NCBI GenBank assembly: GCA_000165345.1
Contig: CM000430.1
Coordinates: forward strand, 320,001-384,000
Direction: 5' to 3'
Length of the DNA: 64,000 nucleotides
Positions 1 through 64,000 of this stretch are shown here, one piece after another. The notes beneath the pieces were generated by a model. That model did not search any database. It was not told the origin of the DNA and was given only the letters and a program-made list of their open reading frames with translations. Within the stretch, counting starts at the first letter, position 1; the number at the start of each line of letters is the position of its first letter. The position numbers and the translations under genes were made by a program.

Positions 1-598
1 TAATCCCTCTTATAAATAAAAGTACCGGGCAGAATATTGTTAGAAATAGAACACGTTGAATAACGTTATACCTCAAAATAGTTCCACTTGCAGCGCGTCT
101 AGTTAAATGTGAAACAACTTTTATTCCATAATAGAGCATTGATATTGAGATTGAAATATATGAAATTGCAAGTAAAAACATTGAAATTGAAGCAAAGCTT
201 AAAATATTACTAAAGAGTGAAACTACCATTCCAATAATATATAGCCCATATATTATTGTATTTATTGCGACGAAAAACGAAACCATTTGAGGAGTGCTTA
301 TTAAAATAGAAGTATAGTATACATGGGCCCAAAAAAGTACAACCACTGAGTAAGACGATAAATATACAAGAGATGGCAGTGTTCTCAACAAATCAAGTGA
401 CCATTCTTCGATATTTGTTTCATTTTTTAATAATAATCTGTATTCGCTGACAATTGGCCATGTTAGATCCAAAATGATTATTGAAATTGTCCTTGTTATA
501 TTAGCTAATAAGCAAAGTAAAATGAAACACACCCTTGTACGATGTGATATAGATGACATGCTTGTAAATCTCATCTCTGAATAATATGTCGATTTCAT
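1..598 (-). CDS. Multi-pass membrane protein, partial. The start codon is inside the window and the 3' end lies beyond the window start.
   Basis: ATG at 598-596 on the minus strand, directly preceded in frame by TAA. About 199 codons remain open to position 1 (MKSTYYSEMRFTSMSSISHRTRVCFILLCLL...). There are several hydrophobic helices (LVYLSSYSVVVLFWAHVYY, IYGLYIIGMVVSLF, ISMFLLAISYISISISMLYY). It is absent from the ORF track because no stop codon falls inside the window. I did not recognise a family. Confidence 0.5.
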   Translation of the reverse strand, partial: MKSTYYSEMRFTSMSSISHRTRVCFILLCLLANITRTISIIILDLTWPIVSEYRLLLKNETNIEEWSLDLLRTLPSLVYLSSYSVVVLFWAHVYYTSILISTPQMVSFFVAINTIIYGLYIIGMVVSLFSNILSFASISMFLLAISYISISISMLYYGIKVVSHLTRRAASGTILRYNVIQRVLFLTIFCPVLLFIRGI

Positions 599-810
599 CT
601 TTAATGCTTGTTGTAATATTACTACATCAAGAGTAATAAATAAAATCAAATCTATTGTATAAAATAATATCATCTATATAATTAAGAACTATATGTTTTT
701 AGATAATGAGAATTTTCAAGCTCCCAGTTTTTCCTAATTTTTGTGTGAAAAATTAATCTTGCAATTAATGCAATTGCAGTGGGTACCGAACATACGTCTC
801 TAACCACCGC

Positions 811-825
811 AAAAAAAAAAAAAAA
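811..825. repeat. A15 homopolymer tract in the divergent promoter between the membrane-protein gene and eIF3e
   Basis: Run of 15 A read directly from the sequence. Confidence 0.9.
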
Positions 826-962
826 GACTTTTAGCCTAATAGAAAACACATAATACCAGGTTGGTTTGAATAACCCGTATGGGTGAGTGTACACTATCTT
901 TATGTACGTTTTGCACTAAGTTTTTATTCGTCAAGATTAAAGGTTAGTGATAGCGCAATTAC

Positions 963-970
963 TTGGCGCG
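963..970. promoter_or_regulatory. E2F-like GC-rich motif TTGGCGCG inside an otherwise AT-rich divergent promoter
   Basis: TTGGCGCG lies 59 bp upstream of the eIF3e ATG. Similar GGCGCC/GCGCGC cores sit upstream of Pus7 (2784-2790), the CorA-like gene (7105-7110), MCM3 (19322-19328) and the ING-like gene (29661-29671). E2F-like motifs of this kind have been described upstream of Cryptosporidium genes. Function here is untested. Confidence 0.3.
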
Positions 971-1028
971 TTGTCTCAATTTATTTTAGTAGGAATAACT
1001 TCTAAATAATAAAGAATTGTTCAAAAAA

Positions 1029-2651
1029 ATGAACACTACAAACAATAATGATATCATGAATGGTGACATCAACAACTTAGTTTCGCCCTATTTGGATTCT
1101 CAAATGTTACTCCATTTGATAAGATGGTTTAGGGAAATGAAGATTTATGATTTGGAATCTCTTAAGGCAGCTGAAATAGATGTTTTAAAAACTACGCATT
1201 TGTATGGTGATATGAATGAATTATATCCTCAGATTTTAGCAGGAGAGTTATCTAACAAGAATTGCACCTTAGAACAGCTAGAATCTATGTCAAAATCTTT
1301 GAGTTCGCTAATAGCCGCACTTAAAAAGTGGAAAGAAACCCATGATGAGTCTAGCAGAAGTTTAAAAAGAAAATCCTTAATTGAACTGCAACAGTGGTAT
1401 TTGGAAAATGATTTCTCGGCTAGCTCATCAAATACTTCAAATAATGATGTTGAAGATACAAACAATGAATCCCAATTATTTCCTTCTAATCCAGTCCAAA
1501 TGTTAATTCGTCTTTCACGCCTATTTTACTTTGCTGGAAAATATAGAGAATCACAAAATACACTGGATATTGTTCTTAAAATTATTCCAGATTGTACCAA
1601 TATTGAAGTTCCATTGATAATGAGGGTAGAGTGCTATTTTGGTTCTATTGCCAACGGTATTGTATCTAATTTGTCAAAATATTCAGATCCTATTGAACCA
1701 GCAGCATATCTTAATTATTTTCAACTAGTTGATGATACATTATCGAGAGAATTTCACAAAATTAATCCAATTCAGGTTTATCTATACAAAAGCTGGCTAG
1801 TGCATTGGTCCCTTTTTCCTCTATTTACTCAATATTTTCGGGAATCATGCTTTTCTACCAATAAATCTTTTACTAATTTAAACGGGCAAAATACTTCAAA
1901 CAATTCGCAAAACACCTCAAATTCAAGCAATAACAATTCTAATTGCTCAAACGTAAATGTTAATACCAATGTTTGGGCTCCATTCCTTGATTGGTTTGCC
2001 TCTGAAAAAAATTTTCAGGTTATTTTAACTGTGTGTCCCCATCTGATAAGATATCTAGCTTGTTTTGGAATAATAATGAGGCGAAATAAAGATATTTTGG
2101 ATAATATTGTAAACATCATTACATTGAATAGAGATAAATATAAAGATCTTTTTACAGAACTAATTTTCAATCTACTCGTAAACTTCGATTTTGAAGCTTC
2201 TCAGAAGATACTTAATAGCTTTAGTTCAGTGACTGAGAATGATTTCTTCTTAAACCCATTACAAAAATATATTGAGGAAAACGCAAGGCTGCTCATTTTT
2301 GAAATATATTGTAGAATACACAAATCAATTGACCTTAACGTAATATCTAATGAATTATCTATGACTAGCATTGAGGCTGAGCGCTGGATAGTAAATTTGA
2401 TTAGAAATGTTCATCTTGACGGAAAACTCGATTATGAGCATAATCGAGTTGAAATGATTGATAGGAGTAATAATCCGTCTCAATTAGTCTCAGATAAAAC
2501 AAGGAACATACTATTTAGAAGTAATCTACTAATCCAAAACTTAAGCAACAACCCTTCATTCAATTACAACAATTCTCAAAAAAATAAACAAAACTGGAGA
2601 GTACAATCTAATAAACAATCCAATAGATCAGAAAAAAAAGAGCAGATGTGA
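1029..2651 (+). CDS. EIF3E: Eukaryotic translation initiation factor 3 subunit e (eIF3e/Int-6), PCI domain
   Basis: Long collinear match to eIF3e: [88 protein letters not shown] (human: [66 protein letters not shown]). The ORF track starts at a TTG at 1017. The first ATG in frame is 1029. An Asn/Ser-rich insert lies mid-protein. Confidence 0.85.
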   Translation: [540 protein letters not shown]

Positions 2652-2830
2652 TTGATTATAAAATTCTTATTTATACAATCATAAACTCCACTGCTTGTAT
2701 AATTCCTTCTTTAGCTATTCTACCCAATTAATTCGTTTCTTATTTTTTATAATCGGAATACTGCTTTACTTTTCTTAACTTCTGCGCGCGAGATCACCGC
2801 GTTAAAAGATTAATTGTCATTTTATACAAA

Positions 2831-5248
2831 ATGAAACAATCAATCGATAATGAATATGGAATAGATGAATTTAATAGATCACTAGATATTAGATTGAGAG
2901 GAACTATAAAGAAGTATTTTGAGGACTTCCATGTGCGTGAAATACAAAAAAATGGTGATGTTTGCTGTATTTCTTCATTAAGAAATAAACATGAGATAAT
3001 TAAGGAAATTCAAGAAAGAAAAAAGATACTTTCTGGAGATAATATGTTAATCAGCAGTAATGTAACTATAATACCTGAATTAATCAACAATCTAGAGAGC
3101 CTAGGAATATCTCAGTATTGTATTAACAATCTATTAACATTTATTAGTATTTTAGGTGAGATAAAAAAACTCACAAATAACAGCTCATTAGGCAATAGAA
3201 TGTTCAAATTGGATAATAGGGGAAACTTAAAAAGTATTTTTGAATTAAATATCAAGTTATATGGTACCGGCACTAACAATATTAGACCTGAGAATAATTT
3301 ATTACTTAATAATATACATGAGTTTAAAGACAACAAAGATTCAGTAAATGCCCAAAAAGAAAAGAGAAAAAAATTTCATACGCTAATAAAGAAATTTGTA
3401 CCGTTTATTACATCTCGAACTGTTGAAAACTTGAAAAACAACAACATTTTGTATCAAGATAAATCATTTCACTATAAAGATATTTCTATTTCGAATGAAA
3501 TATTTAGTGAAATTTCAAAGTTCTTTAAAGTTGATGAAATAGAATCTGAATGCCTTAAAAGTTTTAACCGGCAAATATTATGTAATGATTGTGATGAGAA
3601 ACAATTTGATATAATTGTTTTGAGGCCATCAAATGACTATATTTACTCATTGCGGAATGTTAGACAAAACACATCTGCAAGTATAGATGAATGCAAAGGT
3701 AATTCAGAAGCAAATGAAATAACACCGGATACTGAACCAGCTTGCAAAAAAAAAAGAATAGAATGTGCTGAATCAAACCTAATTACAGAAAAAAAAGTGG
3801 ATTTATTATTGGGAAGCAACGAAAGGTGGGATCCAAACATTCCAGATTATATTCATTTCACTATTTACAAAGAAAATAGAGACACAGCAGATGCAATCAA
3901 TATGATCTCAAAGTGTTTAAAGAGGAACCATAAATCCTTTGGAATAGCAGGCTTAAAGGATAGGAGAGGCATTACAGTGCAAAGAGCTTCTGCTTACAGA
4001 GTTTTGGAAGATCAATTAATTTATTCTACAGCTTCCAAAAATTGGGATCGCAATATTAGGATTTCAGATTTTAAATATGGAAATGAGCAAATAAATATTG
4101 GTGACCTCAATGGTAACCTCTTTCATGTAATAATTAGAGATTTAGAAATTTTAGATACAAATATACAAAAAGAATCTGGAAATGAAAAGTTAACATTGAA
4201 GATGGTTGACAAATTAATTGGCGATGTTAAATCTTCAGGTTTTATTAATTACTTTGGATTACAAAGATTTGGAACCAGTGAAATTCCTACATATAAGATT
4301 GGGATTTCATTATTAAAGAAGGAATGGAAAAAAGCTTTCTATTTAATTCTTGGATTTGACGAAGAAAAAATGATTAGCTATTCGACAGAAAAAAGAAAAT
4401 TCTATGACCAAATAATAAACGAAGATTTTGAAGAATATCAAAAAAGTCTATCAAATCATTCATATCTAGAGAAATTATTATTAAATGGATTTATTAAAGA
4501 AAAAAAGAAAATTAAAAGCAGCACTAAATGCAAAGCAAAGGAAGATATATATAGAGAAAGTATTAATTTACTACCAAAAAACTCTTATTCCCTTTATATA
4601 CATTCACTACAGTCGCTTTTTTTCAATATAGTTGCAAGCGAGAGAATAAAAAAATTTGGAAGAAATCCAGTAATTGGCGATCTAGTAATAGTTCCAAATT
4701 TAAATAAATATTCTAACAAAAATGAAGATTCAGCATTTAGCGAGAAAAATGTAATCGTATTAGAGAGCCAACTAGAATTGGCAAAGTTCACAATCCAAGA
4801 TGTGGTACTTACTTTACCCGGAGATAATGTTGCTTACCCACCAATCATGAGGGAAAAATATGAAGAACTAATGATGGAATTTATGGGAACAAGTATTCAA
4901 GAGAACTGCATGGGAATAAATGGTACCTATAGGAAGATCTTAGTAGTCCCAGACTATATCAATTATGTGGGGCTTAATATTTCTGAAAAACGAAATGATA
5001 CGAACAAATTTCCAGATTCCAAGGTTATTTTAAGCGACCTTGATATATTAACTATTCATCCCGAACTAACGCAAGAATTGGGAACAAAAGAACCCATATT
5101 ATCACCTGAAGTAATGAGTTACAAATGTGATGATAAAGATGAGAATTCGCAGGTGAACACATTAGTATTTTCATGCATGCTACCAAAATCATCTTATGTA
5201 ACAATGGCGTTGAGAGAGTTTTTGGGAAACTCTCCTTCAGAAAAGTAA
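2831..5248 (+). CDS. PUS7: tRNA pseudouridine synthase, TruD/Pus7 family
   Basis: Contains the TruD-family motif GLKDRRGITVQRAS (catalytic Asp in G-x-KD-x-R) and NYFGLQRFG. The long N-terminal extension and inserts are typical of eukaryotic Pus7. Confidence 0.85.
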   Translation: MKQSIDNEYGIDEFNRSLDIRLRGTIKKYFEDFHVREIQKNGDVCCISSLRNKHEIIKEIQERKKILSGDNMLISSNVTIIPELINNLESLGISQYCINNLLTFISILGEIKKLTNNSSLGNRMFKLDNRGNLKSIFELNIKLYGTGTNNIRPENNLLLNNIHEFKDNKDSVNAQKEKRKKFHTLIKKFVPFITSRTVENLKNNNILYQDKSFHYKDISISNEIFSEISKFFKVDEIESECLKSFNRQILCNDCDEKQFDIIVLRPSNDYIYSLRNVRQNTSASIDECKGNSEANEITPDTEPACKKKRIECAESNLITEKKVDLLLGSNERWDPNIPDYIHFTIYKENRDTADAINMISKCLKRNHKSFGIAGLKDRRGITVQRASAYRVLEDQLIYSTASKNWDRNIRISDFKYGNEQINIGDLNGNLFHVIIRDLEILDTNIQKESGNEKLTLKMVDKLIGDVKSSGFINYFGLQRFGTSEIPTYKIGISLLKKEWKKAFYLILGFDEEKMISYSTEKRKFYDQIINEDFEEYQKSLSNHSYLEKLLLNGFIKEKKKIKSSTKCKAKEDIYRESINLLPKNSYSLYIHSLQSLFFNIVASERIKKFGRNPVIGDLVIVPNLNKYSNKNEDSAFSEKNVIVLESQLELAKFTIQDVVLTLPGDNVAYPPIMREKYEELMMEFMGTSIQENCMGINGTYRKILVVPDYINYVGLNISEKRNDTNKFPDSKVILSDLDILTIHPELTQELGTKEPILSPEVMSYKCDDKDENSQVNTLVFSCMLPKSSYVTMALREFLGNSPSEK

Positions 5249-5283
5249 TTATAATGTCTAATAATATTAATTAAACTTGATAA

Positions 5284-7062
5284 CTATAAATCTATTTTTC
5301 TAAAAGTTGTTAATACAACAATTGCTCCTGCAGCACATAACAAAATTAGTCCCCATGTAATAAACCAAAATAATGCTGGTCCAACTTCTTCAAGTCCATT
5401 TCTAAGGTTCATTCCGAAACAGTCAGCAAAAAAGCCGCAAAAGCCAACAATTGTTGCGATAATTGACAATCCTAAGTCAGCCTTCATAATTGAATTTCTT
5501 AATGAAGAAAGTTCTAGTGTTAATACTTCTAGAGCATCTTCTAAAGATTCCCCTATTGACTCTATTTGTTGCAACATCATTTCTACTTCTTGTGCATAAC
5601 ACTCAAGGACATTTTCTACTTCTTCATGATAAGGAGTGTTTTTTGGGTATTCCCACGCTTCCGGTCTATTCCAATAAAATGAAATCTCAAGTCTTTGCAT
5701 ATCTTCTTCATTACCGAGCATTTCGGTAATTGCCTTGAAAAGTCCTTGAGCAAGCTCTTCTATAGCGTTTAATCTCCTTCTAAGCTCTGAAACTGCGTCT
5801 AACAATCTCCTTGTTTCTCGATTCCTTCCTGGAAAGCTATCAAGTATAAACAATACAGAATCTCTTATTGGCCTGACTTGTCGATTAATAATATTGCATG
5901 ATTCTACTAGAATAGTTTCTAATACCAAATATTCAAATGGAGTTGAACTCTCAATGCCAGAAATATGTTCTAGCTTCCTTAATAATGGAAATCCTTCCTC
6001 AATCCCAGGAGGAATAAACTGACAGTTTTTTGAATATATCTGTTTATCAGATAAACCTTCAATTGGAGTATATTCAATTCCAGTTTTTGGAAAACTGCTA
6101 ACCTTACTTGAATCGAACTGCACTGTCATAGAGTTATCAAAATTTACTTCATTTATAACATCATTTTTACACTGATAATTGCTTGGGGAATTTGGAATAT
6201 CAATTGAAGATAAATAGGGAGCTGGAACTTCGAGTTGTACATCATTAAGCGAGAATGCATTCTTATTAACACAACTATTTTGTTCCTTGAAATCTTCTTT
6301 TTTTTCAGATTTATTATTATTACCACTAGAATAGTTATAGTTGATTCCACTACTTGGATAGTCAAGTGGAGATCTTGAATATCCTGATGCAATTAGCAAA
6401 ACTTTTTGATGAAGAATAATTGCTCTAAAATGCGGTACATTCACTAAAATACAGTTTCTTCTTACTTCAATTGAAGGCCTTTGGCTACTACCCATACTCA
6501 CAACTTGTCTCAAATCACGAAGTTTTAGAGCACCAGGTACAGTATCCTGCAACAAGCATTCTTTGTTGTATGAATGTACCAACCGTAGTAACTCGCCCGT
6601 TTGCAAAAGCAGACATCTTTTATATCCTCTACCAATTTCAAAAGTAATATATTTTCTAGTCTTAGCTTGAATTGCATCCAGAAATTCTCTGCTTCCACCT
6701 AGTTTTTGATCGTTATTATCCATTATTTTATGTCTTTTATTAATATTCATTATTTCTGTGTTTCTTGTCATATTATTTGAGAATAGAAGTGGATTCCCCT
6801 CATCCATTTCGTCATTTACTTTTCGAATGCTGGAAGTTCTTTCGTTTCCATAAAACTGATCAACTACTCTATCCAAAAAGTCAACATTTTCTAACATTTC
6901 TTTTGAAGAGTCCTCGTTTTTTTGCGTTTCTGAATCATAAATTCTATCATCAAATATTTCCATGCTCTCTTCAACAACTATTGAATCCAAATCCTTGCTT
7001 ACAAGGTATGAGGGAGGAGGTTGTTGAATCTCCCTGAAACTTTCGTTGACATTATTTGACAT
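5284..7062 (-). CDS. CorA/Mrs2/Alr1-family Mg2+ transporter
   Basis: C-terminal FGMN signature (FADCFGMNLRNG) is followed by two TM helices (FWFITWGLILLCAAGAIVVL). The large N-terminal soluble region is as in Mrs2/Alr proteins. ATG verified at 7062. Confidence 0.8.
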   Translation of the reverse strand: MSNNVNESFREIQQPPPSYLVSKDLDSIVVEESMEIFDDRIYDSETQKNEDSSKEMLENVDFLDRVVDQFYGNERTSSIRKVNDEMDEGNPLLFSNNMTRNTEIMNINKRHKIMDNNDQKLGGSREFLDAIQAKTRKYITFEIGRGYKRCLLLQTGELLRLVHSYNKECLLQDTVPGALKLRDLRQVVSMGSSQRPSIEVRRNCILVNVPHFRAIILHQKVLLIASGYSRSPLDYPSSGINYNYSSGNNNKSEKKEDFKEQNSCVNKNAFSLNDVQLEVPAPYLSSIDIPNSPSNYQCKNDVINEVNFDNSMTVQFDSSKVSSFPKTGIEYTPIEGLSDKQIYSKNCQFIPPGIEEGFPLLRKLEHISGIESSTPFEYLVLETILVESCNIINRQVRPIRDSVLFILDSFPGRNRETRRLLDAVSELRRRLNAIEELAQGLFKAITEMLGNEEDMQRLEISFYWNRPEAWEYPKNTPYHEEVENVLECYAQEVEMMLQQIESIGESLEDALEVLTLELSSLRNSIMKADLGLSIIATIVGFCGFFADCFGMNLRNGLEEVGPALFWFITWGLILLCAAGAIVVLTTFRKIDL

Positions 7063-7128
7063 GAGCGTTTAATCTTTAGAAATAATAATGTCAAATCTAA
7101 CTTAGGCGCCGTAAAAAAAGTTGATATA

Positions 7129-8340
7129 TTAAAGATACGCCCAATAAATGGACGATTTATCGAATACATTAGAAATAAATTTGATGATCTCTGACTTAGT
7201 ATTAAACCCTAATAAAATTTGTATATGGTCTAGTTTGCTATTCCCATTACAAAGTTGCAGTAATTCCTTTTCAATTCCTGAAAGTTCTTTAGTATCAGCA
7301 AAAATAATCGGAATTTCATGAAGTCTGGTGATTTTTTTGGAAACAACGCCTGCTGCAATGAACTTATAAATACTTTTAATTTTATGTTTTCTAAGCTCTT
7401 TGTGGTATTTTTTTGTGAATGACAACACGTTCCCTTCATTTATACATTCGTTGCACAACTTTCTGTATAAGCCATGTTTGTCCTCGCCACCAATAAATCT
7501 ATATTTGTTTTCTGAAGAAATCATATCAATCATACTTATGAGACCATATAAAACTAAATGTTCCAGACATACAATTACATCTTCAATAGGCAATGAACAA
7601 TACCTTGATATTTCAAAACTAGTATTAACTCCATTTATGTATGGTAGAATTTTAATAAGTGAAAAATCTAAACCTATATGTTTAATATCTGAAATCAATG
7701 TATTTTCGGAAGGGAAAGGAATATCTTCCGGATATATTATTATATTGGATGGAGGTCGTCTAATTCTAAAATTTAATATGCTAGCATCGCCAAACTCAAC
7801 AAACACTTGATGTCTCTTATTAAGTTGTGACCTTACATTCTCAATAACCTCCAGAATGTTCTTCGGAAAGGATGAAATCTCATTATTGTTCTTGGTTACC
7901 TTTTTTAACAAATTGGGAAGGTTCTCAGTATATGTACAATAGTAATAAAGTATTCCACAATCTTCTTCCAAAAGTTTGAATGCCGAACCAAGAGTTCGAG
8001 CAATATGCCTTGAATAGATCTCTTGATAAAAATTATAGGGCTTTTTTTCTACGATAATGCATACTGTGAACTGAAAGCTATTCCTTAAGTACTGACTACC
8101 TTCAATAAATATAGGGACTCCTATTGCTTTCCATCTATTTCCTATTACAAATGAAATCGTTTTCCCAGCAAAGTGAATATCCGGTAGTAGGTACTTTGTT
8201 ATAATTGAATATAGCTGAGATTTCTCAGATCCAAAAATATCTGAAGGGCTACTACAAAGCACAATCGGGCCAAGCTCTTCGTCAAATTTACAGAAAATAA
8301 TAGCCTCTATTTTTGGCCATAATGAAAAATGTGTATTCAT
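7129..8340 (-). CDS. NPRL2: Nitrogen permease regulator 2-like protein (NPRL2, GATOR1 subunit)
   Basis: N-terminus [23 protein letters not shown] matches NPRL2 [49 protein letters not shown] matches [41 protein letters not shown] matches ILPYIDGFRHIQKIS. Confidence 0.7.
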   Translation of the reverse strand: [403 protein letters not shown]

Positions 8341-8627
8341 AACTACTCTGTGTCATTCCGATTGAATAGAGTTATTTATGTTTTATTGCTGTAATACAAA
8401 TAAACTTTAATAGCACAAACTTTTCAGATAAAACCTAAGGCAGATTGAATTTCAAAGGTTGGAATAGAACCAAGCTATTTAACAATGCAAGAGAATAGAA
8501 AATCGTGTTAATAATTACTTTAAGATTGTCAATAATTTAATTTATTCCGCTATATTAAAATTTTGAAATTATAGCGGCAAATGTCAATTTCTGTTGTTTT
8601 AAGAGAATAATCTATCCAATAATAAGA

Positions 8628-9083
8628 ATGGTCTCGTTTGTTTGTGGAAATTGCCAAGATGTACTAAAAAAGAATAAAGTAGATTCTCATTGCGTTGGGA
8701 AATGCCGTGATGCCTGGGAATTCACATGTATTGATTGCAATTTTACTTTCGAGGGCTTCGACTATAAAAGTCATAATAGTTGTATAACAGAAAAAGAAAA
8801 ATACTGTGGTAAATTGGCAAATATTAAGAAACCTGTTCATTATCCAGGAAATAGTTTTGTAGATCGAAAGAAGGAGTTTCAGCTTATTATTGAGAAAATA
8901 CTAAAAAAAAATGGATCTATGAACTGGAAAAAACTAGTCAAAGAATCAATTAAAGAATATATGAATAGCGGAATTAATGATAATATTGAAGATAAAATTC
9001 TTAAATGGGAGTGCCTTGCTGCAATTCCTATTTCCTATACAACGAGTGAATCAAATATGGTTTCATTCAAACAGTCATTTTAG
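8628..9083 (+). CDS. LYAR: LYAR-type C2HC zinc-finger nucleolar protein
   Basis: MVSFVCGNCQDVLKKNKVDSH...CIDCNFTFEGFDYKSHNSCITEKEKYCG is collinear with human LYAR MVFFTCNACGESVKKIQVEKH...CIDCGKDFWGDDYKNHVKCISEDQKYGG. At 151 aa it is shorter than metazoan LYAR. Confidence 0.8.
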   Translation: MVSFVCGNCQDVLKKNKVDSHCVGKCRDAWEFTCIDCNFTFEGFDYKSHNSCITEKEKYCGKLANIKKPVHYPGNSFVDRKKEFQLIIEKILKKNGSMNWKKLVKESIKEYMNSGINDNIEDKILKWECLAAIPISYTTSESNMVSFKQSF

Positions 9084-10636
9084 GATGTTATTTTTTAACC
9101 AATATTGAAGAATAGTTGGAATGTTAAATTGCTGTATAGAGTCACTATATAATTTATGTTGCGTGAATTTTACTGGCGTTGTACTTAATGTACTATATAA
9201 AGCATTAGTTTTGATATTATATACAGGTTCTATTATTCCCATTTTCACCAACATTAGAAAAGATAATTGATATGATTCTTCTGCATGGTCGAGTCTAAGT
9301 CCAGATAAATTAGATTGAACGGAGATATAATTTTTCAGCGAATGTAATTCATTGATTATCTTTTTAAATGTTATATTTGTGACTCCTAATGTTATTAATT
9401 TAATTAATGCAACCAAAATTGTGTGTTGAATTATGCTGAGGGATTCAAATCTTTTCAACTTCAAGCATTCTTGTACCTTTATTCCCTGGTTAAGCAGTCC
9501 AAATTCATTCCTATTTTTTGAAAGTTTTTTTTTGTTGCTAGCTGAGAATATTTTCATAAACTCTTTTATATTACATTGAGGTGAAACTAGTAGAAACTTA
9601 TAAAGGAGATTGGATAAAACTTCGTCTTCCATTTCAAAATCGACTAAAAATTCCCACGACCTTATAACTTCTCTTGATTCCTTATTTTCATCCGCTAAAT
9701 AGGAAAATAAACTGTCTATGGAGTCGTTATATGAATCTATACTTAACTGGTCTATTTCAGAAACTAATCTTTTGTCGATCTTTAACACTTTTGCAGCTTT
9801 ATTTATAATACTTTTTACTCTATCTTGTTTTTTCGTATTTTGTAACTCCTCTAACAAGATTCTTCTTTGAGACATTCTGCTTTTTACTCTTTTTTCGAAG
9901 AAATCTGGTAAGTCAAACATTGATGTACTCAAAATAAGCACTAGGTTAATTTCGGATGAATGCATAATATCTACCAAAGTATATAACGCATACTGCCTAG
10001 AAGAAAACCCAGCCGTATTCGAATTAAAGTAAGAAATATTGGAAGCACCGATTATAATCGGTTCACAATTATCCAATGCGAACACTATTGTGTAGCCACA
10101 TTTTGAAAGCCCAGATAACTTTTCTTTTAAAATTGAAATCTTTTGATGGCCACTAAAAAGCCTCCTATGCATTGGAAAATATTCATTTATACGTTCTAGA
10201 AGAGCTGAGAGTAAAGTATTATCATCATAATTTAAACAATTAAGATGTATTATAATTAATTCGTTAGAAACATTTTCACTTTTCTTTTTATTAAAGTATG
10301 AAGAGAGCAACTTAGTTTTTCCTGCGCATGGTTTACCTATTAGAATGCATGACCTGCTCGTGCTGTTTATCATAATCTGATCAAAAATATTTTCTAGTTG
10401 GTTTGGGATTACTAAACTATTGTCACATCTCGATACTTGGTGTTCTTCCGTCAAGTTTTCGTGCAAATTTAATAAGTAAGTGCGAATTTGTCCTTGTAAA
10501 ACACTTAATAATTTATAAGAATAATTTTTTCCGCAAAACAAATGTTCATAAACCTTTAAAATTTAATTGATATCATTAATAATACAAATCTTAGTTAACT
10601 TACGTCGTTTATATACTTTTCAAGTTTCTTACTCAT
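9075..10636 (-). CDS. ORC4: Origin recognition complex subunit 4 (AAA+ ATPase). Two exons: complement(join(9075..10553,10604..10636)).
   Basis: Walker A GKPCAGKT. FEKRVKSRMSQRRILL matches human ORC4 LEKRVKSRFSHRQIHL. N-terminal LSVLQGQIRTYLL matches LSQVQRILRERF. The ORF-track start at 10541 is a TTG, and the conserved N-terminus has no in-frame ATG. An 11-codon first exon (ATGAGTAAGAAACTTGAAAAGTATATAAACGAC, MSKKLEKYIND) ends at a GTAAGT donor. A 50-nt intron (10554-10603) ends in AAAG and joins in phase 0 to VYEHLFCGKNYSY... Confidence 0.75.
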
Positions 10637-10671
10637 TTCAGCTTCAATTTAGAAATAATAGCCTGAGGAGA

Positions 10672-10681
10672 AGCGGGGGGG
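10672..10681. promoter_or_regulatory. G-rich GCGGGGGGG(A)n element about 40 bp upstream of the ORC4 start
   Basis: AGCGGGGGGGAAAAAAA on the plus strand, TTTTTTTCCCCCCCGCT in ORC4 sense. It resembles an extended E2F-type GCGGGAAA site. It is the only strong G-run in this intergenic region. Confidence 0.3.
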
Positions 10682-10721
10682 AAAAAAATTTTCGAACATG
10701 AACAAAAAAAAAGAATTACAT

Positions 10722-12320
10722 TTACCTAATATTAGTATACAAAGTAAGTGAGAACATAGGTATTGTTGCGTTGTCAATATAGTGAGAATATGCTTCTAGT
10801 AATGATGAAAAAAAGCTAATTATATATAATTTTGATAATGAATATTTACTTGAAGAAAAAAAGCAAGTTAGTTGCAGATACGAATATGTTGATATAAAAA
10901 ATGCAATCATTCCAATAAATGTTTTGTCTTTGTTCCCAGGTAAAGACATTTTCCCAAATAATATTCCAAAAATAGCGGAAAATGCATCTCCTACTCCTAC
11001 TGTTGCAATTCCTAAAGTTGCGGAAACGATGTCAAAATCTTGAATATCTTTTCTTAGTAGAAACTCCTTGAAAATTGGAATAGAAATCCCAACCAGCAAG
11101 CAAATATGGGTAATAATCAAATCGTTTATGCTATCTTTATTATCCAAAAAAGGTAACAATAATTTATTTATTAATTTTGTTAATTCTCTGTAACGGTATT
11201 TTCTCATAACCTCTAAATAAATGAAAATGCACGAGGCTAAATAGATGGAAATGACTGTGAATTCAATCGTTCCTTGAGACTCTTTAGTAGGCATTATATT
11301 AAATGATAATATTTGGGGAAAAAAGAGTGCGATTAAAAATAGATGAAAGATTTTCCGTGTAAATATTTTTTTTTTTTTTGAATCTGAGCTTAAGTTTACT
11401 ATTAGCTTAAACATAATTGGCAAGCAAAATATTACTAAAACCCAATAAATTATCAATGTTCTGATTTGAGAAGATTCAATAATCATCTTTAGAATGAAAG
11501 TAGAGACTTTATGGATATATTTGGCTGTATTATAGAGAGATAGGTATAATATACTCAATGCAGCAATTGTTAAATATTTAGAAAAACTTTTAATCTTAGA
11601 TTTGTCTTCTAATGGTATCTTTCTATAATTTAGCGTCATTTCAAATATGATGATGTTTACTGGAATCAGCAATATAGCAATGGCAGTTATACTATTAATG
11701 CATTGCTTCCATTCGAATATCGAATTTAAGATGTTTGCTTTAAAATTCGACAATGAAATTAAAAGCAGAAATGAAATTAATTGAGAAAAAATATTCAATT
11801 CACCAAATTGAGTACATTGGCCTCCTCCGCTTACAGAACTTAATGAAAGTTGTAATAAAGCCAGATGATATATAATTGCGCAAAATTCAATCCTAATAAT
11901 TTGATATTGATATTTATCTAAAACAATAAATAAGAAAAACAATGCAAATATTGTTATCTTAAAAAATAATGGCCACTTTTTTGAAAAAACAAAATTGTTT
12001 GCCTTATAAATAACCATACTTGATATTGAAATACAAATTGAAAATAAATTTACCGAATGATTTGAAATGGATTCGAAGCTCTTTTCACAATTCGCAATGG
12101 AAAGAAGGAGTAAAGGAAATGATAAGTTGTGAATAAAGTAAAAATGGGTATCATTTTTAATATTTACATTTAATTCCAGAAAAAGGCTCATAATACCTGT
12201 AATAAGCAATGTAAACAAGCTTAAAATAATGTTGTAATAGATTTTAGCTTCATTGAAATTAAGAGTTAAAACCAACGAGCTAAAAAGAATAATATCTATT
12301 AAGTGAAAAGTATTAACCAT
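10722..12320 (-). CDS. DOLK: Dolichol kinase (CTP-dependent, SEC59/DOLK family)
   Basis: Polytopic membrane protein. The C-terminal catalytic region VGVGDAFSAIFGILFGKMSLPGNKDKTFIGMIAFFIS...SSLLEAYSHYIDNATIPMF is collinear with human DOLK [35 protein letters not shown]...VSLLEAYTTQIDNLLLPLY. Confidence 0.75.
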   Translation of the reverse strand: MVNTFHLIDIILFSSLVLTLNFNEAKIYYNIILSLFTLLITGIMSLFLELNVNIKNDTHFYFIHNLSFPLLLLSIANCEKSFESISNHSVNLFSICISISSMVIYKANNFVFSKKWPLFFKITIFALFFLFIVLDKYQYQIIRIEFCAIIYHLALLQLSLSSVSGGGQCTQFGELNIFSQLISFLLLISLSNFKANILNSIFEWKQCINSITAIAILLIPVNIIIFEMTLNYRKIPLEDKSKIKSFSKYLTIAALSILYLSLYNTAKYIHKVSTFILKMIIESSQIRTLIIYWVLVIFCLPIMFKLIVNLSSDSKKKKIFTRKIFHLFLIALFFPQILSFNIMPTKESQGTIEFTVISIYLASCIFIYLEVMRKYRYRELTKLINKLLLPFLDNKDSINDLIITHICLLVGISIPIFKEFLLRKDIQDFDIVSATLGIATVGVGDAFSAIFGILFGKMSLPGNKDKTFIGMIAFFISTYSYLQLTCFFSSSKYSLSKLYIISFFSSLLEAYSHYIDNATIPMFSLTLYTNIR

Positions 12321-12575
12321 TTCGTATTAATTCCAACTTGAAAACATTGATTCATTGGTTTCTGTATTTTAAACTTGTTTTAGGGATATGTTCATCTTTA
12401 TATTTATGCAAAAAGAAAATGCCAATTTTAGCAATTTTAATATAATGGAATTAAACTGTTAACGCACAAATATTTGGCGCACTATATATTTTATTTTTGA
12501 ACTTGTAATGAGTAAACAGTATTAAGTTTAGAATAATTCATTTTTAAAATTTAGACCATAAAACTTAATTCCATA

Positions 12576-13496
12576 ATGCTTTCATTTCTTTCCAGTATTA
12601 ATGCGTGTAACTTGGAACTTTCAATTAATCAAGATGTGGGAAGAAAATCTGCGCCACTTAGTAAAAATAAAAAGGGTGAAAAAGGGTTAATTTTTAGTGA
12701 TGGTGAGGATATAAGTGGAGTTGCAATAGTAGCCATCAAACCGGGAAGGAAGTTGGATCATCAGGGTATCAGAGTTGAAGTAATTGGGCAAATTGATGTA
12801 ATTTATGACCAATCTTCTTCTTATGATTTTTTCTCTATCACTAAGGATTTGGAGCCTTCAGGGAGTTTATTTGAAACAAAACAATACAAATGGAAATTTA
12901 ATGCGGTCGATAAACCATACGAAACATACTATGGAACAAATATTCAATTGAGATATTTCGTAAGACTTACAGTTCTTAGAGCATACGCAAGCAATATTGT
13001 TAAGGAAGTCGACTTCGTTGTACAAAATTTAAGCAATGGCATCCCTAGTTCTATTTCTGAAAAAAACAAAATTCAAGACGGAATCAAAATGGAAGTTGGT
13101 GTAGAAGGGTGCTTACATATTGAACTTGAATACGATAAGTCTACTTATCATTTAAAAGATGTAGTTATTGGTAAAGTTTATTTCTCAATAGTACGGCTAA
13201 AAATAAAATATATGGAGATTGATATTATAAGACTTGAAACTTGCGGATCTGGACCAACAGCAATAACTGAAACTGAAGTACTTTCTAAATTTGAAATAAT
13301 GGATGGTGCGCCTGCGAAGCAGGAGACAATTCCTCTAAGAATGTACTTATGCGGTTGTGACCTGACACCTACATATAAGAATTTGCAAAATAAACTTTCG
13401 GTTAGATACTTTCTGAATTTAATTATTGTTGATGAAGAAGACAGGAGATACTTTAAAAGGCAAGAGATTACACTTTGGAGAAAAAAACTCGGATAA
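12576..13496 (+). CDS. VPS26: Vacuolar protein sorting 26 (retromer subunit)
   Basis: [38 protein letters not shown] matches Vps26 GETVSGKVNVTLKKPGKKLEHQGIKIEFIGQIELYYDRGN. The 306-aa size fits. Confidence 0.85.
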
Positions 13497-13960
13497 ACAT
13501 TTATTTTATACATTTTATATTATTAATCTTCTCAAAGATTATTTGAGTAATAAAAGCTAGCAAATAACCTGCATAATCAATTAATAAAGCTATTTTGGCA
13601 AATTAATTTAGGAGTAAAAACTGTTTTAACGTTCAAATTTGATTAATTTTAAACTTGTTAGATAAATTATCACTTTCATTAAATGAGATTCTGTTGGGCC
13701 AACTTAGATACCGCAAACTCTTTGAAGAGATGTACCACCTGATTATTGACTATAATTCTTTTTACATTGTGTTTATTTTCAAAGCCTAGTATAACTGTTA
13801 TTTTTTGACTTTATTTGTATAATATTTTCATCTGGAATTGAAAGATGTTAAATTTTATATGAAATTTAATTAAAACACTCAAACTTAGTGTTACGACTAA
13901 ATACTTTTATTGGCACATTGAGAAATTATATTGCTTTACTTTAGGCCTGAACTCGGAATT

Positions 13961-14326
13961 TTATTCTATTATTGTAATGTCAATAGTGTTTCGTCTTAGA
14001 GAATCCGGAAGATAATCAACTTTAGACTTATGGATCTGAAAGGATGGGGTTTGCCAATATCCGCAAGAGCACTTACCGCCAAACCAGCAATAATATCCCA
14101 ACTTTGAATCACAAGAACGATTTGGACAAGTTATCCTACCATTCTGCTCAGTATAGTCTTCCATCCATGAAGTATTTGAAATGAAGTATGATGTACATAA
14201 GTTATTTTCATCTTTAAGGTTGAATTCTTCGTTTCTTTCATTTAATTTGCCATGTTTAATAATATGATCTGTTGTAAATAACGTTGAACCACATTTCTTA
14301 CAGCGAAATACATACTTATTAGGCAT
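13961..14326 (-). CDS. Stand-alone zinc-ribbon protein resembling the C-terminal zinc-binding domain of YVH1/DUSP12 dual-specificity phosphatases
   Basis: YVFRCKKCGSTLF...CTSYFISNTSWME...ITCPNRSCDSKLGYYCWFGGKCSCGYWQTPSFQIHKSKVD matches the DUSP12 C-terminal domain as I recall it (LYRCRKCRRSLF...CTSYFIEPVQWME...CPKCSAKLGSFNWYGEQCSCGRWITPAFQIHKNRVD). No phosphatase domain is encoded within the 350 bp upstream. Confidence 0.55.
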   Translation of the reverse strand: MPNKYVFRCKKCGSTLFTTDHIIKHGKLNERNEEFNLKDENNLCTSYFISNTSWMEDYTEQNGRITCPNRSCDSKLGYYCWFGGKCSCGYWQTPSFQIHKSKVDYLPDSLRRNTIDITIIE

Positions 14327-14679
14327 GATATTATTTGCTATGATAACAACTAAATATATTAGATCAAAATAAAACGAAAATTATGATGGCTGTTCAAATA
14401 GATTAGATTTTAATTGTTGATTGCGCCAGGATTCAAAATGAAATTACACGCTTCAATCAGCATAATATTCTCATTTACCAACGTGTTATTAATAATTGCA
14501 TTAAAATTAAATTTACAAATTATTATATCTTTTTTTTCGCTTTTCCGAGATTATAAGGTATATTTTCCGCTGATTTTTTTTTTCGAAAGATAATAAAATT
14601 AGATTCAAAATAACTTAGTAGATTATAATACATAATAAATAAAAATAAATATTCAAGTCCCACTTAAATGTATTTGTGA

Positions 14680-16524
14680 ATGAATCTATATAATAACCCA
14701 CTTTTGGAGGTGCGCATTCCTCGTGTAGTAATAATTACTTTTGTTTTCATAATTTGGATTAGAAGAACAAATCAACAGGTAATTAATGCATGCACAATAG
14801 GAAATAATCCATGTACAGAAAATGCAGAATGCTATGTTGAGACTTTATTCATTGGCGCTCCCAAATGTAGATGCCCAAATGGTTTTCAGGGCGATGGATT
14901 AATAGGAGGCACTGGATGCCAGGATATTGATGAGTGCACAATGGGGATTCATACATGCGAGCCTAAAACTCAAAGGTGCATTAATACGATAGGGAGCTAT
15001 GAATGTGAGTGTCTGAGTGGTTTTAGAAAGCATGAACAACGTTTAAACGTGTGTGTTGATATTGATGAATGTATGGAATTAAGTGTTTGTCCTAGTTCCA
15101 CGTTGTGTATTAATACCGAAGGATCGTTTAAATGTGAATGTCTTGATAGAGAGCTAATATTTGATCAGGGAAGGTGCCGTCCCATCAATAAATGCACAGA
15201 TTTTAATGGAAGATTAAATGATTGTTCTCAAAATTGCGTTATGGGGAGTGACGGACGTGGAAAATGTGAATGTAACCCCGGATTTAAGTTGCATGAAGAT
15301 CGAAAAACATGTGTAGATATAAATGAATGCGAGGAAAATAACCCATGCGACCTTAGCATTTCGAGCTGTATAAATACCCCAGGTAGCTATATTTGTGACT
15401 GCTTTAAGTCTGCTGGGTATATGACATCCCCAATTAACAACAAAATATGCATTAATATAAATGAATGCGAGGAAGATCCAATGATATGTGGTGACCTAAA
15501 TATGTGTTGCAAAGATTTGGCTCCTCCAGACAAGTATGAATGCGTGTTTCCTAGTATTAATTCGGAAGTCATAAATAGAATCGACGTAAATAACCATTCA
15601 AAGGAGGGTATGAAAAATGTAGAAGGTGAACATAAAAATTTGGAAAACAACTCGAAATACATTCAAAATAATAAAATTTCAAGAAAATGGATTGAAACCA
15701 ATAAAGAATATGGTAATAATGCTGATTCGATTGAAAGTAATAATAATAGCGGTTGCTACGACTCAGATATTGAGTATCCAGGCTATACTATTCAAATTTT
15801 GCATTCATTAACAAGCGCATTTGATTGCCAATTACAATGCCAAGTAGACTTGGGATGTGACTTCTTCACCTATGATATGATGAATAGGGTATGTCTTTTT
15901 AAAGCAGCAAAGTCAGAACCAAAAGAATCTCCTGGGATGATTTCTGGTCCAAAGTATTGTAGTTATAAAAAGATAAACAAAAATAAGTTATTTCCGCTGG
16001 ATTCAGCTTCAAGCCAATCATCTCTTCTTCGTAGAATGTCTTCAAATAATAATTCAAATAAGTCAAATCAAATTTCTGACAACAAGTGTCCTCCTGGCTT
16101 TAACTTTGCATATGATATTTGGAGGAAACAAAAAAACAAAAAAACAATGGAAGTAATACAAAAACAATTTGGTACAAAACAGATGAATTCAATTAATCCC
16201 GTGGATATATCAGAAGGGTTGCAAAGCAATACTAATTTCATGGCAAACCAGATAAATCAATGGTATGATGTATTTTCAAACGTTCCAACCACATTTTCAA
16301 ACACAACAAAGCAGACAAATAAGCCTGTTCCCAAACTTGAATCATCCAACATTAATCCTGGATTTATTGCAGGAGGTATTCCTCCACCTCCAAGAGGTAC
16401 AAATTTTCCATACAATGAACATTACAAATTTAATCAATATCAAGACCAGAACAGTCAAATTCCTCATAAATATGGCCACAATACTCCCATATATGGAATG
16501 AAATCAGATAATTCAATTACGTGA
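14680..16524 (+). CDS. Secreted or type-I membrane protein with tandem calcium-binding EGF domains and a PAN/Apple domain
   Basis: N-terminal hydrophobic signal (VVIITFVFIIWI). At least 6 EGF repeats with DIDEC/DINEC Ca-binding starts. A PAN/Apple-like module follows (CYDSDIEYPGYTI...CQLQCQVDLGCDFFTYDMMNRVCLFK...YC). The C-terminal region is Asn/Gln/Pro-rich. Confidence 0.75.
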   Translation: MNLYNNPLLEVRIPRVVIITFVFIIWIRRTNQQVINACTIGNNPCTENAECYVETLFIGAPKCRCPNGFQGDGLIGGTGCQDIDECTMGIHTCEPKTQRCINTIGSYECECLSGFRKHEQRLNVCVDIDECMELSVCPSSTLCINTEGSFKCECLDRELIFDQGRCRPINKCTDFNGRLNDCSQNCVMGSDGRGKCECNPGFKLHEDRKTCVDINECEENNPCDLSISSCINTPGSYICDCFKSAGYMTSPINNKICININECEEDPMICGDLNMCCKDLAPPDKYECVFPSINSEVINRIDVNNHSKEGMKNVEGEHKNLENNSKYIQNNKISRKWIETNKEYGNNADSIESNNNSGCYDSDIEYPGYTIQILHSLTSAFDCQLQCQVDLGCDFFTYDMMNRVCLFKAAKSEPKESPGMISGPKYCSYKKINKNKLFPLDSASSQSSLLRRMSSNNNSNKSNQISDNKCPPGFNFAYDIWRKQKNKKTMEVIQKQFGTKQMNSINPVDISEGLQSNTNFMANQINQWYDVFSNVPTTFSNTTKQTNKPVPKLESSNINPGFIAGGIPPPPRGTNFPYNEHYKFNQYQDQNSQIPHKYGHNTPIYGMKSDNSIT

Positions 16525-16603
16525 TTCAAACACAAAATTTTACTAATAGATTTAAGATGGAAAAGCAGATTAAAGTCATAAAAAATTAATCGATTTAAAA
16601 AAT

Positions 16604-19192
16604 CTAAACAATCGAGTATATAGTATCTCCAGCAATCATAAGTCTATTTTCTTCTTCTAAGATCCGTAAAACTTCCTTTATATCCTTGTTAGTGATCATG
16701 AAATTATTCCCTTTCTCTTTTGATTTTGAGATAATATTTTTTAATAGTTCCTCCTCGAGCATCGCTTCAAGGCCTGATTCAGAAAATTGTTCTGCAATAC
16801 ATGAAGTAATGAATTTTTTCTTAAAATCAGCTAGCTCAAAATCTCCATGGTCAGTATTGCTTCCTTCTCTAAGAATATTTGCTGCAGCAAGAGCAACTTG
16901 GTGGCCACGAGCAGCAGACTCTTTACGGTTAATTTTTTCCCTACTGGGAGTGACAATTGAACTTGGAGGAGGAGCAATAATGCTATGTTCATTTTCTTCT
17001 AGAAAATTTAACTCGGGAGTTTTGCTTGGATGATTTGATCTTTGGTACTTTTTTTCTTCTCTCCTTTTATTCCTTGAATTATCTTCCTGTTGTAGTTCGT
17101 TTTCGATATCTTTCTCAAATACTACATTAAGCAGACTCTCTTTTTCAATAACTTCTCCAAACATTGCATAGCTGAGCAATTCAAATGCAATCAACACGTC
17201 TTCTGGGATTACAGAATCTCTCATCTTTAATTTTGAGTGTGCTGTCGCTAATCTAATTATCCCTTCAAGTGTACGAGTTGTGCAAGTGGTGCCACCCTTG
17301 CTTTGATTCATGCACTTAGCCCTTAATTCGGTAAAAATTCTCGCTACTAGCTCAGCTGCTTCATCGGTTAATTTTGGGGTATTTCTAACATATTTACAAT
17401 AATGAATATATTTCCTTAAAAATGACGTTGTTAATACTTTATCTTCAGATGAACCCTTTGAGTTATTTTGAGATCTCTTATCTGCTATTTTATTAGATAG
17501 AGGTTGCCAAATATCGTTCATCTCATTTTTCTCATTTGAATCATTATCTTTGTACTCAGGCTGTATAACAAAATTATTGTTTGCCTTATTTATTCTTGTA
17601 TCATTTATTGATGAATTCTTATTATATCTAACTTGTGCAAGAACTTGTGCAGCGATTTTTCGATCTTGCTGAGAGTTTCTAGAATCTTTTACAATAAATA
17701 TTAAATCAAACCTTGACAATAAAGAATCAGGAAAAGCAATTTGCCTGCTAAGTTCCATAAAGTCATCAAAATGGCCATATACTGGGTTTGCAGCTGCAAA
17801 AATAGAACATCTTGCATTCAGAGAAGCCTGTATTCCTGCCTTAGCAATAGTAACTCTCTGTTGTTCCATAACTTCGTGGATTGCAACCCTATCTGAAAAA
17901 CTCATTTTATCAAATTCATCAATACATACTATTCCTCTATCTGCTAATACTGTTGCTCCAGCTTCTAGTCTTCTTTCCTTTGTATCTGGATCATGAGTAA
18001 CTGCCGCAGTTAAGCCTACTCCTGAACAGCCCCTTCCTGTGGTACTAATTGCCAACGGAGCAATTGACATAACGAATCTTAACAATTGAGATTTACCACA
18101 AGAAGGTTCTCCTATTAACAATGTATGTATATCGCCCCTGATATGTGTTCCATTTTCAAGATTATGTTCTGCACCCCCTAATATCCCCAGCAATAAGCCT
18201 TTTTTAATGTATTCATGCCCACAAAGGGAGGATGCAAATGATCTTGACAAAATCTCAAAAGCGTCATCTCTATTTGAAATCTCTTTCATTATTCTTATTT
18301 CTTGAGGAGTTAATTCAGGAGAAGTAACATTTTTATTTAGTAATTGAATATTATTTGCAACAATTACAACCTTAAAAATTCCAGTTATTGCATTGTTTTC
18401 TCGTCTTGAAATTGGTTTGTAGACCCCCACAATCTTAACTCTATCCCCAGGCTTAATTGTCTCAACCAAATCATCTTCTGCTATTATTTCAATGCTCCTA
18501 GGTAGCTGCCCAGTAGGTATCATTTCAGGCAACTCCTGTAGTGTCATTTTTTGGGTATCTTTATATCTGCATAAGCCTATTTCCACCTCCATTTTGTTAC
18601 CTTGTCCATCTTCTGATGGAACGCCACTCTGAATATAACGATCTTTTATTAAGCAAGAAATATCGCGATGCCCTCTAACTTCGACAAAAGCCTGATTTGC
18701 TCCACCTGAAATATCATTTTGACCAATTAAATGGCCTTTGGAAATATGGACAGATTTAACTAATTTCGGTTTAACAATAGAGCATTGCGAAATTATACCT
18801 TCAACACAAACCATTTTGTTAATATTACTTGCAGTAAGGCCACGCGGCGTCAGATGATTACGTCCAAACCAACCACTGAACCCAACCCTCGCATTAAATT
18901 GTGAAGATTTTAATGGCGAATTTTTATCAATCTCTCTTTCTAGATCCACTAAATCTTTAATTACCTCTTCAAATGGGGATACATACAAGTAAGGCTCATT
19001 GATAATTTTCTGGGGAAGTTCATCACTTATCTTCCTTAAATCACCTAATTCTATAAGAATACGCCCTGACTCTATATTTTCAACTGCCATTTGCTTGATT
19101 TTGGACGAATATTCGTCATTACCTTGCAAAAAACTTTTATATACTTGAATAAGTTGCTCAGAGAGCTCGCTGTCTGAAAGACTACTAAGCAT
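16604..19192 (-). CDS. MCM3: DNA replication licensing factor MCM3
   Basis: MCM box [53 protein letters not shown]...[12 protein letters not shown] is collinear with human MCM3 [53 protein letters not shown]...[12 protein letters not shown]. Walker A [11 protein letters not shown]. Acidic Ser-rich C-terminus. Confidence 0.85.
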   Translation of the reverse strand: [862 protein letters not shown]

Positions 19193-19558
19193 CTTTAATA
19201 GATAATTCTATTCAGAATGTACGCACCTAGAACTGATTCTGAGTAGAATAACTTTTTTGCCACTTAAAATACTAGCTTGTTATAAATTAAAAAAAACATG
19301 AAGTGTGGGGAATCTTAAGTAGGCGCCCGATACAAAGTCAGAGTTGAAAACGAAGTGTAAAAAAAAAAAAAATCTATGAATACAACACATAATTTTGAAG
19401 GCTAACTCGCATAACACTTTATTAGACAAACGGTTTAACCCTATTCTATTTAAATACACAGTTTACATTATTTTATTATTAAGTAATGGCGATCTCTAAT
19501 GCTGTAAATCTGCAATTTTAGCCAAATTAGCAACATTTGGTCGTAAATTATCAATATT

Positions 19559-21109
19559 TTATGTATCCAATTCTTCTATATCTTCTATCTCTTTCATATG
19601 TTTGCTTATATCTTTTCTTTTGAACATCTCTTTTACATCTGTGTTACATAGAATTTGCTTATATATTGGTCCTATTGGATTATATTTAAAAGAATCAACC
19701 AGCCACGGATGTTTTAGTGCTTGCTGGCAAGATTGAATTCTTTTCTTTGGATCCCATTGTAAGAGCCTTATACATAGGTCTTGTGCTAAAGGAAAATCAG
19801 GTAAAGGCGGCGCGTCGAATTGAAATCCTCCTTGATCACTTATTACCTTTAGCACTTCCAAAGCTTTAGGGTAATCGCACATTAAGTCAATCCTAAGTGG
19901 AGGAATTCCTGTCATTAGTATATAGAGTATTATCCCTATACTCCATAGGTCTGAAGCTGCAGAATATTCACCTCCATTTAATACTTCGGGGGCAAGATAA
20001 CCGAATGTGCCAACTAGCCTCTTCTTCATCCTAATCATTTGTACGTGCGGTTTGCTATCCATTAGCTCGCAAGTGTCAAAATCAACCAGTACAACCTCAA
20101 AATACTCCTTAGAAGACTTTAATGAAAGGTGAGCAATACTTTCCTCTTTGCTTTTTATTTCTTGTCCTAATTTGTCATCGGTCCCTTCAAAAGTAGAAAA
20201 TGATGATGCTGACATTGGAGAATATGGTTTTTCCTCTCTTCTTTTGTATCTGAACATAATATTTTCAGGTTTTACATCACGATGAAGCATCTTTAAGCAA
20301 TGTAAATGGTTCACACTTTCTAATATTTGTCTAATAATATATTTACAAGTTTCTTCCGGAATAGCTTGCTCTGTAATTAAAAATTGAAAAAGTTCTCCGC
20401 CTTCCAAGCCTTCCATTACCAGATAAAAATTTTCCTCATCTTCAAGAACTTGGTAAATTTTCATTACATTAGGATGATATGGTAAATTTAATAATTTCAA
20501 ACATAGTTTTTTCCAAATTGAATAACTTCCGGGAAATGATGACATAATTCTAGTTTTTTTAACTACTTTTATAACAACTGGAAATCCTGTTGCAATATGC
20601 TTTGCCCAATAAAGTTTTGGACGATTATTATTCTCTCTTTCTGGGTTTCCATTCCCACTCACAGCGTTATCAGATTTATCTTGCGATCTTTTGTTGCTAT
20701 TAATTTTTGAAATTATTAAAAAATAGTCGTCTATTCTTACACCCAGTTTTGTTAAGTTAGCATAGCAGCCAAGGAGAGTATCAGGAGTAACATCAGAATA
20801 ATCTTTTTTATCAGAGCTTTTGATTGAGGAAATTTCATGTTCATGAATACGTTTAGTCTTTAGTCCCTTATTTATTATGGATTCATATTCATTTGATTCG
20901 ATTGACCTTTTTCGTGAAAAAGCTTTATCAGTATGAAACTTTTGATTTATACCATCTAGTAGCAATAAAAGTGGTTTCTCCTCACTTGTTACATATTTAT
21001 TGGATTCCTGGCAAGCACTAATGTTACTTCCGAAGTTATCATTAGTAAACAGGAATTTGTTATCTTTTAGTGCAAATGAGTTATTCCCCGAACCATTGCA
21101 TTTGGACAT
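19559..21109 (-). CDS. Ser/Thr protein kinase with a divergent N-lobe
   Basis: HRDVKPENIMF catalytic loop, VVIKVV (VAIK-like), GTFGYLAPEV activation segment, DLWSIGIILY. It has DFD where DFG is expected and no clear GxGxxG loop. About 190 aa of low-complexity N-terminal extension. Confidence 0.75.
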   Translation of the reverse strand: MSKCNGSGNNSFALKDNKFLFTNDNFGSNISACQESNKYVTSEEKPLLLLLDGINQKFHTDKAFSRKRSIESNEYESIINKGLKTKRIHEHEISSIKSSDKKDYSDVTPDTLLGCYANLTKLGVRIDDYFLIISKINSNKRSQDKSDNAVSGNGNPERENNNRPKLYWAKHIATGFPVVIKVVKKTRIMSSFPGSYSIWKKLCLKLLNLPYHPNVMKIYQVLEDEENFYLVMEGLEGGELFQFLITEQAIPEETCKYIIRQILESVNHLHCLKMLHRDVKPENIMFRYKRREEKPYSPMSASSFSTFEGTDDKLGQEIKSKEESIAHLSLKSSKEYFEVVLVDFDTCELMDSKPHVQMIRMKKRLVGTFGYLAPEVLNGGEYSAASDLWSIGIILYILMTGIPPLRIDLMCDYPKALEVLKVISDQGGFQFDAPPLPDFPLAQDLCIRLLQWDPKKRIQSCQQALKHPWLVDSFKYNPIGPIYKQILCNTDVKEMFKRKDISKHMKEIEDIEELDT

Positions 21110-21694
21110 TTTAATATGCTCAATTTTTCATATGCCCTTTGATTGCATACAGATGTTTGTTTCTTCCTTTACATAAATAAAAACAGTATTATTATGATTT
21201 GTCTGATTAAAATTGCATGTAGATCTTTTTAGCGCAAAGATCCCCTTATGCTCGGGTTGCAGCGTTTGACCACTTCTTTTCAATTAATAAAATTTTTGCA
21301 AATTAAATATTAAATTAAACTGTATTAATGCTATAAATGTAAGTACTAAATGTCAATATTTCGATATATTTACAATGAAAATACCACTAAAAAAATCGTA
21401 ATACATTTTCGTAATTTTAATGTTAATAATAAATAAATATTGCCTCTACTGGATATACTAGGGTTTCACAGTTATTAAAGATCAAATTAGTTATTATAGG
21501 TCAGCTTATTATATTTACCGACTAATTTTCAGAAACTATCCCTTTTACAAATCAAATAACAACTGCGGTTTATTCCAATGTTAGTAAAATTGCTAGAGGC
21601 GGGGCAATGCTGTTGCTAATTGATAAGGACAAGTACGAAGGTTCAAAATCAAGAGTTATTATGATCTTTGAATACGGTGATTATTATTCATATC

Positions 21695-22453
21695 ATGAAT
21701 ATTAATAAAAATGAGGTGAGTCTTTCACCTTTAAATAGTTTATCAACCCAGTTAGATTCTAATACTAATAAGGAAAACCACTTTGATGTAAAAAATCAGA
21801 AGCCACAGTGCATAAGTGATAATACTGAAGCAAACATAAAACACGAAGATTTTGAGAAGTCTAATATAAAGAAAAAATATAAAAAAAATCTTATTTGGGA
21901 TGGCCCAAGGTGGGATCTGGCACATTTTGATCCGACAATGAGTGCAAGAGAAAGGAAAAAACTTGTTTATTATGAGGCTCTGTTCAACAAACTTGAGAAT
22001 GATGTAGTGTTGAGATGCAACGAACACAATAATAAAAATGTGAAAAATCCAAACCAGAAGAGGAAAATGCGTAATAACACTTTAGACTCAAGTCCCAAAA
22101 CAGAATTGAGCGATTTGAAGGGAATGAAAGAACATAAAAGCGATATTGATTCAGGAGATAGTTCTAAATCAGATAACTATAGCAAGGCTAATCAAGAAAA
22201 GTTTGTAAATTCTCACAATTCTAATCAAATTGGTATTTTGTTAACTCCTGATAGAAGTTTTTCACGAAGTGAAAACATTATATCGCCAATTTTAGAGGAG
22301 CCTAGAAAGTGTAGTAGATCGAATGCAAATAGTCAAACGCCAGCAAATGAAAGGGAAAATAGTAGCATTCGAAGATCCAATGATTGGAGAGTAAAATTAT
22401 TGAATAAAAGATGTTCTCTCCAAGCTACACCTTATAGAGGAGCAACTCCATAA
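21695..22453 (+). CDS. Hypothetical low-complexity (Asn/Ser/Lys-rich) protein
   Basis: Open frame of 252 codons from the first ATG. The ORF-track start at 21668 is a TTG. No recognisable domain. Basic, probably nuclear. Confidence 0.35.
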   Translation: MNINKNEVSLSPLNSLSTQLDSNTNKENHFDVKNQKPQCISDNTEANIKHEDFEKSNIKKKYKKNLIWDGPRWDLAHFDPTMSARERKKLVYYEALFNKLENDVVLRCNEHNNKNVKNPNQKRKMRNNTLDSSPKTELSDLKGMKEHKSDIDSGDSSKSDNYSKANQEKFVNSHNSNQIGILLTPDRSFSRSENIISPILEEPRKCSRSNANSQTPANERENSSIRRSNDWRVKLLNKRCSLQATPYRGATP

Positions 22454-22958
22454 AAGCAATTTTTATCAATTGCATATTTGGCTCTCTTAGTTATAAGTGC
22501 ATTTATATCCTATATATAGCTTAATTTGTTTTAATATTTCATATGAAAATTAAAGTTGTATCTTTACCAAACAGTTGAAATTTTTAATAATTTCAATATC
22601 TACGGCTCATTATAATTTTCTTTAACCCGACTAAGATTACTTTAGGAAGTTCTTAGTTATTGTAAACGGTTTAGATCGGCCTCATTCACTAGATTTTAAA
22701 GAATGAAATGAACGCAACGAAAGTTGGGATTTTTGCTCTTGCATAAAATAAATGTTTAAAATAGAAATTTTTAATTTACATAATAAAGAAGAATCTTCAA
22801 AGTTAATGGATTTTTTATTTATTTAAATAAAATATATGCTTTATTTCAATTTAATATATTCAAAGAAGATTCGATTTTGTTCAAAATTCGTGACTCATTT
22901 CATACAAGGAATAGTAGCCATATTTTCGCGGTATAGATTTTAAACAAATAGATAAACA

Positions 22959-23718
22959 ATGTACTATAACAATGAAGAGTTAGAGATGTTTATGAAAAGA
23001 GCGATTGAACTAGTAGGTAAAGCTAATATCTTTGTAAAGCTGTAATAATTTATTATTTTTAGTCAGAATTTGCAGTAAAAAGTAACGAAGTCCCTGTTGG
23101 TTGCGTTATTGTAAATAGAACCACAAAGGAAATTGAATCTGAAGCTCACAACGAAACTAATATATCGAGAAACGTAAGCTATAGAAACTATAAATTAAGT
23201 AAATAAACATATATTACTCAGGGAACTAGACACTGTGAAATTGTTGCTTTAGAAAAATTAATAGTTAAGTTAAAGAGTACTAGTGGAAAAATAAATAATT
23301 CAACTCGACTGATTACTCAAAATCAAGATGAATACAGTAACACAAGATTTAGGATTAATCTAGGGGATATTTATGACTTATTCGTAACTGTGGAGCCTTG
23401 TATTATGTGTATTGGATTTATCGACCAGATGGGTAAGTTTCCATTTAAAGTGACTCCTTTTTTTTTTTAAATAATTTAGGAATACATAATATATTTTATG
23501 GATGTAAAAACTATCGCTTTGGTGGTTGCGGATCTGTATTGGACTACCATCATTTAAATAAAAGCTCCAAAATCATCTTAACTTCCGGAATCTGTGAAAA
23601 TGAATCAATTAAAATACTAAAAGAGTTTTATGAAATTGGGAACCCAAAAGCTCCAGAAAATAAGAGAAAAAGGCCACTAAAAGCATTAAATTGCACATTA
23701 CCATTGTACAAAAGTTAA
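22959..23718 (+). CDS. TAD2: tRNA-specific adenosine deaminase subunit TAD2/ADAT2 (CDA fold). Four exons: join(22959..23012,23063..23173,23222..23432,23480..23718).
   Basis: Not in the ORF track. Exon 2 SEFAVKSNEVPVGCVIVNRTTKEIESEAHNETNISRN. Exon 3 GTRHCEIVALEKL...DLFVTVEPCIMCIGFIDQMG (HAE-type and PCxxC zinc motifs). Exon 4 IHNIFYGCKNYRFGGCGSVLDYHHL... (human ADAT2: VVYGCQNERFGGCGSVL). Introns of 50, 48 and 47 nt with GTAGGT/GTAAGC/GTAAGT donors and TAG/CAG/TAG acceptors. Phases are consistent (0, 0, 1). An alternative exon-1 donor at 23034 would give a 29-nt intron. Confidence 0.7.
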
Positions 23719-23727
23719 TTATATTTT

Positions 23728-26094
23728 CTAAAATGCAGTTAGATTTACAGGTCTGCCATTAAGATTCATTATTCTTGCAGGTGTAATTGGCTTCTCGTCC
23801 GTATTCACAAGTCTAGTGCTGCTTTTTGGGCTTAGAGAATAATTGAATGTGCTACTACTATTCGGAGTTTTCATTGTTACCGAATTGAGTGCGTAGCTTT
23901 TTTTATTAGGTAATTCTCTAAACTGACAATTTTCACCTTTAGACTTTTCAAATTTGGTATTAAATTTGTCACTAAAGTTGTTTTGCTTTAATTCAGAATT
24001 AATCTGATCAAACCACCCGAAAGAATTATCTATGGTTTGATACTTAATTATTTGATTGTATTGGATCAATTGGTTGTCAAGGCATCTTGTAATAACTAAT
24101 ACAGCAGCATCATTGCAAAAATTGTTGCAAAAATTGGTTGCAGAATTTAAAGAGACAACTCTGCCATTTGCGTTATATCCATATCCTCTTTTGCAGTAGT
24201 CGTTTGTTTTTACTATTAGCTTTATTGAGTTTGTATTCATAAAGTCTTCAACGTCATAAGAATCATAGCAATACATATTTTTTTCAAAAATTTCGGCATC
24301 TCTTGTGTGTTCTACATCCGTCTCATTTATAAAATTATGAGAGTCATCAGAACTTGTTTGATCTATCATTTCTGACCAAAGACATTCAAACACGTATCTA
24401 TCACTCTCAGATAATCTATTATTACAATCACTTTTGTTTATTAATTCTGATTTTACGTGGATTGGCTTGGGGATACCTGATAAATTTTCAACACTTTTAA
24501 TACTTTTACCAATTCCTGAATGTAGACATAACACTTGATCATCAATCAACGCAGAAATCGAAAAAAATTCAAAGGCATCATTAATCCTTTCCCAAATAGC
24601 CTCACCATTTATTCCAAATTTCTGCTTACATTCAAAATGAAATCCATAAGTCAAGTTAACTGATGCATCTTCATGGTTGCCACGCAATAAAAATATCTTA
24701 TCAGGAAACATTATCTTTAGAGAAAAGAGTATAGAAATGACCTCTAACGAAAACTTTCCTCCATCAACATAGTCTCCCAAGAAAACATATTTCATCGATA
24801 ATATGTCCCCTCTATGGAAATGAGGCCATGAGAATTGTTCGAAAAAATACAATAGGTCAATTAGCTGCCCATGAATGCCTCCAAAAATTCTAACAGAGTT
24901 ATTTCCCTTTATTTTAATCAGACTATCCTCACCTCTGATAATTTGCACAGCTCGATCACACAAATCCATTATTTCTGAGCAATTTAATATGTTGTTTATA
25001 TACATTTTTTCTTCAAAATCAGATTTATTTTCAGAGTTTGTTAAAATATTCATATAGTATTCTATTACTCGCTGTTCCAAAGAACTAAATGCCTGATTTT
25101 GGAAATTGTAAGGGAATAAATCCAATATACCTTTAGAATTTAGTTTTATGTCATTTTGGACTTTACCAGCCTCAAAGGAAAGTTTATTGAGTCTGCTATT
25201 CATATTTGTTTGTTCTGCGAGTGCAGAAGTCAATTTTAACCCAGCTAACTCCGTATGCTGAACTTGCTCCAAATTTTGATCAAAGGTGCTTTTGAGGCAA
25301 TTTTTTGAAGAAAAATTTGATATAAATGACCCATGTTTATTAATATCATTATTTGAACTATATTCAGCATTAATATTGTCGTTGATAAAATCCACCAAAT
25401 CTAGATGAGTTCGCAATAGCCAGCCTGTTCCTTTTAAGATATTATTTTTCACAGAATTATAAAATGCATTAAAACCAAATACTCCATCGTAATGAGCAAT
25501 TAAATGAATAGCATATTCTCTTGCTTTAGACTCGCTCATTGATATTGTTTTTTTAGCTAATGATCTGATGGAAGAAATATGAATAATCATTCTTTTTAAT
25601 TCATTTAAGTTAAGGAGGCCATTCCTATCTGTGTCATAATAGAGGAAGATAAATTGTAATCTAAGCTGCCCAATACTAGTTTTAGGATCATTTTTCGCTA
25701 AAGGACTTAAACTTAACATTCCTGATGTAAATTCAACTTCACTAACAATACCATCTTGGTTTCGGTCCATGAGGTTATAAAATACAGTTCTATATTGCTC
25801 GTCTGTAATTGGGTTATCATTTAATATATTCAAAAACTCGTCCTGTGTTAAGTAGCCGTTTTTTCTTTTCCCGTATTTAGAAACAATGTCACGTAGTATT
25901 GAATATCTCTCTTGCCAGCCCATTTCTAATATAGCTTCATCCATAAGCCTGCTAAAACTTTTCCAGGGGTGCCACTGCTCTGGACGAATAACTTTGGAAG
26001 AGATTCTTTCAGCATTCTTAGCGCCTGCGTGAAAATCAGTGTTTGCAAATTTAGAGTTGAGAATATTAGGCCCATAAATTGAAGAGACTTCCAT
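23728..26094 (-). CDS. EF-hand-containing PPP-family Ser/Thr protein phosphatase (EFPP-like), with substitutions in catalytic motifs
   Basis: N-terminal EF-hand loops (DRNQDGIVSEVEF, DTDRNGLLNLNEL) precede a calcineurin-like phosphoesterase core FLGDYVDGGKFSLEVISILFSLKIMFPDKIFLLRGNHE. Motif 1 reads GGIHGQ where GDxHG is expected. Motif 2 reads GDYVDGG where GDxVDRG is expected. Both were checked at nucleotide level. Confidence 0.8.
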   Translation of the reverse strand: MEVSSIYGPNILNSKFANTDFHAGAKNAERISSKVIRPEQWHPWKSFSRLMDEAILEMGWQERYSILRDIVSKYGKRKNGYLTQDEFLNILNDNPITDEQYRTVFYNLMDRNQDGIVSEVEFTSGMLSLSPLAKNDPKTSIGQLRLQFIFLYYDTDRNGLLNLNELKRMIIHISSIRSLAKKTISMSESKAREYAIHLIAHYDGVFGFNAFYNSVKNNILKGTGWLLRTHLDLVDFINDNINAEYSSNNDINKHGSFISNFSSKNCLKSTFDQNLEQVQHTELAGLKLTSALAEQTNMNSRLNKLSFEAGKVQNDIKLNSKGILDLFPYNFQNQAFSSLEQRVIEYYMNILTNSENKSDFEEKMYINNILNCSEIMDLCDRAVQIIRGEDSLIKIKGNNSVRIFGGIHGQLIDLLYFFEQFSWPHFHRGDILSMKYVFLGDYVDGGKFSLEVISILFSLKIMFPDKIFLLRGNHEDASVNLTYGFHFECKQKFGINGEAIWERINDAFEFFSISALIDDQVLCLHSGIGKSIKSVENLSGIPKPIHVKSELINKSDCNNRLSESDRYVFECLWSEMIDQTSSDDSHNFINETDVEHTRDAEIFEKNMYCYDSYDVEDFMNTNSIKLIVKTNDYCKRGYGYNANGRVVSLNSATNFCNNFCNDAAVLVITRCLDNQLIQYNQIIKYQTIDNSFGWFDQINSELKQNNFSDKFNTKFEKSKGENCQFRELPNKKSYALNSVTMKTPNSSSTFNYSLSPKSSTRLVNTDEKPITPARIMNLNGRPVNLTAF

Positions 26095-26628
26095 TTTATA
26101 AGAAAATTAAGTGACTATACTAGCACTTAGAAGCGTGTAGAGTTTTATTTTAAAATGCCTGTTAAAAAAGCGAGGTTATCTCTTCATGAAGTCTTAGATC
26201 TTTCTTCGATTCTTAAGGAGTAAAGCCACGAAGATTCCCGCAATTTAAATTCCCCACTGAAATTAGTCTATTAATCAACTTAGTGGGGTACAGAACGGTT
26301 TGCATTCAGATTGAAGTGACTAGTAATACAAGTTTTGAAACGGTTGTTATTTAAACTAAGTAGAACATTAATATTCCAACTTTGGATATTTACACCACAA
26401 CACACTAGAAATAAATTTAAAGTTATTAGACTAGATTCTAACTAGGGATCTATTACCCGCATTAGATATTAATAGTTAATTTCCCCTAACAATACGATAT
26501 ATATATGAATTACTCTTTCAAATACCACGGTATTAATACCAATATTCAATGTGAACTTTCTGGATGTTTCGACCTTTAGTACCTACTCGCCTTATTGAGG
26601 ATTTGTTAAACCAATAATGCTGTATGAT

Positions 26629-26893
26629 TTAGTCAAGTAAAGTAGTAATAGCGATGAAAGTTACCAAAGAAAATATAAGTGTTGTGAATAGTATGGACAA
26701 ATATGAAGAGAGTCTAAGCGGAGACAAAAATACAGACTTCGAAAAAATGAGCAATCATCAAAATTTGTCTATATAAACTTACTGGTAACTCCAAGTAATT
26801 GTTAATGAATGGAATTCCAAAGAAAGTAAACGTAACATATAAAAAGATAGAAAATGTAATAAATGAAAGTATAATTCCGTTTAAGCGATCCAT
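26629..26893 (-). CDS. Small two-TM protein, tentatively DPM2-like (dolichol-phosphate-mannose synthase regulatory subunit). Two exons: complement(join(26629..26736,26783..26893)). An unspliced alternative is complement(26714..26893).
   Basis: Below the ORF-track threshold. Exon 1 MDRLNGIILSFITFSIFLYVTFTFFGIPFINNYLELP ends at CCA|GTAAGT. A 46-nt intron leads to SVFLSPLRLSSYLSILFTTLIFSLVTFIAITTLLD*. PFINN..YLELP resembles DPM2 PFIDSQHVIHKYFLP between two TM helices. Short and tentative. Confidence 0.35.
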
Positions 26894-26988
26894 ATCTTCC
26901 TATTACATTTTATTATTCTCAAAAAACAAATAAATAAATTTGCGCTTATGGGGTACTTGAATTCACATTTTTTTATTTTAGTATTTTC

Positions 26989-28395
26989 TCAAATACTGCT
27001 TTTTGTAATAAATAGTAATGTGAAATAACAGAAAGAAATAATAGTTAAAATAAATGCTGAGTAATATGGCATTGCAGAAATATTGAATCTTTCATTTTGA
27101 TCATGACGAAAATTGCGAACAGTTGTAATTGATTCATATGATATTGTATTATAACCAATTCTTTTATGATTAATTACAAATTTATAGACTCCCCAAACTT
27201 CAGGGATTTTAAATGTGCTGCTAAATGTTGATCTTCGAGACTCTTCTTCGCTTTGCTTCAAGTAAGTTCGTATATATGGATCTAGCATCGTAAATTCAAG
27301 TTGAATATCCTCTGAGTCGTAATTTTCCCATTTATCGTTAGAAAATTTATAAAATTCAGCGGAGAAACGAACTATATCTTCAACTGTATAATTCAATGTT
27401 TCATCGTAATTTTCAACAATCGTTTCAAAGCTGTCATTCAGCTTTCTGTGTGAAATTTCTGCAATTTTTATTAATCCTTTTTGTTGAAATGACCATAGAA
27501 AAATATCTTTGCAAAATTCAGAATTTTCACTATTACTTTTTATTGTTTCGTCGCTACACAATTTTCCGTCGCTAGTAAATGTTGCTCTTGCGCCGTTTCT
27601 ACCTTGAAGAGCCATTACTAACCCAATTTCTTCCCCAGTACTAGAACTAATGTAGTTTCCAAACAAACTAATAGATTTTGATTTTATGTCATTATTAACT
27701 GAAATACATGTATGGCAAGCTGTCAATATTGGAATTACAAGCTCGTTACTAGGAATAGAATTGGAAAAGCCTACGCCATGATATAAAATCCCTTTTTTCG
27801 TAAAATTTTCTGGAGAAAAAATTGCATCTGATTCAATAAAATTGTTTGAAAATATTTTTGATGATTTACCAACTCCATCTGTAGTAACATCAAATAAGCG
27901 AGTATTTTGAGGTAGAAATTCTATTCCTGCACACTCCTTTGCTAATCGAATTATTGCCTTATTTTCTCCAATATTTAAATTTGTGTCATCGATTGTATCA
28001 ACAAATATCATCAAATTTCCTCCTCTATCAATGAAATTTAAGATTTTTGGTACGTATGACATTGGAAAGGAAGGGTGCACATCTGAATTATCTATATCTA
28101 GAATAATAATGTTGTTATAGAGAAACTCATCATAAAGAAATAACTCTAGATCTTGCTCCTGGGAATAACGATTATAAGTTTTTATTGTGATTTCATGGCC
28201 GGCTGAGACGAGATTTGAAATGAATATTGAGTACTTTTGTTTGATGCTTTTTTCGTTGGAATTTGTCAAAATTAGTAATTCCAAGCTGGCTAGATCTGCA
28301 TTAAATATTTGTTTAGGAGCTTCACCAAGTGTACCAGAACCTGCTTCTATTAAATATATAAAAGAATAGATGAAAAGAATAAAAAGCTTGAGCAT
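26989..28395 (-). CDS. OST48: Oligosaccharyltransferase 48 kDa subunit (OST48/DDOST/WBP1)
   Basis: Signal peptide, luminal domain and C-terminal TM. HEITIKTYNRYSQ...DEFLYNNIIILD...ILNFIDRGGNLMIF...ECAGIEF matches human DDOST FELTFKTADDPSL...GEFLYDNLIIFS...ISAFIDGGGSVLVA...ECGIEFD. The C-terminus DSEDIQLEFTMLDPYIRTYL...IPEVWGVYKFVINHKRIGYN...ERFNISAMPYYSAFIL matches [20 protein letters not shown]...[20 protein letters not shown]...ERFIPSAYPYYASAF. Confidence 0.85.
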   Translation of the reverse strand: MLKLFILFIYSFIYLIEAGSGTLGEAPKQIFNADLASLELLILTNSNEKSIKQKYSIFISNLVSAGHEITIKTYNRYSQEQDLELFLYDEFLYNNIIILDIDNSDVHPSFPMSYVPKILNFIDRGGNLMIFVDTIDDTNLNIGENKAIIRLAKECAGIEFLPQNTRLFDVTTDGVGKSSKIFSNNFIESDAIFSPENFTKKGILYHGVGFSNSIPSNELVIPILTACHTCISVNNDIKSKSISLFGNYISSSTGEEIGLVMALQGRNGARATFTSDGKLCSDETIKSNSENSEFCKDIFLWSFQQKGLIKIAEISHRKLNDSFETIVENYDETLNYTVEDIVRFSAEFYKFSNDKWENYDSEDIQLEFTMLDPYIRTYLKQSEEESRRSTFSSTFKIPEVWGVYKFVINHKRIGYNTISYESITTVRNFRHDQNERFNISAMPYYSAFILTIISFCYFTLLFITKSSI

Positions 28396-28646
28396 TTTTT
28401 TTTTACTTGATTTTTTTTTTTGTTCAAGTCAAAACAGAGGGAAAAGAGGGGTAACTGTTAATATTGCCGTTATTTGTAATTGCAGTATTTATTGCAATAA
28501 TAAAGTAGATAAATCTTAATTCAAACCTCTATTCGAATAAATTAAAGCTATATATTATTGAACATTGTTAACAGGTTACTTATAAATTAATCGTTGCTTT
28601 TATTTAAAATATTCTTTTATTGCCATCCATTTTAGTGGATAAATAA

Positions 28647-29156
28647 ATGTCAGTTAGAATAATAACAAATTACGGAGACCTAAAATTTGAGCTATTCTGT
28701 TCTCAATGCCCAAAAGCCTGCAAAAATTTCCTTGCTCTTTCAGCAAGTGGCTACTATAAAAATACAATTTTTCACAAGAATATAAAGGGATTTATCATAC
28801 AAGGTGGTGACCCAACTGGCACAGGAAAGGGCGGAGAGAGTATCTATGGGAGATATTTTGATGATGAGATTTATCCAGAATTGAAGTATGATAGGAGAGG
28901 TATTCTTTCGATGGCAAGCAAAGGCGCTAGTAAAAAACCAAATACAAACGGTTCACAGTTTTTTATAACTTATTCAAGTTTACCGCAACTTAATGGAGAG
29001 TATGTTATTTTTGGTAAGCTGATAGATGGTTTTGAAACTCTAAATACGTTAGAAAACTGTCCATCTGACAAATCCCACAAACCAATTGACGAAATAATTA
29101 TTAAAGATATAGTTATTCATTCAAACCCTATTGCTGACCAAGAAATACTTGATTAA
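28647..29156 (+). CDS. PPIL3: Cyclophilin-type peptidyl-prolyl cis-trans isomerase, PPIL3-like
   Basis: MSVRIITNYGDLKFELFCSQCPKACKNFLALSASGYYKNTIFHKNIKGFIIQGGDPTGTGKGGESIYG is near-collinear with PPIL3 [68 protein letters not shown]. Confidence 0.9.
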   Translation: MSVRIITNYGDLKFELFCSQCPKACKNFLALSASGYYKNTIFHKNIKGFIIQGGDPTGTGKGGESIYGRYFDDEIYPELKYDRRGILSMASKGASKKPNTNGSQFFITYSSLPQLNGEYVIFGKLIDGFETLNTLENCPSDKSHKPIDEIIIKDIVIHSNPIADQEILD

Positions 29157-29212
29157 ACACAAATATTTACTTTTGTTTTGTACCGCTCAAATATTTACTT
29201 AATCACAACACA

Positions 29213-29566
29213 ATGGACCAAAAAGAATTAGACGAAGTAGCTGTCAGCCAACAAGAAAATGAGTTCGATGAGCTTTTGCCATATTCCAAGATAGCTAAAA
29301 TTTTAAAACTTGTAACTGATAAAAAATTTACAAAAACATCAGTTAAGCTAATACAATCTTCTACTACAAAGTTCATTAAGGAAATCTCAGAACTTTCGGA
29401 GAAACAATCAAGAATTCGCTCTAAAAAATTGGATAAGGATCAAGCTGTGATTATTCAAAAGGAAGATGTAATTTCAGCAATCCAAAAAGGTGGGAAAAAA
29501 TTTAGTTTTGCCAATTTTTCTACAGAATTTCTTGAAGACCGTTTCTGGAACATGGAAATAAGTTAA
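29213..29566 (+). CDS. Histone-fold protein (CBF/NF-Y, Dpb4, CHRAC or NC2 family)
   Basis: LPYSKIAKILKL...KFTKTSVKLIQSSTTKFIKEISELSEKQSRIRSKKLDKDQAVIIQKEDVISAIQ fits the CBFD_NFYB_HMF histone-fold pattern. The exact subfamily is not resolved. Confidence 0.55.
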   Translation: MDQKELDEVAVSQQENEFDELLPYSKIAKILKLVTDKKFTKTSVKLIQSSTTKFIKEISELSEKQSRIRSKKLDKDQAVIIQKEDVISAIQKGGKKFSFANFSTEFLEDRFWNMEIS

Positions 29567-29760
29567 AATTATTCTGAATATTCTGCTCATATGTTGTTTA
29601 GGAATATTAGTTTGCACGATCTCTTTATTCAAGAAATAGCAGAAATTTATGAGCTTTTTTTTTGCGCGCCCTTTAGGCTTGTTTAGATAAGCTGCAATAA
29701 ATAAATTACATAGTATAGGCGTTAATCAAACGAATTAATTATTGCTTCTTCATTATTACC

Positions 29761-30771
29761 ATGTCTGAGTCGCACGAAATATTTATGGAGGATATTTCTC
29801 TTCTTCCAGGATGGATATTACGTAACTTATCATTGATGCGTGAAATTGATAAAAAAAGCAATGATTTACAAATTACTCTTGAGGAAAAACGTGGCAAATA
29901 TTTGAAAGAGTTAAGCAAAGTAGCTAATTCTGACTCGCAAAATATTGACAAAAATGCCAGTATTTTTAAGATAGATGAGATCAACGAACTACAAAGGGAA
30001 CTAAAAGCGCTGTTAAAAGAGAAAATCGCAATATCAGACCAAAGCGTCCACTATATTAGATATGATGGTGAAATTTTAAAAAAACACTACGAACAGTTAA
30101 GAGAATCATTTACAGAAAACTTCATAAATAATAATGATTCTGGTTCATCAAATAGCTATTCAGGAAGAAATAGTCTTCAAGGTCAAATAAACTTTAAAAA
30201 CCCAGGTTCAAATAACACTATTAATAATATAGCAAATAACCTTAATGGCAATGAATTAAATACTTGCCGCAACTCAATTTCTGAAACATATAACTCTAAC
30301 GATAACTGGAATAATGAATCACATAATGGGGATAAAAATATTGAGTCTCACAATAAACCGTCATTTGCTCATGAAAGCATTAGCCGAGCATCAAAAAGGC
30401 GAAGATCATCTGCTGCAACTCATATTAAGGACACCTTCGATCAAATTTCAAAGAAACCAAATGCTTTTGTTGGCACATCAACTAGCCAAAAATCAGATCA
30501 GAATAATTTATCAAATGATAATCAAAATCAACTTTGTTCAATATGTGAGGGTATTGAATTGATTAATAATAAGTTTGTTAAGTGCGAATGTTGTTCAAAT
30601 AATATGCATGCTACATGCAGCTGGTCAAGCAATCCCTTTCTTTGTAGAAAATGCTGTAAAAAAAGTTCTATTCAACCCTCAATTACGTATGATATTGAGT
30701 ATTCTGCTTCACTAATAAATACTCCTAAATCAGATAACACTAAAATCTCAAAGGGCTCAAGAAAAAAGTAG
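29761..30771 (+). CDS. ING-family (inhibitor of growth) PHD-finger chromatin reader
   Basis: N-terminal ING domain IFMEDISLLPGWILRNLSLMREIDKKSNDLQ matches ING LEDYLEMIEQLPMDLRDRFTEMREMDLQ. C-terminal C4HC3 PHD finger CSICEGIELINNKFVKCECCSNNMHATCSWSSNPFLCRKCC. An Asn/Ser-rich linker lies between them. Confidence 0.65.
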   Translation: MSESHEIFMEDISLLPGWILRNLSLMREIDKKSNDLQITLEEKRGKYLKELSKVANSDSQNIDKNASIFKIDEINELQRELKALLKEKIAISDQSVHYIRYDGEILKKHYEQLRESFTENFINNNDSGSSNSYSGRNSLQGQINFKNPGSNNTINNIANNLNGNELNTCRNSISETYNSNDNWNNESHNGDKNIESHNKPSFAHESISRASKRRRSSAATHIKDTFDQISKKPNAFVGTSTSQKSDQNNLSNDNQNQLCSICEGIELINNKFVKCECCSNNMHATCSWSSNPFLCRKCCKKSSIQPSITYDIEYSASLINTPKSDNTKISKGSRKK

Positions 30772-30895
30772 AATCCTCACAGCTTGAATCCAGTTTTCCC
30801 CAAGCAACCTAACTATTGATAAGTTAATTAAAATGAGTAGGAACATATTAATTTAATATTTTTAATAAATTAGTTTTTCAATCTACGCTTGAGCG

Positions 30896-30914
30896 TTTTT
30901 TTTTTTTTTTTTTT
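30896..30914. repeat. T19 homopolymer tract in the intergenic region
   Basis: Read directly from the sequence. Confidence 0.9.
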
Positions 30915-31266
30915 ACAGTAACAATTTGAATAGTGGCAAAACAATTGGAAGAAAGATAAACAATAAAATTCTACAAACCTTCAAGATAGAGGTGAAGGAT
31001 TTGACACACCTAAGAAAAACAACGCCTGGATATATTCATTTAAATTTAATTATAAAGCTATTCTGCATCATATATAGAAGCTTCAATTTCAATAATTAAC
31101 TTGAAATATTTTGAGGTACAGTAAGCGATTAACTGTCTAATTATTTGCCGCACAATTAAAGCTCAAAGATCCCGTATGGTTTTAAATACTTGTAAACTAC
31201 TGTTTATTCACGCTATTATCCTAATAAAGAATATAATTTGAGTAATTGAAAGATTCCGCTTAAACA

Positions 31267-31566
31267 ATGTCTGTTGTATCTTATTCAAGATTTCTTGATA
31301 GTGCCATTATGGGAATATTTACTATTTGTTTGTCAGGTCTTACTCTTTATTTGTTTGGCGAATTTTGGGGACTGTGTCAGTCGCCACCTCTTTCTAAATG
31401 GAGCATTGGTAAAATCATGTCGACCTTATTTCCATTTAAAAGGACTTTTGATGTAAACCTGACTCACATATTACTCTTTTCAATTATTATTTGCTTATTA
31501 AGTTTAAGAAGTGATCAAGGTACAAACAGCTCAAAGTGTGGGCAAAAACAAAAAAGAAATGATTAG
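31267..31566 (+). CDS. Hypothetical small two-TM protein (99 aa)
   Basis: ATG verified. Two hydrophobic helices (IMGIFTICLSGLTLYLF, ILLFSIIICLLSL). No homologue recognised. It could be spurious. Confidence 0.3.
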   Translation: MSVVSYSRFLDSAIMGIFTICLSGLTLYLFGEFWGLCQSPPLSKWSIGKIMSTLFPFKRTFDVNLTHILLFSIIICLLSLRSDQGTNSSKCGQKQKRND

Positions 31567-32398
31567 CTATTATTACCCTCTTCTAAATGATTTAATATAT
31601 TTCCAGAGTTATATATTAACTACATATTTTGCTCATCATACAAGAATGTAGAACAAATCATTTTTTCAAGGCAACCCAATTATTTTATTTTAAGTGATTT
31701 AGATCATTATTTTTCACATTGCTTCCAAATTCAATTGTATAGTTGCAAAATTCTGATATTGAGTTGGCCCTGAACGTTTTGGCTTTATGCTCATCCATTA
31801 GTTGCGGTTCTTGCGACTATTGATCAATGCATCCATACATATTTATTTGTTTGCTGTTTTTGTCAACTAATCAAGGAAAAGAATGGGATATTTGATTTGT
31901 TCAGTTCGAGACGATCATACTGAAAGCAAATTAAGAAATAAATATCAAAGTATCAGTTAAATCTGATGTTTAACGATCATATAGATTACTATGGACTTGA
32001 AGTGCACTCTCACGAGCAGATAGCATTTCTAATTGTTTTTGTCATGCCTTCATTATTCGTTGAAATAACATAGAACAAATATTCAAAGCTAAGTTTAGGA
32101 TCTTTATTTTTTAACATTAAATTTAGTTGTAAAACAATATTTACAGAATTACTAGTATCCCTTAAGAATACCTCCCCAATATAGAAGGGATTAGACAGAG
32201 GAGAATAAAGCCATGTTAACATGAATTTTGGTATTGCCCTAATATTGTATTTTTTTTTTGTACTCACTAAAATTGTTTACCAATATAATTTCGGCATGCA
32301 CCGCCGGAACATGTCTTGTCGATTATTTACAAGTGGTAAACCGAATTTTTTGATTTGTTTTAATTAATTACAAAGTAGAATAAATCGAAATTTTGAAA

Positions 32399-32902
32399 AT
32401 GAACGAAAGTTCAACCCATATTCAGAGCAAAAAAATACCCCAAAATAGAATATCGGATATTCAAACAATTTTTCATTTATTTGATAAGGATAAAGATGGA
32501 AGCATTAGTGGGTCTGACTTATTTGAGACTTTCAAATCAATTGGGCTTGACATTCCTCCACAGCAAATAGATGTGCTTTTAAATGAAATAAAAGGGCGCG
32601 CAAGCACAGGTATGCAACAAGATCCAGCAATTTCTAGCTCTATTGATTGCGCAATGTTTTCTGGATTCATTAGTAGACAGCTTGACTCAGCACCTTTAAG
32701 TGAACAACTAAGGGAAACTTTTTCATTACTGGATATTAACGGAGATGGCTATATTACCCCAGAATGCTTAGCAGAAGTTTGCTCAAAGCTTGGCGTATCA
32801 CTTACTGATCAGGATGCAAGGCAATTAATGGTGCAATCAGATGGCCAAGCAAAAGCAGATTATAATAAATTTGTGAAGCTTATGCAACTTTCAAAGGGAT
32901 AA
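32399..32902 (+). CDS. EF-hand calcium-binding protein (calmodulin-like or myosin-light-chain-like)
   Basis: EF loops DKDKDGSISGSDL and DINGDGYITPECL. About 167 aa. The ORF-track start at 32393 is a TTG. The ATG is at 32399. Confidence 0.75.
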   Translation: MNESSTHIQSKKIPQNRISDIQTIFHLFDKDKDGSISGSDLFETFKSIGLDIPPQQIDVLLNEIKGRASTGMQQDPAISSSIDCAMFSGFISRQLDSAPLSEQLRETFSLLDINGDGYITPECLAEVCSKLGVSLTDQDARQLMVQSDGQAKADYNKFVKLMQLSKG

Positions 32903-33059
32903 CAAATTTAAATCAATATATTTTTACTTAGCATGTGTGGCATAAATTTGTTCCACACATCTAGTTAAAAACTAGCTTAATAATATTAATAATGTACTAT
33001 TTCATTGAAAAAATAACAAATTTTTTTATTTGGTACGAATATAAATATTTATTAAATGA

Positions 33060-36000
33060 ATGCTTAAGATGGATGGAACTGAAAAAATAATTAAAAAAAA
33101 CAATGCTTTGCTCATTTTATTCTTAATGATTTTTTTGATAATTGAAATTGGAATTGGAATCTATATAAAATTAGAAATGAGCAATGCACGACTTAACTAT
33201 AATATTTTGTTGAACTCTATATTGGAAAACTCTAGATCCCTTTATCTTGGTATTAATGATGGTATACTGCAACTCTATTCTTGTGAAGAAAATATTGAGC
33301 AAAAAATAAAAACTGAGATGACTAAATATTTGAATGCAATTCCAAATATTGCATATTCTTTTCCTTTTTCGTTTTGTTTAAGTAACTTTGATTTTAGAGA
33401 CATCACCAGCAATATTTATTATGATTATTTATCAATTGATGTGGATTTTTGGATAACTAATTCATTTTCAAATTTTTCTGGTATTCTTAAAAGCATTGAG
33501 AACTGTATGAATAACTCTCTATCATATGCGCTTTCACAAGAGTCTGCCTTCTTATTAGAACCTATTATAGTTTCAAAGAAACAAATGTGGGCAATTCATC
33601 AAAAAATGAGAAATTACTCAATTAATATGGCAAATGAAGAATTCAAATTCGGTCAAAACACTCTAATTTGTAATAATTCAATGATACATGATTTGGAGGG
33701 TAGTCCAAGGATCACAGGAGTTTTAATCAATGGAAGCGAATATCAGGCACCTCTATTTAAAATAGATACAAAATCTCTGGATAAAGATGTTATTAATTTT
33801 GCAATTAGCGGTGATATTAACAGCGAGGAAACTGGGATTAGTCTCGATAATATCATTGAAAATACCCGATTAGTACAAAGTAGTAAAATAAAACTAAATG
33901 GAATAAATCAAATTGTCCATGAGTCAGAAGATAATGAGTTTCCGAAACATTTAAGCGAAATTAAATTTTTAAATCAATTATTTGCTAGTCCGCAAGAAGA
34001 AAACATTTTTGTAAATATCTCGAATCCAAGAATACTAGACGTTAATGGTGTTATTAATTACAGTAATGGTTTTAAATCAGCATTTAATAGAACGATTTAC
34101 ATTCCAACTTCCTCTTTATTAAGCATTGTTGAAGTATTTTCTGAAGGTATGAAGGAGTTAGAGAGAAATATGGGCAATAATTTAGTGGGAAATATCATGC
34201 TAATCCGGGTTTTTTCGATAATAATAATTCTTATTTCTTTGGTTTTTACGGCGACTATTTTTATTCCATTGATATTGATTGAGAGTGAAAAAGGAAAGGA
34301 AATATTCTCAAATTATGGGTTTTTAATAGTAGAAAGATATAAGTATTTTTCTAGGAAATACTCCCGTGAAACTAATAGTTCTCTGGGAGAATTCTATTCA
34401 TTATTTGAGAAGCTTTTTAATGTTATTCATAAAGTTTTTGAGGGCAAAAAAAAAGAAAAAAATAAGATTACAAAAATAAATGAGACTCCAATTCTAGCTA
34501 TATCCAAAAATATTGAATTGAATATTGTCTACAAACAATTAATGGGGATATTCAGGTTTAAATTATGTTATGTTTGGAAGTTTTCTATTTTAAACTCATA
34601 CTGCCTAGCGATAATTAACAATCAACAAAGTGAATTTATTGTTATTGACAATATTAACACAAATATGAATTCAATATTGGAGAATGTCTCAAAATTGATA
34701 GATGGAGATTCATCAACGATCGAAGTAATAACTAAAATTAACAGCAAAAGTATTGATAATAATGATTACTTCAAATTATTTCTATATTACATCGTCATTT
34801 CTAATTTAGTTCACTCTATTAATTCAATAATAGACAAAAACGAAAAAATCAAACTCAAGTCTGAAAAAAGATCAATCATGTTATCAATCAATTCAGAACA
34901 AGATATATCTTCATTAAATAACTATTTAAATTTTGCAAATTTCATTAATTCATTTGACAGAAATTTCAAAGTAAGAGATTTTCGTGAATGCTTTGAGGAA
35001 TTTAATATAGATAATAATGTGCTTAGTATTCTAATTGAACGATTAAATCTAGAATTTTTGATTAAACCTAATTCTAATGAACTATTAATAGATATAACAA
35101 AAAAATATAAAAGCAATCAATTAATTAATAACTCTAGTAAAAACAATTATTTACAAAATGAAACATTGGGAAATGAATTGACATTTGTCTTGATACTGGA
35201 AAATTTTGCTCCATATCAAAATTATATTTTAGAATATGAATGCTCAAAAATGAACCTCAATTTTATCAGAACAAAATATTCAAACTTAAATCTGATTCCA
35301 TTCATTAACGTGGAAGTTCTAATTATTTTCGCCAACAAAGTATTGATCAAACAAGACGAAATAATTAGATTTGTTTCGAAAATTACTAATGAACAATCTA
35401 TTATTCGTGAAATAGTTATTTTTTGGTTGGAGAATGACGAAATTATTCTTCAAGATTTGAAGTGTCATAGTAATTCAGATAAAAAAGGCTTTGATAACTT
35501 TAAATTATCAAACTCGGTGGATAAGATGAGCTATTATATAGCCAAATCAAGTCAGAGTGCTCGCTATTTATTAGATAACAATAATTCCTTAAATACTGAG
35601 TATGTGAGCAATATTCAAAAGTTTATTAAAGCAAAAATTAGTCAACATTCATTAAAAGAACCACTTTCTCATTCAAGCATAAAAAAGTTGCTATCAAATT
35701 TTGTTCCCAAGAAAACTAGAGTAGATAGTCAGTTTTTACTATCAAATTCTCCTCTTCAAAATTTTATTGATATCATTGATAATAAAATTTATTTGCAATT
35801 ATCAAAGATTAACTTCTTTGCAAATAATTTTATTTTCGAATTAAATGATTTAAAGTCTAGTGAAAAAAACTTTGATTGCGATGAAAATAATTATTTATCA
35901 AATGAATATACAGAAATGAATAACAATGGAGTTCTAATTAAAGAATTGCAACTAAAAATATCAGTATTTTCGATGATTAGACCGTATAATTTGAAAAAAT

Positions 36001-36563
36001 ATTTCAATCGAAAATCAGAAAAATTAGATTTTGTAAATTTAGTATCATTAAATGGAGATTTGAATATCAAAGATTTAGCCAACGAACTTTTATCTATATC
36101 AGAATCTGAATTAACGTCTAGAATAAAAAATGGGATTCAAGATATTTTTCAATTGCTGTCAGTTGAGAAATTGCCAGAAAAAATCGACTTATTTATGGAT
36201 TTTTGGGAATTTATTAAGAGAAATGCTTTGATCAAAAATGGGAAATTTCTGCAGTATTATTGTCCTAAATTAGTCTTACATTGTATACTTGTATTAGAAT
36301 TTTTAATTAAAAACTCAATAGGTTTGATTGAAAATATTGTCTTTGATTCCAGCAACATATTGGCACTAATTATCAGCTTTATTTCAATTCCATTTATTAA
36401 ACCTGGAATTACATCTGACATTATATCACTTTCAAATGAGATTGTTCCAATTTATTCCAATAAACTTGCGCCTTTAGAAATCCAAATATGCAGTATTTTG
36501 GAAAAAATTTTATCCTTTACAAAGTTCTCTAATTTATTTGATGATTTGGAGGTAAGTTGGTAG
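33060..36563 (+). CDS. Large (1167 aa or more) Asn/Ile-rich membrane protein with receptor-like topology. A 3' spliced extension is possible.
   Basis: TM1 ALLILFLMIFLIIEIGIGIYI. About 340 aa of predicted extracellular domain. TM2 LVGNIMLIRVFSIIIILISLVFTATIFIPLIL. About 770 aa cytoplasmic with no motif I can name. The annotated stop TAG lies 6 nt after an in-frame GAG|GTAAGT donor at 36552. See findings. Confidence 0.55.
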   Translation: MLKMDGTEKIIKKNNALLILFLMIFLIIEIGIGIYIKLEMSNARLNYNILLNSILENSRSLYLGINDGILQLYSCEENIEQKIKTEMTKYLNAIPNIAYSFPFSFCLSNFDFRDITSNIYYDYLSIDVDFWITNSFSNFSGILKSIENCMNNSLSYALSQESAFLLEPIIVSKKQMWAIHQKMRNYSINMANEEFKFGQNTLICNNSMIHDLEGSPRITGVLINGSEYQAPLFKIDTKSLDKDVINFAISGDINSEETGISLDNIIENTRLVQSSKIKLNGINQIVHESEDNEFPKHLSEIKFLNQLFASPQEENIFVNISNPRILDVNGVINYSNGFKSAFNRTIYIPTSSLLSIVEVFSEGMKELERNMGNNLVGNIMLIRVFSIIIILISLVFTATIFIPLILIESEKGKEIFSNYGFLIVERYKYFSRKYSRETNSSLGEFYSLFEKLFNVIHKVFEGKKKEKNKITKINETPILAISKNIELNIVYKQLMGIFRFKLCYVWKFSILNSYCLAIINNQQSEFIVIDNINTNMNSILENVSKLIDGDSSTIEVITKINSKSIDNNDYFKLFLYYIVISNLVHSINSIIDKNEKIKLKSEKRSIMLSINSEQDISSLNNYLNFANFINSFDRNFKVRDFRECFEEFNIDNNVLSILIERLNLEFLIKPNSNELLIDITKKYKSNQLINNSSKNNYLQNETLGNELTFVLILENFAPYQNYILEYECSKMNLNFIRTKYSNLNLIPFINVEVLIIFANKVLIKQDEIIRFVSKITNEQSIIREIVIFWLENDEIILQDLKCHSNSDKKGFDNFKLSNSVDKMSYYIAKSSQSARYLLDNNNSLNTEYVSNIQKFIKAKISQHSLKEPLSHSSIKKLLSNFVPKKTRVDSQFLLSNSPLQNFIDIIDNKIYLQLSKINFFANNFIFELNDLKSSEKNFDCDENNYLSNEYTEMNNNGVLIKELQLKISVFSMIRPYNLKKYFNRKSEKLDFVNLVSLNGDLNIKDLANELLSISESELTSRIKNGIQDIFQLLSVEKLPEKIDLFMDFWEFIKRNALIKNGKFLQYYCPKLVLHCILVLEFLIKNSIGLIENIVFDSSNILALIISFISIPFIKPGITSDIISLSNEIVPIYSNKLAPLEIQICSILEKILSFTKFSNLFDDLEVSW

Positions 36564-37183
36564 CTTTCATAAAATTCCAAAATTAGTTATGTTCAGAAAT
36601 GTAAAATGTTAATTCTAGTAAATATTTTGTCTCTTAACGAAGAAATATCATTTGGAATTAAACATTGGTTAAACGAAAGTGTAAATAATCAGAATGGCAT
36701 GGGAGCATCTCTTATTTTTTGCGAACCAATTATCAATCATATAGTACGAGATAGTAACGTACTTTTTGTATCAATTCTTTTTAATACAAGTAAGTTAATA
36801 TTAGCTATTCCAATAATTAATTATGCTTCTAAGTTTTATTTAGCCAGACTTTGTTTCAGAAAGAATACTCTATGGCATGGGTAAAAAGGTGGATTACTCA
36901 AAAGTATTGGGAAGATCAATTTGAAGAAGCACTGAATAAACATTTTAACACAAAATTACCAATTAAAGTTAAACCATTTCCTAACGGGTCAGACCTATTC
37001 AATAACCTTACTATTCAATGGTTAAATGCTATATATCAATTTGATCAACTTTATTCTGAAAATGCATATGAAGGCAAATTCTTTGTTAAAGCGTTTACTA
37101 GAATTAGAAAAAACTTTCATGCTTGGAATGATGAATATAAAAAAAGTAAATGGGATATTTGAAATTTCGATGAATGGATGAAT

Positions 37184-38983
37184 TCAATTACTATATATTG
37201 AAGAGACTGAAAGAAGAATATATGGGATAATTTCAGTATTGTAAATTGAAGTAATCTTATCAATGTTAATCGCTAACCAACTTTCAATTTGAGGATTTGA
37301 GTTGGATATATGGAAATTCCTCAAGTCTTCAATTTCTATTAAAATTAATGATAAAAATTCATCTGTTAGGTCCAAAATAAAGGGCTCCAAAGATTTTAAT
37401 GGGCATTGCTTTATCTCATTTAAAATATTAGCAAACTCGTTTTTGAGAATCGAAAACGGTCTAATTTGATTAACTCTCATATTATTGGTTTGAATTTCAT
37501 CGCTCCAGTCAAATTCTCTTAACTCGAATGAAAAAATGCTCAGACAAAACTCGAGCATTTTTCTATAGTATTCGACCATATAATTTTCTAGAAAAGAAAT
37601 TGTTATTAACAAAATAGGTTTTGAAAATGAGAAAACATTGTAAATTTGCAAATATAAATCTTGACAAGATGAAAATGTAATTGGAACGTTATTTAAATCA
37701 AATTGAGCAACGTAGATTGTCTTTGTAGATAATGATTTTTGCGAAAAAGATTTAATTGAGCGATTACCTAGTGCCAAATTTTTATTTTCAAGATGCTTAT
37801 TATTTACCAAAGTTAGTGACTTTTTGCAAAAGCAAACAAACCAATTCATGTAGTAATTCAACCAAGAATTAGATAGCCAAGAAAAATCACATTCACTCGA
37901 AAATAGTGAATTGAATGTTGATATAACGTTTGGCAATAGCGAATTGAATAGTGTTATGGCACATTTCAAAGATGCGCAGCAATTCAATTTAGAAAGCATA
38001 TTTGATTTATTTCTATATTCAATATCAATGAATTCACTCCTAGACTTCAAAAAAATTTTTGCAAGCATAGAACTCATTATTAAATAATCAGACTCTGAGC
38101 TGATTTTGTTATACAGGCATATTTCTTCTAAAAACCCGTGTTTTGGTTTAGTTATTTCGCTATTTAGAGTTATTAATCTTCTAAGATGGCCAATAATTTC
38201 CACAGTGTTTAGCAGAGATTGTTGATCAAAATTTAGTCGAGACTTAATTGACGAGTAGAGTGAATCTTTTACCAACTCCATTTTATGTTTTGTTGTCTCA
38301 ATAAGTGTTGAAATGAAAGAGTTCTCTTCATTTTGCCAAACTTTGTTATATGAAATTGAAGCTTCTAGTAGCTTTATGGTTGATTCAAAATATTCAAGTG
38401 TGTCCAAAGCATCATCTGTCATATTTGCAGAAACAAAGCTTTCAATAAGTTTTGGTAATTCTATTAGTTCAACTATAAGTTTTAAAATATTTCTCAAAAT
38501 AGTTAGCTTCCTAAATTGAGATAGTTTTTGTAGTAATATCGATTGGCTTGAATTAGATTTCTGAGTAACTATTGAAAAAAAATGATTGATTGTTACGTTT
38601 GCTCTCTTTTCGAAACCGATGAATTTTTTTCTAATTTCTGTAACAACTTGTTTATTTCTTTTTATAAGTTTTGTTGAATTATACAATGTGGATCTTTGGA
38701 CAGAGCTTCTTAATTTTTGTAGCTCTAAATCTAGGGACCTATACTCTGATAGAAGTTTATTCGGGTATTCCGATGCCAATAATGGTAATAAGTAGCTTTG
38801 ATTGTTAGAGGTGATTTCATCTTGAAGAGCACAATTAATACTCGAATTTACTCCTTTATATGGAGAACTTTGTTTTAAATATTGAAATCTTACATCCTTC
38901 TTTGGTATTTTATCTTCATTAAAACCCCCACGCTTTAAGTTATTTTGTAATAGGGATATTAATTCAATATCATACTCATGCAT
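37184..38983 (-). CDS. Hypothetical 599-aa alpha-helical protein (possible vesicle-tethering or COG-like subunit, very tentative)
   Basis: ATG verified. N-terminal coiled-coil-like segment followed by a long helical region. No diagnostic motif. Confidence 0.45.
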   Translation of the reverse strand: MHEYDIELISLLQNNLKRGGFNEDKIPKKDVRFQYLKQSSPYKGVNSSINCALQDEITSNNQSYLLPLLASEYPNKLLSEYRSLDLELQKLRSSVQRSTLYNSTKLIKRNKQVVTEIRKKFIGFEKRANVTINHFFSIVTQKSNSSQSILLQKLSQFRKLTILRNILKLIVELIELPKLIESFVSANMTDDALDTLEYFESTIKLLEASISYNKVWQNEENSFISTLIETTKHKMELVKDSLYSSIKSRLNFDQQSLLNTVEIIGHLRRLITLNSEITKPKHGFLEEICLYNKISSESDYLIMSSMLAKIFLKSRSEFIDIEYRNKSNMLSKLNCCASLKCAITLFNSLLPNVISTFNSLFSSECDFSWLSNSWLNYYMNWFVCFCKKSLTLVNNKHLENKNLALGNRSIKSFSQKSLSTKTIYVAQFDLNNVPITFSSCQDLYLQIYNVFSFSKPILLITISFLENYMVEYYRKMLEFCLSIFSFELREFDWSDEIQTNNMRVNQIRPFSILKNEFANILNEIKQCPLKSLEPFILDLTDEFLSLILIEIEDLRNFHISNSNPQIESWLAINIDKITSIYNTEIIPYILLSVSSIYSN

Positions 38984-39061
38984 TGCTTTATTTGGGGAAA
39001 AAAAAAAAAACTGATTTATTCTACCGCTTTTCTGATAATACTTGAAAATTGGAACTTAAAT

Positions 39062-40204
39062 ATGTTTGAATTGGAAAAATTATTAGCAAGTTATAGCCAT
39101 CCAATTTTAAGAGAAAGGATAGAATATTTCGGAAGATTTCAACAGGATATTTTAGATAGTAATTACCCCAATATTGCATCATTCAACCTTTTAGAACAGG
39201 GAAATGAAACCATTTTTGACTACGATGGCTTCGTTTATAAATTATACCTTTCTTTTGCGAGTAATACAGAAGTAAACAAGAAAAACAATACATCAGAAAA
39301 CAAGGAAAATGATCTGAAGATTGTGCCATTAAAAGATATACGCAGAGAATCTTCTAAACATTTAAATTTAGTTATAGAGGTTTACAATACTCATATTAGG
39401 CAGCTTTGGAATGACGCAAAACAACTTATTGAACATTATAAGAGCATTATTAGTAATGCTATTGAAATTTATGAGTCTCACAACTTGGATAACTGTTTAA
39501 TTATTTATTTGCCGAACAATGCAATATCTGAAATATTTTCCGATTTAAATAATCGGAATGCGACAAAAAGCGCAGCTTTTGAAATGATTACCTCTTCAAT
39601 AAAAAGTTGTCTTTATTGCGGTAGCGTATTGAATACTATAAGATATATATCATTCTATTGTTTTTTGGATAACAAAACTATTTCAGAAGATATTGGTATT
39701 CAAGGTTTTTCCCTAATTTACATTACTTTACTTTCAAATAAGAAAATATATGCATTTTACCCCGATTCAAAAAATAAATATAAATTTGCAATACTAGCAA
39801 TCGAGTTTTTAGATAAATTAATTAAAAGTAATATATTAACTAGCAACTTTATTCAAGAATTATCAATTGCAATAAACCAAAGTGAGATTTCTATTTTTAA
39901 AAATATGCTTGATTCGAATGCAATATCAATATCATATTCAAGCTCGCTGCCAAAAAGTGCCAATGAAATTCTTTATAATCAAAAATCAGACAGTTCATCT
40001 GGTGAGAAATCGTTTATGATATTTTGCATCCCGATTTCTTGGTTAGACTCAACAGACGACTATATCAAATTATACTTCGCTGGGCTCATTACGTTGATAA
40101 ATAACATATTGCTGCAAATGATCCCACAGTGCAAAAGCACGATTAGATGTGGATTAAGGAAATTTGTGCTCGAATTAACTAGCCAGGAATGCGAGGGTTG
40201 CTAA
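39062..40204 (+). CDS. Hypothetical protein (about 380 aa)
   Basis: Open frame. An upstream in-frame ATG at 38978 would overlap the divergent gene start at 38983, so the ATG at 39062 is preferred. No family recognised. Confidence 0.4.
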   Translation: MFELEKLLASYSHPILRERIEYFGRFQQDILDSNYPNIASFNLLEQGNETIFDYDGFVYKLYLSFASNTEVNKKNNTSENKENDLKIVPLKDIRRESSKHLNLVIEVYNTHIRQLWNDAKQLIEHYKSIISNAIEIYESHNLDNCLIIYLPNNAISEIFSDLNNRNATKSAAFEMITSSIKSCLYCGSVLNTIRYISFYCFLDNKTISEDIGIQGFSLIYITLLSNKKIYAFYPDSKNKYKFAILAIEFLDKLIKSNILTSNFIQELSIAINQSEISIFKNMLDSNAISISYSSSLPKSANEILYNQKSDSSSGEKSFMIFCIPISWLDSTDDYIKLYFAGLITLINNILLQMIPQCKSTIRCGLRKFVLELTSQECEGC

Positions 40205-40386
40205 TACACTTTTGTACCAGTTTTAAGCTTTATTAATTTCGTAGCGCCTTAATTACCACATTATTAAGCGCCTACGAAGAATTTGTGCTGAAGCTATTTT
40301 ATGAGTACCTACTAAACAAAACTTTACGTAAACAGTAATTGTTATTCGTAACACTTGAAATCAAATAACAATATATACTCGGGACA

Positions 40387-42795
40387 ATGGGCGGATCAGA
40401 TTTCCCTATTGGGCCAAAACTTCGTATTAGACTGAAGGCAGAAAATTCTGAAACAGAAATTGGTCTTAAACACAAAAAAAGAAAAAAATATGTTTCATTT
40501 AATAACGGGGGCATTGAAGCTGCATCGGAAGATTCCAAAGTATCTCTTTTAATTGAGTGTAATCCGCCTTCTTTACGCAGAGTAGAATTCGCAGAAGTTT
40601 TGAACATTAAATTGAATCAGAACATTGATAATAAAGAAGATACAGTTGATCTAATGTCAGACGAATCGGTTGAAAATGAAGATACATTGGATTATCTTGA
40701 TAACCTTGAGATGGAGGCAAAACGAATAATTGAGAAAAACGGTTTGAAAAACAAATTTGATGGCCATATCTCAAAACAAACCGTAGAAAATAAAGACTTT
40801 AAAAATAATACCTTAAACTTATCTGATAACGATTTGCCTATTGTTGGCAATGTTGAATGCGATGAAGAAATCAAAACTAGCAATATCATTCAAGAAACTA
40901 GAAACCAAATAACTACAAATAACCGAGTTTCTTCCCCTATATATAGTAATTTATCACAAATAAACAACCAAAGTAGTCTTCCTCCACAGCCTATCCAGAT
41001 TGCCCCGAATGTTGTCCAGCAACCACTGAAAACATTTGCTAATTCTCTTTTACTTTCAAAAGAAAAATTTTCCACAAGGTCATTTACTCCATTGGATCCA
41101 AACTTGAACTCCAGGCTCCTATTAAAAGTTCAACTTCCAGAATCCATAAATCAACTATATTCTTTGGAAGGTATTACGCACGAAGACATAAAGCAAAACC
41201 CTGAAACCGATGAAACCGATGAAACTGACAAAAAAATACCAGTAGTGATTCCAACTTGTTCTGAGTGGTTTGATATGGATTCTGTACATCCTATTGAACT
41301 TGAGATGCTTTCTCCAATATTTAACAATGAGATGATTGATTTGAGGATCGATGAAAAACAGGATTACAAAGCAGAAATGAGTGGTAATGGTAATAGTAAC
41401 TTTTTAGAAGAAAAAGTGTCTTCACTAAATGATGAAAAAATTAATGAATATAAACTGATTCGGAATAAAATTATTGAAATATATAGGGAAACTCCTAGAC
41501 AATACCTCACTGTTACAGAATGTAGGAGACGTATTATATATACAGGAGATGTCTCCTTTTTACTTAAATTGCATGCTTATCTCGAATTTTGGGGTTTGAT
41601 AAATTTCCAAGCAGACATTAAGACGCTTCCCCCAAAATTAAGAAAACTTCGTGACTATAGACTTAATGATATAGATATCAAACGTTCTAACAATAAAAGC
41701 ACGCTAAACATTTCTCGTATAAATGATGAAGCAATAGATAACCCATTCATAAACTCAATGTTAGTGAATTGCGTTTCATGTGGAAAGTCGTGTATATATT
41801 CATATTATATTCTTAGAGCTGGTGTTGTTTGTGGAGTTTCAGTGGCAGTTTTAGATCGCTGTGTTTGGTGTATTAGGTGCTATTCAGAAGGGAGATATCC
41901 ACCTATTTTAAACTCTGGGCACTTTATTAAAGTGGATGCTCCTGTTGTATCATCACTGACCAATCCTGAAGAAATTCCCAGGATGGGAGCCTTAGGTATA
42001 GCCTCCTGGACTAAAGAGGAAGTGCAAAAGCTTATTGAAGGGATTGAATATTACGGTGATGATTGGGATGCCATATCTTACCATATTGGGAATGTTAAGA
42101 CGCCTCAAGAGTGTGTTGCGTACTTCATTCAACTGCCAATAGAGGAACCCTTCATGAGAAACATTAACCCATCAAAAAACACGAAGCCCTCATTTCCATT
42201 TATGGATGTGAGCAATCCTCTAATGACACAAATTGCATTAATAGCGTCAACAATAAACCCCGTGGTCGCTGCATCTGCCGCTAAATCTGCGTTAGATAGA
42301 ATATTAGAAATTGAGGGTTATAAAGAAATTTCTAAAGATGCTTCACTCATGCCCGATAAAGATGCTCATTTGGGAGACGAAGCTGCGGGAAGTTGTAATG
42401 CTAACGCCCATTTTGATTCTAAGGATGGCCAATATTTACCGCAATACATACCAAAAGTTTCTTCAGCGAAGTGGCCGAGCTCAGCACTACTGGGAGAAGA
42501 GGGAATTCAACAAGTTTGTTCAAAGGCACTAGAAAACGCTGCTCTTAGAGCAAAAGAACTTGCTGAATGGGAGAGAAATGAGGTTAAAAATATAATGCCC
42601 TACTTGATTGACAACACGATCAATCGATTAGAACTAAAACTGAGACAGTTTAGGCATTTGCAATCTATGATAGATGAAGAAAGAAATTTGTTGGAAGTAA
42701 GACTTGAAAAGATAAAGAAAGAGGACAATGAAATTAAATCTAAACTTAGTAATGCTAAGGGCCAAGTTATTTCGAAACAAACTTTAAGACTATAA
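40387..42795 (+). CDS. SWI3: SWI/SNF (RSC) complex subunit SWI3/SMARCC, with SWIRM and SANT domains and a coiled coil
   Basis: SWIRM: IPTCSEWFDMDSVHPIELEMLSPIFN...YLTVTECRRRIIYTGDVSFLLKLHAYLEFWGLINFQ. SANT: WTKEEVQKLIEGIEYYGDDWDAISYHIGNVKTPQECVAYFIQLPIEE. A Cys-rich ZZ-like segment lies between them. C-terminal leucine-zipper or coiled coil. Confidence 0.8.
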   Translation: MGGSDFPIGPKLRIRLKAENSETEIGLKHKKRKKYVSFNNGGIEAASEDSKVSLLIECNPPSLRRVEFAEVLNIKLNQNIDNKEDTVDLMSDESVENEDTLDYLDNLEMEAKRIIEKNGLKNKFDGHISKQTVENKDFKNNTLNLSDNDLPIVGNVECDEEIKTSNIIQETRNQITTNNRVSSPIYSNLSQINNQSSLPPQPIQIAPNVVQQPLKTFANSLLLSKEKFSTRSFTPLDPNLNSRLLLKVQLPESINQLYSLEGITHEDIKQNPETDETDETDKKIPVVIPTCSEWFDMDSVHPIELEMLSPIFNNEMIDLRIDEKQDYKAEMSGNGNSNFLEEKVSSLNDEKINEYKLIRNKIIEIYRETPRQYLTVTECRRRIIYTGDVSFLLKLHAYLEFWGLINFQADIKTLPPKLRKLRDYRLNDIDIKRSNNKSTLNISRINDEAIDNPFINSMLVNCVSCGKSCIYSYYILRAGVVCGVSVAVLDRCVWCIRCYSEGRYPPILNSGHFIKVDAPVVSSLTNPEEIPRMGALGIASWTKEEVQKLIEGIEYYGDDWDAISYHIGNVKTPQECVAYFIQLPIEEPFMRNINPSKNTKPSFPFMDVSNPLMTQIALIASTINPVVAASAAKSALDRILEIEGYKEISKDASLMPDKDAHLGDEAAGSCNANAHFDSKDGQYLPQYIPKVSSAKWPSSALLGEEGIQQVCSKALENAALRAKELAEWERNEVKNIMPYLIDNTINRLELKLRQFRHLQSMIDEERNLLEVRLEKIKKEDNEIKSKLSNAKGQVISKQTLRL

Positions 42796-42903
42796 AAATA
42801 AATTAATATAATACTCTTGTTCCCCACCGGATCTGTTTGTATTGGGTTTGATAGTTTCAGAATATTTGTATTTGACCATTGTTTGGTGGTCGGCCTCTGT
42901 GAA

Positions 42904-42988
42904 GCGTAGATGCCCGAGTCGGTCTAAGGGGCCAGACTTAAGATCTGGTGTACACATGTACTCCAGGGTTCGAATCCCTGTCTACGCA
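42904..42988 (+). tRNA. tRNA-Leu (anticodon UAA), with a long variable arm
   Basis: Acceptor stem GCGTAGA/TCTACGC plus discriminator A. D-arm CCCGAGTCGGTCTAAGGGG. Anticodon stem-loop CCAGA-CTTAAGA-TCTGG. Variable arm TGTACACATGTACT. T-arm CAGGG-TTCGAAT-CCCTG. No CCA encoded. No intron. Confidence 0.85.
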
Positions 42989-42994
42989 TTTTTT
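42989..42994 (+). terminator. Pol III T6 terminator immediately 3' of tRNA-Leu
   Basis: TTTTTT follows the discriminator base directly. Confidence 0.7.
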
Positions 42995-43058
42995 CGGAAA
43001 GCCTAATTTTACCTTTCCCGCATAGAATAGTTAAAGTTGTCTAAGGTGGATAAATGAT

Positions 43059-44507
43059 CTAAATAGCGTTTCTAAATGTTCTCGTTAAAGGAGAGTAAAA
43101 ATCCTTATTACTTTTGTAATGTGGGAGTTTTTGTGCATTTCCTTTATTAAATGCAGCATTGCCTATTTTATCCTTGCCTTTAAGATTCGAGTATTTTTCC
43201 AAAGTTGGAAAATCAGAATCTGTGGCTCTCGCTGAATTTTGACTGTTTTTCTCTATATTTGAACAGCTATTTGCATGATTCAAATTTATCATTTCATAAC
43301 CTGTTGAACTGTGGTTTATCTCGTCATAAAGCAAATTAATATAATTCATATCTTTGATTGTTTTTCTCTTATTTACTCTTTTTTCTAATTCAGCATTAAA
43401 TATTTCTTTTGTTTTCGTTGAAATATACGGTAATACATTTATGCCTACAATATAAACCTTAGATCCCATAGGAATATGACTCAAAAACTTATATTTTCTG
43501 ATATTTTGATGATTTATAATAAACTCTTTTATTGATGTAACTGAAACATTTAATAGTGCCTTAGGTAAATTTTCGATTGAACCAAATTCAGTCTGAAGCA
43601 CTTTAACATAAAACGGCTCCAAGTACACTAATTGGCCATCAAATGACTGGTAGAAATAAAATATATCTTTCATATTATATTGATTGCTATAATTAGCTGA
43701 AGAGTTAATGAATCTATATTCTAGTTCTTCTAAAAGTTCAGTTTCTCCGTAATGTGATAATAGCATATCAAAAGCATCGTTTGAAAATCTTTCGCATCTG
43801 GGAGTAACTCCTTTTAATTTAAATATATTTTCTATTATTGAGATACATTCTTCAATGTAGCCAATTTCTTCGTCTGAGCCGCTTCTCTCATTCTCTAGCT
43901 TTCTCATTCTTAGCATTTGAAGATCATGTAATAATATTTCATTTTGGTCGGAAATTAATCCGATTCTTTGGAACTGAGCACCCTTTTCGTTTTTTTCCAG
44001 CAAAACTTTCCCATCTGAACTTTTCATATTGAGTTCAAAATGAATAAGCGGACTTGAAACATTTCTGTAAAGAAGGCATAGATTAATTTCTGAGCCTATT
44101 TGGACTTTTTTAACTATTTGATATCTTAATGAAACAAGCTCATTTAGCAATACATTCGAGAAACATATTGGGCATTTAAATTTTTTCGCATATTCATCGT
44201 TTTCTAAAATAATATTCATAAGTTTTATTATGCAAGGCCAACAATATATGTGTCCACAATTTGATATTTTTGGAACCAGCAAGTCTGAATCAAGGCAGAT
44301 TGGGCATTTAATAAATTCGTCACTATCAAAGTATATTAATTCAATTAACCCTACATTTCTCCAATCAAATATCATTTTATCATGTGAGAACACTGAGGTA
44401 TTTCTATTTATATTGGAATCTTTCAACAAAAATATTCTGCAATTTTGCTGAACAAACTTGAATTTACTTGAAATGGAAAGTGGTCCCTTCTTAGAAATTA
44501 AACTCAT
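43059..44507 (-). CDS. RING-finger (C3HC4-type) protein, probable E3 ubiquitin ligase
   Basis: CPICLDSDLLVPKISNCGHIYCWPCIIKLM...KCPICFSNV. The ORF-track start at 44537 is a TTG. The first ATG is at 44507. Confidence 0.65.
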   Translation of the reverse strand: MSLISKKGPLSISSKFKFVQQNCRIFLLKDSNINRNTSVFSHDKMIFDWRNVGLIELIYFDSDEFIKCPICLDSDLLVPKISNCGHIYCWPCIIKLMNIILENDEYAKKFKCPICFSNVLLNELVSLRYQIVKKVQIGSEINLCLLYRNVSSPLIHFELNMKSSDGKVLLEKNEKGAQFQRIGLISDQNEILLHDLQMLRMRKLENERSGSDEEIGYIEECISIIENIFKLKGVTPRCERFSNDAFDMLLSHYGETELLEELEYRFINSSANYSNQYNMKDIFYFYQSFDGQLVYLEPFYVKVLQTEFGSIENLPKALLNVSVTSIKEFIINHQNIRKYKFLSHIPMGSKVYIVGINVLPYISTKTKEIFNAELEKRVNKRKTIKDMNYINLLYDEINHSSTGYEMINLNHANSCSNIEKNSQNSARATDSDFPTLEKYSNLKGKDKIGNAAFNKGNAQKLPHYKSNKDFYSPLTRTFRNAI

Positions 44508-44744
44508 ATTGTAAAAAAATATCTGTCTATTGATCAAAAAACCTCCTCATTCTTTATTTAAATACACGACTAAATTATTGTGATAATTAATTTCCTAAAC
44601 AAGTAATCTTTGATTTTCTTTTGTTTTGCATTGTTACTTTGGCGGTTTAGGAATATTACACCTTTTTTTCAATAAATCTTTATTTATACTCGAGAATCTG
44701 TACATATGTAAATTTGATAAATATAAAAGCATTGCCTTTCCAGA

Positions 44745-45752
44745 ATGATGAATACCAATGGGTTAAGACAAAATAGTCTTGTTCAAGGAAAAAAAGAGAA
44801 TCTATCTGATATATTGGGTTCTATTAATGGGAATAAAGTTTGTGCCGATTGCGGTGCTAAAACACCTAGATGGGCATCCATAAATCTTGGAATTCTAATA
44901 TGTATTGATTGTAGTGGGGTGCATCGTCATCTCGGTGTTCATATATCAAAGGTTAAGAGCATTTCTTTAGATAAGTGGAATAGTGATTGGATAAAAAGAT
45001 GTATGAAAATAGGCAACTATATTTCGAATAAGTACTATGAACATAAGCTTCCCACTGGGTTTCAACGCCCAAGCTGGAGTAGCCAGCAACACTCTATTGT
45101 GGAGCAATGGATTAGGGATAAATATGAATTTAAACTATATACCCCAGATAATATGATTCCGCCTTCATTACAAATTGATAGCATGGAAACTACAGTACCT
45201 AACGAAAAAACGGTATTGAAAAATTTTGAAGATTTTAATAAACCTCAAAAATATAATAATATGGTCTCCAGTAATTTGTTAGAAATCGAATTAGAAAGCA
45301 AAGAATCATCAAGCAAGGTTGAAAAAATTATTGATCTAAAGTCCAATCAATTGGGAAGCGAAACTGCAAACTCGAGTTTGAAAAACAAGCACAACCTTGA
45401 AAATCAAGCTGAGAGAGCGCTTGAAAGAGTTAGTTCATTTGAAAATTCTGAAGTAATAAAAATCAAAACTGTAAAAGAAGCTATTGAGAAGATGTATGAA
45501 AATAGCGTTGAATCGCCGCCTTCACTAAATAACTTTAATAAAGTATTAAATACAAGTATAGGAAGCATTGAGAAATCCACAAGTTCTGAAAAAATTAGAA
45601 AGATTGGTTTTGATCTAAGTGATAAATTGTCTAAAACTGAATTCAAAATTGAAGAAAATAAGAGTCAATGTATTGTTGAAAACTCTAAAAAGCCATGCCC
45701 CTTCAGTTCTATTGACGCATTTTCCATTATTAAAGAATCATTTTCTAGGTAA
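44745..45752 (+). CDS. ADP-ribosylation factor GTPase-activating protein (ArfGAP domain)
   Basis: [46 protein letters not shown] is the C4 ArfGAP zinc-finger signature with the catalytic Arg. The C-terminal half is low-complexity. Confidence 0.85.
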
Positions 45753-45894
45753 TTTAGTTATTAATTTTTGTTGATTTAATATTTACCTTTAAATTTGCTC
45801 CTAGTTAATGCGTTTTTTTATTGCTACTGAACCCCATATTTTTTCGCCGCTGAACTCGATTCAGTTTAAAATAAGTCGATATTTTCTGGAAGTT

Positions 45895-47085
45895 ATGAAA
45901 GCAATAATTTTGTCAGGTGGTTATGGCTCTAGGCTCCGTCCATTAACGCTTACAAAACCCAAATCAATTGTTGAGCTATGTAACATCCCAATCATAGAAT
46001 TCCAGATTGCACAATTTGCTAGTATTGGGATAACAGAAATAATTGTAGCACTTAATTACAAGGCCAATGAACTCATTCCCACACTAAAAATAATTGAAGA
46101 TAGATATGCTGTAAAAGTTCATTTGAGTATTGAGGAAAAGCCATTGGGTACTGCAGGACCAATTAAATTAGCACAAGACTTTCTAAAAGAAGACGAACCT
46201 TTTTTTGTTTGTAATTCAGATATAATATGTAATTTTCCATTAAGAGAAATGCTTGATCTTTATCACAAGAAAAACTCTGACTCGGAATGTAATGGCGTTA
46301 TTCTTATAAAGCAAGTCTCTGATCCTTCAAAATTTGGAGTAGTTTTGCATGATGAAAATACGCTCATCGTAGAAAAATTTATTGAAAAACCTAAGGATTT
46401 TGTTGGTGATTTCATTAATGCAGGAATTTATATTTTGTCAAAAAGAATACTTGATCTGATTAAACCTAATCAACAAGTTTCAATTGAAAAGGATGTATTC
46501 CCTATCATGGCATCATCAAATACACTTTATTGCAATAAGTTCTTCACAAACAATGACAATATATGGGCAGATATAGGAAATCCAAAAGACTTCTTATTAG
46601 GAAGTAAGTTATTTATGGAATTCCTTAAATCAAATTCAATAACAGGGCATTTGTGCAATGATAAGCATAGTTCTAAGACAGAATTGCTTAGAAAGCTCCT
46701 AAATGAAAATAAACTCGAATTATCTTTCGAAACACCAGAACTTAGAATAATAGGAAATGTGATTGTTCATCCCACATCCTCAATAGGAAAGGATTGTAGT
46801 ATTGGTCCTAATGTTGTTATCGGGAAAAATTGTAAAATTGGAGATGGAGTAAGGTTAAAGGATTGCGTGATATTTGACAATACAAATATTAACAGTTATT
46901 CAATTATTTCCGGCTCAATTATTGGGTGTTATTGCAATATTGGGAAGTGGACACGCATAGACGGATTGTCTGTATTTGGCGATGATGTAAATATTCAGGA
47001 CGAGTTGTTTATCAACTCATCGACGATATTGCCCAACAAAAGTGTGACTACATCTATTAATACTCCAAACACAATTTGTTTATGA
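45895..47085 (+). CDS. GMPP: Mannose-1-phosphate guanylyltransferase (GDP-mannose pyrophosphorylase)
   Basis: MKAIILSGGYGSRLRPLTLTKPKSIVELCNIPIIEFQI...EEKPLGTAGPIKLAQDFL...PFFVCNSDIICNFP...EKFIEKPKDFVGDFINAGIYIL...IGKDCSIGPNVVIGKNCKIGDGVRL is collinear with GMPPB including the C-terminal left-handed beta-helix. The homologous N-terminus begins at ATG 45895. The ORF track extends to an upstream ATG at 45808. Confidence 0.9.
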   Translation: MKAIILSGGYGSRLRPLTLTKPKSIVELCNIPIIEFQIAQFASIGITEIIVALNYKANELIPTLKIIEDRYAVKVHLSIEEKPLGTAGPIKLAQDFLKEDEPFFVCNSDIICNFPLREMLDLYHKKNSDSECNGVILIKQVSDPSKFGVVLHDENTLIVEKFIEKPKDFVGDFINAGIYILSKRILDLIKPNQQVSIEKDVFPIMASSNTLYCNKFFTNNDNIWADIGNPKDFLLGSKLFMEFLKSNSITGHLCNDKHSSKTELLRKLLNENKLELSFETPELRIIGNVIVHPTSSIGKDCSIGPNVVIGKNCKIGDGVRLKDCVIFDNTNINSYSIISGSIIGCYCNIGKWTRIDGLSVFGDDVNIQDELFINSSTILPNKSVTTSINTPNTICL

Positions 47086-47298
47086 TATGACATTTTTGCT
47101 ATTAGATTATTAATTTGCATAGTTGCGTATTAATTCATTATTGATGTATAACAATCCCCACATTAATTCTTTATTGTTTACATGGTACTTGTCTCAAATG
47201 CGGCAAGCATAGGATTTCATTTAATTGTTTATTTGAGGGACATTCTAGTTTACAACAAATACTTTTTTCGGATATATGAATAAAAAGACTGATGAAAC

Positions 47299-48615
47299 AT
47301 GATTTTGCTTTATGTTCTGTCTTTTTTGTTTTCTACGTTCGTTAGCTTTCCCTGTGCTTCATCGAAAGTCATACTGGATCCTTTGCAGCATGATGTCCAG
47401 ATACTAACAGCACCAAATTTCGAAAGCTTGTTGTCAAAGTACCGCAAAAGTGGTGTTACTTCTGTCTTCTTCTATAATGGTGATGATAAGGTAGCTGTGA
47501 GCGAGCTTCTAGGATGGTATAATGATGCAGCAAGAGAATTGAAGGGTATGGCTAAGGTTGCAGCAATTAATTGCAAAGAATTTAAACAATTTTGCAGCAA
47601 AATAGGTAATAGTGGTAAAATAATCATTTATCCAGTTATCCCCATTCCAACATTTGAATTTAATGGTGAAAAAAGCGTAAGGAACCTTAAGAACCAACTT
47701 TTGAGATACATTCCCAGAGATAACGTTTCAGTGATTGGAGTTCCAAATCAAGAAAGCTCTAAAGTTATCAAAATTGAGGACTTCCTCACAAGACACATTT
47801 CTGTTCCAAAAGTACTCGTTTTTAGCGAAAAGGAAATACCTCCAACAATTATTCACTCTCTTGCAAACGAGTTCAATAAAAAGCTTTTGTTCGGTTTCAT
47901 TCCAAACTGTAAGAAGAACGATGTCTCGATAGGAATTACAAAAAAATTTCAAATTTCGAGCTTCCCAACTATTATGGTATATAAAACAGCCTCGAAGCTA
48001 CCGGAATTCTATAAGGGCGAAATTAAATTCTTGCCACTGTTTGAATTCTTGAATGTATATGCAGAAACATTCGTAATGGGGGGAGGATTTTCAGATAACG
48101 AATCTCAAGATTCGGGTTCAAAACCATGGCTGTTGCAACGAATTCCTGAACTAACAGGACTTTCATATAATGATGTATGTGGAAAACACAAGAATTTATG
48201 TTTCATCTACTTAAAGAATGGCGAAATCTCTTTGGAGGAGCAGTCTATGCTGGAAGAACTCCAAGATTTGTTTACTCCTCATATTGCAGGTAGAGGTACC
48301 AATTTTAAATGGATGTGGATGGACATTTCAATGGAAGATGAATTCATGAAACTTTTTAATGATGATGGGAACAAAATTGCTCTTCCATCTGCTGTGGTTC
48401 TGGGCACTAGTAAAAGACTAAAATTCACAGTCCTCCCAAGAAATATCGAAGGAGAACTACAGACTGCAAATAAAGACACAATTAAAGACTTTCTAGATAA
48501 GGTGATCGGTGGTGATGCTAGATTTACCAATATTAAAGGGCAAAAACTACCTAAGTTTATCGAAAGGGTGCAGAATAAGAATACGAAATTGGAGAAAAGT
48601 AGAGACGAACTATAG
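47299..48615 (+). CDS. ER-resident thioredoxin-fold-like protein with C-terminal SRDEL retention signal (PDI-family-like, no CxxC active site)
   Basis: Cleavable signal peptide MILLYVLSFLFSTFVSFPCASS. C-terminal KSRDEL. Thioredoxin-like spacing of hydrophobic and aromatic blocks but no CGHC or CxxC motif. Confidence 0.55.
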   Translation: MILLYVLSFLFSTFVSFPCASSKVILDPLQHDVQILTAPNFESLLSKYRKSGVTSVFFYNGDDKVAVSELLGWYNDAARELKGMAKVAAINCKEFKQFCSKIGNSGKIIIYPVIPIPTFEFNGEKSVRNLKNQLLRYIPRDNVSVIGVPNQESSKVIKIEDFLTRHISVPKVLVFSEKEIPPTIIHSLANEFNKKLLFGFIPNCKKNDVSIGITKKFQISSFPTIMVYKTASKLPEFYKGEIKFLPLFEFLNVYAETFVMGGGFSDNESQDSGSKPWLLQRIPELTGLSYNDVCGKHKNLCFIYLKNGEISLEEQSMLEELQDLFTPHIAGRGTNFKWMWMDISMEDEFMKLFNDDGNKIALPSAVVLGTSKRLKFTVLPRNIEGELQTANKDTIKDFLDKVIGGDARFTNIKGQKLPKFIERVQNKNTKLEKSRDEL

Positions 48616-49448
48616 GTTTTATAGATTATTAATTTTAGTCTCAATTTTGATTTTTTTAATTTATTCATTCTTGAGCGAATTTGATTCAGAAGTCACTTGC
48701 ATTAGGGAATGAAACAATTAAATTATTTGTCACTTCTATTTCTCGCATAACGGTATATTTAGGTTTGAACGTCATTTTACATAATATTTCGATAAGCTCA
48801 ATTATTCTATTTTTTAAATTAATGATTTGCGTCGTAAATGAATTGAGTTTGAGAGCAAAGTATAATTGCCTCCAAAGCAATTTTGACGTATTTCATTAGT
48901 ATTTAAAAATATTTTTATGGAATAATGAAAAAAAATTACATTTCTTCTTTTTATAATCTAATATTTTGTTACTTTTACATAATTTTTGGCAGCAAGCGAT
49001 ACAATAGAAATATTGAATTGCTAGAGTTATTAACTGTCGATTTAATTACTTCAAATGAAGTAAAAATCATGAATTAAATATTTCTAAATTCTTAATATTG
49101 AATGATTGATTTTTTTACAATGTTTGAATACTTTTAGAAAATTAAATAGATGAATAGTTCATCATATTGCTCATTATTTAGATATATATTTCATCTATCT
49201 GATAATTTCTTTAAAAATAATTGATTAAAGTTGTGGTTCCTATATTTAACAATTAATTTTAAATTACAATATGAAGTTATTTCAATGTTAAGATTTATCT
49301 AATTTATAATAATCATCATTAATCAATAAATCAATTTCATATTAAATTTATTTGTAATTATTACATGTCCTATTTAATAAAGAGAAATAAAAAATCATGT
49401 TGATAATGCCAGTACAAGGCTGGGCAATCATGAAGTTAATATCAAAAA

Positions 49449-49464
49449 AAATATATATATATAG
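49449..49464. repeat. (TA)8 microsatellite in a long (about 950 bp) convergent 3' intergenic region
   Basis: atatatatatatatat read directly from the sequence. Confidence 0.9.
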
Positions 49465-49570
49465 CTTATCATTTAGAAGCATTTAGTAAGTAAATTATAA
49501 AAAGTTGCAATTAAAGGAAAGTATCTAAACTGTTCAAAAGATATATCAACGACAAAAACAAATGTAACAA

Positions 49571-52500
49571 TTAGTTTGTTGCAATAAAATTCTTGATTGC
49601 TTTGCAAATAAATATATAATCACTATTTTCAATTTTTTTGAAGAAATATTCAGTTTTTTCAATAATTTGATCGATGCCAACCCACTTAAATAAGTTACAG
49701 TAGTTAGCTGATAAAATCCACAAAATTGAAATGATTGAAAATTTAAGCAATCTTTCTAAACAATCATTTTTTAAACCTCGTTCATCAGTAATATATTCTT
49801 CAAAAATATACTCAACTATCGAATAAAGAAGTAATGTTTTACTCTTCTCAAGTTCTAGATTATTTTCTTTATAATTGAAGTATACATAAGCTTTCCAAAT
49901 ATGCAAAACCATCAAAATAGGGCATTTCAAAGTCTCTAATGGAATAATCTGTTCAATTTTGCAAACAGACAAATTTGATTTTTTTATTTTCGAAACAATT
50001 GTACAATAAATCAAACTAATATTGGGTTCTTCCAAATAAAAGTAATTCATTTCTAGCTTAGGTGTAAACGCTATGTAGTTGCATATCTGATTTTTTATAC
50101 ATTCAGGAAAACCATATAAAGCGTTTAAAGTAGAATTCATTTGAATTGGTACTGCAATTAGATGCATTTTAATTGTTTTAGAAATAACACAATTAAAAAA
50201 TAGCGAAATATTTGATAATTCAACTTCAGAGTTTGCAAATTGATTTAAATAATTAATTAAAGGTGTAAACCACATTTTTAAGAAAACTTGGTAGAAATAT
50301 TTTTCTTCTTTGTCTTTTGGAAAAAAAATGTATGATTTAGATAAATCAATGAAGCATTCAGAAAGTAAATTAAATAATTGGAATTTGGTAGATAGTTTAC
50401 AATTACAACTATTGATAATTGTTGCAATTATACTTATCTTATCCTCCAAAGATAAACTTGAATGATTAGGTTGAGTAATGAGAGTTTTAATTATAAAGAA
50501 GGAATAAAGCAAATTAGTTCCATTTTTCATGAAAATAAGTACTTGATCAATAATTGAAAACAAAAATTTCTTCGGTAAATAAGGCCAAAATGGCAATGTG
50601 GAAATAATTGATTTTTGATTATAAATTGGCAGAGTTGTTATTATACTTTGTATATTTGTTTGTTTCATATTTATAAAAAATGGCATAATACTCTTACAGA
50701 TGTTGGTTGATAGAGAATTATCCTCAAGTTGAGTTGGCATTCTATTCATTAAATAATCTTCTAATATTAATAATAAATTACATATTAAACTTGTGGGACA
50801 TTCTTTTTCTTCACCAACAGCATTATAATACAAAAAAAAGATAAGTTTTGGTATATTTGAAATCCAATACTTTGCTAATATTATGTCATTTTTTAACGGA
50901 TTAGTAATACTTTTTAAATTTAATCTTTCATTGGTAGAAACCAAAATATGTTCAATAGGGCTCCAAATTGAGAAATTTTGATCGAAGTAATATTTTTGTA
51001 TATATCCAATATTGCTCAAAATTAAAGGAAGAAACATTAATATTTTTAGTGCCATGATAGTCAGATTGCCATTTTCATTAACTATATTTGTCGTGCTATT
51101 TACTGTATGAATTAGCAATAAGTGGAATACTTCTTTGGCAGAAAGAAGGTCTTTGTTATTAAACTCAAAAAGAATATAACTAAGCTCTTGATCAAAAAAT
51201 TCGTTATATTTTATATTCTTAGTATCAAATTCATATGTATTAAGAAGACTTAATGAATCATTTAAATCAAGCAACATCGAGAGTGAGTAAAAGGTAACGT
51301 ATTTGTTGGGAGTTAACAATTTTCTTAATACGTTACGATTTAATGAGCTCACGTACATCATTTCCACTCCTTCTAAAAATATGAATTCGAAAAGTTCTGA
51401 ATGATTAATATCGAATAGAAGTTCGTTTTCATTCCTGCTTCGTGTTTTGAAATATTTTTGTATAAAAATATAATCTTGAATAATTTTGTTCATATCGTTT
51501 TTAGAGTTATCTCTCTGTATAAATTGTGGAAGGAAATAAATCCTTAATAATAATAATTTTTCGATGTGAAAAATTGATGAATTTGATTGATCTGAATGGC
51601 TGGAAGTTGAATCATCCTTTAATTCCAGTTGGATTTTTCGAACAGAATTGCAAATCTTATTCAATTCTTTATTCTGAATAATGAAGCCTTGCCCATATTT
51701 ATTTATATTATAAATTGTATCTAATATTAAAGATGTTAGAAAAGAAAGTATATATTCTCGATCATTTAAAACGAAGGTAGGAATATTAGGTATTAATGAT
51801 CTTTTTATTCGTATTGAAGAGTTGTTTTCATGTTTAAATTTTTTTTGGTTTTTAAACAAATTCATTCCACAAAGTGAAATTTGATCATTAAGTTTTTGTT
51901 CCCTTTTAGAGATTATTTCAAATGAAATGTGAATCAAAGAATCGTAAAGCTGCGATATTGAGCTTCTCAATTCAGAATTACTAACCCCGTTAAATTCGTA
52001 GTCATTTAATTTTTTCAACTTGATAAGAATTTGATTAATAATTTCTCGAATTGTAGCAGTTATTATGAACAAACTATCCAATGCATTATAAAAATTTGCC
52101 GACTGAGCTATCCTGCAGACTAACGGAGACCAACCAAGGAGATAATGTAAAGTAATAATTTTTTCCCTGTGTTTTCCAAATTCAATTAATAAATACTCAT
52201 TTAAAAAAGTTAATCCATCAATTCTAACTTCGTTCCTAATATGTGAGAGAGTATTTTTAATTTGCATAAAAATTATCTTTGAAAATGGTGTAATAACACC
52301 ATTACTTTTCGATTTGAGTAATTCCAATGTCATAGCATATATAGTTTTACGTACATGCATGTCACTATCAATCCAACAGCTTGAGGTTATATTCAAAACA
52401 CGGTCAATATTTTCATAAATAATTTTTGGATAATTCTTAGTAATTTCAAGCAAACTATCTGCTGATATTCTTCTAATGTTGTCATTTTGTTGGAAAATTG

Positions 52501-52690
52501 AGCTGAGTTTTTCGTTGAGCTTTACTGCATAGTTTAAATGAATATCCTCTAACCTTTGTTGAATACCTTTCTGAAACAAAATTTTTATTTTTTTGCTTTT
52601 AAAAGCTATTTCAGTTGAATTTGACCGTCTCTGCTTTTTTAGAGAGGTGTTTTTTTTTTCTGTTTTCAAAGTAAAAGGTTTCTTTTGCAT
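49571..52690 (-). CDS. Ipi1/TEX10-like protein (Rix1 pre-60S processing complex subunit)
   Basis: N-terminal block KKQRRSNSTEIAFKSKKIKIL...LSSIFQQNDNIRRISADSLLEITKNYPKIIYENIDRVLNITSSCWIDSDMHVRKTIYAMTLELL is collinear with TEX10 NATDTNFKSKTIHLP...[64 protein letters not shown]. The remainder is a long helical repeat. Confidence 0.6.
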   Translation of the reverse strand: MQKKPFTLKTEKKNTSLKKQRRSNSTEIAFKSKKIKILFQKGIQQRLEDIHLNYAVKLNEKLSSIFQQNDNIRRISADSLLEITKNYPKIIYENIDRVLNITSSCWIDSDMHVRKTIYAMTLELLKSKSNGVITPFSKIIFMQIKNTLSHIRNEVRIDGLTFLNEYLLIEFGKHREKIITLHYLLGWSPLVCRIAQSANFYNALDSLFIITATIREIINQILIKLKKLNDYEFNGVSNSELRSSISQLYDSLIHISFEIISKREQKLNDQISLCGMNLFKNQKKFKHENNSSIRIKRSLIPNIPTFVLNDREYILSFLTSLILDTIYNINKYGQGFIIQNKELNKICNSVRKIQLELKDDSTSSHSDQSNSSIFHIEKLLLLRIYFLPQFIQRDNSKNDMNKIIQDYIFIQKYFKTRSRNENELLFDINHSELFEFIFLEGVEMMYVSSLNRNVLRKLLTPNKYVTFYSLSMLLDLNDSLSLLNTYEFDTKNIKYNEFFDQELSYILFEFNNKDLLSAKEVFHLLLIHTVNSTTNIVNENGNLTIMALKILMFLPLILSNIGYIQKYYFDQNFSIWSPIEHILVSTNERLNLKSITNPLKNDIILAKYWISNIPKLIFFLYYNAVGEEKECPTSLICNLLLILEDYLMNRMPTQLEDNSLSTNICKSIMPFFINMKQTNIQSIITTLPIYNQKSIISTLPFWPYLPKKFLFSIIDQVLIFMKNGTNLLYSFFIIKTLITQPNHSSLSLEDKISIIATIINSCNCKLSTKFQLFNLLSECFIDLSKSYIFFPKDKEEKYFYQVFLKMWFTPLINYLNQFANSEVELSNISLFFNCVISKTIKMHLIAVPIQMNSTLNALYGFPECIKNQICNYIAFTPKLEMNYFYLEEPNISLIYCTIVSKIKKSNLSVCKIEQIIPLETLKCPILMVLHIWKAYVYFNYKENNLELEKSKTLLLYSIVEYIFEEYITDERGLKNDCLERLLKFSIISILWILSANYCNLFKWVGIDQIIEKTEYFFKKIENSDYIFICKAIKNFIATN

Positions 52691-52900
52691 TTCAACTAAT
52701 TAAATGACAATTGGTAAGATTTGACACAGGAGATTGACCGCCATTTATTGTACAGTTTAAAATGCCCGATTTTAACGGCAGAACGAACATAAATTTTGAG
52801 GATTTAAACTGTGACAGCATAACTTATTATATGGTTAATTAAATTATGGTTAACTAGATAAAGAGTATATTCAGACTACTTGATTTTTAAAAAATTATGG

Positions 52901-53946
<1,046 letters not shown>

Positions 53947-54241
53947 TTATTACTTCAATATGTTAAATTTAAAGATAAATTACAAAAAAGAAAAAAAATG
54001 TTGAGAAGTGGTTATTTTAAAATTGACTTTTCTCCCCATCAAAATTTTTAGACAATACCGGTAATTTGACTTAAATTAATTGTTTAATACGAAAAAACAA
54101 TTTAGGTTAACAATTAAATGATATACGTAGATATAGTATTTAACTCATTCTTTTCTATTATAGTGAATAAACTAAACTTTAATATTTTGGGCTATTATTT
54201 TACTGATTGTTTGCCCTGAAATGGCAAAATTTGATACTAAG

Positions 54242-55229
54242 CTAGTCTGATTTTGAGAGTATTCTATTCCTTAAAGTTTCTATAACTTTTTCATTTGCTG
54301 CAACAAAATATGGATTAATTAGAACTTCTTTATTGTAGGTAAGTGGTTCCCCTAGTTTGAACTGGGTTTCTGATCCAGAAAAAAATGTTTCAAGCTTGTA
54401 AATATCACCGCAAGTTTGCCGTATAATAATATGGCTCGCACAAGTGTCCCATTCCATACAGTCATGAAACCTTGGATAGATATCAGCACGACTTTCAATA
54501 AGTTCAATAAATTTAATCGATGATCCGAATGGAATTTTAATATTGTTTTGGAAGAATTTCTCTGAGAATAAGTCTAAAATGGGGCATTTATAATTATGAG
54601 ATTTTAGTATTCTAATCACTCCATTATTGGGAAATGGTTTATTTGATTTGGGGATAAATTCAAGTGAGGTTTTGCCACAAATTACGTTAGAAGAATTTAA
54701 TGTAGCAATTTTATAAGCTCCTCCTAAATTATTAAACGAAAAAAATGATATTCCAGTATTTGGAATCGATACAACTCCAAGGGTTGGTTTGCCATTTTCA
54801 CAAAGTCCAATATTCACAGTGAATTCACCGTTTCGCCTCAAAAATTCTTTTGTACCATCAAGAGGATCAATGAGCCAACAAATCCTGAAAAAAATTAAAT
54901 TTTTTAGTTTAGTTTACAATAACTTACTTATACTTTTGCCTATTTTCCCAAGTATCAGTTTCCGATTCTTCTGAAATTATTGGTATTTGCGGCCACTTTG
55001 AAGAGAGTTTAGCACAAATGATTTCATTCGCATTTAAATCTGCTGTTGTGACTGGAGAGTTATCTTTATCCTTGTAATTAATTCTTAGTTCCGCATCAAT
55101 ATTTTTGTAAATTTCCATAATAACTTTGCTAGCAAGAAACCCAATTTCGACAACCTCCCTAGCAGAAATGACCACTTTACTGTCTAAATTAGTTTCGTAA
55201 CACAATTTATTAAATTCATCTAAGCTCAT
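54242..55229 (-). CDS. 3'(2'),5'-bisphosphate nucleotidase / inositol monophosphatase family (HAL2/BPNT1-like). Two exons: complement(join(54242..54884,54928..55229)).
   Basis: Exon 1 ...INYKDKDNSPVTTADLNANEII... matches Hal2 ITKNDNSPVTTGDYAAQTII. Donor TATAA|GTAAGT, 43-nt intron, acceptor TTTCAG. Exon 2 starts (K)ICWLIDPLDGTKEFLRRNGEFTVNIGL (W-x-DPLDGTKEF metal-binding motif). C-terminal MEWDTCASHIII. The ORF track splits it into two ORFs, the second starting on a TTG. Confidence 0.8.
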
Positions 55230-55294
55230 TTTTAACTATTTAATAAAAGAAAGCGCGATTAAAGAATAATTATAATGAAAGTAAAATGAGTTAA

Positions 55295-56004
55295 TTATTC
55301 CAAAAATAACAAATAAATCATAATAACTATTCCAACAAAAAGTGAAAAGTTAGATATTAACTTATTTCTAAGTTCTTCATCTGAAGAAGCGTAATGATTA
55401 TAATGTATTTGAGTGAAAACTTACTGTTGTCTGATTGTCTGCTATTTGCAAATTCGGGAATGAAGTAACGATGGGTGTAACCCAAGCTCAAAAGAGCACC
55501 TAAAGGATTTGCGAACACCGTTATTAGTGGAGTATTATTAATTCCAAACCCAAAATCTGCATTGTGAAAATATCCATTATGCCCCCCAATATTTTGATTA
55601 CGTTGTCTAGCCTCCGGCCTTTCAGCCTTCGGTCTTGGCTTTGTTTTTTTTCTAGGATCAACATTTTCATTACCTCTACCGTATAATGGAATTACATTCT
55701 CTGAATTAACTCCAGCCTTGCAAACTGGGCAGTCTTCATAACCTCTATCTAGCCAGGAACAAATACAGCTCCAACAATACTGGAATGAGTTAGTTTACAA
55801 TGATGTATATAGTTAAGAACTTACTAGGTGACCACATCTTGTCACGATAGGCTCATATGCATTTTCAAAACAAATATTGCATTCAAAACTAGTATAGTTT
55901 TTTGACTTCTCTTCAGATCTATGATGGTGATCAGACTGTTCTCCGTTCAATCCGCTGCCTTTTGCGTCAATCTCACTATTTGAAATGTTATTTACCTCTC
56001 CCAT
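55295..56004 (-). CDS. RNF5: RNF5/RMA1-type membrane-anchored RING E3 ubiquitin ligase. Three exons: complement(join(55295..55380,55425..55779,55825..56004)).
   Basis: Exon 1 ends ...FECNICFENAYEPIVTRCGHL|GTAAGT. Exon 2 [36 protein letters not shown]... is collinear with RNF5 [38 protein letters not shown]. Exon 3 encodes the C-terminal TM anchor FSLFVGIVIMIYLLFLE*. Introns are 45 and 44 nt. Phases 0 and 1 are consistent. Confidence 0.8.
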
Positions 56005-56308
56005 AAAACCTACAAATTTGTAATAATTAATTGATTGAATTTTCTTACATATTTTCTAATATTAATCTATTAATAATTAAATAGAATGTTTGTGGCGGGT
56101 TGGTACTTGCTCTACTTTGTCACTAAATAAAATAATTCAAAATATAATCTGGTGCATACAGCTTAATAGAGTAAAACTCTCTAACCGATTAATTTTATGC
56201 ATAGTTTTCGTCACGTATATGAACATAGAATAATAATGTAGATGATTATTTAGAAGTTGAGTTCCCGCCCACACGTGTCAATTGTTTTGATTTGTTATAT
56301 ATGAAATA

Positions 56309-56356
56309 TTTAAATAAATAAATATAAATATAAATATAAGTATAAATATATATATT
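56309..56356. repeat. Imperfect (AAATA/TAAATA)n microsatellite in the divergent RNF5/NDR-kinase promoter
   Basis: taaataaataaatataaatataaatataagtataaatatatatat. Confidence 0.85.
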
Positions 56357-56706
56357 CGTTATTGAAGTTGAAATTAGCATTCTATATCCGCATTCCTTTG
56401 TTCAAGGCATGTATTTGTTACTGATGCTTGTATTTTAAATATTCTTTCCTCCATCTTTTCCTTTTTTGTTGAGCAGTATTAATTAAAATCTAATTCTTTA
56501 AAAGTATTAAACTTGTGCACTCGCGTTAAAATTAATTACATTGATAAATCCAATAATACTTTGTATTTATTTTATTGAAATTTTTAAAGATTCTTACATG
56601 TATTGTTTCCAAGTGGACGTACACTTATGTATGCATATTACATAAGCGATATAATATTTGAAGTAGTTTATTATATTGAGAGAAATTTCAAAGTTATACA
56701 ATAGTA

Positions 56707-58337
56707 ATGAACAATAATTCAAAAAGGTAGGTAAATAATTTGCTTAAATATAAAAGATACTTTAAAATAAACATAACAAATATTAATGTTTTTTTTTGGA
56801 TTTTTAACAGGGCTCTAAAGTTAAACCTTCTTGATAACATTGAAAATCTTAAACAAAGCGTGTTGCTGAATAAGGCATCAATAGAGACAAATTATTTGGA
56901 AAGATGCGAGAAAGCAACAAAACATTGCATTACTAAAAATAATCACAAAGATGAGAATGAGGATAACTTAAGGCTGTTGTAAGTTAGGAAGGAGCTTTTA
57001 AAATAAACTTTCATTCAATAATAGGAGAAAAAGAGTTTCAATTAAGGATTTTAAAATTCTAAGCCCAATTGGCGCGGGAGCATTTGGTATAATTAGACTT
57101 GCGGAATGCAGGAACACAGGCAGCATTTATGCGCTAAAGCAAATGAGAAAAAGTATTATCAGAACAAAAAATCAGCTTGAAAGGATATACAATGAGAGAG
57201 CACTCCTGGCTCAAAATGCATCCGACTTTGTTGTAAAGTTATTTTACACATTTCAAGATGATAAACACTTATACCAAGTAATGGAGTATTTGCCTGGAGG
57301 GGACTTGATGTCATATTTAATAAAATATGATAAATTTAGTGAAGAAGACACTAGATTCTACATGGCGCAATTGGTTCATGCCGTTGATTTAGTTCATCAG
57401 TTAGGGTTTGTACACAGAGATGTAAAACCAGATAACATTGTTCTTGATTCTAAGGGGCATCTCAAATTATTAGATTTTGGGCTTTGCAAGTTTTCTCCAC
57501 TAATTGAAGGAGACGAAAATAGAGAATACCAAACAGAAAATCATTTAAGATGTGTCAATTTAAACGCTAAATCACATAAAGATAGTAATAAAGCTTCTGA
57601 AATTTCCTTTAATGAGAACAACGAAAACAAAAGAATTAACAAAGAACTTTATCGAGGATCAAATTTACTAGAAGAAAAGAATTGCCAAAATGAAGATTTA
57701 AATACTTCTCTGAAGCATTTGGACAGAAAGACAATTCATTCTACTGTAGGAACCCCACAGTATATGGCACCAGAAATATTTCTCAGACAAGGGTATACAC
57801 ATCTTGTAGATTGGTGGAGCGTGGGAATACTGATGTATGAATGTCTTTATGGAGGAGTACCATTTAATGATGATACGCATAACCCAATTAAAGTCGCAAT
57901 AAAAGTAATGCAGTGGGAAAAGTTATTATTACTCCCACATCCATGTAGAAAAATTTCGCCCGAAGCACTAGATCTACTAAAAAATTTATTGTGCCATCCT
58001 TCAAAAAGGTTTGATGGTGAACAGATTAAAAAGCATCCTTTTTTCAATGGTAAGTTTATAAATTTCGGTTAGTTTATTGAATTTATAACTTATGATAGAA
58101 ATTGATTGGGATAAATTAAGACAATGCCCTGCTCCATTCAACAAACAGATTAATGAGAATATATATAAAAGCAATGTTACGGCAGCAGAACTAATTGATG
58201 AGTCTCCAAACAACACAAGATATGGTGTTCAGGGTTCTTCACTAGTTGATATAAATTTCTTGGATTATACTTATAGGAATAAAGATCGTAATAATGATCC
58301 TATATCAATAGGAGAGGCCATTAAAATGTGCGGATGA
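56707..58337 (+). CDS. NDR/LATS-family (AGC) Ser/Thr protein kinase. Four exons: join(56707..56726,56811..56978,57025..58049,58099..58337).
   Basis: Exon 1 is MNNNSK followed by GTAGGT. Exon 2 is ...LERCEKATKHCITK...EDNLRLL. Exon 3 is RKRVSIKDFKILSPIGAGAFGIIRLAECRNTGSIYALKQMRKS...HRDVKPDNIVLDSKGHLKLLDFGLC...TVGTPQYMAPE..., collinear with human NDR1 [47 protein letters not shown]...[25 protein letters not shown]...TVGTPDYIAPE. It has the NDR-type activation-segment insert. Exon 4 (E)IDWDKLRQCPAPF...FLDYTYRNKDR matches VDWEHIRERPAAI...FINYTYKRFEG. All junctions are phase-consistent and the RLL|RKR junction is supported by homology. Confidence 0.8.
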
Positions 58338-58391
58338 TTTTTAGAACATAGAAAGCTAAAGAAAAAGCAAGTAAATGAGAAAAACTATAAA

Positions 58392-59939
58392 TTAATTATT
58401 TCGTTCTAAATCTAATATAGAATCAGTCTCAAGTATTTCATTTACGCTTGCACCGTTTTGAAGTGTTTCCGAATTGGTTAATGCAATAATTGCTAACAAA
58501 TCAGAATCTGAAGAGGAAAAATCTGAATCAAAATCACTATTTATACCCTTTTCAATATTATTTTTAAAGCTTTTTTTTCTTTTACTTTCTCCTTTTGTTG
58601 GCGAGATTTTGTCTTTATTTTGCAGCGGACTTTGGTTGTAAATGTGTGGTTTGTAATCACCGTTTACCCAATATTCGGAATTATGAATAGGTAGGGGAAC
58701 AGTATAAAAGGGGGAAATCAAATCAGAAAATTGACTCAATGCTTTAGAATGGATATCCCTTGCAGATTCAAGAGTTAAAGGAATTCTTTTTTGCAGCCTA
58801 TACTTTCCCTTTGATATTCCGGATTTCTTTTTGGTACATATTATCCTGAAGCACGAATAGAATCCTAAACTCATCATGCTATCCAATATAAGTGGATCTG
58901 TAAAGCCCTTTCCTCTTAATTTATCTAAAAGCTTTTCTTTTAAAATTTCTAGTTTAATATTTTTCTTTTCTGGAGGTTTGCTACTGTTTTCAGAGTTATT
59001 TCCAGATAAACTATTATTAAAATCAGAATGCGAACACTCATTGGTGTCAGAATCCGACCCTCCCTCTGTTCTATTATCATCTTTTGATAAGTCTTTCCTG
59101 GATTCATGAAAAGTTTCTGAAAAAATATTTTTTACTGAAGCTCCGTTGATGCCAATTTTAAAGGACACATATTTTTTTAACAGTATTTCTAATGCCTTTT
59201 CCGGGTTTATCTTCATTTCCTTTTGATTAACAGCGATTGTTTTCGTAATTCGAATTGCGGACGGTCTCCCGTTTGCTATCGAATAACCAAGTCTTTTTAA
59301 ATTGGTTGGCATTCTACTTCCAATTTTACTTGATCTTGTGGGATCTAAGGGGAACTCCACATTTTCGAAGCAAAATGGGAATGTTGCTTCTGGCTTAGTT
59401 TCTATCATTGCAATAATATCCCAATTCCTGTAAACACCTATGTTGAATAAACTCCATTCAATTTCCGCGAGTCCATTTGAACACTGAGAAATATCTATGC
59501 CTTTCGTCTTCTTCCATTGAACTGCAACAGTAAACAAGCCATGGCTTTTTTCTCCCTTATTTGTATTTAATACGTTACTTTCCTTTGAAAGCCTGCTCAA
59601 TGTACTATTATGTGGAATAATAAGCTGAGACTTTCCATGAAATAAAGTTAATTGAGTATCAAAGTCACTATTTACAAATTCGTTCGAAAAAGCATAGGAA
59701 CAAACTGTGGAAGGATCATTTTTAATGATTGAACTGTAGTCGCATTTTTTACATGAGATAGATGAGCTACAATCCGGTTCCTTTGGTGGCAGGAACGGAG
59801 TAAATACCTGTCCACCTTTACAGAGATTTCTGCAAATTCCAGTACTTACAATATCTTTGCCTTCTCTTAAAAAGGGAGGAAATCCATGAACAATCGTATT
59901 GCTAATGGATAAAAACAAAACAATTAGGATCAATCTCAT
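58392..59939 (-). CDS. Secreted hypothetical protein (signal peptide, Cys-containing N-terminal region, acidic Ser/Asp-rich C-terminus)
   Basis: ATG at 59939 (the ORF-track TTG at 59945 lies upstream). MRLILIVLFLSISNTIVHG is a signal peptide. Cys pattern CRNLCKGG...CSSSISCKKCDY. C-terminal DFDSDFSSSDSD. No homologue recognised. Confidence 0.5.
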   Translation of the reverse strand: MRLILIVLFLSISNTIVHGFPPFLREGKDIVSTGICRNLCKGGQVFTPFLPPKEPDCSSSISCKKCDYSSIIKNDPSTVCSYAFSNEFVNSDFDTQLTLFHGKSQLIIPHNSTLSRLSKESNVLNTNKGEKSHGLFTVAVQWKKTKGIDISQCSNGLAEIEWSLFNIGVYRNWDIIAMIETKPEATFPFCFENVEFPLDPTRSSKIGSRMPTNLKRLGYSIANGRPSAIRITKTIAVNQKEMKINPEKALEILLKKYVSFKIGINGASVKNIFSETFHESRKDLSKDDNRTEGGSDSDTNECSHSDFNNSLSGNNSENSSKPPEKKNIKLEILKEKLLDKLRGKGFTDPLILDSMMSLGFYSCFRIICTKKKSGISKGKYRLQKRIPLTLESARDIHSKALSQFSDLISPFYTVPLPIHNSEYWVNGDYKPHIYNQSPLQNKDKISPTKGESKRKKSFKNNIEKGINSDFDSDFSSSDSDLLAIIALTNSETLQNGASVNEILETDSILDLERNN

Positions 59940-60098
59940 TCTCAATTTTGTGCATAAATTTCATGATTTAAAGTATGTTGATTATATTCGAAGTCCTGTA
60001 AAAGAAAGAAGATAGACTACCGACGCAATGAAAAATTGACAAGTGGCGCCACTGAAGCGCCAGTTATTTGAAGAGCCTAAAAACTAAATAATCGAAAA

Positions 60099-61079
60099 TC
60101 AGCCCATTCTTAAGATTCCCGCAGCCATCAATTTTTGAATTCCATTAGCAATTGTTGGATCCTGTATAACCTGTGTAAGAGTTGCAGGATTTTGTTTGAG
60201 CTGCTCTAGAACTAGTCTGAACTGAGGATCTGAAAGCAATGATTGTATTTCTGGATCCGCAAGCGCATGAGCTACCTGCTCCTCGTCGATTTGATCAGAT
60301 GAAGATACCTGCTGTATCTTTGCCATTGTGTTTTTTAGCCCTTCATTACACTCTTTATTATCAGGGTCGCATTTTAGCCCCTCTTGATATGCATGAAGCG
60401 CTTTATGATACTCTTTTAAAAAGTAATGAATATTTCCTTTCCTAGACCAAGCTTTAGTAAACTTTGGGTCTAAATCGAGGGCCTTCTGCACATCTATTAG
60501 GGCAGATGGGTACTCTAATAGTTGCATGTAGCACGCTGCTCTGTTGCTATATAATCTGGAGTCGCTTGGATTACGTTTAATGGCCTCGTCATATTCTTTC
60601 TTAGCGGCTGGGTAATTTTTTTGTTTAAATAAATCATTTCCTTCAATGCGATGTTTTTCTGCAAGTTCAGGATTAATGTATGCTTCCTTCTCTGCTTTCT
60701 CAATTAATCTCTCAAGTTCTTTAAGAGAAGTTCTTGTGTGCCTATTATTATCCTCTAACAGACTTTTCTCATACATTTCTTTTGCCTTCTGTAACTCGTT
60801 CATTTTAATGTAGCATGATGCCATCCTATTATATGCCTTAGCGACCTTTGTAAAGTCAGCTTTCACTTCGAATCGTTTTTCCAATGCCTGCATACAGACT
60901 TCTAGACATTTTTGGTATTCACCCATCTCTAGATAGACAGCACCTTTATTGGTTAAAAACGAAATATCGTTAGGATCTATTTCAATCGCCAGATCATATT
61001 GAACCAACGCTTCATCAAATTTCTTTTGCTTATAAAGTTCGTTACCTTTATTTTTGTAGAATTCAGCAGTTTTAGTCAT
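60099..61079 (-). CDS. STI1: Hsp70/Hsp90-organising protein (Hop/STI1), short form containing TPR2A, TPR2B and DP2 only
   Basis: Collinear with the human HOP TPR2A-TPR2B-DP2 region: [31 protein letters not shown] matches [58 protein letters not shown] matches [27 protein letters not shown]. Only 256 bp separate the ATG from the divergent downstream gene, so no room exists for TPR1-DP1. Confidence 0.85.
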   Translation of the reverse strand: [326 protein letters not shown]

Positions 61080-61335
61080 TTTTCAAAACAATTTCCTTCC
61101 GATTTGTTTCAACTTAGTAACGTGAAGACAGGGGTATTTGTATAAACCGCAAAAATCGAGAGGATTTAAGCATTCATAATTGTTGAGATATATTAATCGA
61201 TTTCGTGATTAGATATGGTTGAGTATTCGGTACATAAAATTTGCTTTACTTTATATCTAATTTCATTACAGACTTGCCCGGATTCAATGACTCTTGGATA
61301 TTAGACTATCTAAATTTGCAATTAATCATTCGATA

Positions 61336-64000
61336 ATGCATTTTGAAAGCTCAGACAATAAAATTAAAGAACAAATTACTTTTTTGCTTAATAATGAAAA
61401 CACAAATTTCGATTCTTCAAAAGCAGAATTAATAAAGAGCTTAATTTTTTCTTGGAAAATATTTTCAGAGCGTATGGATATAGAGAGTGCGGAACAATTT
61501 ACAAATAGATTTATTAGCCTAATTGGGGAACATGTTTTTTCACAGTATTATACTACAAATGGAAAAATTAAACGCTTCTACACTCATTACGAAAATCCAT
61601 TTATAGTTTACTTGCATGTTTTGTACTTAAAATTTAGTCTAGGGAACTTTTCTGGTCCAATTTCTTGCACAAGCCTATTAAATATCTTGTTTGGTGATTG
61701 CAATACAGAATTTTCAAGGATTTTATATAGAATTCACATTTTTAAGATTCAGAATATGCTTCTTTTGATATCCTCTTATTATTTAAATATTAATTGGGGA
61801 TATATTTACAAATTAATTCCAGGGATATCAAATTTTAACTGTTCTAATGATGCATACTACACTCGAAATATTAAGAATAGAGGCGATGACTCGGCCATAG
61901 GTTTTATCGATTCTAATTTGCCTAGATATAACATTCACTTAAGCTCGTTTTTGGTTTTAAGAGATTGTATTTATATTGTGTTTTCATTAATTTATTATTC
62001 AAAAAGCAGAGATCTTGATGACTTTATAATCGATAATTATTGCGGACTACTAAAGGACATGACTTATCAAAAAACTCTATTATTGACTGGCCCTAAAATT
62101 TCAAACACAAATAATAGACTTACAGGTTCATTTAAATTAAAGGAAAGGTCTTGTATCACCTCAGCAATACCCCTGTTATATGTTTTAATACAATTTATTT
62201 CTAACTCAAATGAAACGGAAACAGTTGTAAATGAAATCATGTCTAGGATAACTAACGAACATATAATTGATTCTGGGCAGTATTTGAAGGATAACAAATT
62301 TTGTAGCGGAAATAATTCAAGAATTGATATTTCAAGTCCACAATTTGTAATTTCTCTGAAACCTTCTTACAAGTTCCCCGATTATAATAAATGTATTGAT
62401 ATTTTACTTAAAGGAGGAGAATTTTTGTTTGTGTATCCAGCACCAAATTTTTTAAATCTTTTAATAAAGAGAATAAGAGGCAATTATACTTTTGATGTAG
62501 GAATAGGTGATTTCAGCAAAAAAAATATGAATGAAAGCAGATTAAGTGCACTATTAGAAGAATTTTTTCCGAAAGTAATGCTTAAACTATCTAAAGATTT
62601 GACACATTTGATCATTGAGGAAATATCAAATGAAACTAAGACTAGAGCTAGAGGCTTATCTACAATTAGTGTTGAGACTTATAAAGAGAAAGGGATTAGA
62701 TCTATCTTTAAAAGAAGACCCAAGAAAAAAAAAATCCCTATTGAAAATATTGTCGCTACAAGCATTGGTTATTCATCAAGGCCAGAATCTATTCCTATGC
62801 CGAGCCCTGGAATGAATATACCTTGTTTTTGCTGTATTCAAAGTGAGTTAGATGGCGCTTCATTATTTTATAGAACACTGAACATCCATACAAATAAAAG
62901 ATGTTTTAAATTACTTTCTGTTAAGACCCAAGATTTATGTGTTAAGCAATGGCATGCTATTATTAGGCAATTCATGGATTTAAAATTTCATCAAGTTCAA
63001 GCAAGTAATCCAATTTCAAAAAACTTAATTAAGATAACTAAAAGTAAGAAATACAATAAAATAGCAAATTGCTTACTTAATTCATGCAAAATAATTGATA
63101 AATGGTATGAAGAGGTTCTTCCAAAATGGGGAACACATTGGAATTGTAATTCAATGCCTGTTTCTATTCATAATTTATCTCTTAGCAGAAATCAAAATAT
63201 TAATAAGAATAGAAACGAATCTGAATATACAAAGCTTTATTTTGGAAAATATTTAAAGAATATTTCTCAGACATTTCAGCCGGATAGCTTCAATTTCTCG
63301 TTTTTTGGATCTCACTGGCTAAATCAAAATAATAGCATGCACATATTTGTGAATAGACCCAGATTAACCGTATTAAAATCATTTCAAAATTTAAAAGGAT
63401 ATTCAATGGAAAATGTTTGTTCTAGTGAGAATGGGAATAGCGTATCAAATTGGATTAATTTTTTGCAGTATAAATTACATAGTTCATATCCTTTGTACAC
63501 ATTTCCAATCATTGATAGAGGAGTAAGATTTGGAGCTCCCAATTCACAACTTTTGAGCGATCTATGGTCCATTGGAATTCCAAATGATATAAGGAATAAA
63601 ATTTGGAAAATAGCTTTGGGAAATGATTTGAAGGTATCAAATGAACTTTTTAATATTTTAAATTTACAAAGCAAATTAAATATAGATAAGAATGATGATA
63701 GTTCAACAAATTCTGTTATTTTTCGCTATGCTCTAGAAATACAGTACATTTTTTATAATAAAAAAAGGAATTCCAACATAGGCAAAAAGTTGTCACCTTA
63801 CATTGAAAGGAAAGTTGAAGTATTAAATTCCTCGGCATCATTTTACTATCCGTACTTTTTTTCACAGAAGTGCGGATTTGCAAGGGAATTTGATTACTCA
63901 ACTTTTAAATATGAAGAAGCCGATATTTCACTCCCGCTGATAAACACAGATGAGTATTTTATTGATATAAATAATGTTTATATTTCGAAAAGAATGATAA
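61336..64000 (+). CDS. Large hypothetical protein, N-terminal 888 aa, partial (continues past the window end). Possible RabGAP-TBC-like region near the window end.
   Basis: I translated codon by codon from ATG 61336 to 64000 and found no stop. It is absent from the ORF track because no stop falls in the window. Near the end, LWSIGIPNDIRNKIWKIALGN resembles the start of a TBC RabGAP domain (GIP..R..vW). The downstream IxxDxxR and YxQ motifs would lie beyond the window. Confidence 0.5.
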   Translation, partial: MHFESSDNKIKEQITFLLNNENTNFDSSKAELIKSLIFSWKIFSERMDIESAEQFTNRFISLIGEHVFSQYYTTNGKIKRFYTHYENPFIVYLHVLYLKFSLGNFSGPISCTSLLNILFGDCNTEFSRILYRIHIFKIQNMLLLISSYYLNINWGYIYKLIPGISNFNCSNDAYYTRNIKNRGDDSAIGFIDSNLPRYNIHLSSFLVLRDCIYIVFSLIYYSKSRDLDDFIIDNYCGLLKDMTYQKTLLLTGPKISNTNNRLTGSFKLKERSCITSAIPLLYVLIQFISNSNETETVVNEIMSRITNEHIIDSGQYLKDNKFCSGNNSRIDISSPQFVISLKPSYKFPDYNKCIDILLKGGEFLFVYPAPNFLNLLIKRIRGNYTFDVGIGDFSKKNMNESRLSALLEEFFPKVMLKLSKDLTHLIIEEISNETKTRARGLSTISVETYKEKGIRSIFKRRPKKKKIPIENIVATSIGYSSRPESIPMPSPGMNIPCFCCIQSELDGASLFYRTLNIHTNKRCFKLLSVKTQDLCVKQWHAIIRQFMDLKFHQVQASNPISKNLIKITKSKKYNKIANCLLNSCKIIDKWYEEVLPKWGTHWNCNSMPVSIHNLSLSRNQNINKNRNESEYTKLYFGKYLKNISQTFQPDSFNFSFFGSHWLNQNNSMHIFVNRPRLTVLKSFQNLKGYSMENVCSSENGNSVSNWINFLQYKLHSSYPLYTFPIIDRGVRFGAPNSQLLSDLWSIGIPNDIRNKIWKIALGNDLKVSNELFNILNLQSKLNIDKNDDSSTNSVIFRYALEIQYIFYNKKRNSNIGKKLSPYIERKVEVLNSSASFYYPYFFSQKCGFAREFDYSTFKYEEADISLPLINTDEYFIDINNVYISKRMI

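Follow-up and report, generated by a model that had tools for sequence, protein, structure and literature searches.

A two-exon ORC4 gene and a conserved G-box-class element upstream of it in Cryptosporidium parvum

The stretch of DNA we analysed (the window, 64,000 nt) is part of Cryptosporidium parvum chromosome 2 and carries the gene ORC4 (cgd2_1550) on its minus strand. A gene for a membrane protein lies upstream on the same strand, and the short spacer between the two genes contains a G-rich sequence. The features around the start of ORC4 are the following, with positions counted from the first letter of the window.

9075 to 10553, minus strand: ORC4 exon 2, 492 codons plus stop
10557 to 10553, minus strand: acceptor of the ORC4 intron, AAAG/G (the slash marks the junction)
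10554 to 10603, minus strand: ORC4 GT-AG intron, 50 nt, phase 0, GTAAGT...TTTTAAAG, 16% GC
10563 to 10565, minus strand: intronic TAA in frame with exon 2, which blocks extension of the reading frame upstream
10603 to 10598, minus strand: GTAAGT donor of the ORC4 intron
10604 to 10636, minus strand: ORC4 exon 1, 33 nt, 11 codons, MSKKLEKYIND, ATGAGTAAGAAACTTGAAAAGTATATAAACGAC (from the sequence and its orthologues)
10634 to 10636, minus strand: ORC4 start codon ATG with A at -3, first codon of the 503-aa public protein
10637 to 10721, minus strand: spacer of 85 nt from the stop of the upstream gene to the ORC4 ATG (orthologous spacers 60-123 nt)
10673 to 10688, minus strand: T-run then C-run, sense TTTTTTTCCCCCCCGC, plus strand GCGGGGGGGAAAAAAA, G-box-class by sequence (PMC3734150, PMC4117751, PMC12246861)
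10722 to 12320, minus strand: upstream gene, a 532-aa multi-pass membrane protein with no Pfam match, whose 3' flank is the ORC4 spacer
12473 to 12480, plus strand: TTTGGCGC, a canonical E2F-type site between the membrane-protein gene and Vps26, in their divergent promoter

The spliced protein has a Walker A motif, GKPCAGKT, at residues 84-91. All six of its matches to solved structures are ORC4 (from yeast, human and fly; best E 8e-8), and it carries the ORC4 name in NCBI and UniRef. In the literature, cgd2_1550 is given as a putative C. parvum Orc4 orthologue (PMC3297607). Pfam reports AAA_22 alone, at 20.3 bits and below the cut-off of 27, and no ORC4-specific family. Hence, the identification draws on the matches to solved structures and on the database names. 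The first 94 residues on their own gave chance matches against the PDB, none of them ORC4, so that conservation of the micro-exon peptide is established within Cryptosporidium only.

The reading frame that a program lists for ORC4 (9075 to 10541) opens with a TTG at 10541-10539 on the minus strand. The first-pass annotation stated that no in-frame ATG precedes this TTG. This is the case, as the in-frame TAA at 10565-10563 stops any extension. It placed the true start in an upstream exon of 11 codons, followed by GTAAGT and joined in phase 0 across a 50-nt intron, and we find every part of this structure in the sequence. We searched 400 nt upstream for all combinations of an ATG, a GT[AG]AG[TC] donor and an AG acceptor with an intron of 35-200 nt; only one of them is open and in frame. 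The further claim that no other route to a methionine start exists is correct for splicing, but an ATG at codon 72 of the spliced gene is formally possible. A start at this codon, the next ATG in frame, would lose the conserved N-terminus, and unspliced RNA meets a stop two codons into the intron (GTA AGT TAA). For these two reasons splicing is obligatory. ORC4 is a two-exon gene with an ordinary spliceosomal GT-AG intron in phase 0, and its product begins MSKKLEKYIND/VYEHLFCGK. Searching both strands of 10300-10900 against Rfam gave no match at E up to 1. Elsewhere in the window further 5' introns are evident: IMPase has one of 43 nt, and the open reading frames of DnaJ and of a kinase begin within their Pfam domains.

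This micro-exon and intron structure is already known from public annotation. The spliced product is identical over its entire length (503/503, 100% identity) to the C. parvum protein named 'origin recognition complex 4' (QOY43078.1, WKS76450.1, WRK30944.1 and KAL5369948.1). In four C. parvum assemblies of chromosome 2 the gene spans 1562 nt, that is a 1512-nt CDS plus 50 nt. With an identical protein this span implies the 33-nt first exon and the 50-nt intron. The C. hominis model KAL3129411.1 likewise has 503 aa and a gene span of 1562 nt. The C. parvum reannotation reports RNA-seq support for 100% of its own introns (PMC8744675); the 503-aa entries may belong to this annotation or to another.

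Both the exon and the intron are found, with unchanged position, in each of the 11 other Cryptosporidium species examined. Exon 1 always opens with an ATG and measures 33-36 nt in the ten other intestinal species and 60 nt in C. serpentis. The donor is GTAAGT throughout the 12 species, except for GTAAGC in C. serpentis, and in each of the 11 other species an AG acceptor restores the reading frame. The junction lies directly before V(Y/F)(E/D)N(L/I)F in every one of the 12 species, with the variant VLNNLL in C. serpentis. Several public models are wrong, because the 33-nt exon was missed. The older C. parvum Iowa II model XP_626377.1 has 495 aa and is labelled 'partial', the models of C. meleagridis (455 aa) and C. 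tyzzeri (432 aa) are truncated at the N-terminus, and ORC4 is fused to the upstream gene in C. ubiquitum (611 aa) and in one older C. hominis model (785 aa). In C. felis the intron was given an incorrect acceptor. For annotation, the result confirms the current models of C. parvum and C. hominis and shows those of several other species to be wrong; its practical value is small.

The first-pass annotation also pointed to a G-run followed by seven A about 40 bp upstream of the ATG, the sole G-run of the spacer. On the plus strand GCGGGGGGG indeed occupies 10673-10681 and the A7 follows at 10682-10688; 10637-10721 has no other run of at least six G. In the direction of ORC4 transcription the element is a T-run and a C-run 37-52 nt before the ATG, with the C-run-plus-GC part at 37-45. 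It is also the only G7 of the 64-kb window. We do not count this uniqueness as evidence. It is unremarkable alone: at most one mismatch was allowed, and two matches to the G-run element were seen where shuffles lead us to expect 0.34. The case rests on conservation.

The sense strand carries CCCC.C, which on the opposite strand reads as the published G-box G.GGGG, at -25 to -60 of ORC4 in 11 of 11 intestinal species, and the spacer around it has diverged past reliable alignment. The ORC4 spacer of the gastric species C. serpentis has just CCCTCC in place of CCCC.C. G-box hexamers are absent from both strands of all 25 other non-coding segments (5401 nt) at the same ORC4 loci. Setting 11/11 spacers against 0/25 other segments gives a Fisher p of 1.7e-9, a figure that overstates independence, since the species are related. 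For one given strand of an 85-nt spacer, the non-coding density of the window yields a chance of about 0.03 for a G-box match. The element is therefore constrained, yet it varies in form, from T7C7 and CCCCTCTCCCCA to a C-rich block of 31 nt in C. meleagridis. A G-quadruplex was considered and rejected as a general explanation: four G-runs are present in C. meleagridis only, and there are one or two in the other species.

By sequence, the element is assigned to the published Cryptosporidium G-box class and not to the E2F class. In C. parvum both GCGGGG and GGGGGG lie within 10673-10681, and thus G.GGGG is present upstream of ORC4. The narrower G[T/C]GGGG is matched in 6 of the 11 intestinal species, as GCGGGG in C. 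parvum, C. hominis and C. canis and as GTGGGG in C. meleagridis, C. xiaoi and C. ryanae. The hexamer of the remaining five, GAGGGG, agrees with nothing stricter than G.GGGG or G[T/G/A]GGGG. Published forms of the G-box include motif 2 DTGTGGGG, motif 6 KKGRGGGGRR and a GGGGGG core (PMC3734150, PMC12246861). Compared by hand, the C. parvum ORC4 site is one position short of the 10-nt motif 6, and the 64-kb window contains no exact match to this motif. G-box hexamers are only weakly enriched in the non-coding DNA of the window, which makes up about 27% of the sequence and holds 9 of the 20 loci, and we left this enrichment out of the evidence as weak.

Three AP2 domains bind the G-box (G.GGGG or G[T/C]GGGG) in vitro on protein-binding microarrays (PMC3734150, PMC4117751). 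The corresponding ApiAP2 factors are cgd8_810, cgd2_2990 and cgd1_3520, for which the microarray motif is G[T/C]GGGG; these binding data come from in-vitro microarrays on generic 10-mers (PMC4117751). A G-rich motif has been described upstream of all 14 C. parvum DNA-replication genes tested (PMC1779779). Hence, the earlier idea of a promoter element typical of replication genes has a published precedent, as a G-box and not as an E2F site. Those supplementary expression clusters of PMC3734150 that were accessible include neither cgd2_1550 nor cgd2_1600.

The latter gene, MCM3, lies in the same window and adds three features to the comparison.

16604 to 19192, minus strand: MCM3 gene (cgd2_1600), by similarity to solved MCM3 chains
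19303 to 19310, plus strand: GTGTGGGG, sense CCCCACAC, a G-box of the motif 2 form (DTGTGGGG), 111 nt before the MCM3 ATG
19322 to 19327, no strand: palindrome GGCGCC, an E2F-like core 130 nt before the MCM3 ATG

MCM3 matches solved MCM3 chains at E = 4e-161, whereas the other eukaryotic MCM subunits reach about 1e-89, and the upstream length of 370 nt given for MCM3 in Table 1 of PMC1779779 fits the 366-nt spacer in the window. The GGCGCC element that the first-pass annotation saw in this promoter is indeed there, reading GGGCGCC in the sense direction, and it truly fits the E2F-like core known from the literature. The MCM3 G-box has the orientation of the ORC4 C-tract. E2F-like cores are also found upstream of eIF3e, TruD, MRS2, ING, a kinase and an unknown ORF of the window, and they are therefore not specific to replication genes.

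For the ORC4 G-run, the label 'E2F-like' finds no support. We scanned for the canonical TTTSSCGC and for the C. parvum cores [C/G]GCGC[G/C] and GGCGGG from PMC3734150, and none of them occurs on either strand of the ORC4 spacer in any of the 12 species. The region from 10637 to 12320 of the window contains no E2F-type site; the nearest one upstream of ORC4 is TTTGGCGC at 12473-12480. The CGC on which the resemblance depends is present (as CCCGC) in C. parvum, C. hominis and C. canis and absent in 9 of 12 species. The other intestinal species have CCCCAC or CCCCTC, including two close relatives, with CAC in C. meleagridis and CTC in C. ubiquitum. The scan is able to see E2F sites where they are present, because neighbouring promoters show them, for example TTTGCCGC, conserved in six species. 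We reject an E2F site at ORC4 on the scans of 12 species and on the conservation of E2F-type sites in neighbouring promoters and not here.

One could still argue for a degenerate E2F/DP site (GCGGG...AAA) in the G-run, through which ORC4 would share its cell-cycle control with other replication genes. C. parvum has kept E2F/DP, E2F-like motifs are its most abundant upstream motif, and they have been published upstream of subsets of DNA-replication genes (PMC3734150, PMC12246861). The C. parvum site itself has GCGGG four bases from an A-run, loosely like motif 4 TTTGGCGGGAAV, and the true GGCGCC core at MCM3 in the same window also counts toward such a reading. Against the failure of all three patterns and the loss of CGC in most species, however, we regard it as highly improbable.

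Our proposal joins the gene structure to the element. Exon 1 supplies the start codon and 11 residues, the 50-nt intron is removed, and the rest is read from 10553 to 9075. The T-run and C-run would be the proximal promoter element of ORC4, read by a G-box-binding ApiAP2 factor (cgd8_810, cgd2_2990 or cgd1_3520), and the adjoining T-tract may help to keep the very short spacer nucleosome-free. For the T-tract speaks a poly-T motif that ranks second by enrichment in the open chromatin of sporozoites; against the ApiAP2 factor speaks that sporozoite ATAC-seq peaks showed no ApiAP2 motifs (bioRxiv 10.1101/2025.01.17.633476). Taken together, a two-exon ORC4 gene preceded by a constrained G-box-class element that acts as an ApiAP2-read proximal promoter is probably the right explanation of the locus.

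The spacer also doubles as the 3' flank of the upstream gene on the same strand, and the constraint could therefore stem from 3'-end formation or from a dicistronic transcript. The T-run and C-run would then be a 3'-UTR or 3'-end signal of the membrane-protein gene, or an element between two cistrons, and ORC4 would be transcribed from the divergent promoter at 12321-12575, which contains the E2F-type site nearest to ORC4 on its upstream side. The two genes are only 85 nt apart on one strand, C. parvum makes polycistronic transcripts of 2-4 genes, and one G-box hexamer of the window sits in a convergent 3'-3' spacer (42822), which means that such hexamers are not confined to promoters. However, the motif enriched between cistrons is E2F and not the G-box (bioRxiv 10.1101/2025.01.17.633476), and a 3'-end signal does not sit well with a near-constant distance (-25 to -60) to the ORC4 ATG. 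We consider this explanation unlikely. It is also conceivable that the element acts without a sequence-specific factor, as a dT/dC tract that excludes nucleosomes or marks a pyrimidine-rich initiator, in which case any such tract would work. The enrichment of the poly-T motif in open chromatin fits this too, and the length and the exact sequence of the tract do differ among species. Yet at least four C followed by.C are kept in every intestinal species with the strand constant, and nothing comparable is found in the 25 other non-coding segments, where a generic feature of spacers should be widespread. To us a factor-free tract seems very unlikely.

A broader reading goes beyond the preferred one of an ApiAP2-read proximal promoter, and we offer it only tentatively, as it is more doubtful than probable. 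The T-run and C-run might be a dedicated ORC4 promoter, or a promoter inside a tandem unit that is possibly dicistronic, kept throughout the intestinal Cryptosporidium clade. The genes of the pre-replication complex would then be split between two regulators: ORC4 would have the ApiAP2 G-box alone, MCM3 would have an E2F core plus a G-box, and the neighbouring housekeeping promoters would be of the E2F type. If true, this would be a compact example of how E2F and ApiAP2 control is partitioned at pre-replication-complex genes. To our knowledge, Cryptosporidium is the only apicomplexan genus known to have kept E2F.

Overall, the observation of the first-pass annotation is correct but ordinary, and largely known. 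Our analysis removes the suggested E2F link for ORC4 and reveals no new kind of element. What it adds is one well-footprinted case of a G-box before a replication gene, with strand and position fixed in 11 species. An 85-nt spacer with a single constrained element is also a convenient reporter target for studying G-box function.

How does the locus compare with what is known? In the current public C. parvum model of ORC4 (cgd2_1550) nothing differs from the structure derived here. The intron resembles other short 5'-proximal introns of Cryptosporidium in its GTAAGT/AG boundaries, its length of about 50 nt and its very high AT content. The difference is the small size of exon 1, which defeated several automatic annotations; otherwise it is a usual intron of this kind. 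With an E2F/DP site (TTTSSCGC; motif 3 DTTGSCGCCH and motif 4) the upstream element shares a GC-rich sequence flanked by an A/T run, and a position upstream of a replication gene in a host with E2F/DP, but it fails the consensus in every species and its central CG is not conserved. The likeness to the published G-box lies in the match to the hexamer, the short upstream region and the DNA-replication gene downstream. In contrast to the published cases, ORC4 is not among the published set of replication genes. Neither strand nor position is fixed for the published motif, whereas the putative site at ORC4 is C-rich on the sense strand at a nearly fixed distance in the intestinal clade, and the adjoining T-run belongs to the conserved unit.

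The open reading frame at 9075..10541 (minus strand), joined to a small upstream exon, encodes a protein 100% identical (503/503 residues) to the C. parvum "origin recognition complex 4 orc4p-like AAA+ ATPase". This gene, cgd2_1550, is listed as a putative C. parvum Orc4 orthologue (PMC3297607). Its protein's solved-structure matches are all ORC4 chains (6/6), Pfam reports AAA_22 alone, sub-threshold, and two more chromosome-2 assemblies of C. parvum carry the locus DNA unchanged. Along the plus strand the gene order is NPR2, LYAR, ORC4, a 532-aa membrane protein, Vps26, a 121-aa ORF, an EGF/PAN protein and MCM3, and this order is common to all fetched Cryptosporidium loci to the extent each spans it. 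ORC4 and LYAR converge, and their coding sequences share the last 9 nt (9075-9083); they overlap or abut in most orthologous loci, with a short gap annotated in C. canis and C. xiaoi.

The first-pass annotation noted that the ORC4 frame starts at a TTG with no preceding in-frame ATG, and proposed an 11-codon micro-exon followed by GTAAGT and a 50-nt phase-0 intron. Both points hold:

10541, minus strand: TTG at the ORF start
10565-10563, minus strand: in-frame TAA, barring upstream extension of the ORF
10636-10634, minus strand: ATG opening the 33-nt exon 1 (MSKKLEKYIND), which ends at 10604
10603-10598, minus strand: donor GTAAGT, directly after exon 1
to 10554, minus strand: 50-nt intron, 16% GC, 3' end AAAG
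from 10553, minus strand: exon 2, phase 0

An exhaustive search of the 400 nt upstream, combining every ATG, GT[AG]AG[TC] donor and AG acceptor with introns of 35-200 nt, returned a single open in-frame solution, whose product is the public 503-aa protein. In unspliced RNA a TAA stop follows the first two intron codons (GTA AGT TAA), and ATG recurs in frame only at codon 72, 12 residues ahead of the Walker A box; full-length ORC4 therefore needs splicing.

We fetched orthologous loci from C. hominis, C. meleagridis, C. ubiquitum, C. canis, C. felis, C. xiaoi, C. ryanae, C. serpentis and three further Cryptosporidium species assembled from public sequencing runs. An ATG-initiated exon 1 is found in 11/11 of them; it is 36 nt long in C. 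xiaoi and C. ryanae, 60 nt in C. serpentis and 33 nt in the others. The donor is GTAAGT, or GTAAGC in C. serpentis, and the AG acceptor lies immediately 5' of V(Y/F)(E/D)N(L/I)F. The intron measures 49-58 nt, and about 84 nt in C. serpentis, where the acceptor was assigned by hand. Since exon and intron occur in all fetched species, the gastric C. serpentis included, the intron is older than the gastric/intestinal split.

The micro-exon is thus real and conserved, and it is already annotated in public models: a 1562-nt gene (1512 nt of CDS plus the 50-nt intron) with a 503-aa product is called in five assemblies, four of C. parvum and one of C. hominis. Iowa II originally had a 495-aa "partial" protein that begins right after the in-frame stop. 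Reannotation of C. parvum brought 1926 updates, new introns included, all RNA-seq supported according to the paper (PMC8744675). Nor is such an intron out of the ordinary in this genome. Further 5' introns in the window are implied by ORFs that start within domains or at TTG (54242-55250 (-), 52901-53743 (-), 57143-58072 (+) and 880-1017 (+)): in IMPase a 43-nt GTAAGT..CAG intron follows a 302-nt exon 1, the DnaJ ORF lacks the first 42 J-domain positions, and a kinase ORF begins at Pkinase profile position 38. For eIF3e, the sequence offers a candidate 4-nt first exon (ATGG|GTGAGT) that might precede a 132-nt intron.

In several public ORC4 models (P0002, P0007, P0012, P0014, P0016, P0017) the micro-exon is absent or wrongly handled, and a list of wrong models in other species is a useful by-product. 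Fusion to the upstream membrane gene affects the C. ubiquitum model (611 aa; L006 2501-4641) and a C. hominis one of 785 aa. The models of 455 aa in C. meleagridis and 432 aa in C. tyzzeri are N-terminally truncated. The C. felis model (L002 2501-2700) uses a downstream acceptor and loses about 23 conserved residues; the true acceptor is likely cacAG|ATTTACCTC near L002 2592.

A G-rich element followed by A7 had also been described upstream of the ORC4 ATG, and it is present 37-52 nt away:

10673-10681, plus strand: GCGGGGGGG, with A7 at 10682-10688, within the 85-nt spacer 10637-10721

Its G-run is the sole G7 in the 64-kb window (about 30% GC). Because 0.34 near-matches are expected from shuffles and two were found, the run alone is not significant. 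Orthologous spacers are 60-123 nt long and were anchored on the C-tract, the remainder being too diverged for reliable alignment. On the ORC4 sense strand the element reads:

C. parvum: TTTTTTTCCCCCCCGC
C. hominis: TTTTTTCCCCCCCGC
C. meleagridis: TTTCCTCCCCTCTCACCCTCCCACCCCCCAC
C. ubiquitum: TTTTTTCCCCTCATTTTCCCTC
three further species from sequencing-run assemblies: TTTTTTCCCCTC; TTCTTCCCCTCACCTTCCCAC; TTTTTCTCCCCCTCACCTTCCCAC
C. canis: TTTCCTCCCCCGC..TTTCCCTCC
C. felis: TATTCCCCTCCCCTC
C. xiaoi: TCCCCTCTCCCCACC
C. ryanae: TTTTCCCCTCTCCCCA
C. serpentis: CCCTCC only

Sense-strand CCCC.C thus stands at -25 to -60 in 11/11 intestinal species. The C. serpentis spacer (L005 2415-2450) has a (TG)n-like repeat in its place. 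In C. meleagridis (L010 1437-1470) the C-rich block is enlarged to four runs, CCCCTCTCACCCTCCCACCCCCC, for which a G-quadruplex or i-motif is conceivable on paper. Directly 5' of the T-run, five species (C. parvum, where it is at 10689-10700, C. canis, C. ubiquitum and two of the sequencing-run assemblies) share another block of weak conservation, TT(C/T)GA(A/C)AA; CCCC precedes it in 3/5.

The same annotation called the element E2F-like. The published C. parvum E2F-like motifs are DTTGSCGCCH and TTTGGCGGGAAV, with cores [C/G]GCGC[G/C] and GGCGGG; the G-box family comprises G.GGGG, DTGTGGGG and KKGRGGGGRR, with GGGGGG upstream of heat-shock genes (PMC3734150; review PMC12246861). Neither TTTSSCGC, [C/G]GCGC[G/C] nor GGCGGG matches either strand of the ORC4 spacers of 12 species, and CGC occurs in the element in 3/12 only, C. 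meleagridis having CAC at that place. We reject the E2F reading on these grounds and keep CCCC.C instead. As a control we used 25 other non-coding segments from the fetched loci (5401 nt), among them the membrane-gene/Vps26 and LYAR/NPR2 divergent promoters and the NPR2-to-MRS2 spacer. The G-box hexamer is in 11/11 intestinal-species ORC4 spacers and, on either strand, in 0/25 controls (Fisher p = 1.7e-9, with independence overstated by species kinship). E2F-type sites do occur in the controls, some conserved (TTTGCCGC in six species, GGCGCC in two, GCGCCAAA in two), so they are detectable where present, and the ORC4 spacer is marked by something else. The exon and intron were read correctly, but the E2F label is not supported and should be replaced by "G-box".

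E2F-type and G-box sites elsewhere in the window are:

7105-7110: GGCGCC, 66-nt NPR2-to-MRS2 spacer, also there in C. ubiquitum
8574-8581: GCGGCAAA (TTTGCCGC on the opposite strand), NPR2/LYAR divergent promoter, canonical E2F-type, conserved in six species
12473-12480: TTTGGCGC, membrane-gene/Vps26 divergent promoter, canonical E2F-type, the nearest upstream of ORC4
19322-19327: GGCGCC, 366-nt MCM3 upstream region, genuinely matching the E2F-like core
sense strand, 13 bases downstream of the MCM3 GGCGCC: CCCCACAC, G-box motif 2 DTGTGGGG (the pair spans 19303-19327)

The MCM gene at 16604-19192 (minus strand) is MCM3, and the GGCGCC element claimed for its promoter is there. Its G-box, CCCCACAC, is oriented like the ORC4 C-tract. 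The window has nine [C/G]GCGC[G/C] loci, of which seven fall in intergenic DNA, upstream of MCM3, eIF3e, TruD, MRS2, ING, a kinase and an unknown ORF. This spread beyond MCM3 agrees with the published over-representation of E2F motifs upstream of most gene clusters, not of replication genes specifically. PMC1779779 reports a G-rich motif upstream of every C. parvum DNA-replication gene it tested, MCM3-like cgd2_1600 among them; ORC4 was outside that set.

Beyond what is observed at ORC4, a conserved gene structure and a constrained motif of G-box class, the C-tract would be a proximal promoter element of the gene, probably read by a G-box ApiAP2. G[T/C]GGGG is bound by the ApiAP2 domains of cgd8_810, cgd2_2990 and cgd1_3520 on protein-binding microarrays (PMC4117751). 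The T-tract perhaps helps to hold the spacer open; in the open chromatin of sporozoites only one motif is more enriched than poly-T (bioRxiv 10.1101/2025.01.17.633476).

This spacer also forms the 3' flank of the membrane gene, which lies on the same strand. Dicistronic transcripts occur in C. parvum and are usually driven from an open-chromatin peak at the 5' end that contains an E2F motif (bioRxiv 10.1101/2025.01.17.633476). With TTTGGCGC as the closest upstream E2F-type site, one could argue that the element belongs to the membrane gene or to a dicistronic transcript and that ORC4 is driven from the divergent promoter at 12321-12575. We consider this unlikely, and more doubtful still that the homopolymer tracts act structurally, independent of any factor. 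A non-coding RNA is also unlikely, since 10300-10900 has no Rfam match on either strand at E up to 1.

The ORC4 exon and intron are already public, and all features described here are within known kinds. A promoter element of G-box class is the reading we prefer, and its compact, well-footprinted form makes it suited to experimental testing. The element is like the published G-box in sequence (GCGGGG, GGGGGG), location and gene class, and judged by its sequence it fits as a further instance of that motif. It goes beyond what has been stressed for the published G-box in its fixed strand and distance and in the T-run that abuts it.

What the first reader, a model, noticed from the sequence alone, without database searches (positions are those of the whole stretch)
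13961..14326. Orphan YVH1/DUSP12-type zinc-binding domain encoded as a 121-aa stand-alone gene
The ORF reproduces the spacing and residues of the C-terminal zinc-binding domain of YVH1/DUSP12 (CxxC...CTSYFI...W...CPxxSCxxKLGxxxWxGxxCSCGxWxxPxFQIHKxKVD). In yeast that domain is the part required for 60S ribosome maturation. Only 350 bp separate the ATG from the next divergent gene, so no phosphatase domain can be encoded upstream. A free-standing version would separate the ribosome-biogenesis function from phosphatase activity.
Basis: partly seen in the sequence, partly recalled or inferred. Interest (0 to 1): 0.6.

Follow-up and report, generated by a model that had tools for sequence, protein, structure and literature searches.

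The report
Phosphatase-less YVH1 zinc domain gene
This small Cryptosporidium parvum gene encodes only the zinc-binding half of the ribosome-assembly factor YVH1/DUSP12, with no phosphatase half; that shows nature has kept just the part yeast genetics says matters, but databases already list the gene, wrongly named a phosphatase.

Summary
Window 13961-14326 (-) is an intact 121-aa ORF, identical to C. parvum Iowa II EAK88813.1/Q5CTT9. [quoted passage not shown] All seven Cys and the His that are (nearly) invariant in the family are present, as is the Trp that stacks on 25S rRNA helix H43.

It is a free-standing gene:
- 353 bp, full of stop codons, separate it from a divergent EGF/PAN gene.
- No phosphatase domain is detectable in the 64 kb window or in the syntenic C. 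ubiquitum locus.
- Twelve Cryptosporidium species or genotypes carry 119-130 aa versions.
- dN/dS is 0.078.

Chromera, Babesia and Theileria keep phosphatase+ZBD, so Cryptosporidium lost the phosphatase half secondarily. ZBD-only proteins also occur in Toxoplasma/Neospora, Cardiosporidium and several metamonads.

The most likely function, inferred and not shown, is the phosphatase-independent Yvh1 job: binding the pre-60S subunit and releasing Mrt4 so the P stalk can assemble.

The gene is already in databases, misnamed "dual specificity phosphatase", and one review lists a CpYVH1 that is probably this gene. I found no paper noting the missing catalytic domain. Whether a phosphatase half survives elsewhere in the genome could not be tested. 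Interest is modest.

The parts
13961..14326 (-). Complete CDS (121 aa plus stop) of the ZBD-only YVH1 orthologue. Identical to C. parvum Iowa II EAK88813.1 / UniProt Q5CTT9.
   Evidence: ORF. Exact-sequence look-up. Yvh1 homology. dN/dS 0.078 against C. ubiquitum.
14252..14314 (-). Residues 5-25: the N-terminal beta-hairpin with the zinc knuckle C9-x2-C12, and the nearly invariant H25. It aligns with yeast C232, C235 and H248.
   Evidence: Invariant columns. Strands E5-9 and E15-18 at pLDDT 80-94.
14198..14251 (-). Residues 26-43: a variable internal loop of 18 residues, against 31 in yeast (249-279). In yeast this loop carries F260 (sarcin-ricin loop contact) and R269 (H89 contact).
   Evidence: The alignment is gapped and ambiguous here. 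pLDDT is below 50 for residues 29-36 and 38-41. Yeast contacts are from bioRxiv 10.1101/444414.
14006..14197 (-). Residues 44-107: the conserved beta-sheet core. It holds C44, F48, W54, C67-x4-C72, W81, C86-x-C88, W91 (yeast W329, which stacks on H43) and the PSFQIHKSKVD motif.
13964..14005 (-). Residues 108-121: a C-terminal tail ending in I-I-E, which is invariant in the five sequences aligned (C. parvum, C. tyzzeri, C. ubiquitum, C. canis and one unnamed Logan sequence). The model has low confidence here.
   Evidence: Alignment A1. pLDDT about 50. In yeast the Yvh1 C-terminus reaches Tif6/Nmd3; an equivalent role here is only an inference.
14327..14679 (.). A 353-bp spacer to the divergently transcribed EGF/PAN gene (14680-16524 +). 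It is presumably a shared bidirectional promoter, and it leaves no room for an upstream coding exon.
   Evidence: Many stops in the ORF's frame. Blocks conserved with C. ubiquitum at 14412-14436, 14514-14554 and 14562-14571, with conservation lost just upstream of the ATG. The same gene order and a 349-bp gap occur in C. ubiquitum.

Best explanation
This is a real, selectively maintained, intron-less C. parvum gene. Its whole product is a Yvh1/DUSP12-type two-zinc cysteine-rich domain. [quoted passage not shown]

Proposed mechanism (inferred, not shown): the 121-aa protein does the phosphatase-independent job established for yeast Yvh1. It docks on the late pre-60S subunit between the P-stalk rRNA (H43/H44) and eIF6/Tif6, over the sarcin-ricin loop. 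That bends the stalk so Mrt4 loses its grip and is replaced by P0, allowing P-stalk assembly.

Shown here: gene integrity, homology, predicted fold, retention of the invariant Cys/His positions (the presumed zinc ligands), retention of the H43-stacking Trp, purifying selection, and absence of a phosphatase domain at the locus.

Inferred: zinc binding, 60S binding and Mrt4 release.
For: Homology and fold:
- The only significant PDB sequence hit is Yvh1 (E 8.6e-13; E 4.3e-28 over residues 223-348).

Conserved residues:
- All seven invariant Cys are present: C9, C12, C44, C67, C72, C86, C88.
- Also present are H25, F48, W54, W81, P94 and D104.
- W91 aligns with yeast W329, which stacks on G1242 of H43.

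The matched region suffices in yeast:
- Yvh1 residues 206-364 alone complement yvh1-delta (PMC9404827).
- yvh1-deltaN and the C117S catalytic mutant give wild-type polysome profiles (PMC2753163).

Stand-alone gene under selection:
- 353-bp spacer with in-frame stops.
- No DSP similarity in the 64-kb window or the C. ubiquitum locus.
- 119-130 aa orthologues in 12 Cryptosporidium species or genotypes, all starting a few residues before the CxxC.
- Conserved synteny.
- dN/dS 0.078, with 48 of 75 differences at third codon positions.

Orthology and secondary loss:
- The nearest non-Cryptosporidium relatives are apicomplexan and chromerid YVH1 ZBDs: Cardiosporidium 46%, Babesia bigemina 43%, Chromera 42% identity.
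- Chromera, Theileria and Babesia keep HCX5R plus the ZBD.
- P. falciparum YVH1 is 575 aa, and P. berghei yvh1 resists deletion.
Against: - There is no functional, expression or localisation data for this protein.
- The internal loop that in yeast reaches the sarcin-ricin loop (F260) and the tip of H89 (R269) is 13 residues shorter here. It is not conserved among Cryptosporidium species and is modelled with low confidence. Two of the three described rRNA stacking contacts therefore cannot be mapped.
- I did not check for Mrt4, P0 or eIF6 in Cryptosporidium.
- Human DUSP12's ZBD has other reported roles (stress granules, ZNF622; abstracts), so ribosome maturation need not be the only or main role.
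- Only 64 kb of the genome was available. A separate phosphatase-bearing paralogue cannot be excluded directly.
Confidence: 0.7

Rival explanations
1. The domain is retained but the job has changed. The ZBD-only protein no longer acts (or does not mainly act) in Mrt4 release. It serves some other RNA- or protein-binding role, as other beta-tent domains do (the RIG-I CTD binds RNA ends; Yippee and CULT domains are substrate receptors).
For: The rRNA-contacting loop is shortened and variable. The ZBD occurs in many non-phosphatase architectures: of 58 long homologues lacking HCX5R, only 11 carry a Pfam DSPc domain, and others carry HAD_SAK_2, UBA, DUF1308 or HECT_2. So the module is used in more than one context. 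The fold is shared with ligand- and RNA-binding beta-tent domains.
Against: The core is highly conserved with bona fide YVH1 ZBDs (42-46% identity to apicomplexan and chromerid YVH1), and the H43-stacking Trp is retained. It is the only YVH1-like gene reported for C. parvum in a phosphatome inventory. Mrt4 release is the one Yvh1 function mapped to this domain.
Confidence: 0.15
2. Gene fission rather than loss. The phosphatase half of YVH1 survives as a separate gene elsewhere in the Cryptosporidium genome and still works with the ZBD protein in trans.
For: A review lists four other dual-specificity phosphatases in C. parvum (cgd1_760, cgd3_1890, cgd6_3100, cgd3_1470), all paired with Toxoplasma genes and none with a Plasmodium gene. 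Their relation to the YVH1 catalytic domain was not examined.
Against: No DSP domain lies within the 64 kb around the gene or near the ZBD-only genes of C. ubiquitum, Toxoplasma, Cardiosporidium or Blattamonas. In yeast the phosphatase domain is dispensable for the ribosome function. A profile search with YVH1 phosphatase domains returned only metazoan DUSP12 among the 120 proteins listed, so it gave no positive evidence.
Confidence: 0.1
3. Annotation artefact. The ORF is the last exon of a larger gene whose phosphatase exon lies upstream and is spliced on.
For: In most eukaryotes the ZBD sits at the C-terminus of a 300-600 aa protein. Many short database entries are clearly partial gene models, for example the bird DUSP12 'partial' entries.
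Against: Only 353 bp separate the ATG from a gene on the other strand. There is a stop 18 codons upstream in frame, with many more beyond it. Cross-species conservation drops just upstream of the ATG. The Met start is conserved in 12 species or genotypes. There is no DSP similarity anywhere in the 64 kb.
Confidence: 0.03
4. It is a decaying remnant (pseudogene) of a former full-length YVH1, or a member of another zinc beta-tent family (Yippee/Mis18/CULT) that only resembles Yvh1.
Against: dN/dS is 0.078 and all the invariant Cys/His positions are intact across the genus. Yvh1 is the top hit by a wide margin at sequence level (E 4.3e-28, against no significant hit to those families). Four further invariant positions (H25, C44, C86, C88), which I infer form a second metal site, are Yvh1-type.
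Confidence: 0.02

Closest known systems
S. cerevisiae Yvh1 / human DUSP12 (hYVH1): an atypical dual-specificity phosphatase with a C-terminal zinc-binding (cysteine-rich) domain. It is a late pre-60S factor that releases Mrt4.
   Different: There is no phosphatase domain at all. The internal loop carrying the SRL and H89 contacts is 13 residues shorter. The middle zinc knuckle is C-x4-C (CPNRSC, as in other alveolates) rather than C-x2-C. The C-terminal tail is a different, genus-specific ...IIE.
Apicomplexan and chromerid YVH1 (P. falciparum PF3D7_0309000, 575 aa; Babesia 336-595 aa; Theileria 360 aa; Chromera velia 476 aa)
   Same: These are the closest ZBD sequences outside the genus (about 39-43% identity; 46% for Cardiosporidium) and share the CPNxxC knuckle. 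This points to vertical orthology.
   Different: They retain an N-terminal HCX5R catalytic domain. PfYVH1 has measured phosphatase activity, as cited.
Other ZBD-only proteins: Toxoplasma/Hammondia/Neospora (165-177 aa), Cardiosporidium (149 aa), the metamonads Blattamonas (114), Aduncisulcus (115), Barthelona (120) and Monocercomonoides (139), and Euplotes (156)
   Same: These are short proteins consisting essentially of the ZBD. No phosphatase domain was detectable within 8-10 kb in the four loci I examined.
   Different: They are not close relatives of the Cryptosporidium protein (32-41% identity). Toxoplasma adds an acidic N-terminal extension of about 45 residues and has introns. These are probably independent losses, and some may be incomplete gene models.
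Beta-tent fold zinc domains: Mis18/Yippee, YPEL5, cereblon CULT, MsrB, RIG-I/MDA5/LGP2 C-terminal domains
   Different: Sequence identity is 13-24%, and there is no significant sequence or Pfam match. The four further invariant positions (H25, C44, C86, C88), probably a second metal site, and the CSCGxW / FQIHKSKVD motifs are specific to the Yvh1 family.

Membership tests
Yvh1/DUSP12 zinc-binding (cysteine-rich) domain family | Significant sequence similarity to the C-terminal domain of Yvh1/DUSP12 | tested here: met
   phmmer E 8.6e-13. Profile E 4.3e-28 over Yvh1 residues 223-348. 752 homologues at E<=1e-10.
Yvh1/DUSP12 zinc-binding (cysteine-rich) domain family | Seven invariant Cys plus one His, enough for two zinc centres | tested here: met
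   C9, C12, H25, C44, C67, C72, C86 and C88 align with yeast C232, C235, H248, C280, C307, C310, C324 and C326. The Cys columns are invariant or nearly so, and the His column is 48/49. Which residues pair into which site is an inference.
Yvh1/DUSP12 zinc-binding (cysteine-rich) domain family | Mostly beta-sheet fold of the cryo-EM Yvh1 ZBD (PDB 6N8M chain Y) | tested here: met
Yvh1/DUSP12 zinc-binding (cysteine-rich) domain family | rRNA-stacking residues: W329 (H43), F260 (SRL), R269 (H89) | tested here: inconclusive
   W329 corresponds to W91 and is conserved. F260 and R269 lie in a loop that is shortened and cannot be aligned here. F35 of the C. parvum group may correspond to F260, but that is not secure.
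Yvh1/DUSP12 zinc-binding (cysteine-rich) domain family | Binds zinc, binds the pre-60S subunit, releases Mrt4, complements yvh1-delta | not testable with these tools
   These need biochemistry and genetics. The yeast data are in PMC2753163 and PMC9404827.
Dual-specificity protein phosphatases (DSP; the class under which databases and a review file this gene) | DSPc catalytic domain with the HCX5R(S/T) active-site loop | tested here: not met
   No Pfam DSPc hit even at E<=1. No HCX5R motif. No DSP similarity in the window by tblastn. The protein is too short (121 aa) to hold the domain. It should not be counted as a phosphatase.
Yippee/Mis18 and CULT (other beta-tent zinc domains) | Sequence-profile membership (Pfam Yippee-Mis18 or CULT) | tested here: not met
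   No Pfam hit at E<=1. Cereblon isoform 4 scores only E 0.7-1.4 in phmmer. The fold-level similarity is real but weaker than to Yvh1.
Classical C2H2 zinc finger (UniProt labels the C. andersoni orthologue 'C2H2-type domain-containing') | C-x2-4-C-x12-H-x3-5-H unit forming a beta-beta-alpha finger | tested here: not met
   Only residues 5-33 resemble the pattern. The hits are weak for the single sequence (E 0.04-1); the profile scores reach E 6e-7 to 1e-3 only by summing repeated fingers, with no individually significant stretch. The second His is absent from the family consensus, and the region is a beta-hairpin in the model.

The most novel reading that the evidence does not exclude
Eukaryotes have repeatedly stripped YVH1 down to its ZBD. 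Cryptosporidium did so, and coccidia (Toxoplasma/Neospora), Cardiosporidium and several metamonads appear to have done so too. This would make the 114-170 aa ZBD the true conserved functional unit, a minimal Mrt4-release factor, and the phosphatase an accessory that reduced or parasitic lineages discard.

Two corollaries follow. First, 'CpYVH1' and its counterparts are miscounted as phosphatases in phosphatome inventories. Second, the Yvh1 ZBD would be an unrecognised, rRNA-binding member of the beta-tent fold, probably with a second metal site.

A bolder version says that stand-alone ZBDs in metamonads reflect the ancestral, pre-fusion state. My evidence does not exclude this, but it is less likely.
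Probability: 0.5. Interest if true: 0.45.

Novelty: new variant of a known kind. Interest (0 to 1): 0.35.

Why it matters
Yeast truncation experiments showed that the Yvh1 phosphatase domain is dispensable for 60S maturation. What that domain does remains an open question. A genus that has carried only the ZBD under strong purifying selection is a natural counterpart to those experiments. It also offers a minimal 121-aa protein for structural and biochemical study of Mrt4 release.

There are two practical consequences:
- The 'dual specificity phosphatase / protein-tyrosine-phosphatase' annotation of this gene and its orthologues is wrong.
- If cgd2_1580 is this gene, as is likely, the count of five DSPs in the C. 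parvum phosphatome drops to four.

The significance is limited. The function is predictable from known biology, the gene is already catalogued, and nothing mechanistically new is implied.

Tried and rejected
- Pfam has no model for this domain. The only listed hit (DmmA-like_C, E 0.06, 13.8 bits against a cutoff of 27.4) is noise.
- The C2H2-finger similarity of residues 5-33 is a partial pattern match, not homology of the whole domain.
- I searched for a surviving phosphatase half. tblastn with 19 YVH1 catalytic domains against the window and six related loci gave nothing better than E 0.02.
- A profile of those catalytic domains against the 5.8-billion-protein collection listed only metazoan DUSP12 in its best 120 of 486 hits. 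The fission-versus-loss question stays open. No tool gave access to the rest of the Cryptosporidium genome.
- The afdb50 fold library was unavailable.
- Literature searches for cgd2_1580, for TGME49_235890, for 'beta-tent' with Yvh1, and for Yippee with DUSP12 returned nothing relevant. I therefore cannot show that the missing catalytic domain has been discussed in print, nor prove that it has not.
- The identity cgd2_1580 = this gene is inferred. It rests on the review's table, the ~993-kb contig size and the shared 'dual specificity phosphatase' naming. It was not verified against CryptoDB.
- I did not build a formal phylogeny. Orthology rests on ranked pairwise similarity.

Full report
**What is there.** The window is Cryptosporidium parvum DNA. 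The minus-strand ORF at 13961-14326 (121 aa, ATG to TAA) is identical to C. parvum Iowa II EAK88813.1 / UniProt Q5CTT9. That protein sits on contigs of about 993 kb, which fits chromosome 2. The ORF lies between a convergent Vps26 gene (12576-13496 +, Pfam E 2e-99) and a divergent EGF/PAN-domain gene (14680-16524 +). Gene order and spacing are the same in C. ubiquitum, where the gap is 349 bp.

**Is the resemblance real?** Yes.
- Pfam has no model for the domain.
- phmmer against every PDB chain gives one significant hit, yeast Yvh1 residues 258-345 (E 8.6e-13).
- A 43-sequence family profile extends this to residues 223-348 at E 4.3e-28.
- An exhaustive HMMER scan of 1.84 billion representative proteins finds 1838 homologues at E<=1e-3. 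In most of them the domain sits at the C-terminus of a 250-600 aa protein.

**Is it free-standing?** Yes, as far as sequence can show.
- Reading upstream in frame hits a stop 18 codons before the ATG, and there are many more across the 353-bp spacer.
- Aligned with C. ubiquitum, conservation is codon-like inside the ORF (11/16/48 differences at codon positions 1/2/3; dN/dS 0.078). It collapses just upstream of the ATG.
- tblastn with the catalytic domains of 19 full-length YVH1 proteins finds nothing in the 64-kb window (best E 0.02) or in the C. ubiquitum locus.
- The protein has no HCX5R motif.
- C. parvum, hominis, tyzzeri, meleagridis, chipmunk genotype I, ubiquitum, canis, xiaoi, bovis, muris, andersoni and serpentis all have 119-130 aa versions that begin a few residues before the first CxxC.

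The architecture is therefore old within the genus and under strong purifying selection. This rules out a pseudogene or a mis-split gene model.

**Where did the phosphatase go?** The closest ZBDs outside the genus belong to apicomplexans and the chromerid Chromera: Cardiosporidium 46%, Babesia bigemina 43% and Chromera 42% identity. Chromera (476 aa), Theileria (360 aa) and Babesia (336-595 aa) carry HCX5R plus the ZBD. P. falciparum YVH1 is 575 aa. The ancestor therefore had the fused protein, and Cryptosporidium lost or split off the catalytic half.

I could not decide between loss and fission. Only 64 kb of the genome is available, and a profile search with YVH1 catalytic domains listed only metazoan DUSP12 among its best 120 hits. 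A review's phosphatome table lists one 'CpYVH1' (cgd2_1580) and four other DSPs. cgd2_1580 is very probably this gene, because the contig size fits chromosome 2 and the naming matches, but I could not verify that.

**Not unique.** ZBD-only proteins also exist in:
- Toxoplasma, Hammondia and Neospora (165-177 aa, with an acidic N-terminal extension);
- Cardiosporidium (149 aa);
- the metamonads Blattamonas (114), Aduncisulcus (115), Barthelona (120) and Monocercomonoides (139);
- Euplotes (156).

In the Toxoplasma, Cardiosporidium and Blattamonas loci there is no phosphatase similarity within 8-10 kb. In addition, 47 of 58 long homologues that lack HCX5R also lack a Pfam DSPc domain, and a few carry other domains such as HAD_SAK_2 or UBA. 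The ZBD is thus a module that occurs with and without the phosphatase.

**How it most likely works (inference).** In yeast the ZBD alone carries the ribosome function:
- Residues 206-364 complement yvh1-delta (PMC9404827).
- yvh1-deltaN and the C117S mutant give wild-type polysome profiles, whereas deltaC behaves like the null (PMC2753163).
[quoted passage not shown] W329 stacks on H43, F260 on the SRL and R269 on H89. This bends the stalk and allosterically releases Mrt4 (bioRxiv 10.1101/444414).

The Cryptosporidium protein covers exactly this domain and keeps W329 (as W91) and the whole beta core. Its internal loop is 18 residues rather than 31, varies within the genus and is modelled at pLDDT below 50. 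The SRL and H89 contacts therefore cannot be mapped. I put about 0.7 on the protein being the parasite's Mrt4-release factor. The main alternative (about 0.15) is a retained domain with a shifted role.

**Verdict.** Both the observation and the interpretation are supported. The gene is already catalogued, but it is annotated as 'dual specificity phosphatase' or 'protein-tyrosine-phosphatase' although it has no catalytic domain. A review counts CpYVH1 among five C. parvum DSPs. I found no paper that notes the missing domain. It is a reduced variant of a known factor. It is a tidy natural confirmation of the yeast genetics and a correction to annotation, but not a new mechanism. Interest 0.35.

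Noticed in passing
   Followed up: partly
window 14327-14679 (blocks 14412-14436, 14514-14554, 14562-14571): The 353-bp spacer shared with the divergent EGF/PAN gene contains blocks that are nearly identical in C. ubiquitum, although the species are at dS of about 1.5. The blocks include ..TTGCGCCAGG.., TTTTCGCTTTTCCGAG and ATTTTCCGCT. They resemble E2F-type GCGC/CCGC promoter motifs, a comparison I make from memory and did not test.
   Followed up: no
database entries for this protein and its orthologues (P0001, P0002, P0005, P0019, P0102, P0213, P0225-P0228): ZBD-only proteins are named 'dual specificity phosphatase' or 'protein-tyrosine-phosphatase' in NCBI and UniRef. A review counts CpYVH1 among five C. 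parvum DSPs. This is annotation transferred from the fused family to proteins that have no catalytic domain.
   Followed up: yes
homologues P0010-P0153 (alignment A2): Of 58 ZBD proteins longer than 200 aa and lacking HCX5R, only 11 have a Pfam DSPc domain. A few instead carry HAD_SAK_2, UBA, DUF1308 or HECT_2, and most have no recognised N-terminal domain. The ZBD is combined with other partners in some, mostly unnamed, eukaryotes.
   Followed up: partly
L002/L003 10001-13309 (Toxoplasma gondii), L004 5906-7376 (Cardiosporidium), L005/L006 8001-8486 (Blattamonas): Stand-alone ZBD genes occur in other protists, with no phosphatase similarity within 8-10 kb. This suggests several independent losses of the phosphatase domain. 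Blattamonas has two copies.
   Followed up: partly
window 10722-12320 (-): A 532-aa, very hydrophobic ORF next to Vps26 has no Pfam hit even at E<=1. Near its C-terminus it has a DAFSAIFGILFGK motif. From memory, this resembles the signature of CTP-dependent polyprenol/dolichol kinases. I did not test this.
   Followed up: no
window 13964-14005 (residues 108-121): The C-terminal tail ends in I-I-E, which is invariant in the five sequences aligned (C. parvum, C. tyzzeri, C. ubiquitum, C. canis and one unnamed sequence). Related acidic/hydrophobic endings occur in C. xiaoi (SLYE) and Toxoplasma (IQNIL). This is unexplained; it might be a docking motif.
   Followed up: no

Follow-up and report, generated by a model that had tools for sequence, protein, structure and literature searches.

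Does a 760-nt region of the Cryptosporidium parvum genome in which an open reading frame (ORF) list reports no gene encode a complete enzyme, and does its close approach to a convergent neighbour carry any regulatory meaning? The region lies in a 64-kb stretch of DNA (positions 320,001 to 384,000 of contig CM000430.1), hereafter the window, where the original prediction had proposed a four-exon TAD2/ADAT2 deaminase gene that was missing from the ORF track and ended 9 bp from a convergent phosphatase ORF. Our analysis indicated that the locus is very probably the nuclear gene that encodes ADAT2/Tad2, the catalytic subunit of the C. parvum tRNA adenosine-34 deaminase. The gene comprises four exons and three short GT-AG introns, encodes a 204-aa enzyme of the CDA fold, and stands tail-to-tail with an EF-hand phosphatase gene; we read the very likely overlap of the two mRNAs as passive.

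The gene structure was demonstrated as a single unique GT-AG splice solution, which joins a plus-strand coding sequence of 615 nt and yields the 204-aa protein. Exon 1 (22959–23012, 54 nt) begins with the ATG at 22959–22961, which is preceded by an in-frame stop, covers codons 1–18 (MYYNNEELEMFMKRAIEL) and ends in phase 0. It is followed by intron 1 (23013–23062, 50 nt, GTAGGT...TTTTTAG) and by exon 2 (23063–23173, 111 nt), which contains codons 19–55 with EVPVGCVIV and N48 and also ends in phase 0. Intron 2 (23174–23221, 48 nt, GTAAGC...ACTCAG) separates exon 2 from exon 3 (23222–23432, 211 nt), which carries H59-C60-E61, an insert at about residues 80–105 and P114-C115-x-x-C118, and ends in phase 1. 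After intron 3 (23433–23479, 47 nt, GTAAGT, then poly-T, then ATTTAG), exon 4 (23480–23718, 239 nt) supplies RFGGCGSV, the C-terminal helix, K187-R188-K189-R190 and the stop codon TAA at 23716–23718. The phase bookkeeping closes in frame at this stop as had been predicted, and the proposed spread of motifs over three exons was recovered: exon 2 encodes VPVGCVIV, exon 3 both HCEIVAL and TVEPCIMC, and exon 4 FGGCGSVL. Each exon, when read through, does meet stop codons. The largest uninterrupted ORF in the region has 59 aa (23539–23718), which falls under the 60-aa default, and the bacterial-style ORF list misses the deaminase gene for this reason.

The least certain part of the original prediction was exon 1 with its donor, for which GTAGGT at 23013 and GTAAAG at 23034 had both been considered. 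Splicing from the downstream donor would keep the frame (+21 nt), shorten the GT..AG intron to 29 nt and add seven residues (VGKANIF) to give a protein of 211 aa. This 211-aa product, however, was in no database, whereas the 204-aa product is. The GT at 23034 is replaced by AG in C. hominis and by GG in C. meleagridis, whereas the GT at 23013 is kept in 8 species. Moreover, use of the downstream donor would break the helix-1 spacing of 16 residues between the conserved FM/WM dipeptide (residues 11–12) and EVPVGC, which is shared with human ADAT2, and an intron of 29 nt would be shorter than all 24 introns mapped in ADAT2 across the genus (41 to 165 nt). These results settled the doubt in favour of GTAGGT at 23013 and make use of the downstream donor highly improbable.

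The spliced product of the upstream donor agrees with annotated C. parvum proteins at all 204 residues and is present in four C. parvum assemblies, whose public annotations the four-exon model matches exactly; the annotated span of 760 nt is likewise identical. In every stretch compared, the window itself showed full identity to an annotated chromosome-scale record of C. parvum (992,414 bp), in which it lies at about 350 kb. Public annotation of C. parvum already covers the deaminase gene with its exact exon structure, as well as the neighbouring gene; the deaminase gene is a real, ordinary housekeeping gene. We take the accessions that match the 204-aa protein to belong to the RNA-seq-supported annotation of C. 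parvum. The introns of that annotation are, according to its authors, 100% supported by RNA-seq (PMC8744675). No literature on Cryptosporidium ADAT2, Tad2 or Tad3 was found.

Conservation of the gene was also demonstrated across the genus. The positions and phases of the three introns are common to 8 Cryptosporidium species, exon 1 has a length of 54 nt in every species mapped (C. felis after correction of its start codon), and exon 2 measures 111 nt in 8/8 species. Intron 3 is 7 nt longer in C. hominis and 6 nt shorter in C. meleagridis than in C. parvum, being the only intron that varies in length in these comparisons, and another C. parvum strain has one additional T in it, which leaves the protein unaffected. 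All indels relative to C. hominis and C. meleagridis are located in introns or flanks, and the comparison with C. ubiquitum revealed one additional gap column, located where exon 4 ends, the C. ubiquitum stop lying 4 codons earlier. Substitutions relative to C. ubiquitum at codon positions 1, 2 and 3 numbered 33, 25 and 75, respectively, a bias toward the third position. In C. hominis a nonsense codon removes the last 8 residues, which argues that these residues are dispensable. A decaying pseudogene whose exon-like pieces mimic a gene would account for three interruptions in 760 nt, and gene loss, intron loss and intron shortening do make up much of the reduction of this genome (PMC8744675). 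But the reading frame is perfectly restored by splicing, GT..AG ends flank every interruption at a codon position shared by 8 species, the catalytic residues are all intact, and third-position bias is accompanied by no exonic indel except the gap column in C. ubiquitum, so that decay is hardly credible as an explanation of this locus.

By its sequence and predicted fold, the protein encoded by the intact gene is assigned to ADAT2/Tad2. It matched the Pfam family dCMP_cyt_deam_1 (PF00383) with E=2.5e-17 and human ADAT2 with E=4.9e-28, and its match to annotated proteins and human ADAT2 is far beyond chance. The best 120 matches listed were saturated with ADAT2 orthologues. Against solved structures, the scores were 101.5 bits for human ADAT2, 97.8 for mouse ADAT2, 79.5 for yeast Tad2 and 72.9 for T. 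brucei ADAT2, with bacterial TadA reaching at most 63 and ADAT3 22. The AlphaFold2 model (pLDDT 86, pTM 0.82) has a CDA fold, and its top Foldseek matches were mouse and human ADAT2 with TM-scores, normalised to the target, of 0.82–0.86. Sequence identity was about 35–47% to the aligned ADAT2-like homologues and 31–32% to the human and mouse ADAT2 structures in Foldseek. With the ADAT2/Tad2p structures (PDB 3dh1, human; 7nz7, mouse; 7bv5, yeast; 8aw3, T. brucei) the protein shares the CDA fold, the zinc site formed by H-x-E and PCxxC, the catalytic Glu, RFGGCGS, and a C-terminal helix after which come Pro and the KRKR motif. It differs from them in having HCE rather than HAE, and the helix behind HCE is followed by about 25 inserted residues, with low pLDDT over positions 80–105; this insert differs in length among Cryptosporidium species and is mostly absent from homologues outside the genus.

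Most public records carry the generic product name 'cytidine and deoxycytidylate deaminase family', a C. hominis record alone being named 'tRNA-specific adenosine deaminase 2', and the Pfam matches are to generic CDA families. Both observations would suit a deaminase of cytidine, dCMP or another nucleotide, or a homodimer resembling TadA, rather than an ADAT2 subunit. Against this, ADAT2 scored about 40 bits above bacterial TadA, guanine deaminases were marginal matches (E about 5e-4 to 9e-4) and yeast cytosine deaminase was seen only as a lower-ranked fold match, and the protein has both the ADAT2-specific RFGGCGS and the C-terminal KR extension, the latter missing from TadA (PMC9643335). A generic deaminase is accordingly very unlikely. 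Bacterial TadA (PDB 1z3a, 2b3j) has the same fold and active-site chemistry and also acts on tRNA A34, but is a homodimer without the KR extension and has GAxGS in place of FGGCGS; a bacterial-type TadA was rejected because of the KR extension and the lower TadA scores. The inactive subunit ADAT3/Tad3, in which Val replaces the catalytic Glu and a large N-terminal domain binds tRNA, was rejected as well, since E61 is intact, only 26 residues precede EVPVGC, and mouse ADAT3 matched with E=8.5e-4.

The motifs of the ADAT2 protein were demonstrated by alignment. No variation was seen among 57 homologues at H59, E61, P114, C115, C118, F139, G140 and G141, and R138, F139, G140, G141, C142, G143, S144, N48 and V112, which make up the ADAT2-type RFGGCGS and the substrate contacts, are all present. 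At position 60, 24 of the 57 closest homologues have C and the other 33 have A; the idea that HCE in place of HAE is an oddity was rejected on these counts, HCE being an ordinary protist variant. Residues 180–193 (NPKAPENKRKRPLK), which include KRKR, are conserved across Cryptosporidium and aligned to ADAT2 C-termini. [quoted passage not shown] By homology, H59, C115 and C118 would bind the catalytic zinc and E61 would act as the proton shuttle; the flipped-out A34 would be held by N48, V112 and F139, with R138 as the gate arginine, and the flexible C-terminal KRKR motif would bind the anticodon stem. We infer enzymatic activity and heterodimer formation from these features: with an ADAT3/Tad3 partner encoded elsewhere, the protein would convert A34 to inosine in tRNAs with ANN anticodons, so that one tRNA could decode codons ending in U, C or A. 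Neither an ADAT3 partner nor an A34 tRNA gene was found within the 64-kb window, where an Rfam scan revealed one tRNA (Leu-UAA) and nothing else.

Upstream of the gene, a conserved TTTTCGCGG box was located at 22923–22931 on the plus strand, 28–36 nt upstream of the ATG. C. hominis, C. meleagridis and C. ubiquitum share its TTCGCGG, with identity in the remaining 5′ flank down to 58%, and C. bovis, C. ryanae and C. muris lack it. The box occurs once in the window versus 0.17 expected occurrences. We tentatively regard it as a candidate promoter element of E2F-like sequence.

On the downstream side, the phosphatase ORF was found to end at 23728, as had been predicted. It is a single-exon coding sequence of 788 aa on the minus strand (23728–26094), with its TAG at 23728–23730, and encodes a calcineurin-like Ser/Thr phosphatase with Metallophos and EF-hand domains, identical to XP_626384.1 / EAK88809.1. 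When Logan assemblies were searched with the phosphatase protein, the retrieved matches were long genomic contigs. Measured directly, the distance between the two stop codons is 9 nt (23719–23727, TTATATTTT), in agreement with the predicted 9 bp. C. hominis has exactly this spacer, and those of C. meleagridis and C. ubiquitum are almost the same. Because only 9 nt separate the stops, the 3′ UTRs of the deaminase and phosphatase mRNAs very likely overlap, and the 3′ end of each mRNA would extend into the coding region of the other. No canonical AATAAA was found within 400 nt downstream of either stop on both strands, so the poly(A) sites and the 3′ ends cannot be placed.

We read the overlap as a passive outcome of genome compaction and not as a dedicated regulatory device. 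It is a general trait of a compact genome rather than a special property of this locus, because the window has further convergent ORF pairs with gaps of 35 and 79 nt, and UTR overlap has been described as frequent in the compact C. parvum genome (PMC12179316). In its geometry the locus resembles the tail-to-tail cis-natural antisense pairs of the compact genomes of Cryptosporidium, Theileria and microsporidia, the stops lying nearer to each other than any plausible pair of 3′ UTRs would permit. Alternatively, the arrangement might be a selected sense-antisense pair in which transcription of the phosphatase gene, or its 3′ end, controls ADAT2, or the reverse, through transcriptional interference or an RNA duplex. 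In 8/8 Cryptosporidium species the same phosphatase has kept its convergent position, at short gaps of 8 to 76 nt, the junction TAATTATATTT(T/C)CTAAAA is conserved out to C. ubiquitum although the deaminase stop has moved there, and C. parvum shows widespread antisense transcription that is stage-specific (PMC7840661). Yet gene order is conserved generally in the genus cluster, with 87–99% synteny (PMC8744675), the conserved junction is largely accounted for by the last codons of both proteins, the gap length drifts over that 8 to 76 nt range, and short convergent gaps also occur elsewhere in the window, which makes a selected pair unlikely. It is slightly less likely still that a genus-wide overlap of the ADAT2 and EF-hand phosphatase mRNAs forms a functional sense-antisense coupling that links the supply of wobble-inosine tRNAs to a calcium-regulated phosphatase. 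To our knowledge, C. parvum has no RNAi.

The main value of these results is that a split eukaryotic gene can be reconstructed from raw sequence, and they have little significance beyond that. Other eukaryotes depend on ADAT2 as an essential housekeeping enzyme, which makes it a conceivable drug target, but no feature found here distinguishes the Cryptosporidium copy. Under the passive reading, the 9-nt distance between the stops illustrates the extent to which genome compaction forces transcripts to overlap. For intron evolution, we compared the gene with one vertebrate ADAT2 gene, whose introns 1–3 fall in the same three alignment columns as the Cryptosporidium introns and which has two further 3′ introns that the Cryptosporidium gene is without; the Vitrella orthologue, examined for intron continuity within alveolates, is intronless in its genome. 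The evolutionary interest of the locus is that an intron-poor genome retains three introns at the positions of vertebrate ADAT2 introns 1–3.

The deaminase gene of C. parvum consists of four exons on the plus strand (22959-23012, 23063-23173, 23222-23432 and 23480-23718), which are joined across three GT..AG introns of 50, 48 and 47 nt (23013-23062, 23174-23221 and 23433-23479) into a 615-nt frame encoding 204 aa and terminating at the TAA at 23716-23718. The introns have a G+C content of 21-22%, and the window as a whole 30.7%. The longest entry of a bacterial-style ORF list within 22959-23718 was only 59 aa, and three-frame translation showed that the deaminase-like segments alternate between frames, each being terminated by stops. 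An exhaustive GT-AG search returned a single exon set that reproduces the annotated protein, and a 788-aa minus-strand ORF was found to end at 23728, 9 nt from the deaminase stop. These results confirmed every element of the original prediction, namely a four-exon deaminase gene missed by the ORF list, exons that hit stops if read through, a frame closing exactly at 23716-23718 and a convergent ORF 9 nt away, and they supported its interpretation of the gene.

When 12959-14958, 17959-19958 and the deaminase gene itself were compared with the chromosome-scale C. parvum record GCA_031892065.1 CP029781.1 (992,414 bp), these parts of the window proved identical to it. Four chromosome-scale contigs of C. 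parvum encode the 204-aa protein, which is identical, residue for residue, to QOY43070.1, WKS76458.1, WRK30952.1 and KAL5369956.1; on two of these contigs, the annotated gene spans 760 or 761 nt and lies 9 nt from the phosphatase. An older Iowa II record holds a 186-aa "partial" protein without exon 1, and one C. hominis record is titled "tRNA-specific adenosine deaminase 2". The QOY accessions presumably form part of the IOWA-ATCC re-annotation, whose authors report RNA-seq support for 100% of introns (PMC8744675). Elsewhere in the window, a tRNA-Leu(UAA) at 42904-42988 (+) is the sole tRNA and the sole Rfam match, and the region 53744-57142, 3.4 kb without an ORF of at least 150 aa and unusually long for this compact genome, may hold a multi-exon gene or a non-coding RNA.

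The original prediction had left the exon-1 donor uncertain between GTAGGT (23013) and GTAAAG (23034), both of which are in frame. Use of 23034 would give a 211-aa product absent from databases and a 29-nt intron, shorter than all 24 introns mapped in the deaminase gene across the genus (41-165 nt), and its GT is not kept in C. hominis (AG) or C. meleagridis (GG). The donor at 23013, with GT in all eight Cryptosporidium species, yields the 204-aa protein found in the databases and a spacing of 16 residues between FM and EVPVGC, the same as in human ADAT2. The doubt is therefore settled in favour of 23013.

Orthologous loci of C. muris, C. ubiquitum, C. bovis, C. hominis, C. meleagridis, C. felis and C. 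ryanae were then compared. All loci share the order MCM, kinase, a protein of about 250 aa, deaminase (+), EF-hand phosphatase (-) and OST48; the third of these is a 252-aa protein in the window (21695-22453, +) without a Pfam match, kept in position in all eight species (240-284 aa). The three deaminase introns occur in every species at alignment columns 44, 81 and 177 with phases 0, 0 and 1, exon 1 always being 54 nt and exon 2 111 nt. In C. felis the deaminase is annotated from a start that lies 11 codons too far downstream; codons for the conserved MSYNVEELRYF immediately precede it in frame (positions 3968-4000 of that locus). Indels relative to C. hominis and C. meleagridis are confined to introns or flanks, and the exons differ from those of C. 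ubiquitum by 33, 25 and 75 substitutions at first, second and third codon positions; the latter species adds a single gap column where exon 4 ends, its stop lying 4 codons earlier. In a second C. parvum strain (GCA_048859185.1), the poly-T tract of intron 3 is longer by one T (~23469), a length polymorphism limited to the intron that leaves the protein unchanged. The shared introns, the placement of indels, the third-position bias and the silent additional T thus identify a spliced gene under purifying selection. About 30 nt 5' of the ATG, a TTTTCGCGG box (22923-22931) is kept in C. hominis, C. meleagridis and C. ubiquitum amid diverged flanks, and was not found in C. muris, C. bovis and C. 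ryanae; it may be an E2F-like promoter element.

The ADAT2 gene of the fish Denticeps clupeoides (positions 501-2574 of its locus) contains five introns, the first three of which coincide exactly, in alignment column and phase, with the three of Cryptosporidium. A rough calculation puts the chance of three out of three coincidences among ~590 possible positions at ~3e-7, a figure that a preference for proto-splice sites would raise. The match is most simply explained by retention of three ancestral introns and by loss, in Cryptosporidium, of the two further 3' introns of the fish gene. Intron loss in intron-poor lineages is biased to the 3' end, with which this loss agrees. The orthologue of the chromerid Vitrella is intronless and provides no alveolate continuity of the introns.

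The 204-aa protein matched Pfam dCMP_cyt_deam_1 (2.5e-17) and MafB19-deam. Among solved structures, it matched human ADAT2 (E=4.9e-28, 101.5 bits), mouse ADAT2 (97.8 bits), yeast Tad2 (79.5 bits), T. brucei ADAT2 (72.9 bits), bacterial TadA (at most 63 bits) and ADAT3 (22 bits). An AlphaFold2 model adopted the CDA fold (pLDDT 86, pTM 0.82), with residues ~80-105 and the tail disordered, and its top Foldseek matches were mouse and human ADAT2. H59, E61, P114, C115, C118, F139, G140 and G141 are invariant in 57 homologues. The HCE in place of HAE is no oddity, as 24 of the 57 nearest homologues, Vitrella included, carry it. [quoted passage not shown] All equivalent residues are present in the C. 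parvum protein, including the KR motif (K187-R188-K189-R190). On these scores, fold, conserved residues and KR motif, the gene was assigned to the ADAT2/Tad2 family, membership of which suggests that the protein would deaminate tRNA A34 in partnership with ADAT3; our search found no literature on Cryptosporidium ADAT2, Tad2 or Tad3. In C. hominis, a TGA (~4741-4743 of its locus) replaces the C. parvum TGC at 23692-23694 and shortens the protein by 8 residues, from 204 to 196 aa; the very end of the protein, past the KR motif, therefore appears dispensable.

The convergent neighbour (23728-26094, -) encodes a calcineurin-like phosphatase that carries EF hands at its N-terminus and matches XP_626384.1 identically. 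The stop-to-stop gap measures 8 nt in C. meleagridis, 9 nt in C. parvum, 18 nt in C. felis, 20 nt in C. ubiquitum, 32 nt in C. bovis, 33 nt in C. hominis, 35 nt in C. ryanae and 76 nt in C. muris, the C. hominis value being larger only because of the TGC-to-TGA change. With a 9-nt gap, the two mRNAs must overlap unless their 3' UTRs together total 9 nt or less, which makes the 3' overlap a sound inference. The 400 nt that follow each stop contain no AATAAA. A dedicated regulatory role for this overlap seems improbable: the junction is not special, since other convergent ORF pairs in the window lie 35 nt (5248/5284) and 79 nt (16524/16604) apart, and one apparent 9-nt overlap (9075-9083) involves a 151-aa ORF that may not be real. 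Close tail-to-tail packing is thus general in the window; a lncRNA study of C. parvum reports a mean intergenic distance of 504 bp and pervasive antisense transcription (PMC7840661). The deaminase gene is an ordinary housekeeping gene of a compact genome and already stands in public annotations.

Follow-up and report, generated by a model that had tools for sequence, protein, structure and literature searches.

The question raised by this locus is whether a phosphatase-like protein of Cryptosporidium parvum that carries EF-hands is an enzyme at all and, if it is not, what the protein is kept for. The gene lies in a window of 64,000 nucleotides (the whole stretch of DNA that was analysed; GenBank assembly GCA_000165345.1, contig CM000430.1, positions 320,001 to 384,000), in which positions 23728..26094 on the minus strand hold cgd2_1640 (CpPPP8, EFPP), a complete single-exon coding sequence of 788 amino acids plus stop, exactly as a preliminary description had placed it and as the ORF list gives it. 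The product is an exact match to C. parvum Iowa II XP_626384.1/EAK88809.1/Q5CTT5. With good confidence, we regard it as a member of the alveolate EFPP/PPP8/BCC5 family which is catalytically dead yet maintained, and which, by homology, is likely to be a Ca2+-responsive scaffold of the basal complex.

The preliminary description had read the protein as a candidate pseudophosphatase; this is correct but has been known since 2023, and the core claim is not new. Morano, Rudlaff & Dvorin (Nat Commun 2023, PMC10317984) named cgd2_1640 CpPPP8, of the PfPPP8 pseudophosphatase family, and gave it among the PfPPP8 homologues in their Supplementary Table 1. C. parvum gDNA served as template for amplifying the domain, and the glycines which they mutated, numbered G406 and G445, are the same two that had been flagged from the sequence. 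Their fragment (residues 370-683, made in E. coli and without the EF module) did not hydrolyze pNPP, the only substrate used, either as the wild type or as the G406D/G445R reversion mutant (PMC10317984); the pNPP check that had been proposed from the sequence is essentially this assay. As even the "restored" mutant showed no activity, the negative result may conceivably owe something to misfolding of the fragment. Literature searches on cgd2_1640 and the Cryptosporidium basal complex returned no localisation or functional data for the protein, and cgd2_1640 itself was found in one paper of the library searched. What is added here to the 2023 paper is modest: an inventory of the lost residues, the dating of the loss to a stem lineage, and its independence from Plasmodium.

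The EFPP-type assignment was upheld by the presence of an EF-hand module at the N-terminus, lying immediately upstream of a BSL/PPKL-like PPP domain, and by homology to named members. Exhaustive profile searching with HMMER retrieved proteins of Vitrella (3.4e-176), T. gondii (the 2066-aa EFPP/BCC5, 5.3e-115) and Besnoitia (2.4e-113), and PPP8 of P. falciparum (1.5e-107) and P. chabaudi (2.7e-106); some non-family PPPs (e.g. Thecamonas, Thraustotheca) score in the same range as these members, and orthology to PfPPP8 and TgBCC5 is based upon architecture and profile scores, together with the assignment in the literature. Word-indexed searches with the full protein or with a trimmed EF-plus-catalytic profile returned no Toxoplasma or Plasmodium members, a limit of sensitivity, since HMMER found them. 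A scan with NCBIfam, which holds bacterial and archaeal models, gave only sub-threshold noise, as expected.

The catalytic domain (aa 366-690; 24025..24999, minus strand) was identified as a degenerate PPP domain of the PP1/BSU1-like type based on sequence matches, the AF2 model and Foldseek. Pfam Metallophos matched at residues 404-579 (3e-18), and the best relatives of solved structure were BSU1 (PDB 9tp7, E = 2.8e-47), PP1 (about 3e-39), PP2A and calcineurin, the last being less similar in sequence than BSU1 or PP1. The AF2 model had a pLDDT of about 90 across the domain, and its top Foldseek matches were Glc7/PP1 (E about 2e-24, target-normalised TM 0.83-0.88). These data place the domain in the PPP-family Ser/Thr phosphatase fold of the metallophosphoesterase superfamily, and the dead domain is predicted from the model to keep the fold of PP1. 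The BSU1/BSL/PPKL phosphatases, whose catalytic domain is the closest solved one by sequence, carry N-terminal Kelch repeats, not EF-hands, and have intact active sites, as in the Heracleum BSL sequence.

A competent PPP was taken to display GDxHG, GDxVDRG and GNHE together with HGG, R221, H248 and Y272, with D64, H66, D92, N124, H173 and H248 as metal ligands, R96 and R221 as phosphate binders and H125 as the acid. CpPPP8 departs from this signature by D64G, R96G, G174S, D208E, R221E, H248N and Y272F, and the two catalytic substitutions counted in the preliminary description were thus an undercount. Both of those are confirmed by alignment and codon comparison: the PP1 Asp64 position of GDxHG is Gly at residue 406 (VRIFGGIHGQ, codon GGC, 24877..24879) and the Arg96 position of GDxVDRG is Gly at residue 445 (FLGDYVDGGKF, codon GGA, 24760..24762; these and all following coordinates are on the minus strand). 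In addition, HGG has become HSG at S526 (24517..24519), which adjoins the retained metal ligand H525, the His173 equivalent, and the alignment shows WSDP changed to WSEM (E575-M576, 24367..24372) with loss of the Asp208 equivalent, RAHE to KTND with loss of the metal ligand His248 at N631 (24202..24204), and SAPNY to SATNF (at 651) with loss of Tyr272 at F655 (24130..24132). A Cryptosporidium-specific insert (aa 580-606, 24277..24357; predicted disordered, pLDDT < 50) holds E604 in its 3' part; E604, at the start of EKNMYCY, aligned with PP1 Arg221 behind these 27 amino acids, the pairing of RGVSFTFG with EKNMYCYD being ungapped and read by eye from the alignment contexts. LRGNHE (GNHE at 472) and SATNF are present, but the earlier statement that the PPP core is otherwise well conserved is inaccurate, as G174, D208, R221, H248 and Y272 are altered too. 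Among the canonical active-site residues C. parvum retains H66, D92, D95, N124, H125 and H173. The further decay beyond G406 and G445 offers a concrete explanation of why restoring two residues brought no rescue, and one which can be tested with a fuller reversion set: G406D, G445R, S526G, E575D/M576P, E604R, N631H and F655Y.

Four of these changes are common to all intestinal species: D64G, G174S, and the losses at H248 and R221. Gly occupies residue 406 in 12/12 sequences of the intestinal clade, where C. muris has Asp (GAT); position 526 is always Ser in that clade, against Gly in C. muris, and position 631 takes N, S or G there, against His in C. muris. Five states (G/R/Q/E/F) were observed among species at the R96 position, whose entropy puts it at the domain's 92nd-96th percentile; the Arg codon of C. 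meleagridis at this site is AGA, close relatives having GGA and C. muris CGT. D92, D95, N124, H125 and H173 are invariant in the named intestinal species, a retention that is not exceptional, since 34-40% of the domain positions are likewise invariant. H66 is kept in most species and is Tyr in C. xiaoi and C. ryanae, while sequence P0005 carries D92N and N124K.

All intestinal-clade Cryptosporidium share the decay of the active site, whereas C. muris and the Toxoplasma, Besnoitia, Vitrella and dinoflagellate relatives have canonical residues in the active-site table. The C. muris orthologue (P0013; XP/RN66) resembles CpPPP8 in its gene neighbours, with the order cyclophilin-OST48-EFPP-deaminase-x-kinase-MCM conserved, in its EF module and in its C-terminal PITP...NLTAF tail; unlike CpPPP8, it retains GDIHG, GDYVDRG, GNHE, HGG, WSDP, RAHE and TNYC. 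Its Arg lies one column off R221 (NENRVNVYNY), a site where placement by MAFFT and HMM is ambiguous, and was read, with uncertainty, as retained. That this canonical copy is a paralogue was rejected on the single match per species and the conserved synteny. Judged by its residues, the C. muris protein is potentially still an enzyme; the C. andersoni orthologue was grouped with it from the supplement of PMC10317984.

The losses in PfPPP8 are D92N and D95N (GNLINRG), with D64, R96, R221, H248 and Y272 kept, whereas CpPPP8 has kept D92 and D95 and lost the other five. Since Plasmodium lost other residues, the inactivations in Plasmodium and in intestinal Cryptosporidium appear to be independent, and the loss of catalysis is placed in the stem, the common ancestor of the intestinal clade. 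That ancestor would have lost one ligand for each active-site metal (D64 to G, H248 to N/S/G) along with the phosphate-binding arginine R221, HGG becoming HSG, and the R96 position, D208 and Y272 now vary among the intestinal species. With such losses CpPPP8 would be incapable of dephosphorylation by the PPP mechanism. We propose only tentatively, and with rather more doubt than conviction, that a transition from enzyme to pseudoenzyme took place within the genus at one syntenic gene, the gastric C. muris and C. andersoni perhaps still having Ca2+-regulated phosphatases, and the intestinal ancestor having lost catalysis independently of Plasmodium with the gene kept under purifying selection. 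If this is true, PPP8/EFPP would at no time have needed catalysis for its conserved (basal-complex) role, and the failure of G406D/G445R would be due to at least five further lost residues, not to a globally incompetent fold. C. muris and the intestinal species would make a natural pair, active versus dead, in which the need of PPP8/EFPP for catalysis can be addressed.

That the gene is a pseudogene in decay, or that the two codons are sequencing or assembly artefacts, has nothing in its favour but the loss of catalytic residues; these readings scarcely merit belief and were rejected. At least 12 species or assemblies of the intestinal clade have intact ORFs of 745-796 aa, and dN/dS over the whole protein was 0.1-0.18. 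For the catalytic domain dN/dS was 0.086 (parvum-hominis), 0.19 (parvum-meleagridis), 0.09 (parvum-chipmunk) and 0.06 (xiaoi-ryanae); in the more distant species pairs dS approaches or exceeds saturation, and the comparisons of parvum with canis, felis or muris were left unused on account of saturation at synonymous sites (dS > 1.9 or undefined). Both glycines recur in independent assemblies (other C. parvum strains, C. hominis, C. tyzzeri). Conservation of the Gly codons was seen in C. hominis, the chipmunk genotype and C. ubiquitum, and in PMC10317984, where the domain was obtained from gDNA, the same glycines are numbered. This disposes of the sequencing error that had been named as a possible refutation. 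Lineage-specific changes in the catalytic core are about 1.5-3 times more numerous in the intestinal lineages than in C. muris, while those in the EF module are symmetric between the two; relaxation is partial and confined to the catalytic domain. The fold is predicted to be kept, catalytic residues are lost and the gene is under selection, as is characteristic of a pseudophosphatase, and since the intact gene, the purifying selection, the PP1 fold and two Ca2+ loops are all kept, a non-catalytic protein is indicated.

An active phosphatase or phosphoesterase using a non-canonical or single-metal mechanism, possibly needing the EF module and Ca2+, is very unlikely. Six canonical residues are kept (H66, D92, D95, N124, H125, H173), Asn631 might in principle ligate a metal, and the published assay was made without the EF module and with pNPP as sole substrate. 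Set against this, one ligand per metal site and both arginines are gone, the replacements vary by species (H248 to N/S/G, H66Y, and D92N with N124K) in the manner of relaxed constraint, and the recombinant domain was inactive (PMC10317984), so that this reading is largely refuted. A trap, in which the dead pocket binds and sequesters phosphorylated Ser/Thr substrates, seems improbable, if somewhat less so. Such a mode is known for STYX and EGG-4/5 and was speculated on in PMC10317984 for PfPPP8, in which the positively charged pocket residues are intact, and C. parvum does retain H125, D95, N124, H173 and H66; but it is without both phosphate-binding arginines (R96 to G, R221 to E), the drift at position 96 (G, R, Q, E, F) takes in acidic and bulky residues, and Y272 and D208 are also altered, which together argue that the pocket is no longer selected for phosphate binding. 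Of the two roles offered in the preliminary description, scaffold or substrate trap, the trap is therefore the weaker for C. parvum.

The N-terminal EF-hand module (aa 60-215; 25450..25917, minus strand; Pfam EF-hand_1/6/7 matches at about residues 69-171) consists of four helix-loop-helix units, two of them with canonical Ca2+ loops, and shows the strongest constraint in the protein (dN/dS 0.04-0.13). By the criterion of 12 residues with ligands at positions 1, 3, 5, 9 and 12, a Gly in sixth place and a hydrophobic residue in eighth, the canonical loops found by regex and alignment were DRNQDGIVSEVE (aa 110-121; 25732..25767, minus strand), kept in all Cryptosporidium and the dinoflagellate relatives, and DTDRNGLLNLNE (aa 154-165; 25600..25635, minus strand), conserved across the genus; their partner loops at 75-86 and about 199-212 are degenerate. 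The counterparts of DTDRNGLLNLNE in T. gondii (DLDADGWLDASE) and P. falciparum (DLDRDGYLNDNE) are canonical-looking as read from sequence. CpPPP8 is thus a predicted Ca2+-binding EF-hand protein, and the Ca2+ sensing suggested earlier is supported, on sequence grounds, by two canonical loops that vary little or not at all across the genus. PPEF/PP7 and calcineurin likewise combine the PPP catalytic fold with EF-hand-based Ca2+ sensing. The EF-hands of PPEF/PP7 are C-terminal, those of calcineurin are on a separate subunit, and all of these are active enzymes; CpPPP8, by contrast, has its EF module at the N-terminus and a dead catalytic site.

Based on homology with PfPPP8 and TgBCC5, CpPPP8 would most likely be located in the basal complex, the ring pinching off daughter merozoites, as a Ca2+-responsive structural or scaffolding part; the marks of such a component, localisation to the basal ring of budding daughters and interaction with MyoJ, CINCH or MORN1, have been shown for those two proteins only. 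PfPPP8 (PF3D7_1018200), the "founding" pseudophosphatase of PPP type in the basal complex of Plasmodium, is required for the integrity of the basal ring (PMC10317984). Like CpPPP8 it has mutated PPP motifs, a canonical EF loop upstream and a recombinant domain inactive on pNPP, but it is 2166 aa long, with long Asn-rich inserts. TgEFPP (TGGT1_269460, BCC5) is described in the literature as a basal-complex phosphatase of Toxoplasma in which an EF-hand has been noted, and it resembles CpPPP8 in giving one continuous match over EF module and catalytic domain (profile 40-655 to residues 870-1541); unlike CpPPP8, all its tabulated active-site positions are canonical, save HGC for HGG. The homologue is essential in Plasmodium and dispensable in Toxoplasma (tachyzoites), and the transfer of function to CpPPP8 is weakened by this difference. 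The biology in question bears on how an important diarrhoeal pathogen forms its daughter cells (merogony).

Two further regions were delimited. The linker between the EF module and the catalytic domain (aa 240-335; 25090..25377, minus strand) is low-complexity, predicted disordered (pLDDT < 50) and fast-evolving, with the highest dN/dS of the protein (0.2-0.47). The C-terminal tail TDEKPITPARIMNLNGRPVNLTAF (aa 765-788; 23731..23802, minus strand) is conserved genus-wide by C-terminal comparison and bears a PITP motif resembling the C-terminal RPITPP of PP1, for which a regulatory role may be envisaged.

The EF-hand phosphatase (EFPP) reading frame at 23728-26094 (minus strand) proved to be real and uninterrupted in the ORF listing of the window, which is approximately 30% G+C and contains long ORFs free of introns. 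Its 788-residue product was an exact match to the C. parvum Iowa II protein cgd2_1640 (CpPPP8; XP_626384.1/EAK88809.1/Q5CTT5). Pfam domains were identified at residues ~69-171 (EF-hand) and 404-579 (Metallophos). By sequence the nearest solved structure was the plant Kelch phosphatase BSU1 (E = 2.8e-47), followed by PP1 (~3e-39), PP2A (~4e-35) and then calcineurin. Based on pattern fit, the EF module carries two canonical Ca2+-binding loops, DRNQDGIVSEVE (110-121) and DTDRNGLLNLNE (154-165), which are invariant or nearly so throughout the genus and conserved in dinoflagellate relatives, while the partner loops at 75-86 and ~199-212 are degenerate. Judged from sequence, the module probably binds Ca2+.

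Active-site positions were assigned using human PP1alpha, with verified residue numbering, as the ruler. Both glycines reported in the preliminary description were confirmed: G406 (GGC, 24877-24879) occupies the position of the metal ligand Asp64, and G445 (GGA, 24760-24762) that of the phosphate-binding Arg96. Sequencing error was rejected, since the same glycines occur in proteins of other C. parvum strains, C. hominis and C. tyzzeri, and since C. hominis, the chipmunk genotype and C. ubiquitum have kept the Gly codons. The preliminary count of two changes was too low, the site being more degraded. Besides D64→G and R96→G, the C. parvum protein shows G174→S (HGG→HSG), D208→E (WSDP→WSEM), H248→N (RAHE→KTND) and Y272→F. 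The sequence around R221 is replaced, with a 27-residue insert (580-606) that is predicted to be disordered; E604 is the residue aligning with R221 without gaps. Both phosphate-binding arginines and one ligand per metal site are therefore gone; H66, D92, D95, N124, H125 and H173 are kept. Residue 582 (~24349-24351, minus strand), within the insert, is polymorphic within the species: its region reads QTSSDD in the window (Iowa II) and QTSFDD in other C. parvum strains, C. hominis and C. tyzzeri.

The gene and the pseudophosphatase conclusion have both been published before. PfPPP8, the founding PPP-type pseudophosphatase (Morano, Rudlaff & Dvorin, Nat Commun 2023; PMC10317984), is a basal-complex protein on which ring integrity in schizogony depends, and cgd2_1640 was given as its C. 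parvum homologue (PMC10317984). Neither CpPPP8 residues 370-683 nor a G406D/G445R reversion mutant hydrolyzed pNPP, which yeast PPT1 did hydrolyze in the same assay (PMC10317984). The mutated residue numbers are exactly those of the two glycines; the activity assay proposed in the preliminary description is thus in essence already available, and supports the pseudophosphatase reading. The fuller list of lost residues added here would explain the failed two-site rescue. C. muris and C. andersoni are already among the sequences aligned, without commentary, in Supplementary Note 1 of that paper (PMC10317984). The T. gondii EFPP is TGGT1_269460 (BCC5), an EF-hand protein in the posterior-cup part of the basal complex with which tachyzoites can dispense. 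In the literature library searched, cgd2_1640 is named in no other paper, and no localization data on the Cryptosporidium protein were found.

Relatives from Cryptosporidium, dinoflagellate-like organisms, perkinsids and gregarines were all that word-indexed searching recovered. When the family profile was run exhaustively in HMMER, these were joined by Vitrella (3.4e-176), a 2066-residue T. gondii protein (5.3e-115, EF module and catalytic domain in one matched stretch), Besnoitia (2.4e-113) and the PPP8 proteins of P. falciparum, P. chabaudi, P. relictum and P. inui (~1e-104 to 1e-116). Scores of some non-family PPPs fall within this range of values too. Architecture, scores and the published assignment point to orthology of CpPPP8 with PfPPP8 and TgBCC5.

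Comparison of these relatives adds a contrast between gastric and intestinal clades. D64→G, HGG→HSG and the losses of H248 and R221 are common to all 12 intestinal-clade sequences (parvum, hominis, meleagridis, chipmunk genotype, ubiquitum, canis, felis, xiaoi, ryanae and three SRA-derived species), among which position 96 is G, R, Q, E or F. C. xiaoi and C. ryanae additionally carry H66→Y. P0005, which is 76% identical and comes from an SRA-derived Cryptosporidium sp., has in addition D92→N and N124→K (GDYVD→GNYVD, GNHE→GKHE) within an intact ORF, a pattern that fits ongoing neutral erosion of the pocket. C. muris, in contrast, is canonical at all tabulated positions, an Arg sitting one column off R221, and canonical sites were also found in Toxoplasma, Besnoitia, Vitrella, Polarella and other dinoflagellate-type relatives. 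Unlike CpPPP8, Plasmodium PPP8 has lost other residues (D92N and D95N). The simplest reading is that the ancestral site was intact and that Plasmodium and the intestinal Cryptosporidium stem were inactivated independently, a point also added here. The P. chabaudi protein (P0187) has, besides D92N/D95N, HGG→HSG and H248→N (RGNEC), an apparent convergence with C. parvum in decay order.

Arg at position 96 was seen in C. meleagridis and in the homologous sequence P0006. The C. meleagridis codon is AGA, which differs from the C. muris codon (CGT) and lies a single step away from the GGA found in close relatives of C. meleagridis. This suggests secondary G→R drift back rather than a retained ancestral Arg. 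Entropy percentiles within the domain (R96, 92nd-96th; D208, 83rd; H248, 74th; Y272, 71st) indicate that former catalytic positions are now ordinary or variable. Nei-Gojobori dN/dS values for unsaturated pairs were, for the whole gene and catalytic domain respectively, 0.13 and 0.086 (parvum-hominis), 0.18 and 0.19 (parvum-meleagridis), 0.12 and 0.09 (parvum-chipmunk; EF module 0.05) and 0.10 and 0.06 (xiaoi-ryanae, approximate because dS is ~1.2-1.5). The gene is therefore maintained, dead domain included; the linker (246-335) evolves quickest (0.2-0.47). In relative-rate counts of lineage-specific catalytic-core changes with six outgroups, C. parvum had 31-39 against 17-25 in C. muris, and C. 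ryanae and C. xiaoi 36-49 against 13-26, with p down to ~1e-5, the tests being mutually non-independent and, for C. parvum alone, no more than marginally significant. Counts for the EF module were symmetric between intestinal and C. muris lineages.

An AlphaFold2 model built from a 22-sequence alignment (mean pLDDT 60.7) was confident in the catalytic domain (~90; residues ~340-575 and 610-690) and of low confidence in the linker (240-335), insert (580-606) and tail (698-788). Since Foldseek matched it in the PDB to Glc7/PP1 structures (E ~2e-24, target-normalised TM 0.83-0.88), the whole PP1 fold is predicted to be retained. The tail (TD)EKPITPARIMNLNGRPVNLTAF (residues 765-788; 23731-23802, minus strand) is conserved in all Cryptosporidium orthologues, canonical C. 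muris included, and its PITP motif resembles the C-terminal GRPITPPR of PP1alpha, where CDK acts on Thr320. In dinoflagellate relatives this region reads FRAPSPMRR. One possibility is that the tail was retained past catalytic death as a docking motif or as a motif for proline-directed phospho-regulation.

The preliminary observation is thus confirmed and its interpretation supported, the scaffold of its two proposals faring better than the substrate trap. The best-supported reading is that CpPPP8 is a non-catalytic, probably Ca2+-responsive scaffold; homology to PfPPP8 and TgBCC5 would place its action in the basal complex as daughters form. The trap model was put forward for PfPPP8 on the grounds that its pocket keeps its basic residues; it is a poor match for C. 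parvum, where neither arginine survives and position 96 is drifting. Residual or non-canonical catalysis is improbable, though the published negative result comes from a bacterially made fragment without the EF module, tested on one artificial substrate.

The C. muris gene is the positional orthologue of cgd2_1640. The order cyclophilin-OST48-EFPP-deaminase-unknown-kinase-MCM is the same in the window, C. muris, C. hominis, C. meleagridis and C. ubiquitum, and OST48 and deaminase genes also flank EFPP in the remaining loci compared. From 16604 to 30771 the window has the same gene order as the corresponding C. muris locus: MCM (16604-19192, minus), protein kinase (19559-21109, minus), a 261-residue ORF with no Pfam match (21668-22453, plus), a multi-exon CMP/dCMP-type (tRNA/cytidine) deaminase (~22959-23718, plus), EFPP, OST48 (26989-28395, minus) and an ING-domain protein (29761-30771, plus). 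The deaminase region shows no single ORF of at least 60 residues because introns split the gene; orthologues are annotated in C. meleagridis, C. ubiquitum and C. muris. The gene is convergent with EFPP, and since 9 bp separate the end of its last exon (23718) from the EFPP stop codon (23728), the two genes must overlap in their 3' UTRs. The sole tRNA found in the window was a tRNA-Leu (anticodon UAA) at 42904-42988 on the plus strand.

Follow-up and report, generated by a model that had tools for sequence, protein, structure and literature searches.

The question raised by this locus is where a long open reading frame (ORF) on chromosome 2 of Cryptosporidium parvum ends, and what kind of protein it encodes. 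The analysed window, a 64,000-nt stretch of this chromosome, carries the ORF at 33060–36563 on the forward strand, as it does all features described below. The ORF encodes 1167 aa and corresponds to cgd2_1710, annotated as "hypothetical"; no source names the protein beyond that. A preliminary description of the sequence had placed the ORF at these coordinates, which held, and had suggested a receptor-like membrane protein with a spliced 3′ extension. We consider it probable that the locus is one three-exon gene encoding a two-pass membrane protein of 1337 aa, found only in Cryptosporidium, with an inactive and diverged class I phosphodiesterase (PDE)-like domain at its C-terminus.

Exon structure of the 3′ end

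Exon 1 of the gene (cgd2_1710/CPATCC_0029110) spans 33060–36551, encodes aa 1–1164 and ends in phase 0 at the expected donor, GAG/GTAAGT, at 36552. Reading through this donor adds three codons (V, S, and W) before the TAG at 36561–36563, which places the stop 9 nt downstream rather than the six previously reported; the 1167-aa read-through product is EAK88805.1/XP_626390.1. Intron 1 (36552–36596, 45 nt, GTAAGT...CAG, phase 0) contains two in-frame stops and is removed in QOY43062.1. The CAG acceptor proposed at 36596 was found to open exon 2 (36597–36789, 193 nt, aa 1165–1228 plus the first base of codon 1229) in frame with the ORF at 36606–36884 (KCKMLILVN...). The second proposed donor, ACAA/GTAAGT at 36790, is likewise present, in phase 1, and starts intron 2 (36790–36833, 44 nt, GTAAGT...AAG), whose AAG acceptor at 36833 matches in phase the ORF that ends at 37162, again as anticipated. 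Exon 3 (36834–37162, 329 nt) encodes aa 1229–1337 and a TGA stop, is aromatic-rich and ends in an invariant WDI. The spliced coding sequence of 4014 nt yields 1337 aa with zero internal stops. The extension suggested earlier thus stood, and its size of about 150 aa did not: the protein is 170 aa longer (1337 versus 1167).

The hexamer GTAAGT occurs 26 times in the window against an expected 23.5, that is, at chance frequency. The hexamers alone are therefore no proof of splicing, and the case is carried by conservation across species and by the match to annotated proteins. The translation of the three-exon model is letter-for-letter identical to QOY43062.1 (CPATCC_0029110) and WRK30960.1 (cpbgf_2001710), and the two-intron 3′ gene structure is therefore already known, being present in the newer C. 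parvum IOWA-ATCC and BGF annotations. The introns of the IOWA-ATCC annotation were reported to be 100% supported by RNA-seq (Baptista et al. 2022, PMC8744675). Compared with the other short introns re-annotated in that work, the two described here share GTAAGT donors, AG acceptors, a length of 42–67 nt and inclusion in an evidence-based annotation. No difference from them was found, and their sole peculiarity is having been missed by older or automated annotations.

We compared the introns at the DNA level in ten Cryptosporidium species, including C. andersoni, with a detailed table for eight. Both introns kept their position, phase and GT..AG ends in all ten species, that is, in C. parvum and the nine others; intron lengths drifted from 42 to 67 nt, and exon lengths differed only by multiples of three. 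Intron 1 has the ends GT[AGT]AGT..AG in the 10 species, measures 42–48 nt (57 nt in C. andersoni) and contains an in-frame stop in each of the eight tabulated species. Intron 2 measures 43–46 nt in the tabulated species and about 67 nt in C. andersoni; its donor is GTAAGT at the same codon phase in nine intestinal-clade genomes and GTATGT in C. andersoni. Retention of intron 2 would cause a frameshift in six of the eight species and a stop in C. xiaoi, and it is readable through only in C. canis. Among the same eight species, exon 2 is 187, 190 or 193 nt long and exon 3 is 329 or 317 nt, which is 12 nt apart. Protein conservation is uninterrupted over both exon junctions and extends to the ...WDI terminus, which was present in all species, C. 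andersoni and C. muris among them. When C. parvum was compared with C. meleagridis, synonymous changes were enriched in the spliced frame, where they made up 16 of the 36 codons that differed, compared to 10 of 37 and four of 33 in the other two frames. Judged by their compatible phases, open spliced frame, conserved position and free length, both introns behave as spliceosomal GT–AG introns.

Two other gene models were weighed against this structure. In one of them, the 1167-aa ORF runs to the TAG at 36563 and a separate 170-aa protein starts at the ATG at 36606, with intron 2 only. This ATG is in frame, a product of 160–170 aa is called by several pipelines, and RNA-seq may falsely join neighbours in a compact genome (PMC8744675). 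However, just 42 nt would separate the stop from the ATG, and in ten species this gap has the marks of an intron, with GT..AG ends, a drifting length and stops in frame. Nor is the Met conserved: exon 2 of C. ubiquitum starts with KCKKLIIL and has no Met, whereas the codons K/E-C-K before it are conserved as coding directly behind a conserved AG. Given also that the PDE-like alignment described below crosses the junction, and that one protein is annotated in C. muris, C. andersoni, C. canis and C. parvum IOWA-ATCC, we regard two genes as extremely improbable. A model with the intron 2 acceptor at 36863 (AAAG/AA), as in the C. hominis UKH1 annotation, is very unlikely. It would lengthen intron 2 to 74 nt and shorten the protein by 10 aa (...LFNT/KYSMAW...), is phase-compatible and annotated in OLQ19106.1 and PPS95174.1, and an AG stands at the equivalent place in several species. 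Yet the 30 nt that would be lost encode a genus-conserved peptide (I/V-L/I-F/Y-S/G-Q/P-x-x-F-x-K/S-x), and species differ synonymously within them. The acceptor at 36833 comes first among the AGs past an A/T-rich putative branch region, and the CpIA, BGF, HLJ and C. ubiquitum annotations all use it.

The 3′ end is truncated, split or mis-spliced in the widely used reference cgd2_1710 (1167 aa), and the same faults affect models of C. hominis, C. tyzzeri, C. meleagridis, C. ubiquitum, C. canis, C. xiaoi, C. ryanae and C. felis. Split models were found in C. tyzzeri (CTYZ_00002411/12), C. hominis (CHM_2g1715) and C. sp. 43IA8 (CPCDC_2g1715), and the C. felis model, examined as its annotated protein only, lacks intron 1 and reads into intron 2. 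Conservation across the ten genomes provides one consistent correction. As a gene model, the structure is known and ordinary.

Membrane topology and the regions before the C-terminal domain

The receptor-like arrangement of two membrane helices around an ectodomain, as suggested in the preliminary description, was borne out by Kyte–Doolittle analysis, in which two hydrophobic segments were conserved in all orthologues. TM helix 1 (33105–33161, aa 16–34; 19-residue window value 2.9) follows a Lys-rich N-terminus. TM helix 2 (34218–34280, aa 387–407; strongly hydrophobic at 387–405) is followed by a basic juxtamembrane stretch (E.EK.K..F....RYK.F..KY). The predicted topology is N-in, a loop of about 350 aa, and C-in.

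The extracytoplasmic loop (33162–34217, aa 35–386) has four invariant Cys (75, 106, 149, and 204) and eight NxS/T sites, and is probably glycosylated. Its conserved blocks are NYNIL.NS, SFPFSFC, QES.FL..PII.SKKQ.W.IHQ, EG.P..TGV..N.S.YQAPLF and RTIY.PTS. No fold could be assigned to the loop from PDB or Pfam; a marginal DsbG-N match (E = 0.029) fell over its variable part. Structure prediction of the extracellular part had been proposed in the preliminary description, and the AF2 model of the loop reached a pLDDT of 36.

The middle cytoplasmic region (34281–36116, aa 408 to about 1019) is conserved within the genus, and its ten-species profile had zero PDB matches at E <= 10. The whole protein gave zero Pfam threshold matches in the nine species tested, in line with the earlier remark that no catalytic motif is visible. 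Histidine-kinase and cyclase options were also unsupported: no HisKA/HATPase_c or class III cyclase domain was detected by Pfam in these nine species or by the profile of aa 411–1000 against PDB at E <= 10. The protein is rich in I, N, L, S and K. No relatives outside Cryptosporidium emerged when 1.84 billion representative proteins were scanned exhaustively with HMMER, and by this measure the protein is restricted to the genus.

PDE-like similarity of the C-terminal region

The region of PDE-like similarity comprises the last ~320 aa and is spread over the three exons; its N-terminal part lies in exon 1 (36117–36551, aa about 1020–1164), as delimited by a HMMER profile against PDB, hhalign and a residue table. 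When an eight-species profile of the C-terminus was compared with 177,635 PDB sequences, only PDE9A was recovered (E = 0.036). The ten-species profile recovered PDE9A at E = 0.0016, a gain of more than 20-fold after two more divergent species had joined. Of its 29 PDB matches at E < 10, 27 were catalytic domains of PDE9A, PDE5 or PDE4, matched over one shared segment in one register and across the exon 1/2 junction. The PDE9A alignment reaches about 49 residues past this junction into exon 2, where ILSLNEE (nt 36624–36644) stands opposite the PDE segment 'LATDM..H'. The C. parvum sequence alone had zero Pfam or PDB matches, with no PDEase_I match even at E <= 10. One of eight orthologues matched Pfam PDEase_I (E = 0.023), and no member reached the gathering score of this family (PF00233).

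With hhalign, P was 1.9e-4 against one PDE alignment and 3.6e-4 against a second, independent one, at an identity of about 17–20%. The real score was 36.9, whereas 60 column shuffles peaked at 23; reversing the alignment likewise gave a far lower score. The exon 1 core by itself gave P = 8.4e-5, and the statistical signal was confined to about 55–120 residues around the helix equivalent to that of the PDE HD motif. At low stringency, the hhalign alignment was collinear along the entire domain, and the distance from the HD-equivalent helix to the C-terminus is ~242 aa, close to the ~229 aa in PDE9A. That the extension completes the PDE fold would follow from this collinearity and domain length, because exons 2 and 3 tested singly showed no significant PDE similarity (P = 0.2–0.36). 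The compact all-alpha PDE fold has about 16 helices. The AF2 model of the C-terminal 400 aa was all-helical with 15 helices, but its pLDDT of 39 makes it unreliable as evidence for that fold; Foldseek with this model found nothing at E < 1, and PDE3B only at E = 8.4. Taken at the profile level, these comparisons point to homology with the class I PDE catalytic core, and the C-terminal region would hold a degenerate core of this type rather than being featureless.

The catalytic residues were largely replaced. The His of LVLH (aa 1071–1074) is the only catalytic His kept. SIPFIKPG (aa 1109–1116; nt 36384–36407) stands where PDEs have HD..HPG, and YSNKLAPLEIQIC (nt 36453–36491) stands where they have YND.S.LENHH. 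In the residue table of ten species, [IVSL]P takes the place of HD, [KR]PG that of HPG, and Q/Y/D followed by I/V/M/T that of HH, while T/L stands opposite the distal Asp at a position of low alignment confidence. The structural G, N and E are kept alongside the one His, with PG, N and LE at PDE spacing. The metal-binding and catalytic set (H..H, HD dyad, HPG His, E..HH, and distal D) is incomplete in all ten species, with only the LVLH His and the Glu kept. As none of the species retains the metal-binding HD dyad, the HPG His or the ENHH His, the domain is most likely a pseudo-enzyme.

Two further readings concern the cytoplasmic part. The gene structure may be right and the PDE likeness due to chance or composition, the C-terminus then being an orphan all-helical domain. 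The E-values are modest (1.6e-3 at best), the Pfam threshold is never reached, the signal lies in one segment, all catalytic residues but one His are missing, the AF2 model is uninformative, and an I/N/L/S/K-rich composition favours spurious matches. We nevertheless consider this reading unlikely, though deserving of some weight, since the matches converge on one family in the same register, improve with added divergent species, concur between two independent methods and two independent PDE alignments, and exceed the shuffled and reversed controls. The residues kept are structural, non-catalytic ones spaced as expected for PDEs, and the domain has a fitting length. The other reading sees a degenerate two-component relay, in which a histidine-kinase-like ATPase and a receiver-like domain precede the PDE-like domain, comparable to a hybrid kinase joined to a receiver-PDE of the RegA type. 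Visual beta-alpha impressions in C. parvum (FVLILEN...VLIIFANK...IVIFWLEND) and in C. andersoni (FLVEN...LIIFVDSRF...VIIVWLDTS, with an Asp at the would-be acceptor position) are its basis, and the two-TM sensor-like topology is consistent with it. Against it stand the empty aa 411–1000 profile search of PDB, in which receiver and kinase domains are numerous, the absence of Pfam matches in the nine species, and the absence of conserved H-box, N/G-boxes and DD...D...K receiver residues, which make it very unlikely.

Known systems and possible function

Plasmodium PDEs have a multi-pass N-terminus. Membrane-associated class I PDEs of apicomplexans used for comparison were C. parvum CpPDE1–3 (cgd3_2320, cgd6_500, and cgd6_4020), Plasmodium PDEalpha–delta and the Toxoplasma PDEs. 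The cgd2_1710 protein resembles these membrane PDEs in its similarity to the PDEase_I core, with the helices from the HD motif to 'LATDM' in register and a fitting domain length, in having this domain at the C-terminus behind N-terminal TM helices, and in its occurrence in an apicomplexan. Unlike them, it falls below the Pfam threshold, has the HD dyad and other catalytic His replaced in all species, spans the membrane just twice, on either side of a large ectodomain, carries a ~600-aa unassigned region before the PDE-like domain, and has orthologues in Cryptosporidium only. Human PDE9A, PDE5 and PDE4 catalytic domains (PDB 3n3z, 2chm, 1xlx and others) were the sole solved structures recovered (E = 0.0016–0.5); in contrast to them, cgd2_1710 lacks the metal ligands, and the likeness is statistically undetectable beyond ~120 residues. 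Sensor histidine kinases and receptor-type cyclases share with it a short cytoplasmic N-terminus, TM1, an ectodomain of ~350 aa, TM2 and a long cytoplasmic region, whereas cgd2_1710 has no detectable HisKA/HATPase_c/cyclase domain and its ectodomain no recognisable Cache, CHASE or PBP-type signature.

In the preferred reading of one three-exon gene, removal of two very short spliceosomal introns (36552–36596 and 36790–36833) would give the 1337-aa product, with the N-terminus in the cytoplasm, the ~350-aa loop outside and ~930 aa past TM2 in the cytoplasm. The PDE-like fold would be halved if the 3′ exons were missing. The PDE-like domain may act as a non-catalytic module for binding cyclic nucleotides or other ligands, or for protein docking, and might conceivably couple ectodomain sensing to the cAMP/cGMP machinery of the parasite. 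A bolder scenario, which we hold to be improbable, is a fossil receptor-type cyclic-nucleotide signalling protein kept only by Cryptosporidium. Its ectodomain would sense a host or gut cue, and its dead PDE domain would still bind cAMP/cGMP or serve as a docking site for an active PDE, cyclase or kinase, making the protein a cNMP sensor or scaffold at the membrane; the whole cytoplasmic part would possibly derive from a hybrid-kinase/receiver-PDE (RegA-like) relay. Such descent, if true, would mean that an apicomplexan carries a vestige of two-component signalling.

The PDE-like domain of cgd2_1710 appears to be unrecorded in the literature, and a 2023 review of apicomplexan PDEs counted three in Cryptosporidium, cgd2_1710 not among them (PMC10865986). 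We regard the domain as a modest, hypothesis-level addition that should not surprise the field. If true, this would be a fourth PDE-derived protein in Cryptosporidium, catalytically dead and genus-specific, with a large surface-exposed loop. It would then bear on cyclic-nucleotide signalling, a current drug-target area in Cryptosporidium, as well as on pseudo-enzyme evolution and the hunt for parasite-specific surface antigens.

Gene structure at the 3' end of cgd2_1710

The 1167-aa ORF at 33060–36563 is an exact match to the C. parvum Iowa II protein EAK88805.1/XP_626390.1 (cgd2_1710, "hypothetical protein"). Joining exons 33060–36551, 36597–36789 and 36834–37162 yields a CDS of 4014 nt and a protein of 1337 aa. 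An exact-sequence look-up showed this protein to be identical to QOY43062.1 (CPATCC_0029110, C. parvum IOWA-ATCC) and WRK30960.1 (cpbgf_2001710), so the two-intron extension proposed in the preliminary description was right and the gene structure is already known. RNA-seq support for the introns of the IOWA-ATCC annotation is 100% according to the paper describing it (PMC8744675). The sequence details of the preliminary description were also correct apart from two small points: the first G of the intron 1 donor lies 9 nt upstream of the TAG, not six, and the extension adds 170 aa rather than about 150. GTAAGT occurs 26 times in the window, with 23.5 occurrences expected by chance, and the splice motifs by themselves are thus no evidence.

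We compared orthologous loci from seven species (L001–L007) and C. andersoni (L008) and reconstructed their 3' ends. In the eight species for which introns were tabulated, intron 1 (36552–36596 in C. parvum) has the form GT[AGT]AGT...AG and immediately follows a conserved F-[DS]-x-[FL]-[EK] codon. Its length is 45, 45, 45, 45, 42, 43, 48, and 46 nt, and it contains an in-frame stop in all eight species. Intron 2 (36790–36833) has a GTAAGT donor positioned one base into a codon and measures 44, 44, 44, 43, 43, 45, 45, and 46 nt in the same species. Its retention would shift the frame in six of the eight and introduce a stop in C. xiaoi; it is readable only in C. canis. In C. andersoni, intron 1 is 57 nt and intron 2 is about 67 nt with a GTATGT donor. 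Exon 2 is 187, 190 or 193 nt and exon 3 is 317 or 329 nt in the eight species, all of whose proteins terminate in ...WDI, as does that of C. andersoni.

Public annotations of this 3' end conflict in at least six ways across the orthologous loci L001–L008 and the orthologue proteins P0001–P0008, P0012 and P0027. The old Iowa II, C. meleagridis, chipmunk genotype, and C. ryanae models end at the read-through TAG (36561–36563). A separate gene of 160–170 aa is split off in C. tyzzeri, one C. hominis assembly, and C. sp. 43IA8. The C. ubiquitum model uses a different intron 1 acceptor, skipping 16 conserved codons, the C. canis model reads through intron 2, and the C. xiaoi and C. felis models enter intron 2 and then stop. 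The C. hominis UKH1 model places an acceptor 30 nt further downstream.

Amino-acid conservation crosses both exon junctions unbroken. A separate gene would require the methionine at 36606, which C. ubiquitum lacks (KCKKLIIL). When C. parvum is compared with C. meleagridis, the spliced frame is enriched in synonymous changes, which account for 16 of its 36 changed codons vs 10 of 37 and four of 33 in the other frames. An acceptor of the C. hominis type at 36863 is an alternative for intron 2, but its use would delete the peptide ILFSQTLFQKE, and since this peptide is conserved across the genus, the acceptor at 36833 is favored. We conclude that cgd2_1710 almost certainly consists of three exons encoding a single protein.

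A probable degenerate phosphodiesterase-like domain

Reading of the C-terminus (aa ~1020–1337, spread over the three exons) suggested a degenerate phosphodiesterase (PDE) signature, ...ALIISFISIPFIKPGITSDIISLSNEIVPIYSNKLAPLEIQIC..., against the PDE pattern ...AA..HD..HPG..N.F......S.LA..YND.SVLENHH. Single C. parvum sequences gave nothing, either in Pfam (ORF pieces and the spliced C-terminus) or in a phmmer search of the C-terminus against PDB. When a profile of eight spliced C-termini was compared to all PDB sequences, PDE9A alone was matched (E = 0.036), the next match having E = 9. Adding C. felis and C. andersoni lowered the best E-value to 0.0016, and 27 of the 29 PDB matches of the ten-species profile at E < 10 were catalytic domains of PDE9A, PDE5, PDE4B, PDE4C or PDE4A, all in one register. 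Pfam PDEase_I matched one orthologue at E = 0.023.

In a profile–profile comparison by hhalign with 91 aligned PDE9-like fragments, P was 1.9e-4 and the score 36.9; the score dropped to 19.3 with the alignment reversed and did not exceed 23.0 in 60 column shuffles. The PDE9A-fragment bait yielded exon-sized fragments only; a consensus-like PDE bait then served solely to collect 120 real PF00233 proteins. Against these 120 full domains, hhalign gave P = 3.6e-4, and at low stringency the alignment was collinear from the "YHN..H" helix through the last helix. The significant signal is limited to ~55–120 residues, and neither exon 2 alone nor exon 3 alone aligned significantly with PDEs by hhalign. 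An AlphaFold2 model of the C-terminal 400 aa (nine-row alignment) had a pLDDT of 39, and a Foldseek search of PDB with this model returned no match below E = 4; the model was therefore unusable. Taken together, PDE ancestry of the C-terminal domain is probable.

The HMMER alignment to PDEs spans the exon 1/exon 2 junction, with ILSLNEEIS aligned to ILATDMARH, and the HD-equivalent helix and the C-terminus lie similarly far apart in the two proteins (~242 aa in the cgd2_1710 protein vs ~229 aa in PDE9A). Termination at 36563 would therefore cut the protein off mid-domain.

In class I PDEs, the HD dyad and histidines bind two metals. Replacements occupy the positions aligned with the metal site in 10 of 10 species: the H-D dyad is [IVSL]-P, the HPG histidine is K/R, the two histidines following LEN are Q/Y/D and I/V/M/T, and the aspartate of the "ATDM" segment is L/I/T/A according to the alignment of the ten-species profile to PDB PDEs. 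Invariant residues include the structural G, N, and E as well as one histidine (in LVLH); the proline of the PG pair is methionine in C. felis. Because the metal-site residues are replaced in all ten species, the domain, judged from its sequence, is most likely inactive and most likely was so before the genus radiated. The protein falls outside PF00233 both by score and by its catalytic residues and is for this reason best described as a PDE-derived pseudo-enzyme rather than a PDE.

Topology, distribution, and proposed role

Hydropathy analysis identified two strong, conserved TM helices (aa 16–34 and 387–407). The N-terminus is rich in lysine and TM2 is followed by a basic stretch, which indicates an N-in/loop-out/C-in orientation. 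The loop of ~350 aa contains four invariant cysteines and eight NxS/T sites. AlphaFold2 modeling of aa 1–418 (eight rows) gave a pLDDT of 36, exceeding 50 in the TM helices only. The ectodomain profile had one marginal match in PDB, a DsbG N-terminal domain protein (E = 0.029), which we rejected as an assignment, as it covers a poorly conserved, low-complexity part.

Within the middle cytoplasmic region of ~600 aa, beta-alpha patterns resembling a degenerate ATPase and receiver domain were seen by eye at 34700–35460 (aa ~550–800). The C. andersoni orthologue (P0028, aa ~640–960) reads FLVEN...LIIFVDSRF...VIIVWLDTS, with an aspartate where the phospho-acceptor would sit. Five-species and ten-species profiles of the region had no PDB match at E ≤ 10, leaving this histidine-kinase/receiver-like reading, a visual impression, unsupported, and it was rejected.

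Relatives of cgd2_1710 were found in Cryptosporidium only (word-indexed search and exhaustive HMMER scan, 1.84 billion representative proteins). They reach across the genus as far as C. andersoni and C. muris, which are gastric species. The exhaustive search added the C. felis and C. andersoni/C. muris orthologues and returned no relatives outside the genus. The protein reached no Pfam family in any species. A Cryptosporidium contig built from public sequencing data (Logan SRR31860986, locus L004) encodes a complete syntenic orthologue, ~50% identical to that of C. parvum and intermediate between those of C. ubiquitum and C. canis. The annotated start of C. ubiquitum cubi_00550 lies after TM1, and an in-frame upstream ATG (locus position 2899) restores TM1.

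Among known proteins, apicomplexan membrane-associated class I PDEs come closest to the cgd2_1710 product. This product is probably a receptor-like, two-pass membrane protein with a predicted glycosylated ectodomain facing the outside or a lumen, and a cytoplasmic part ending in a PDE-derived pseudo-enzyme that would serve binding, not catalysis. The ligand of this module could be a cyclic nucleotide or a protein partner, and the module would thereby connect the ectodomain with the cAMP/cGMP machinery of the parasite; we infer such a coupling role only tentatively. A 2023 review lists three C. parvum PDEs, cgd3_2320, cgd6_500, and cgd6_4020, with cgd2_1710 absent (PMC10865986). Literature searches for cgd2_1710, CPATCC_0029110, and cpbgf_2001710 found no main-text mention. 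The PDE-like assignment seems new, modest, and moderately supported.

Neighboring genes

The window is AT-rich (G+C ~30%). An EF-hand protein lies upstream of cgd2_1710 and a convergent gene for a 599-aa hypothetical protein (37184–38983, minus strand) downstream; both are syntenic in all Cryptosporidium genomes fetched. Only 21 nt (37163–37183) separate the exon 3 stop (37162) from that of the convergent gene (37184). The 3' UTRs of both must overlap, making unstranded RNA-seq harder to interpret here.

The plus-strand ORF at 38978–40204 is divergent from the 599-aa gene, with a 6-nt overlap between its first ATG (38978) and that gene's start codon. Its orthologues are called as 372–380 aa, starting ~70 nt further downstream, and the true start is therefore probably an internal ATG (MFELEKLL...). 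A 99-aa ORF with two hydrophobic stretches (31267–31566) matches no Pfam family; five other species have a gene called at this position. The upstream EF-hand protein (32393–32902, listed from a TTG start) has two EF-hand pairs (Pfam E = 8e-18). Its orthologues are called as 167–168 aa, with the ATG two codons past the TTG (MNESSTH...) as the probable start.
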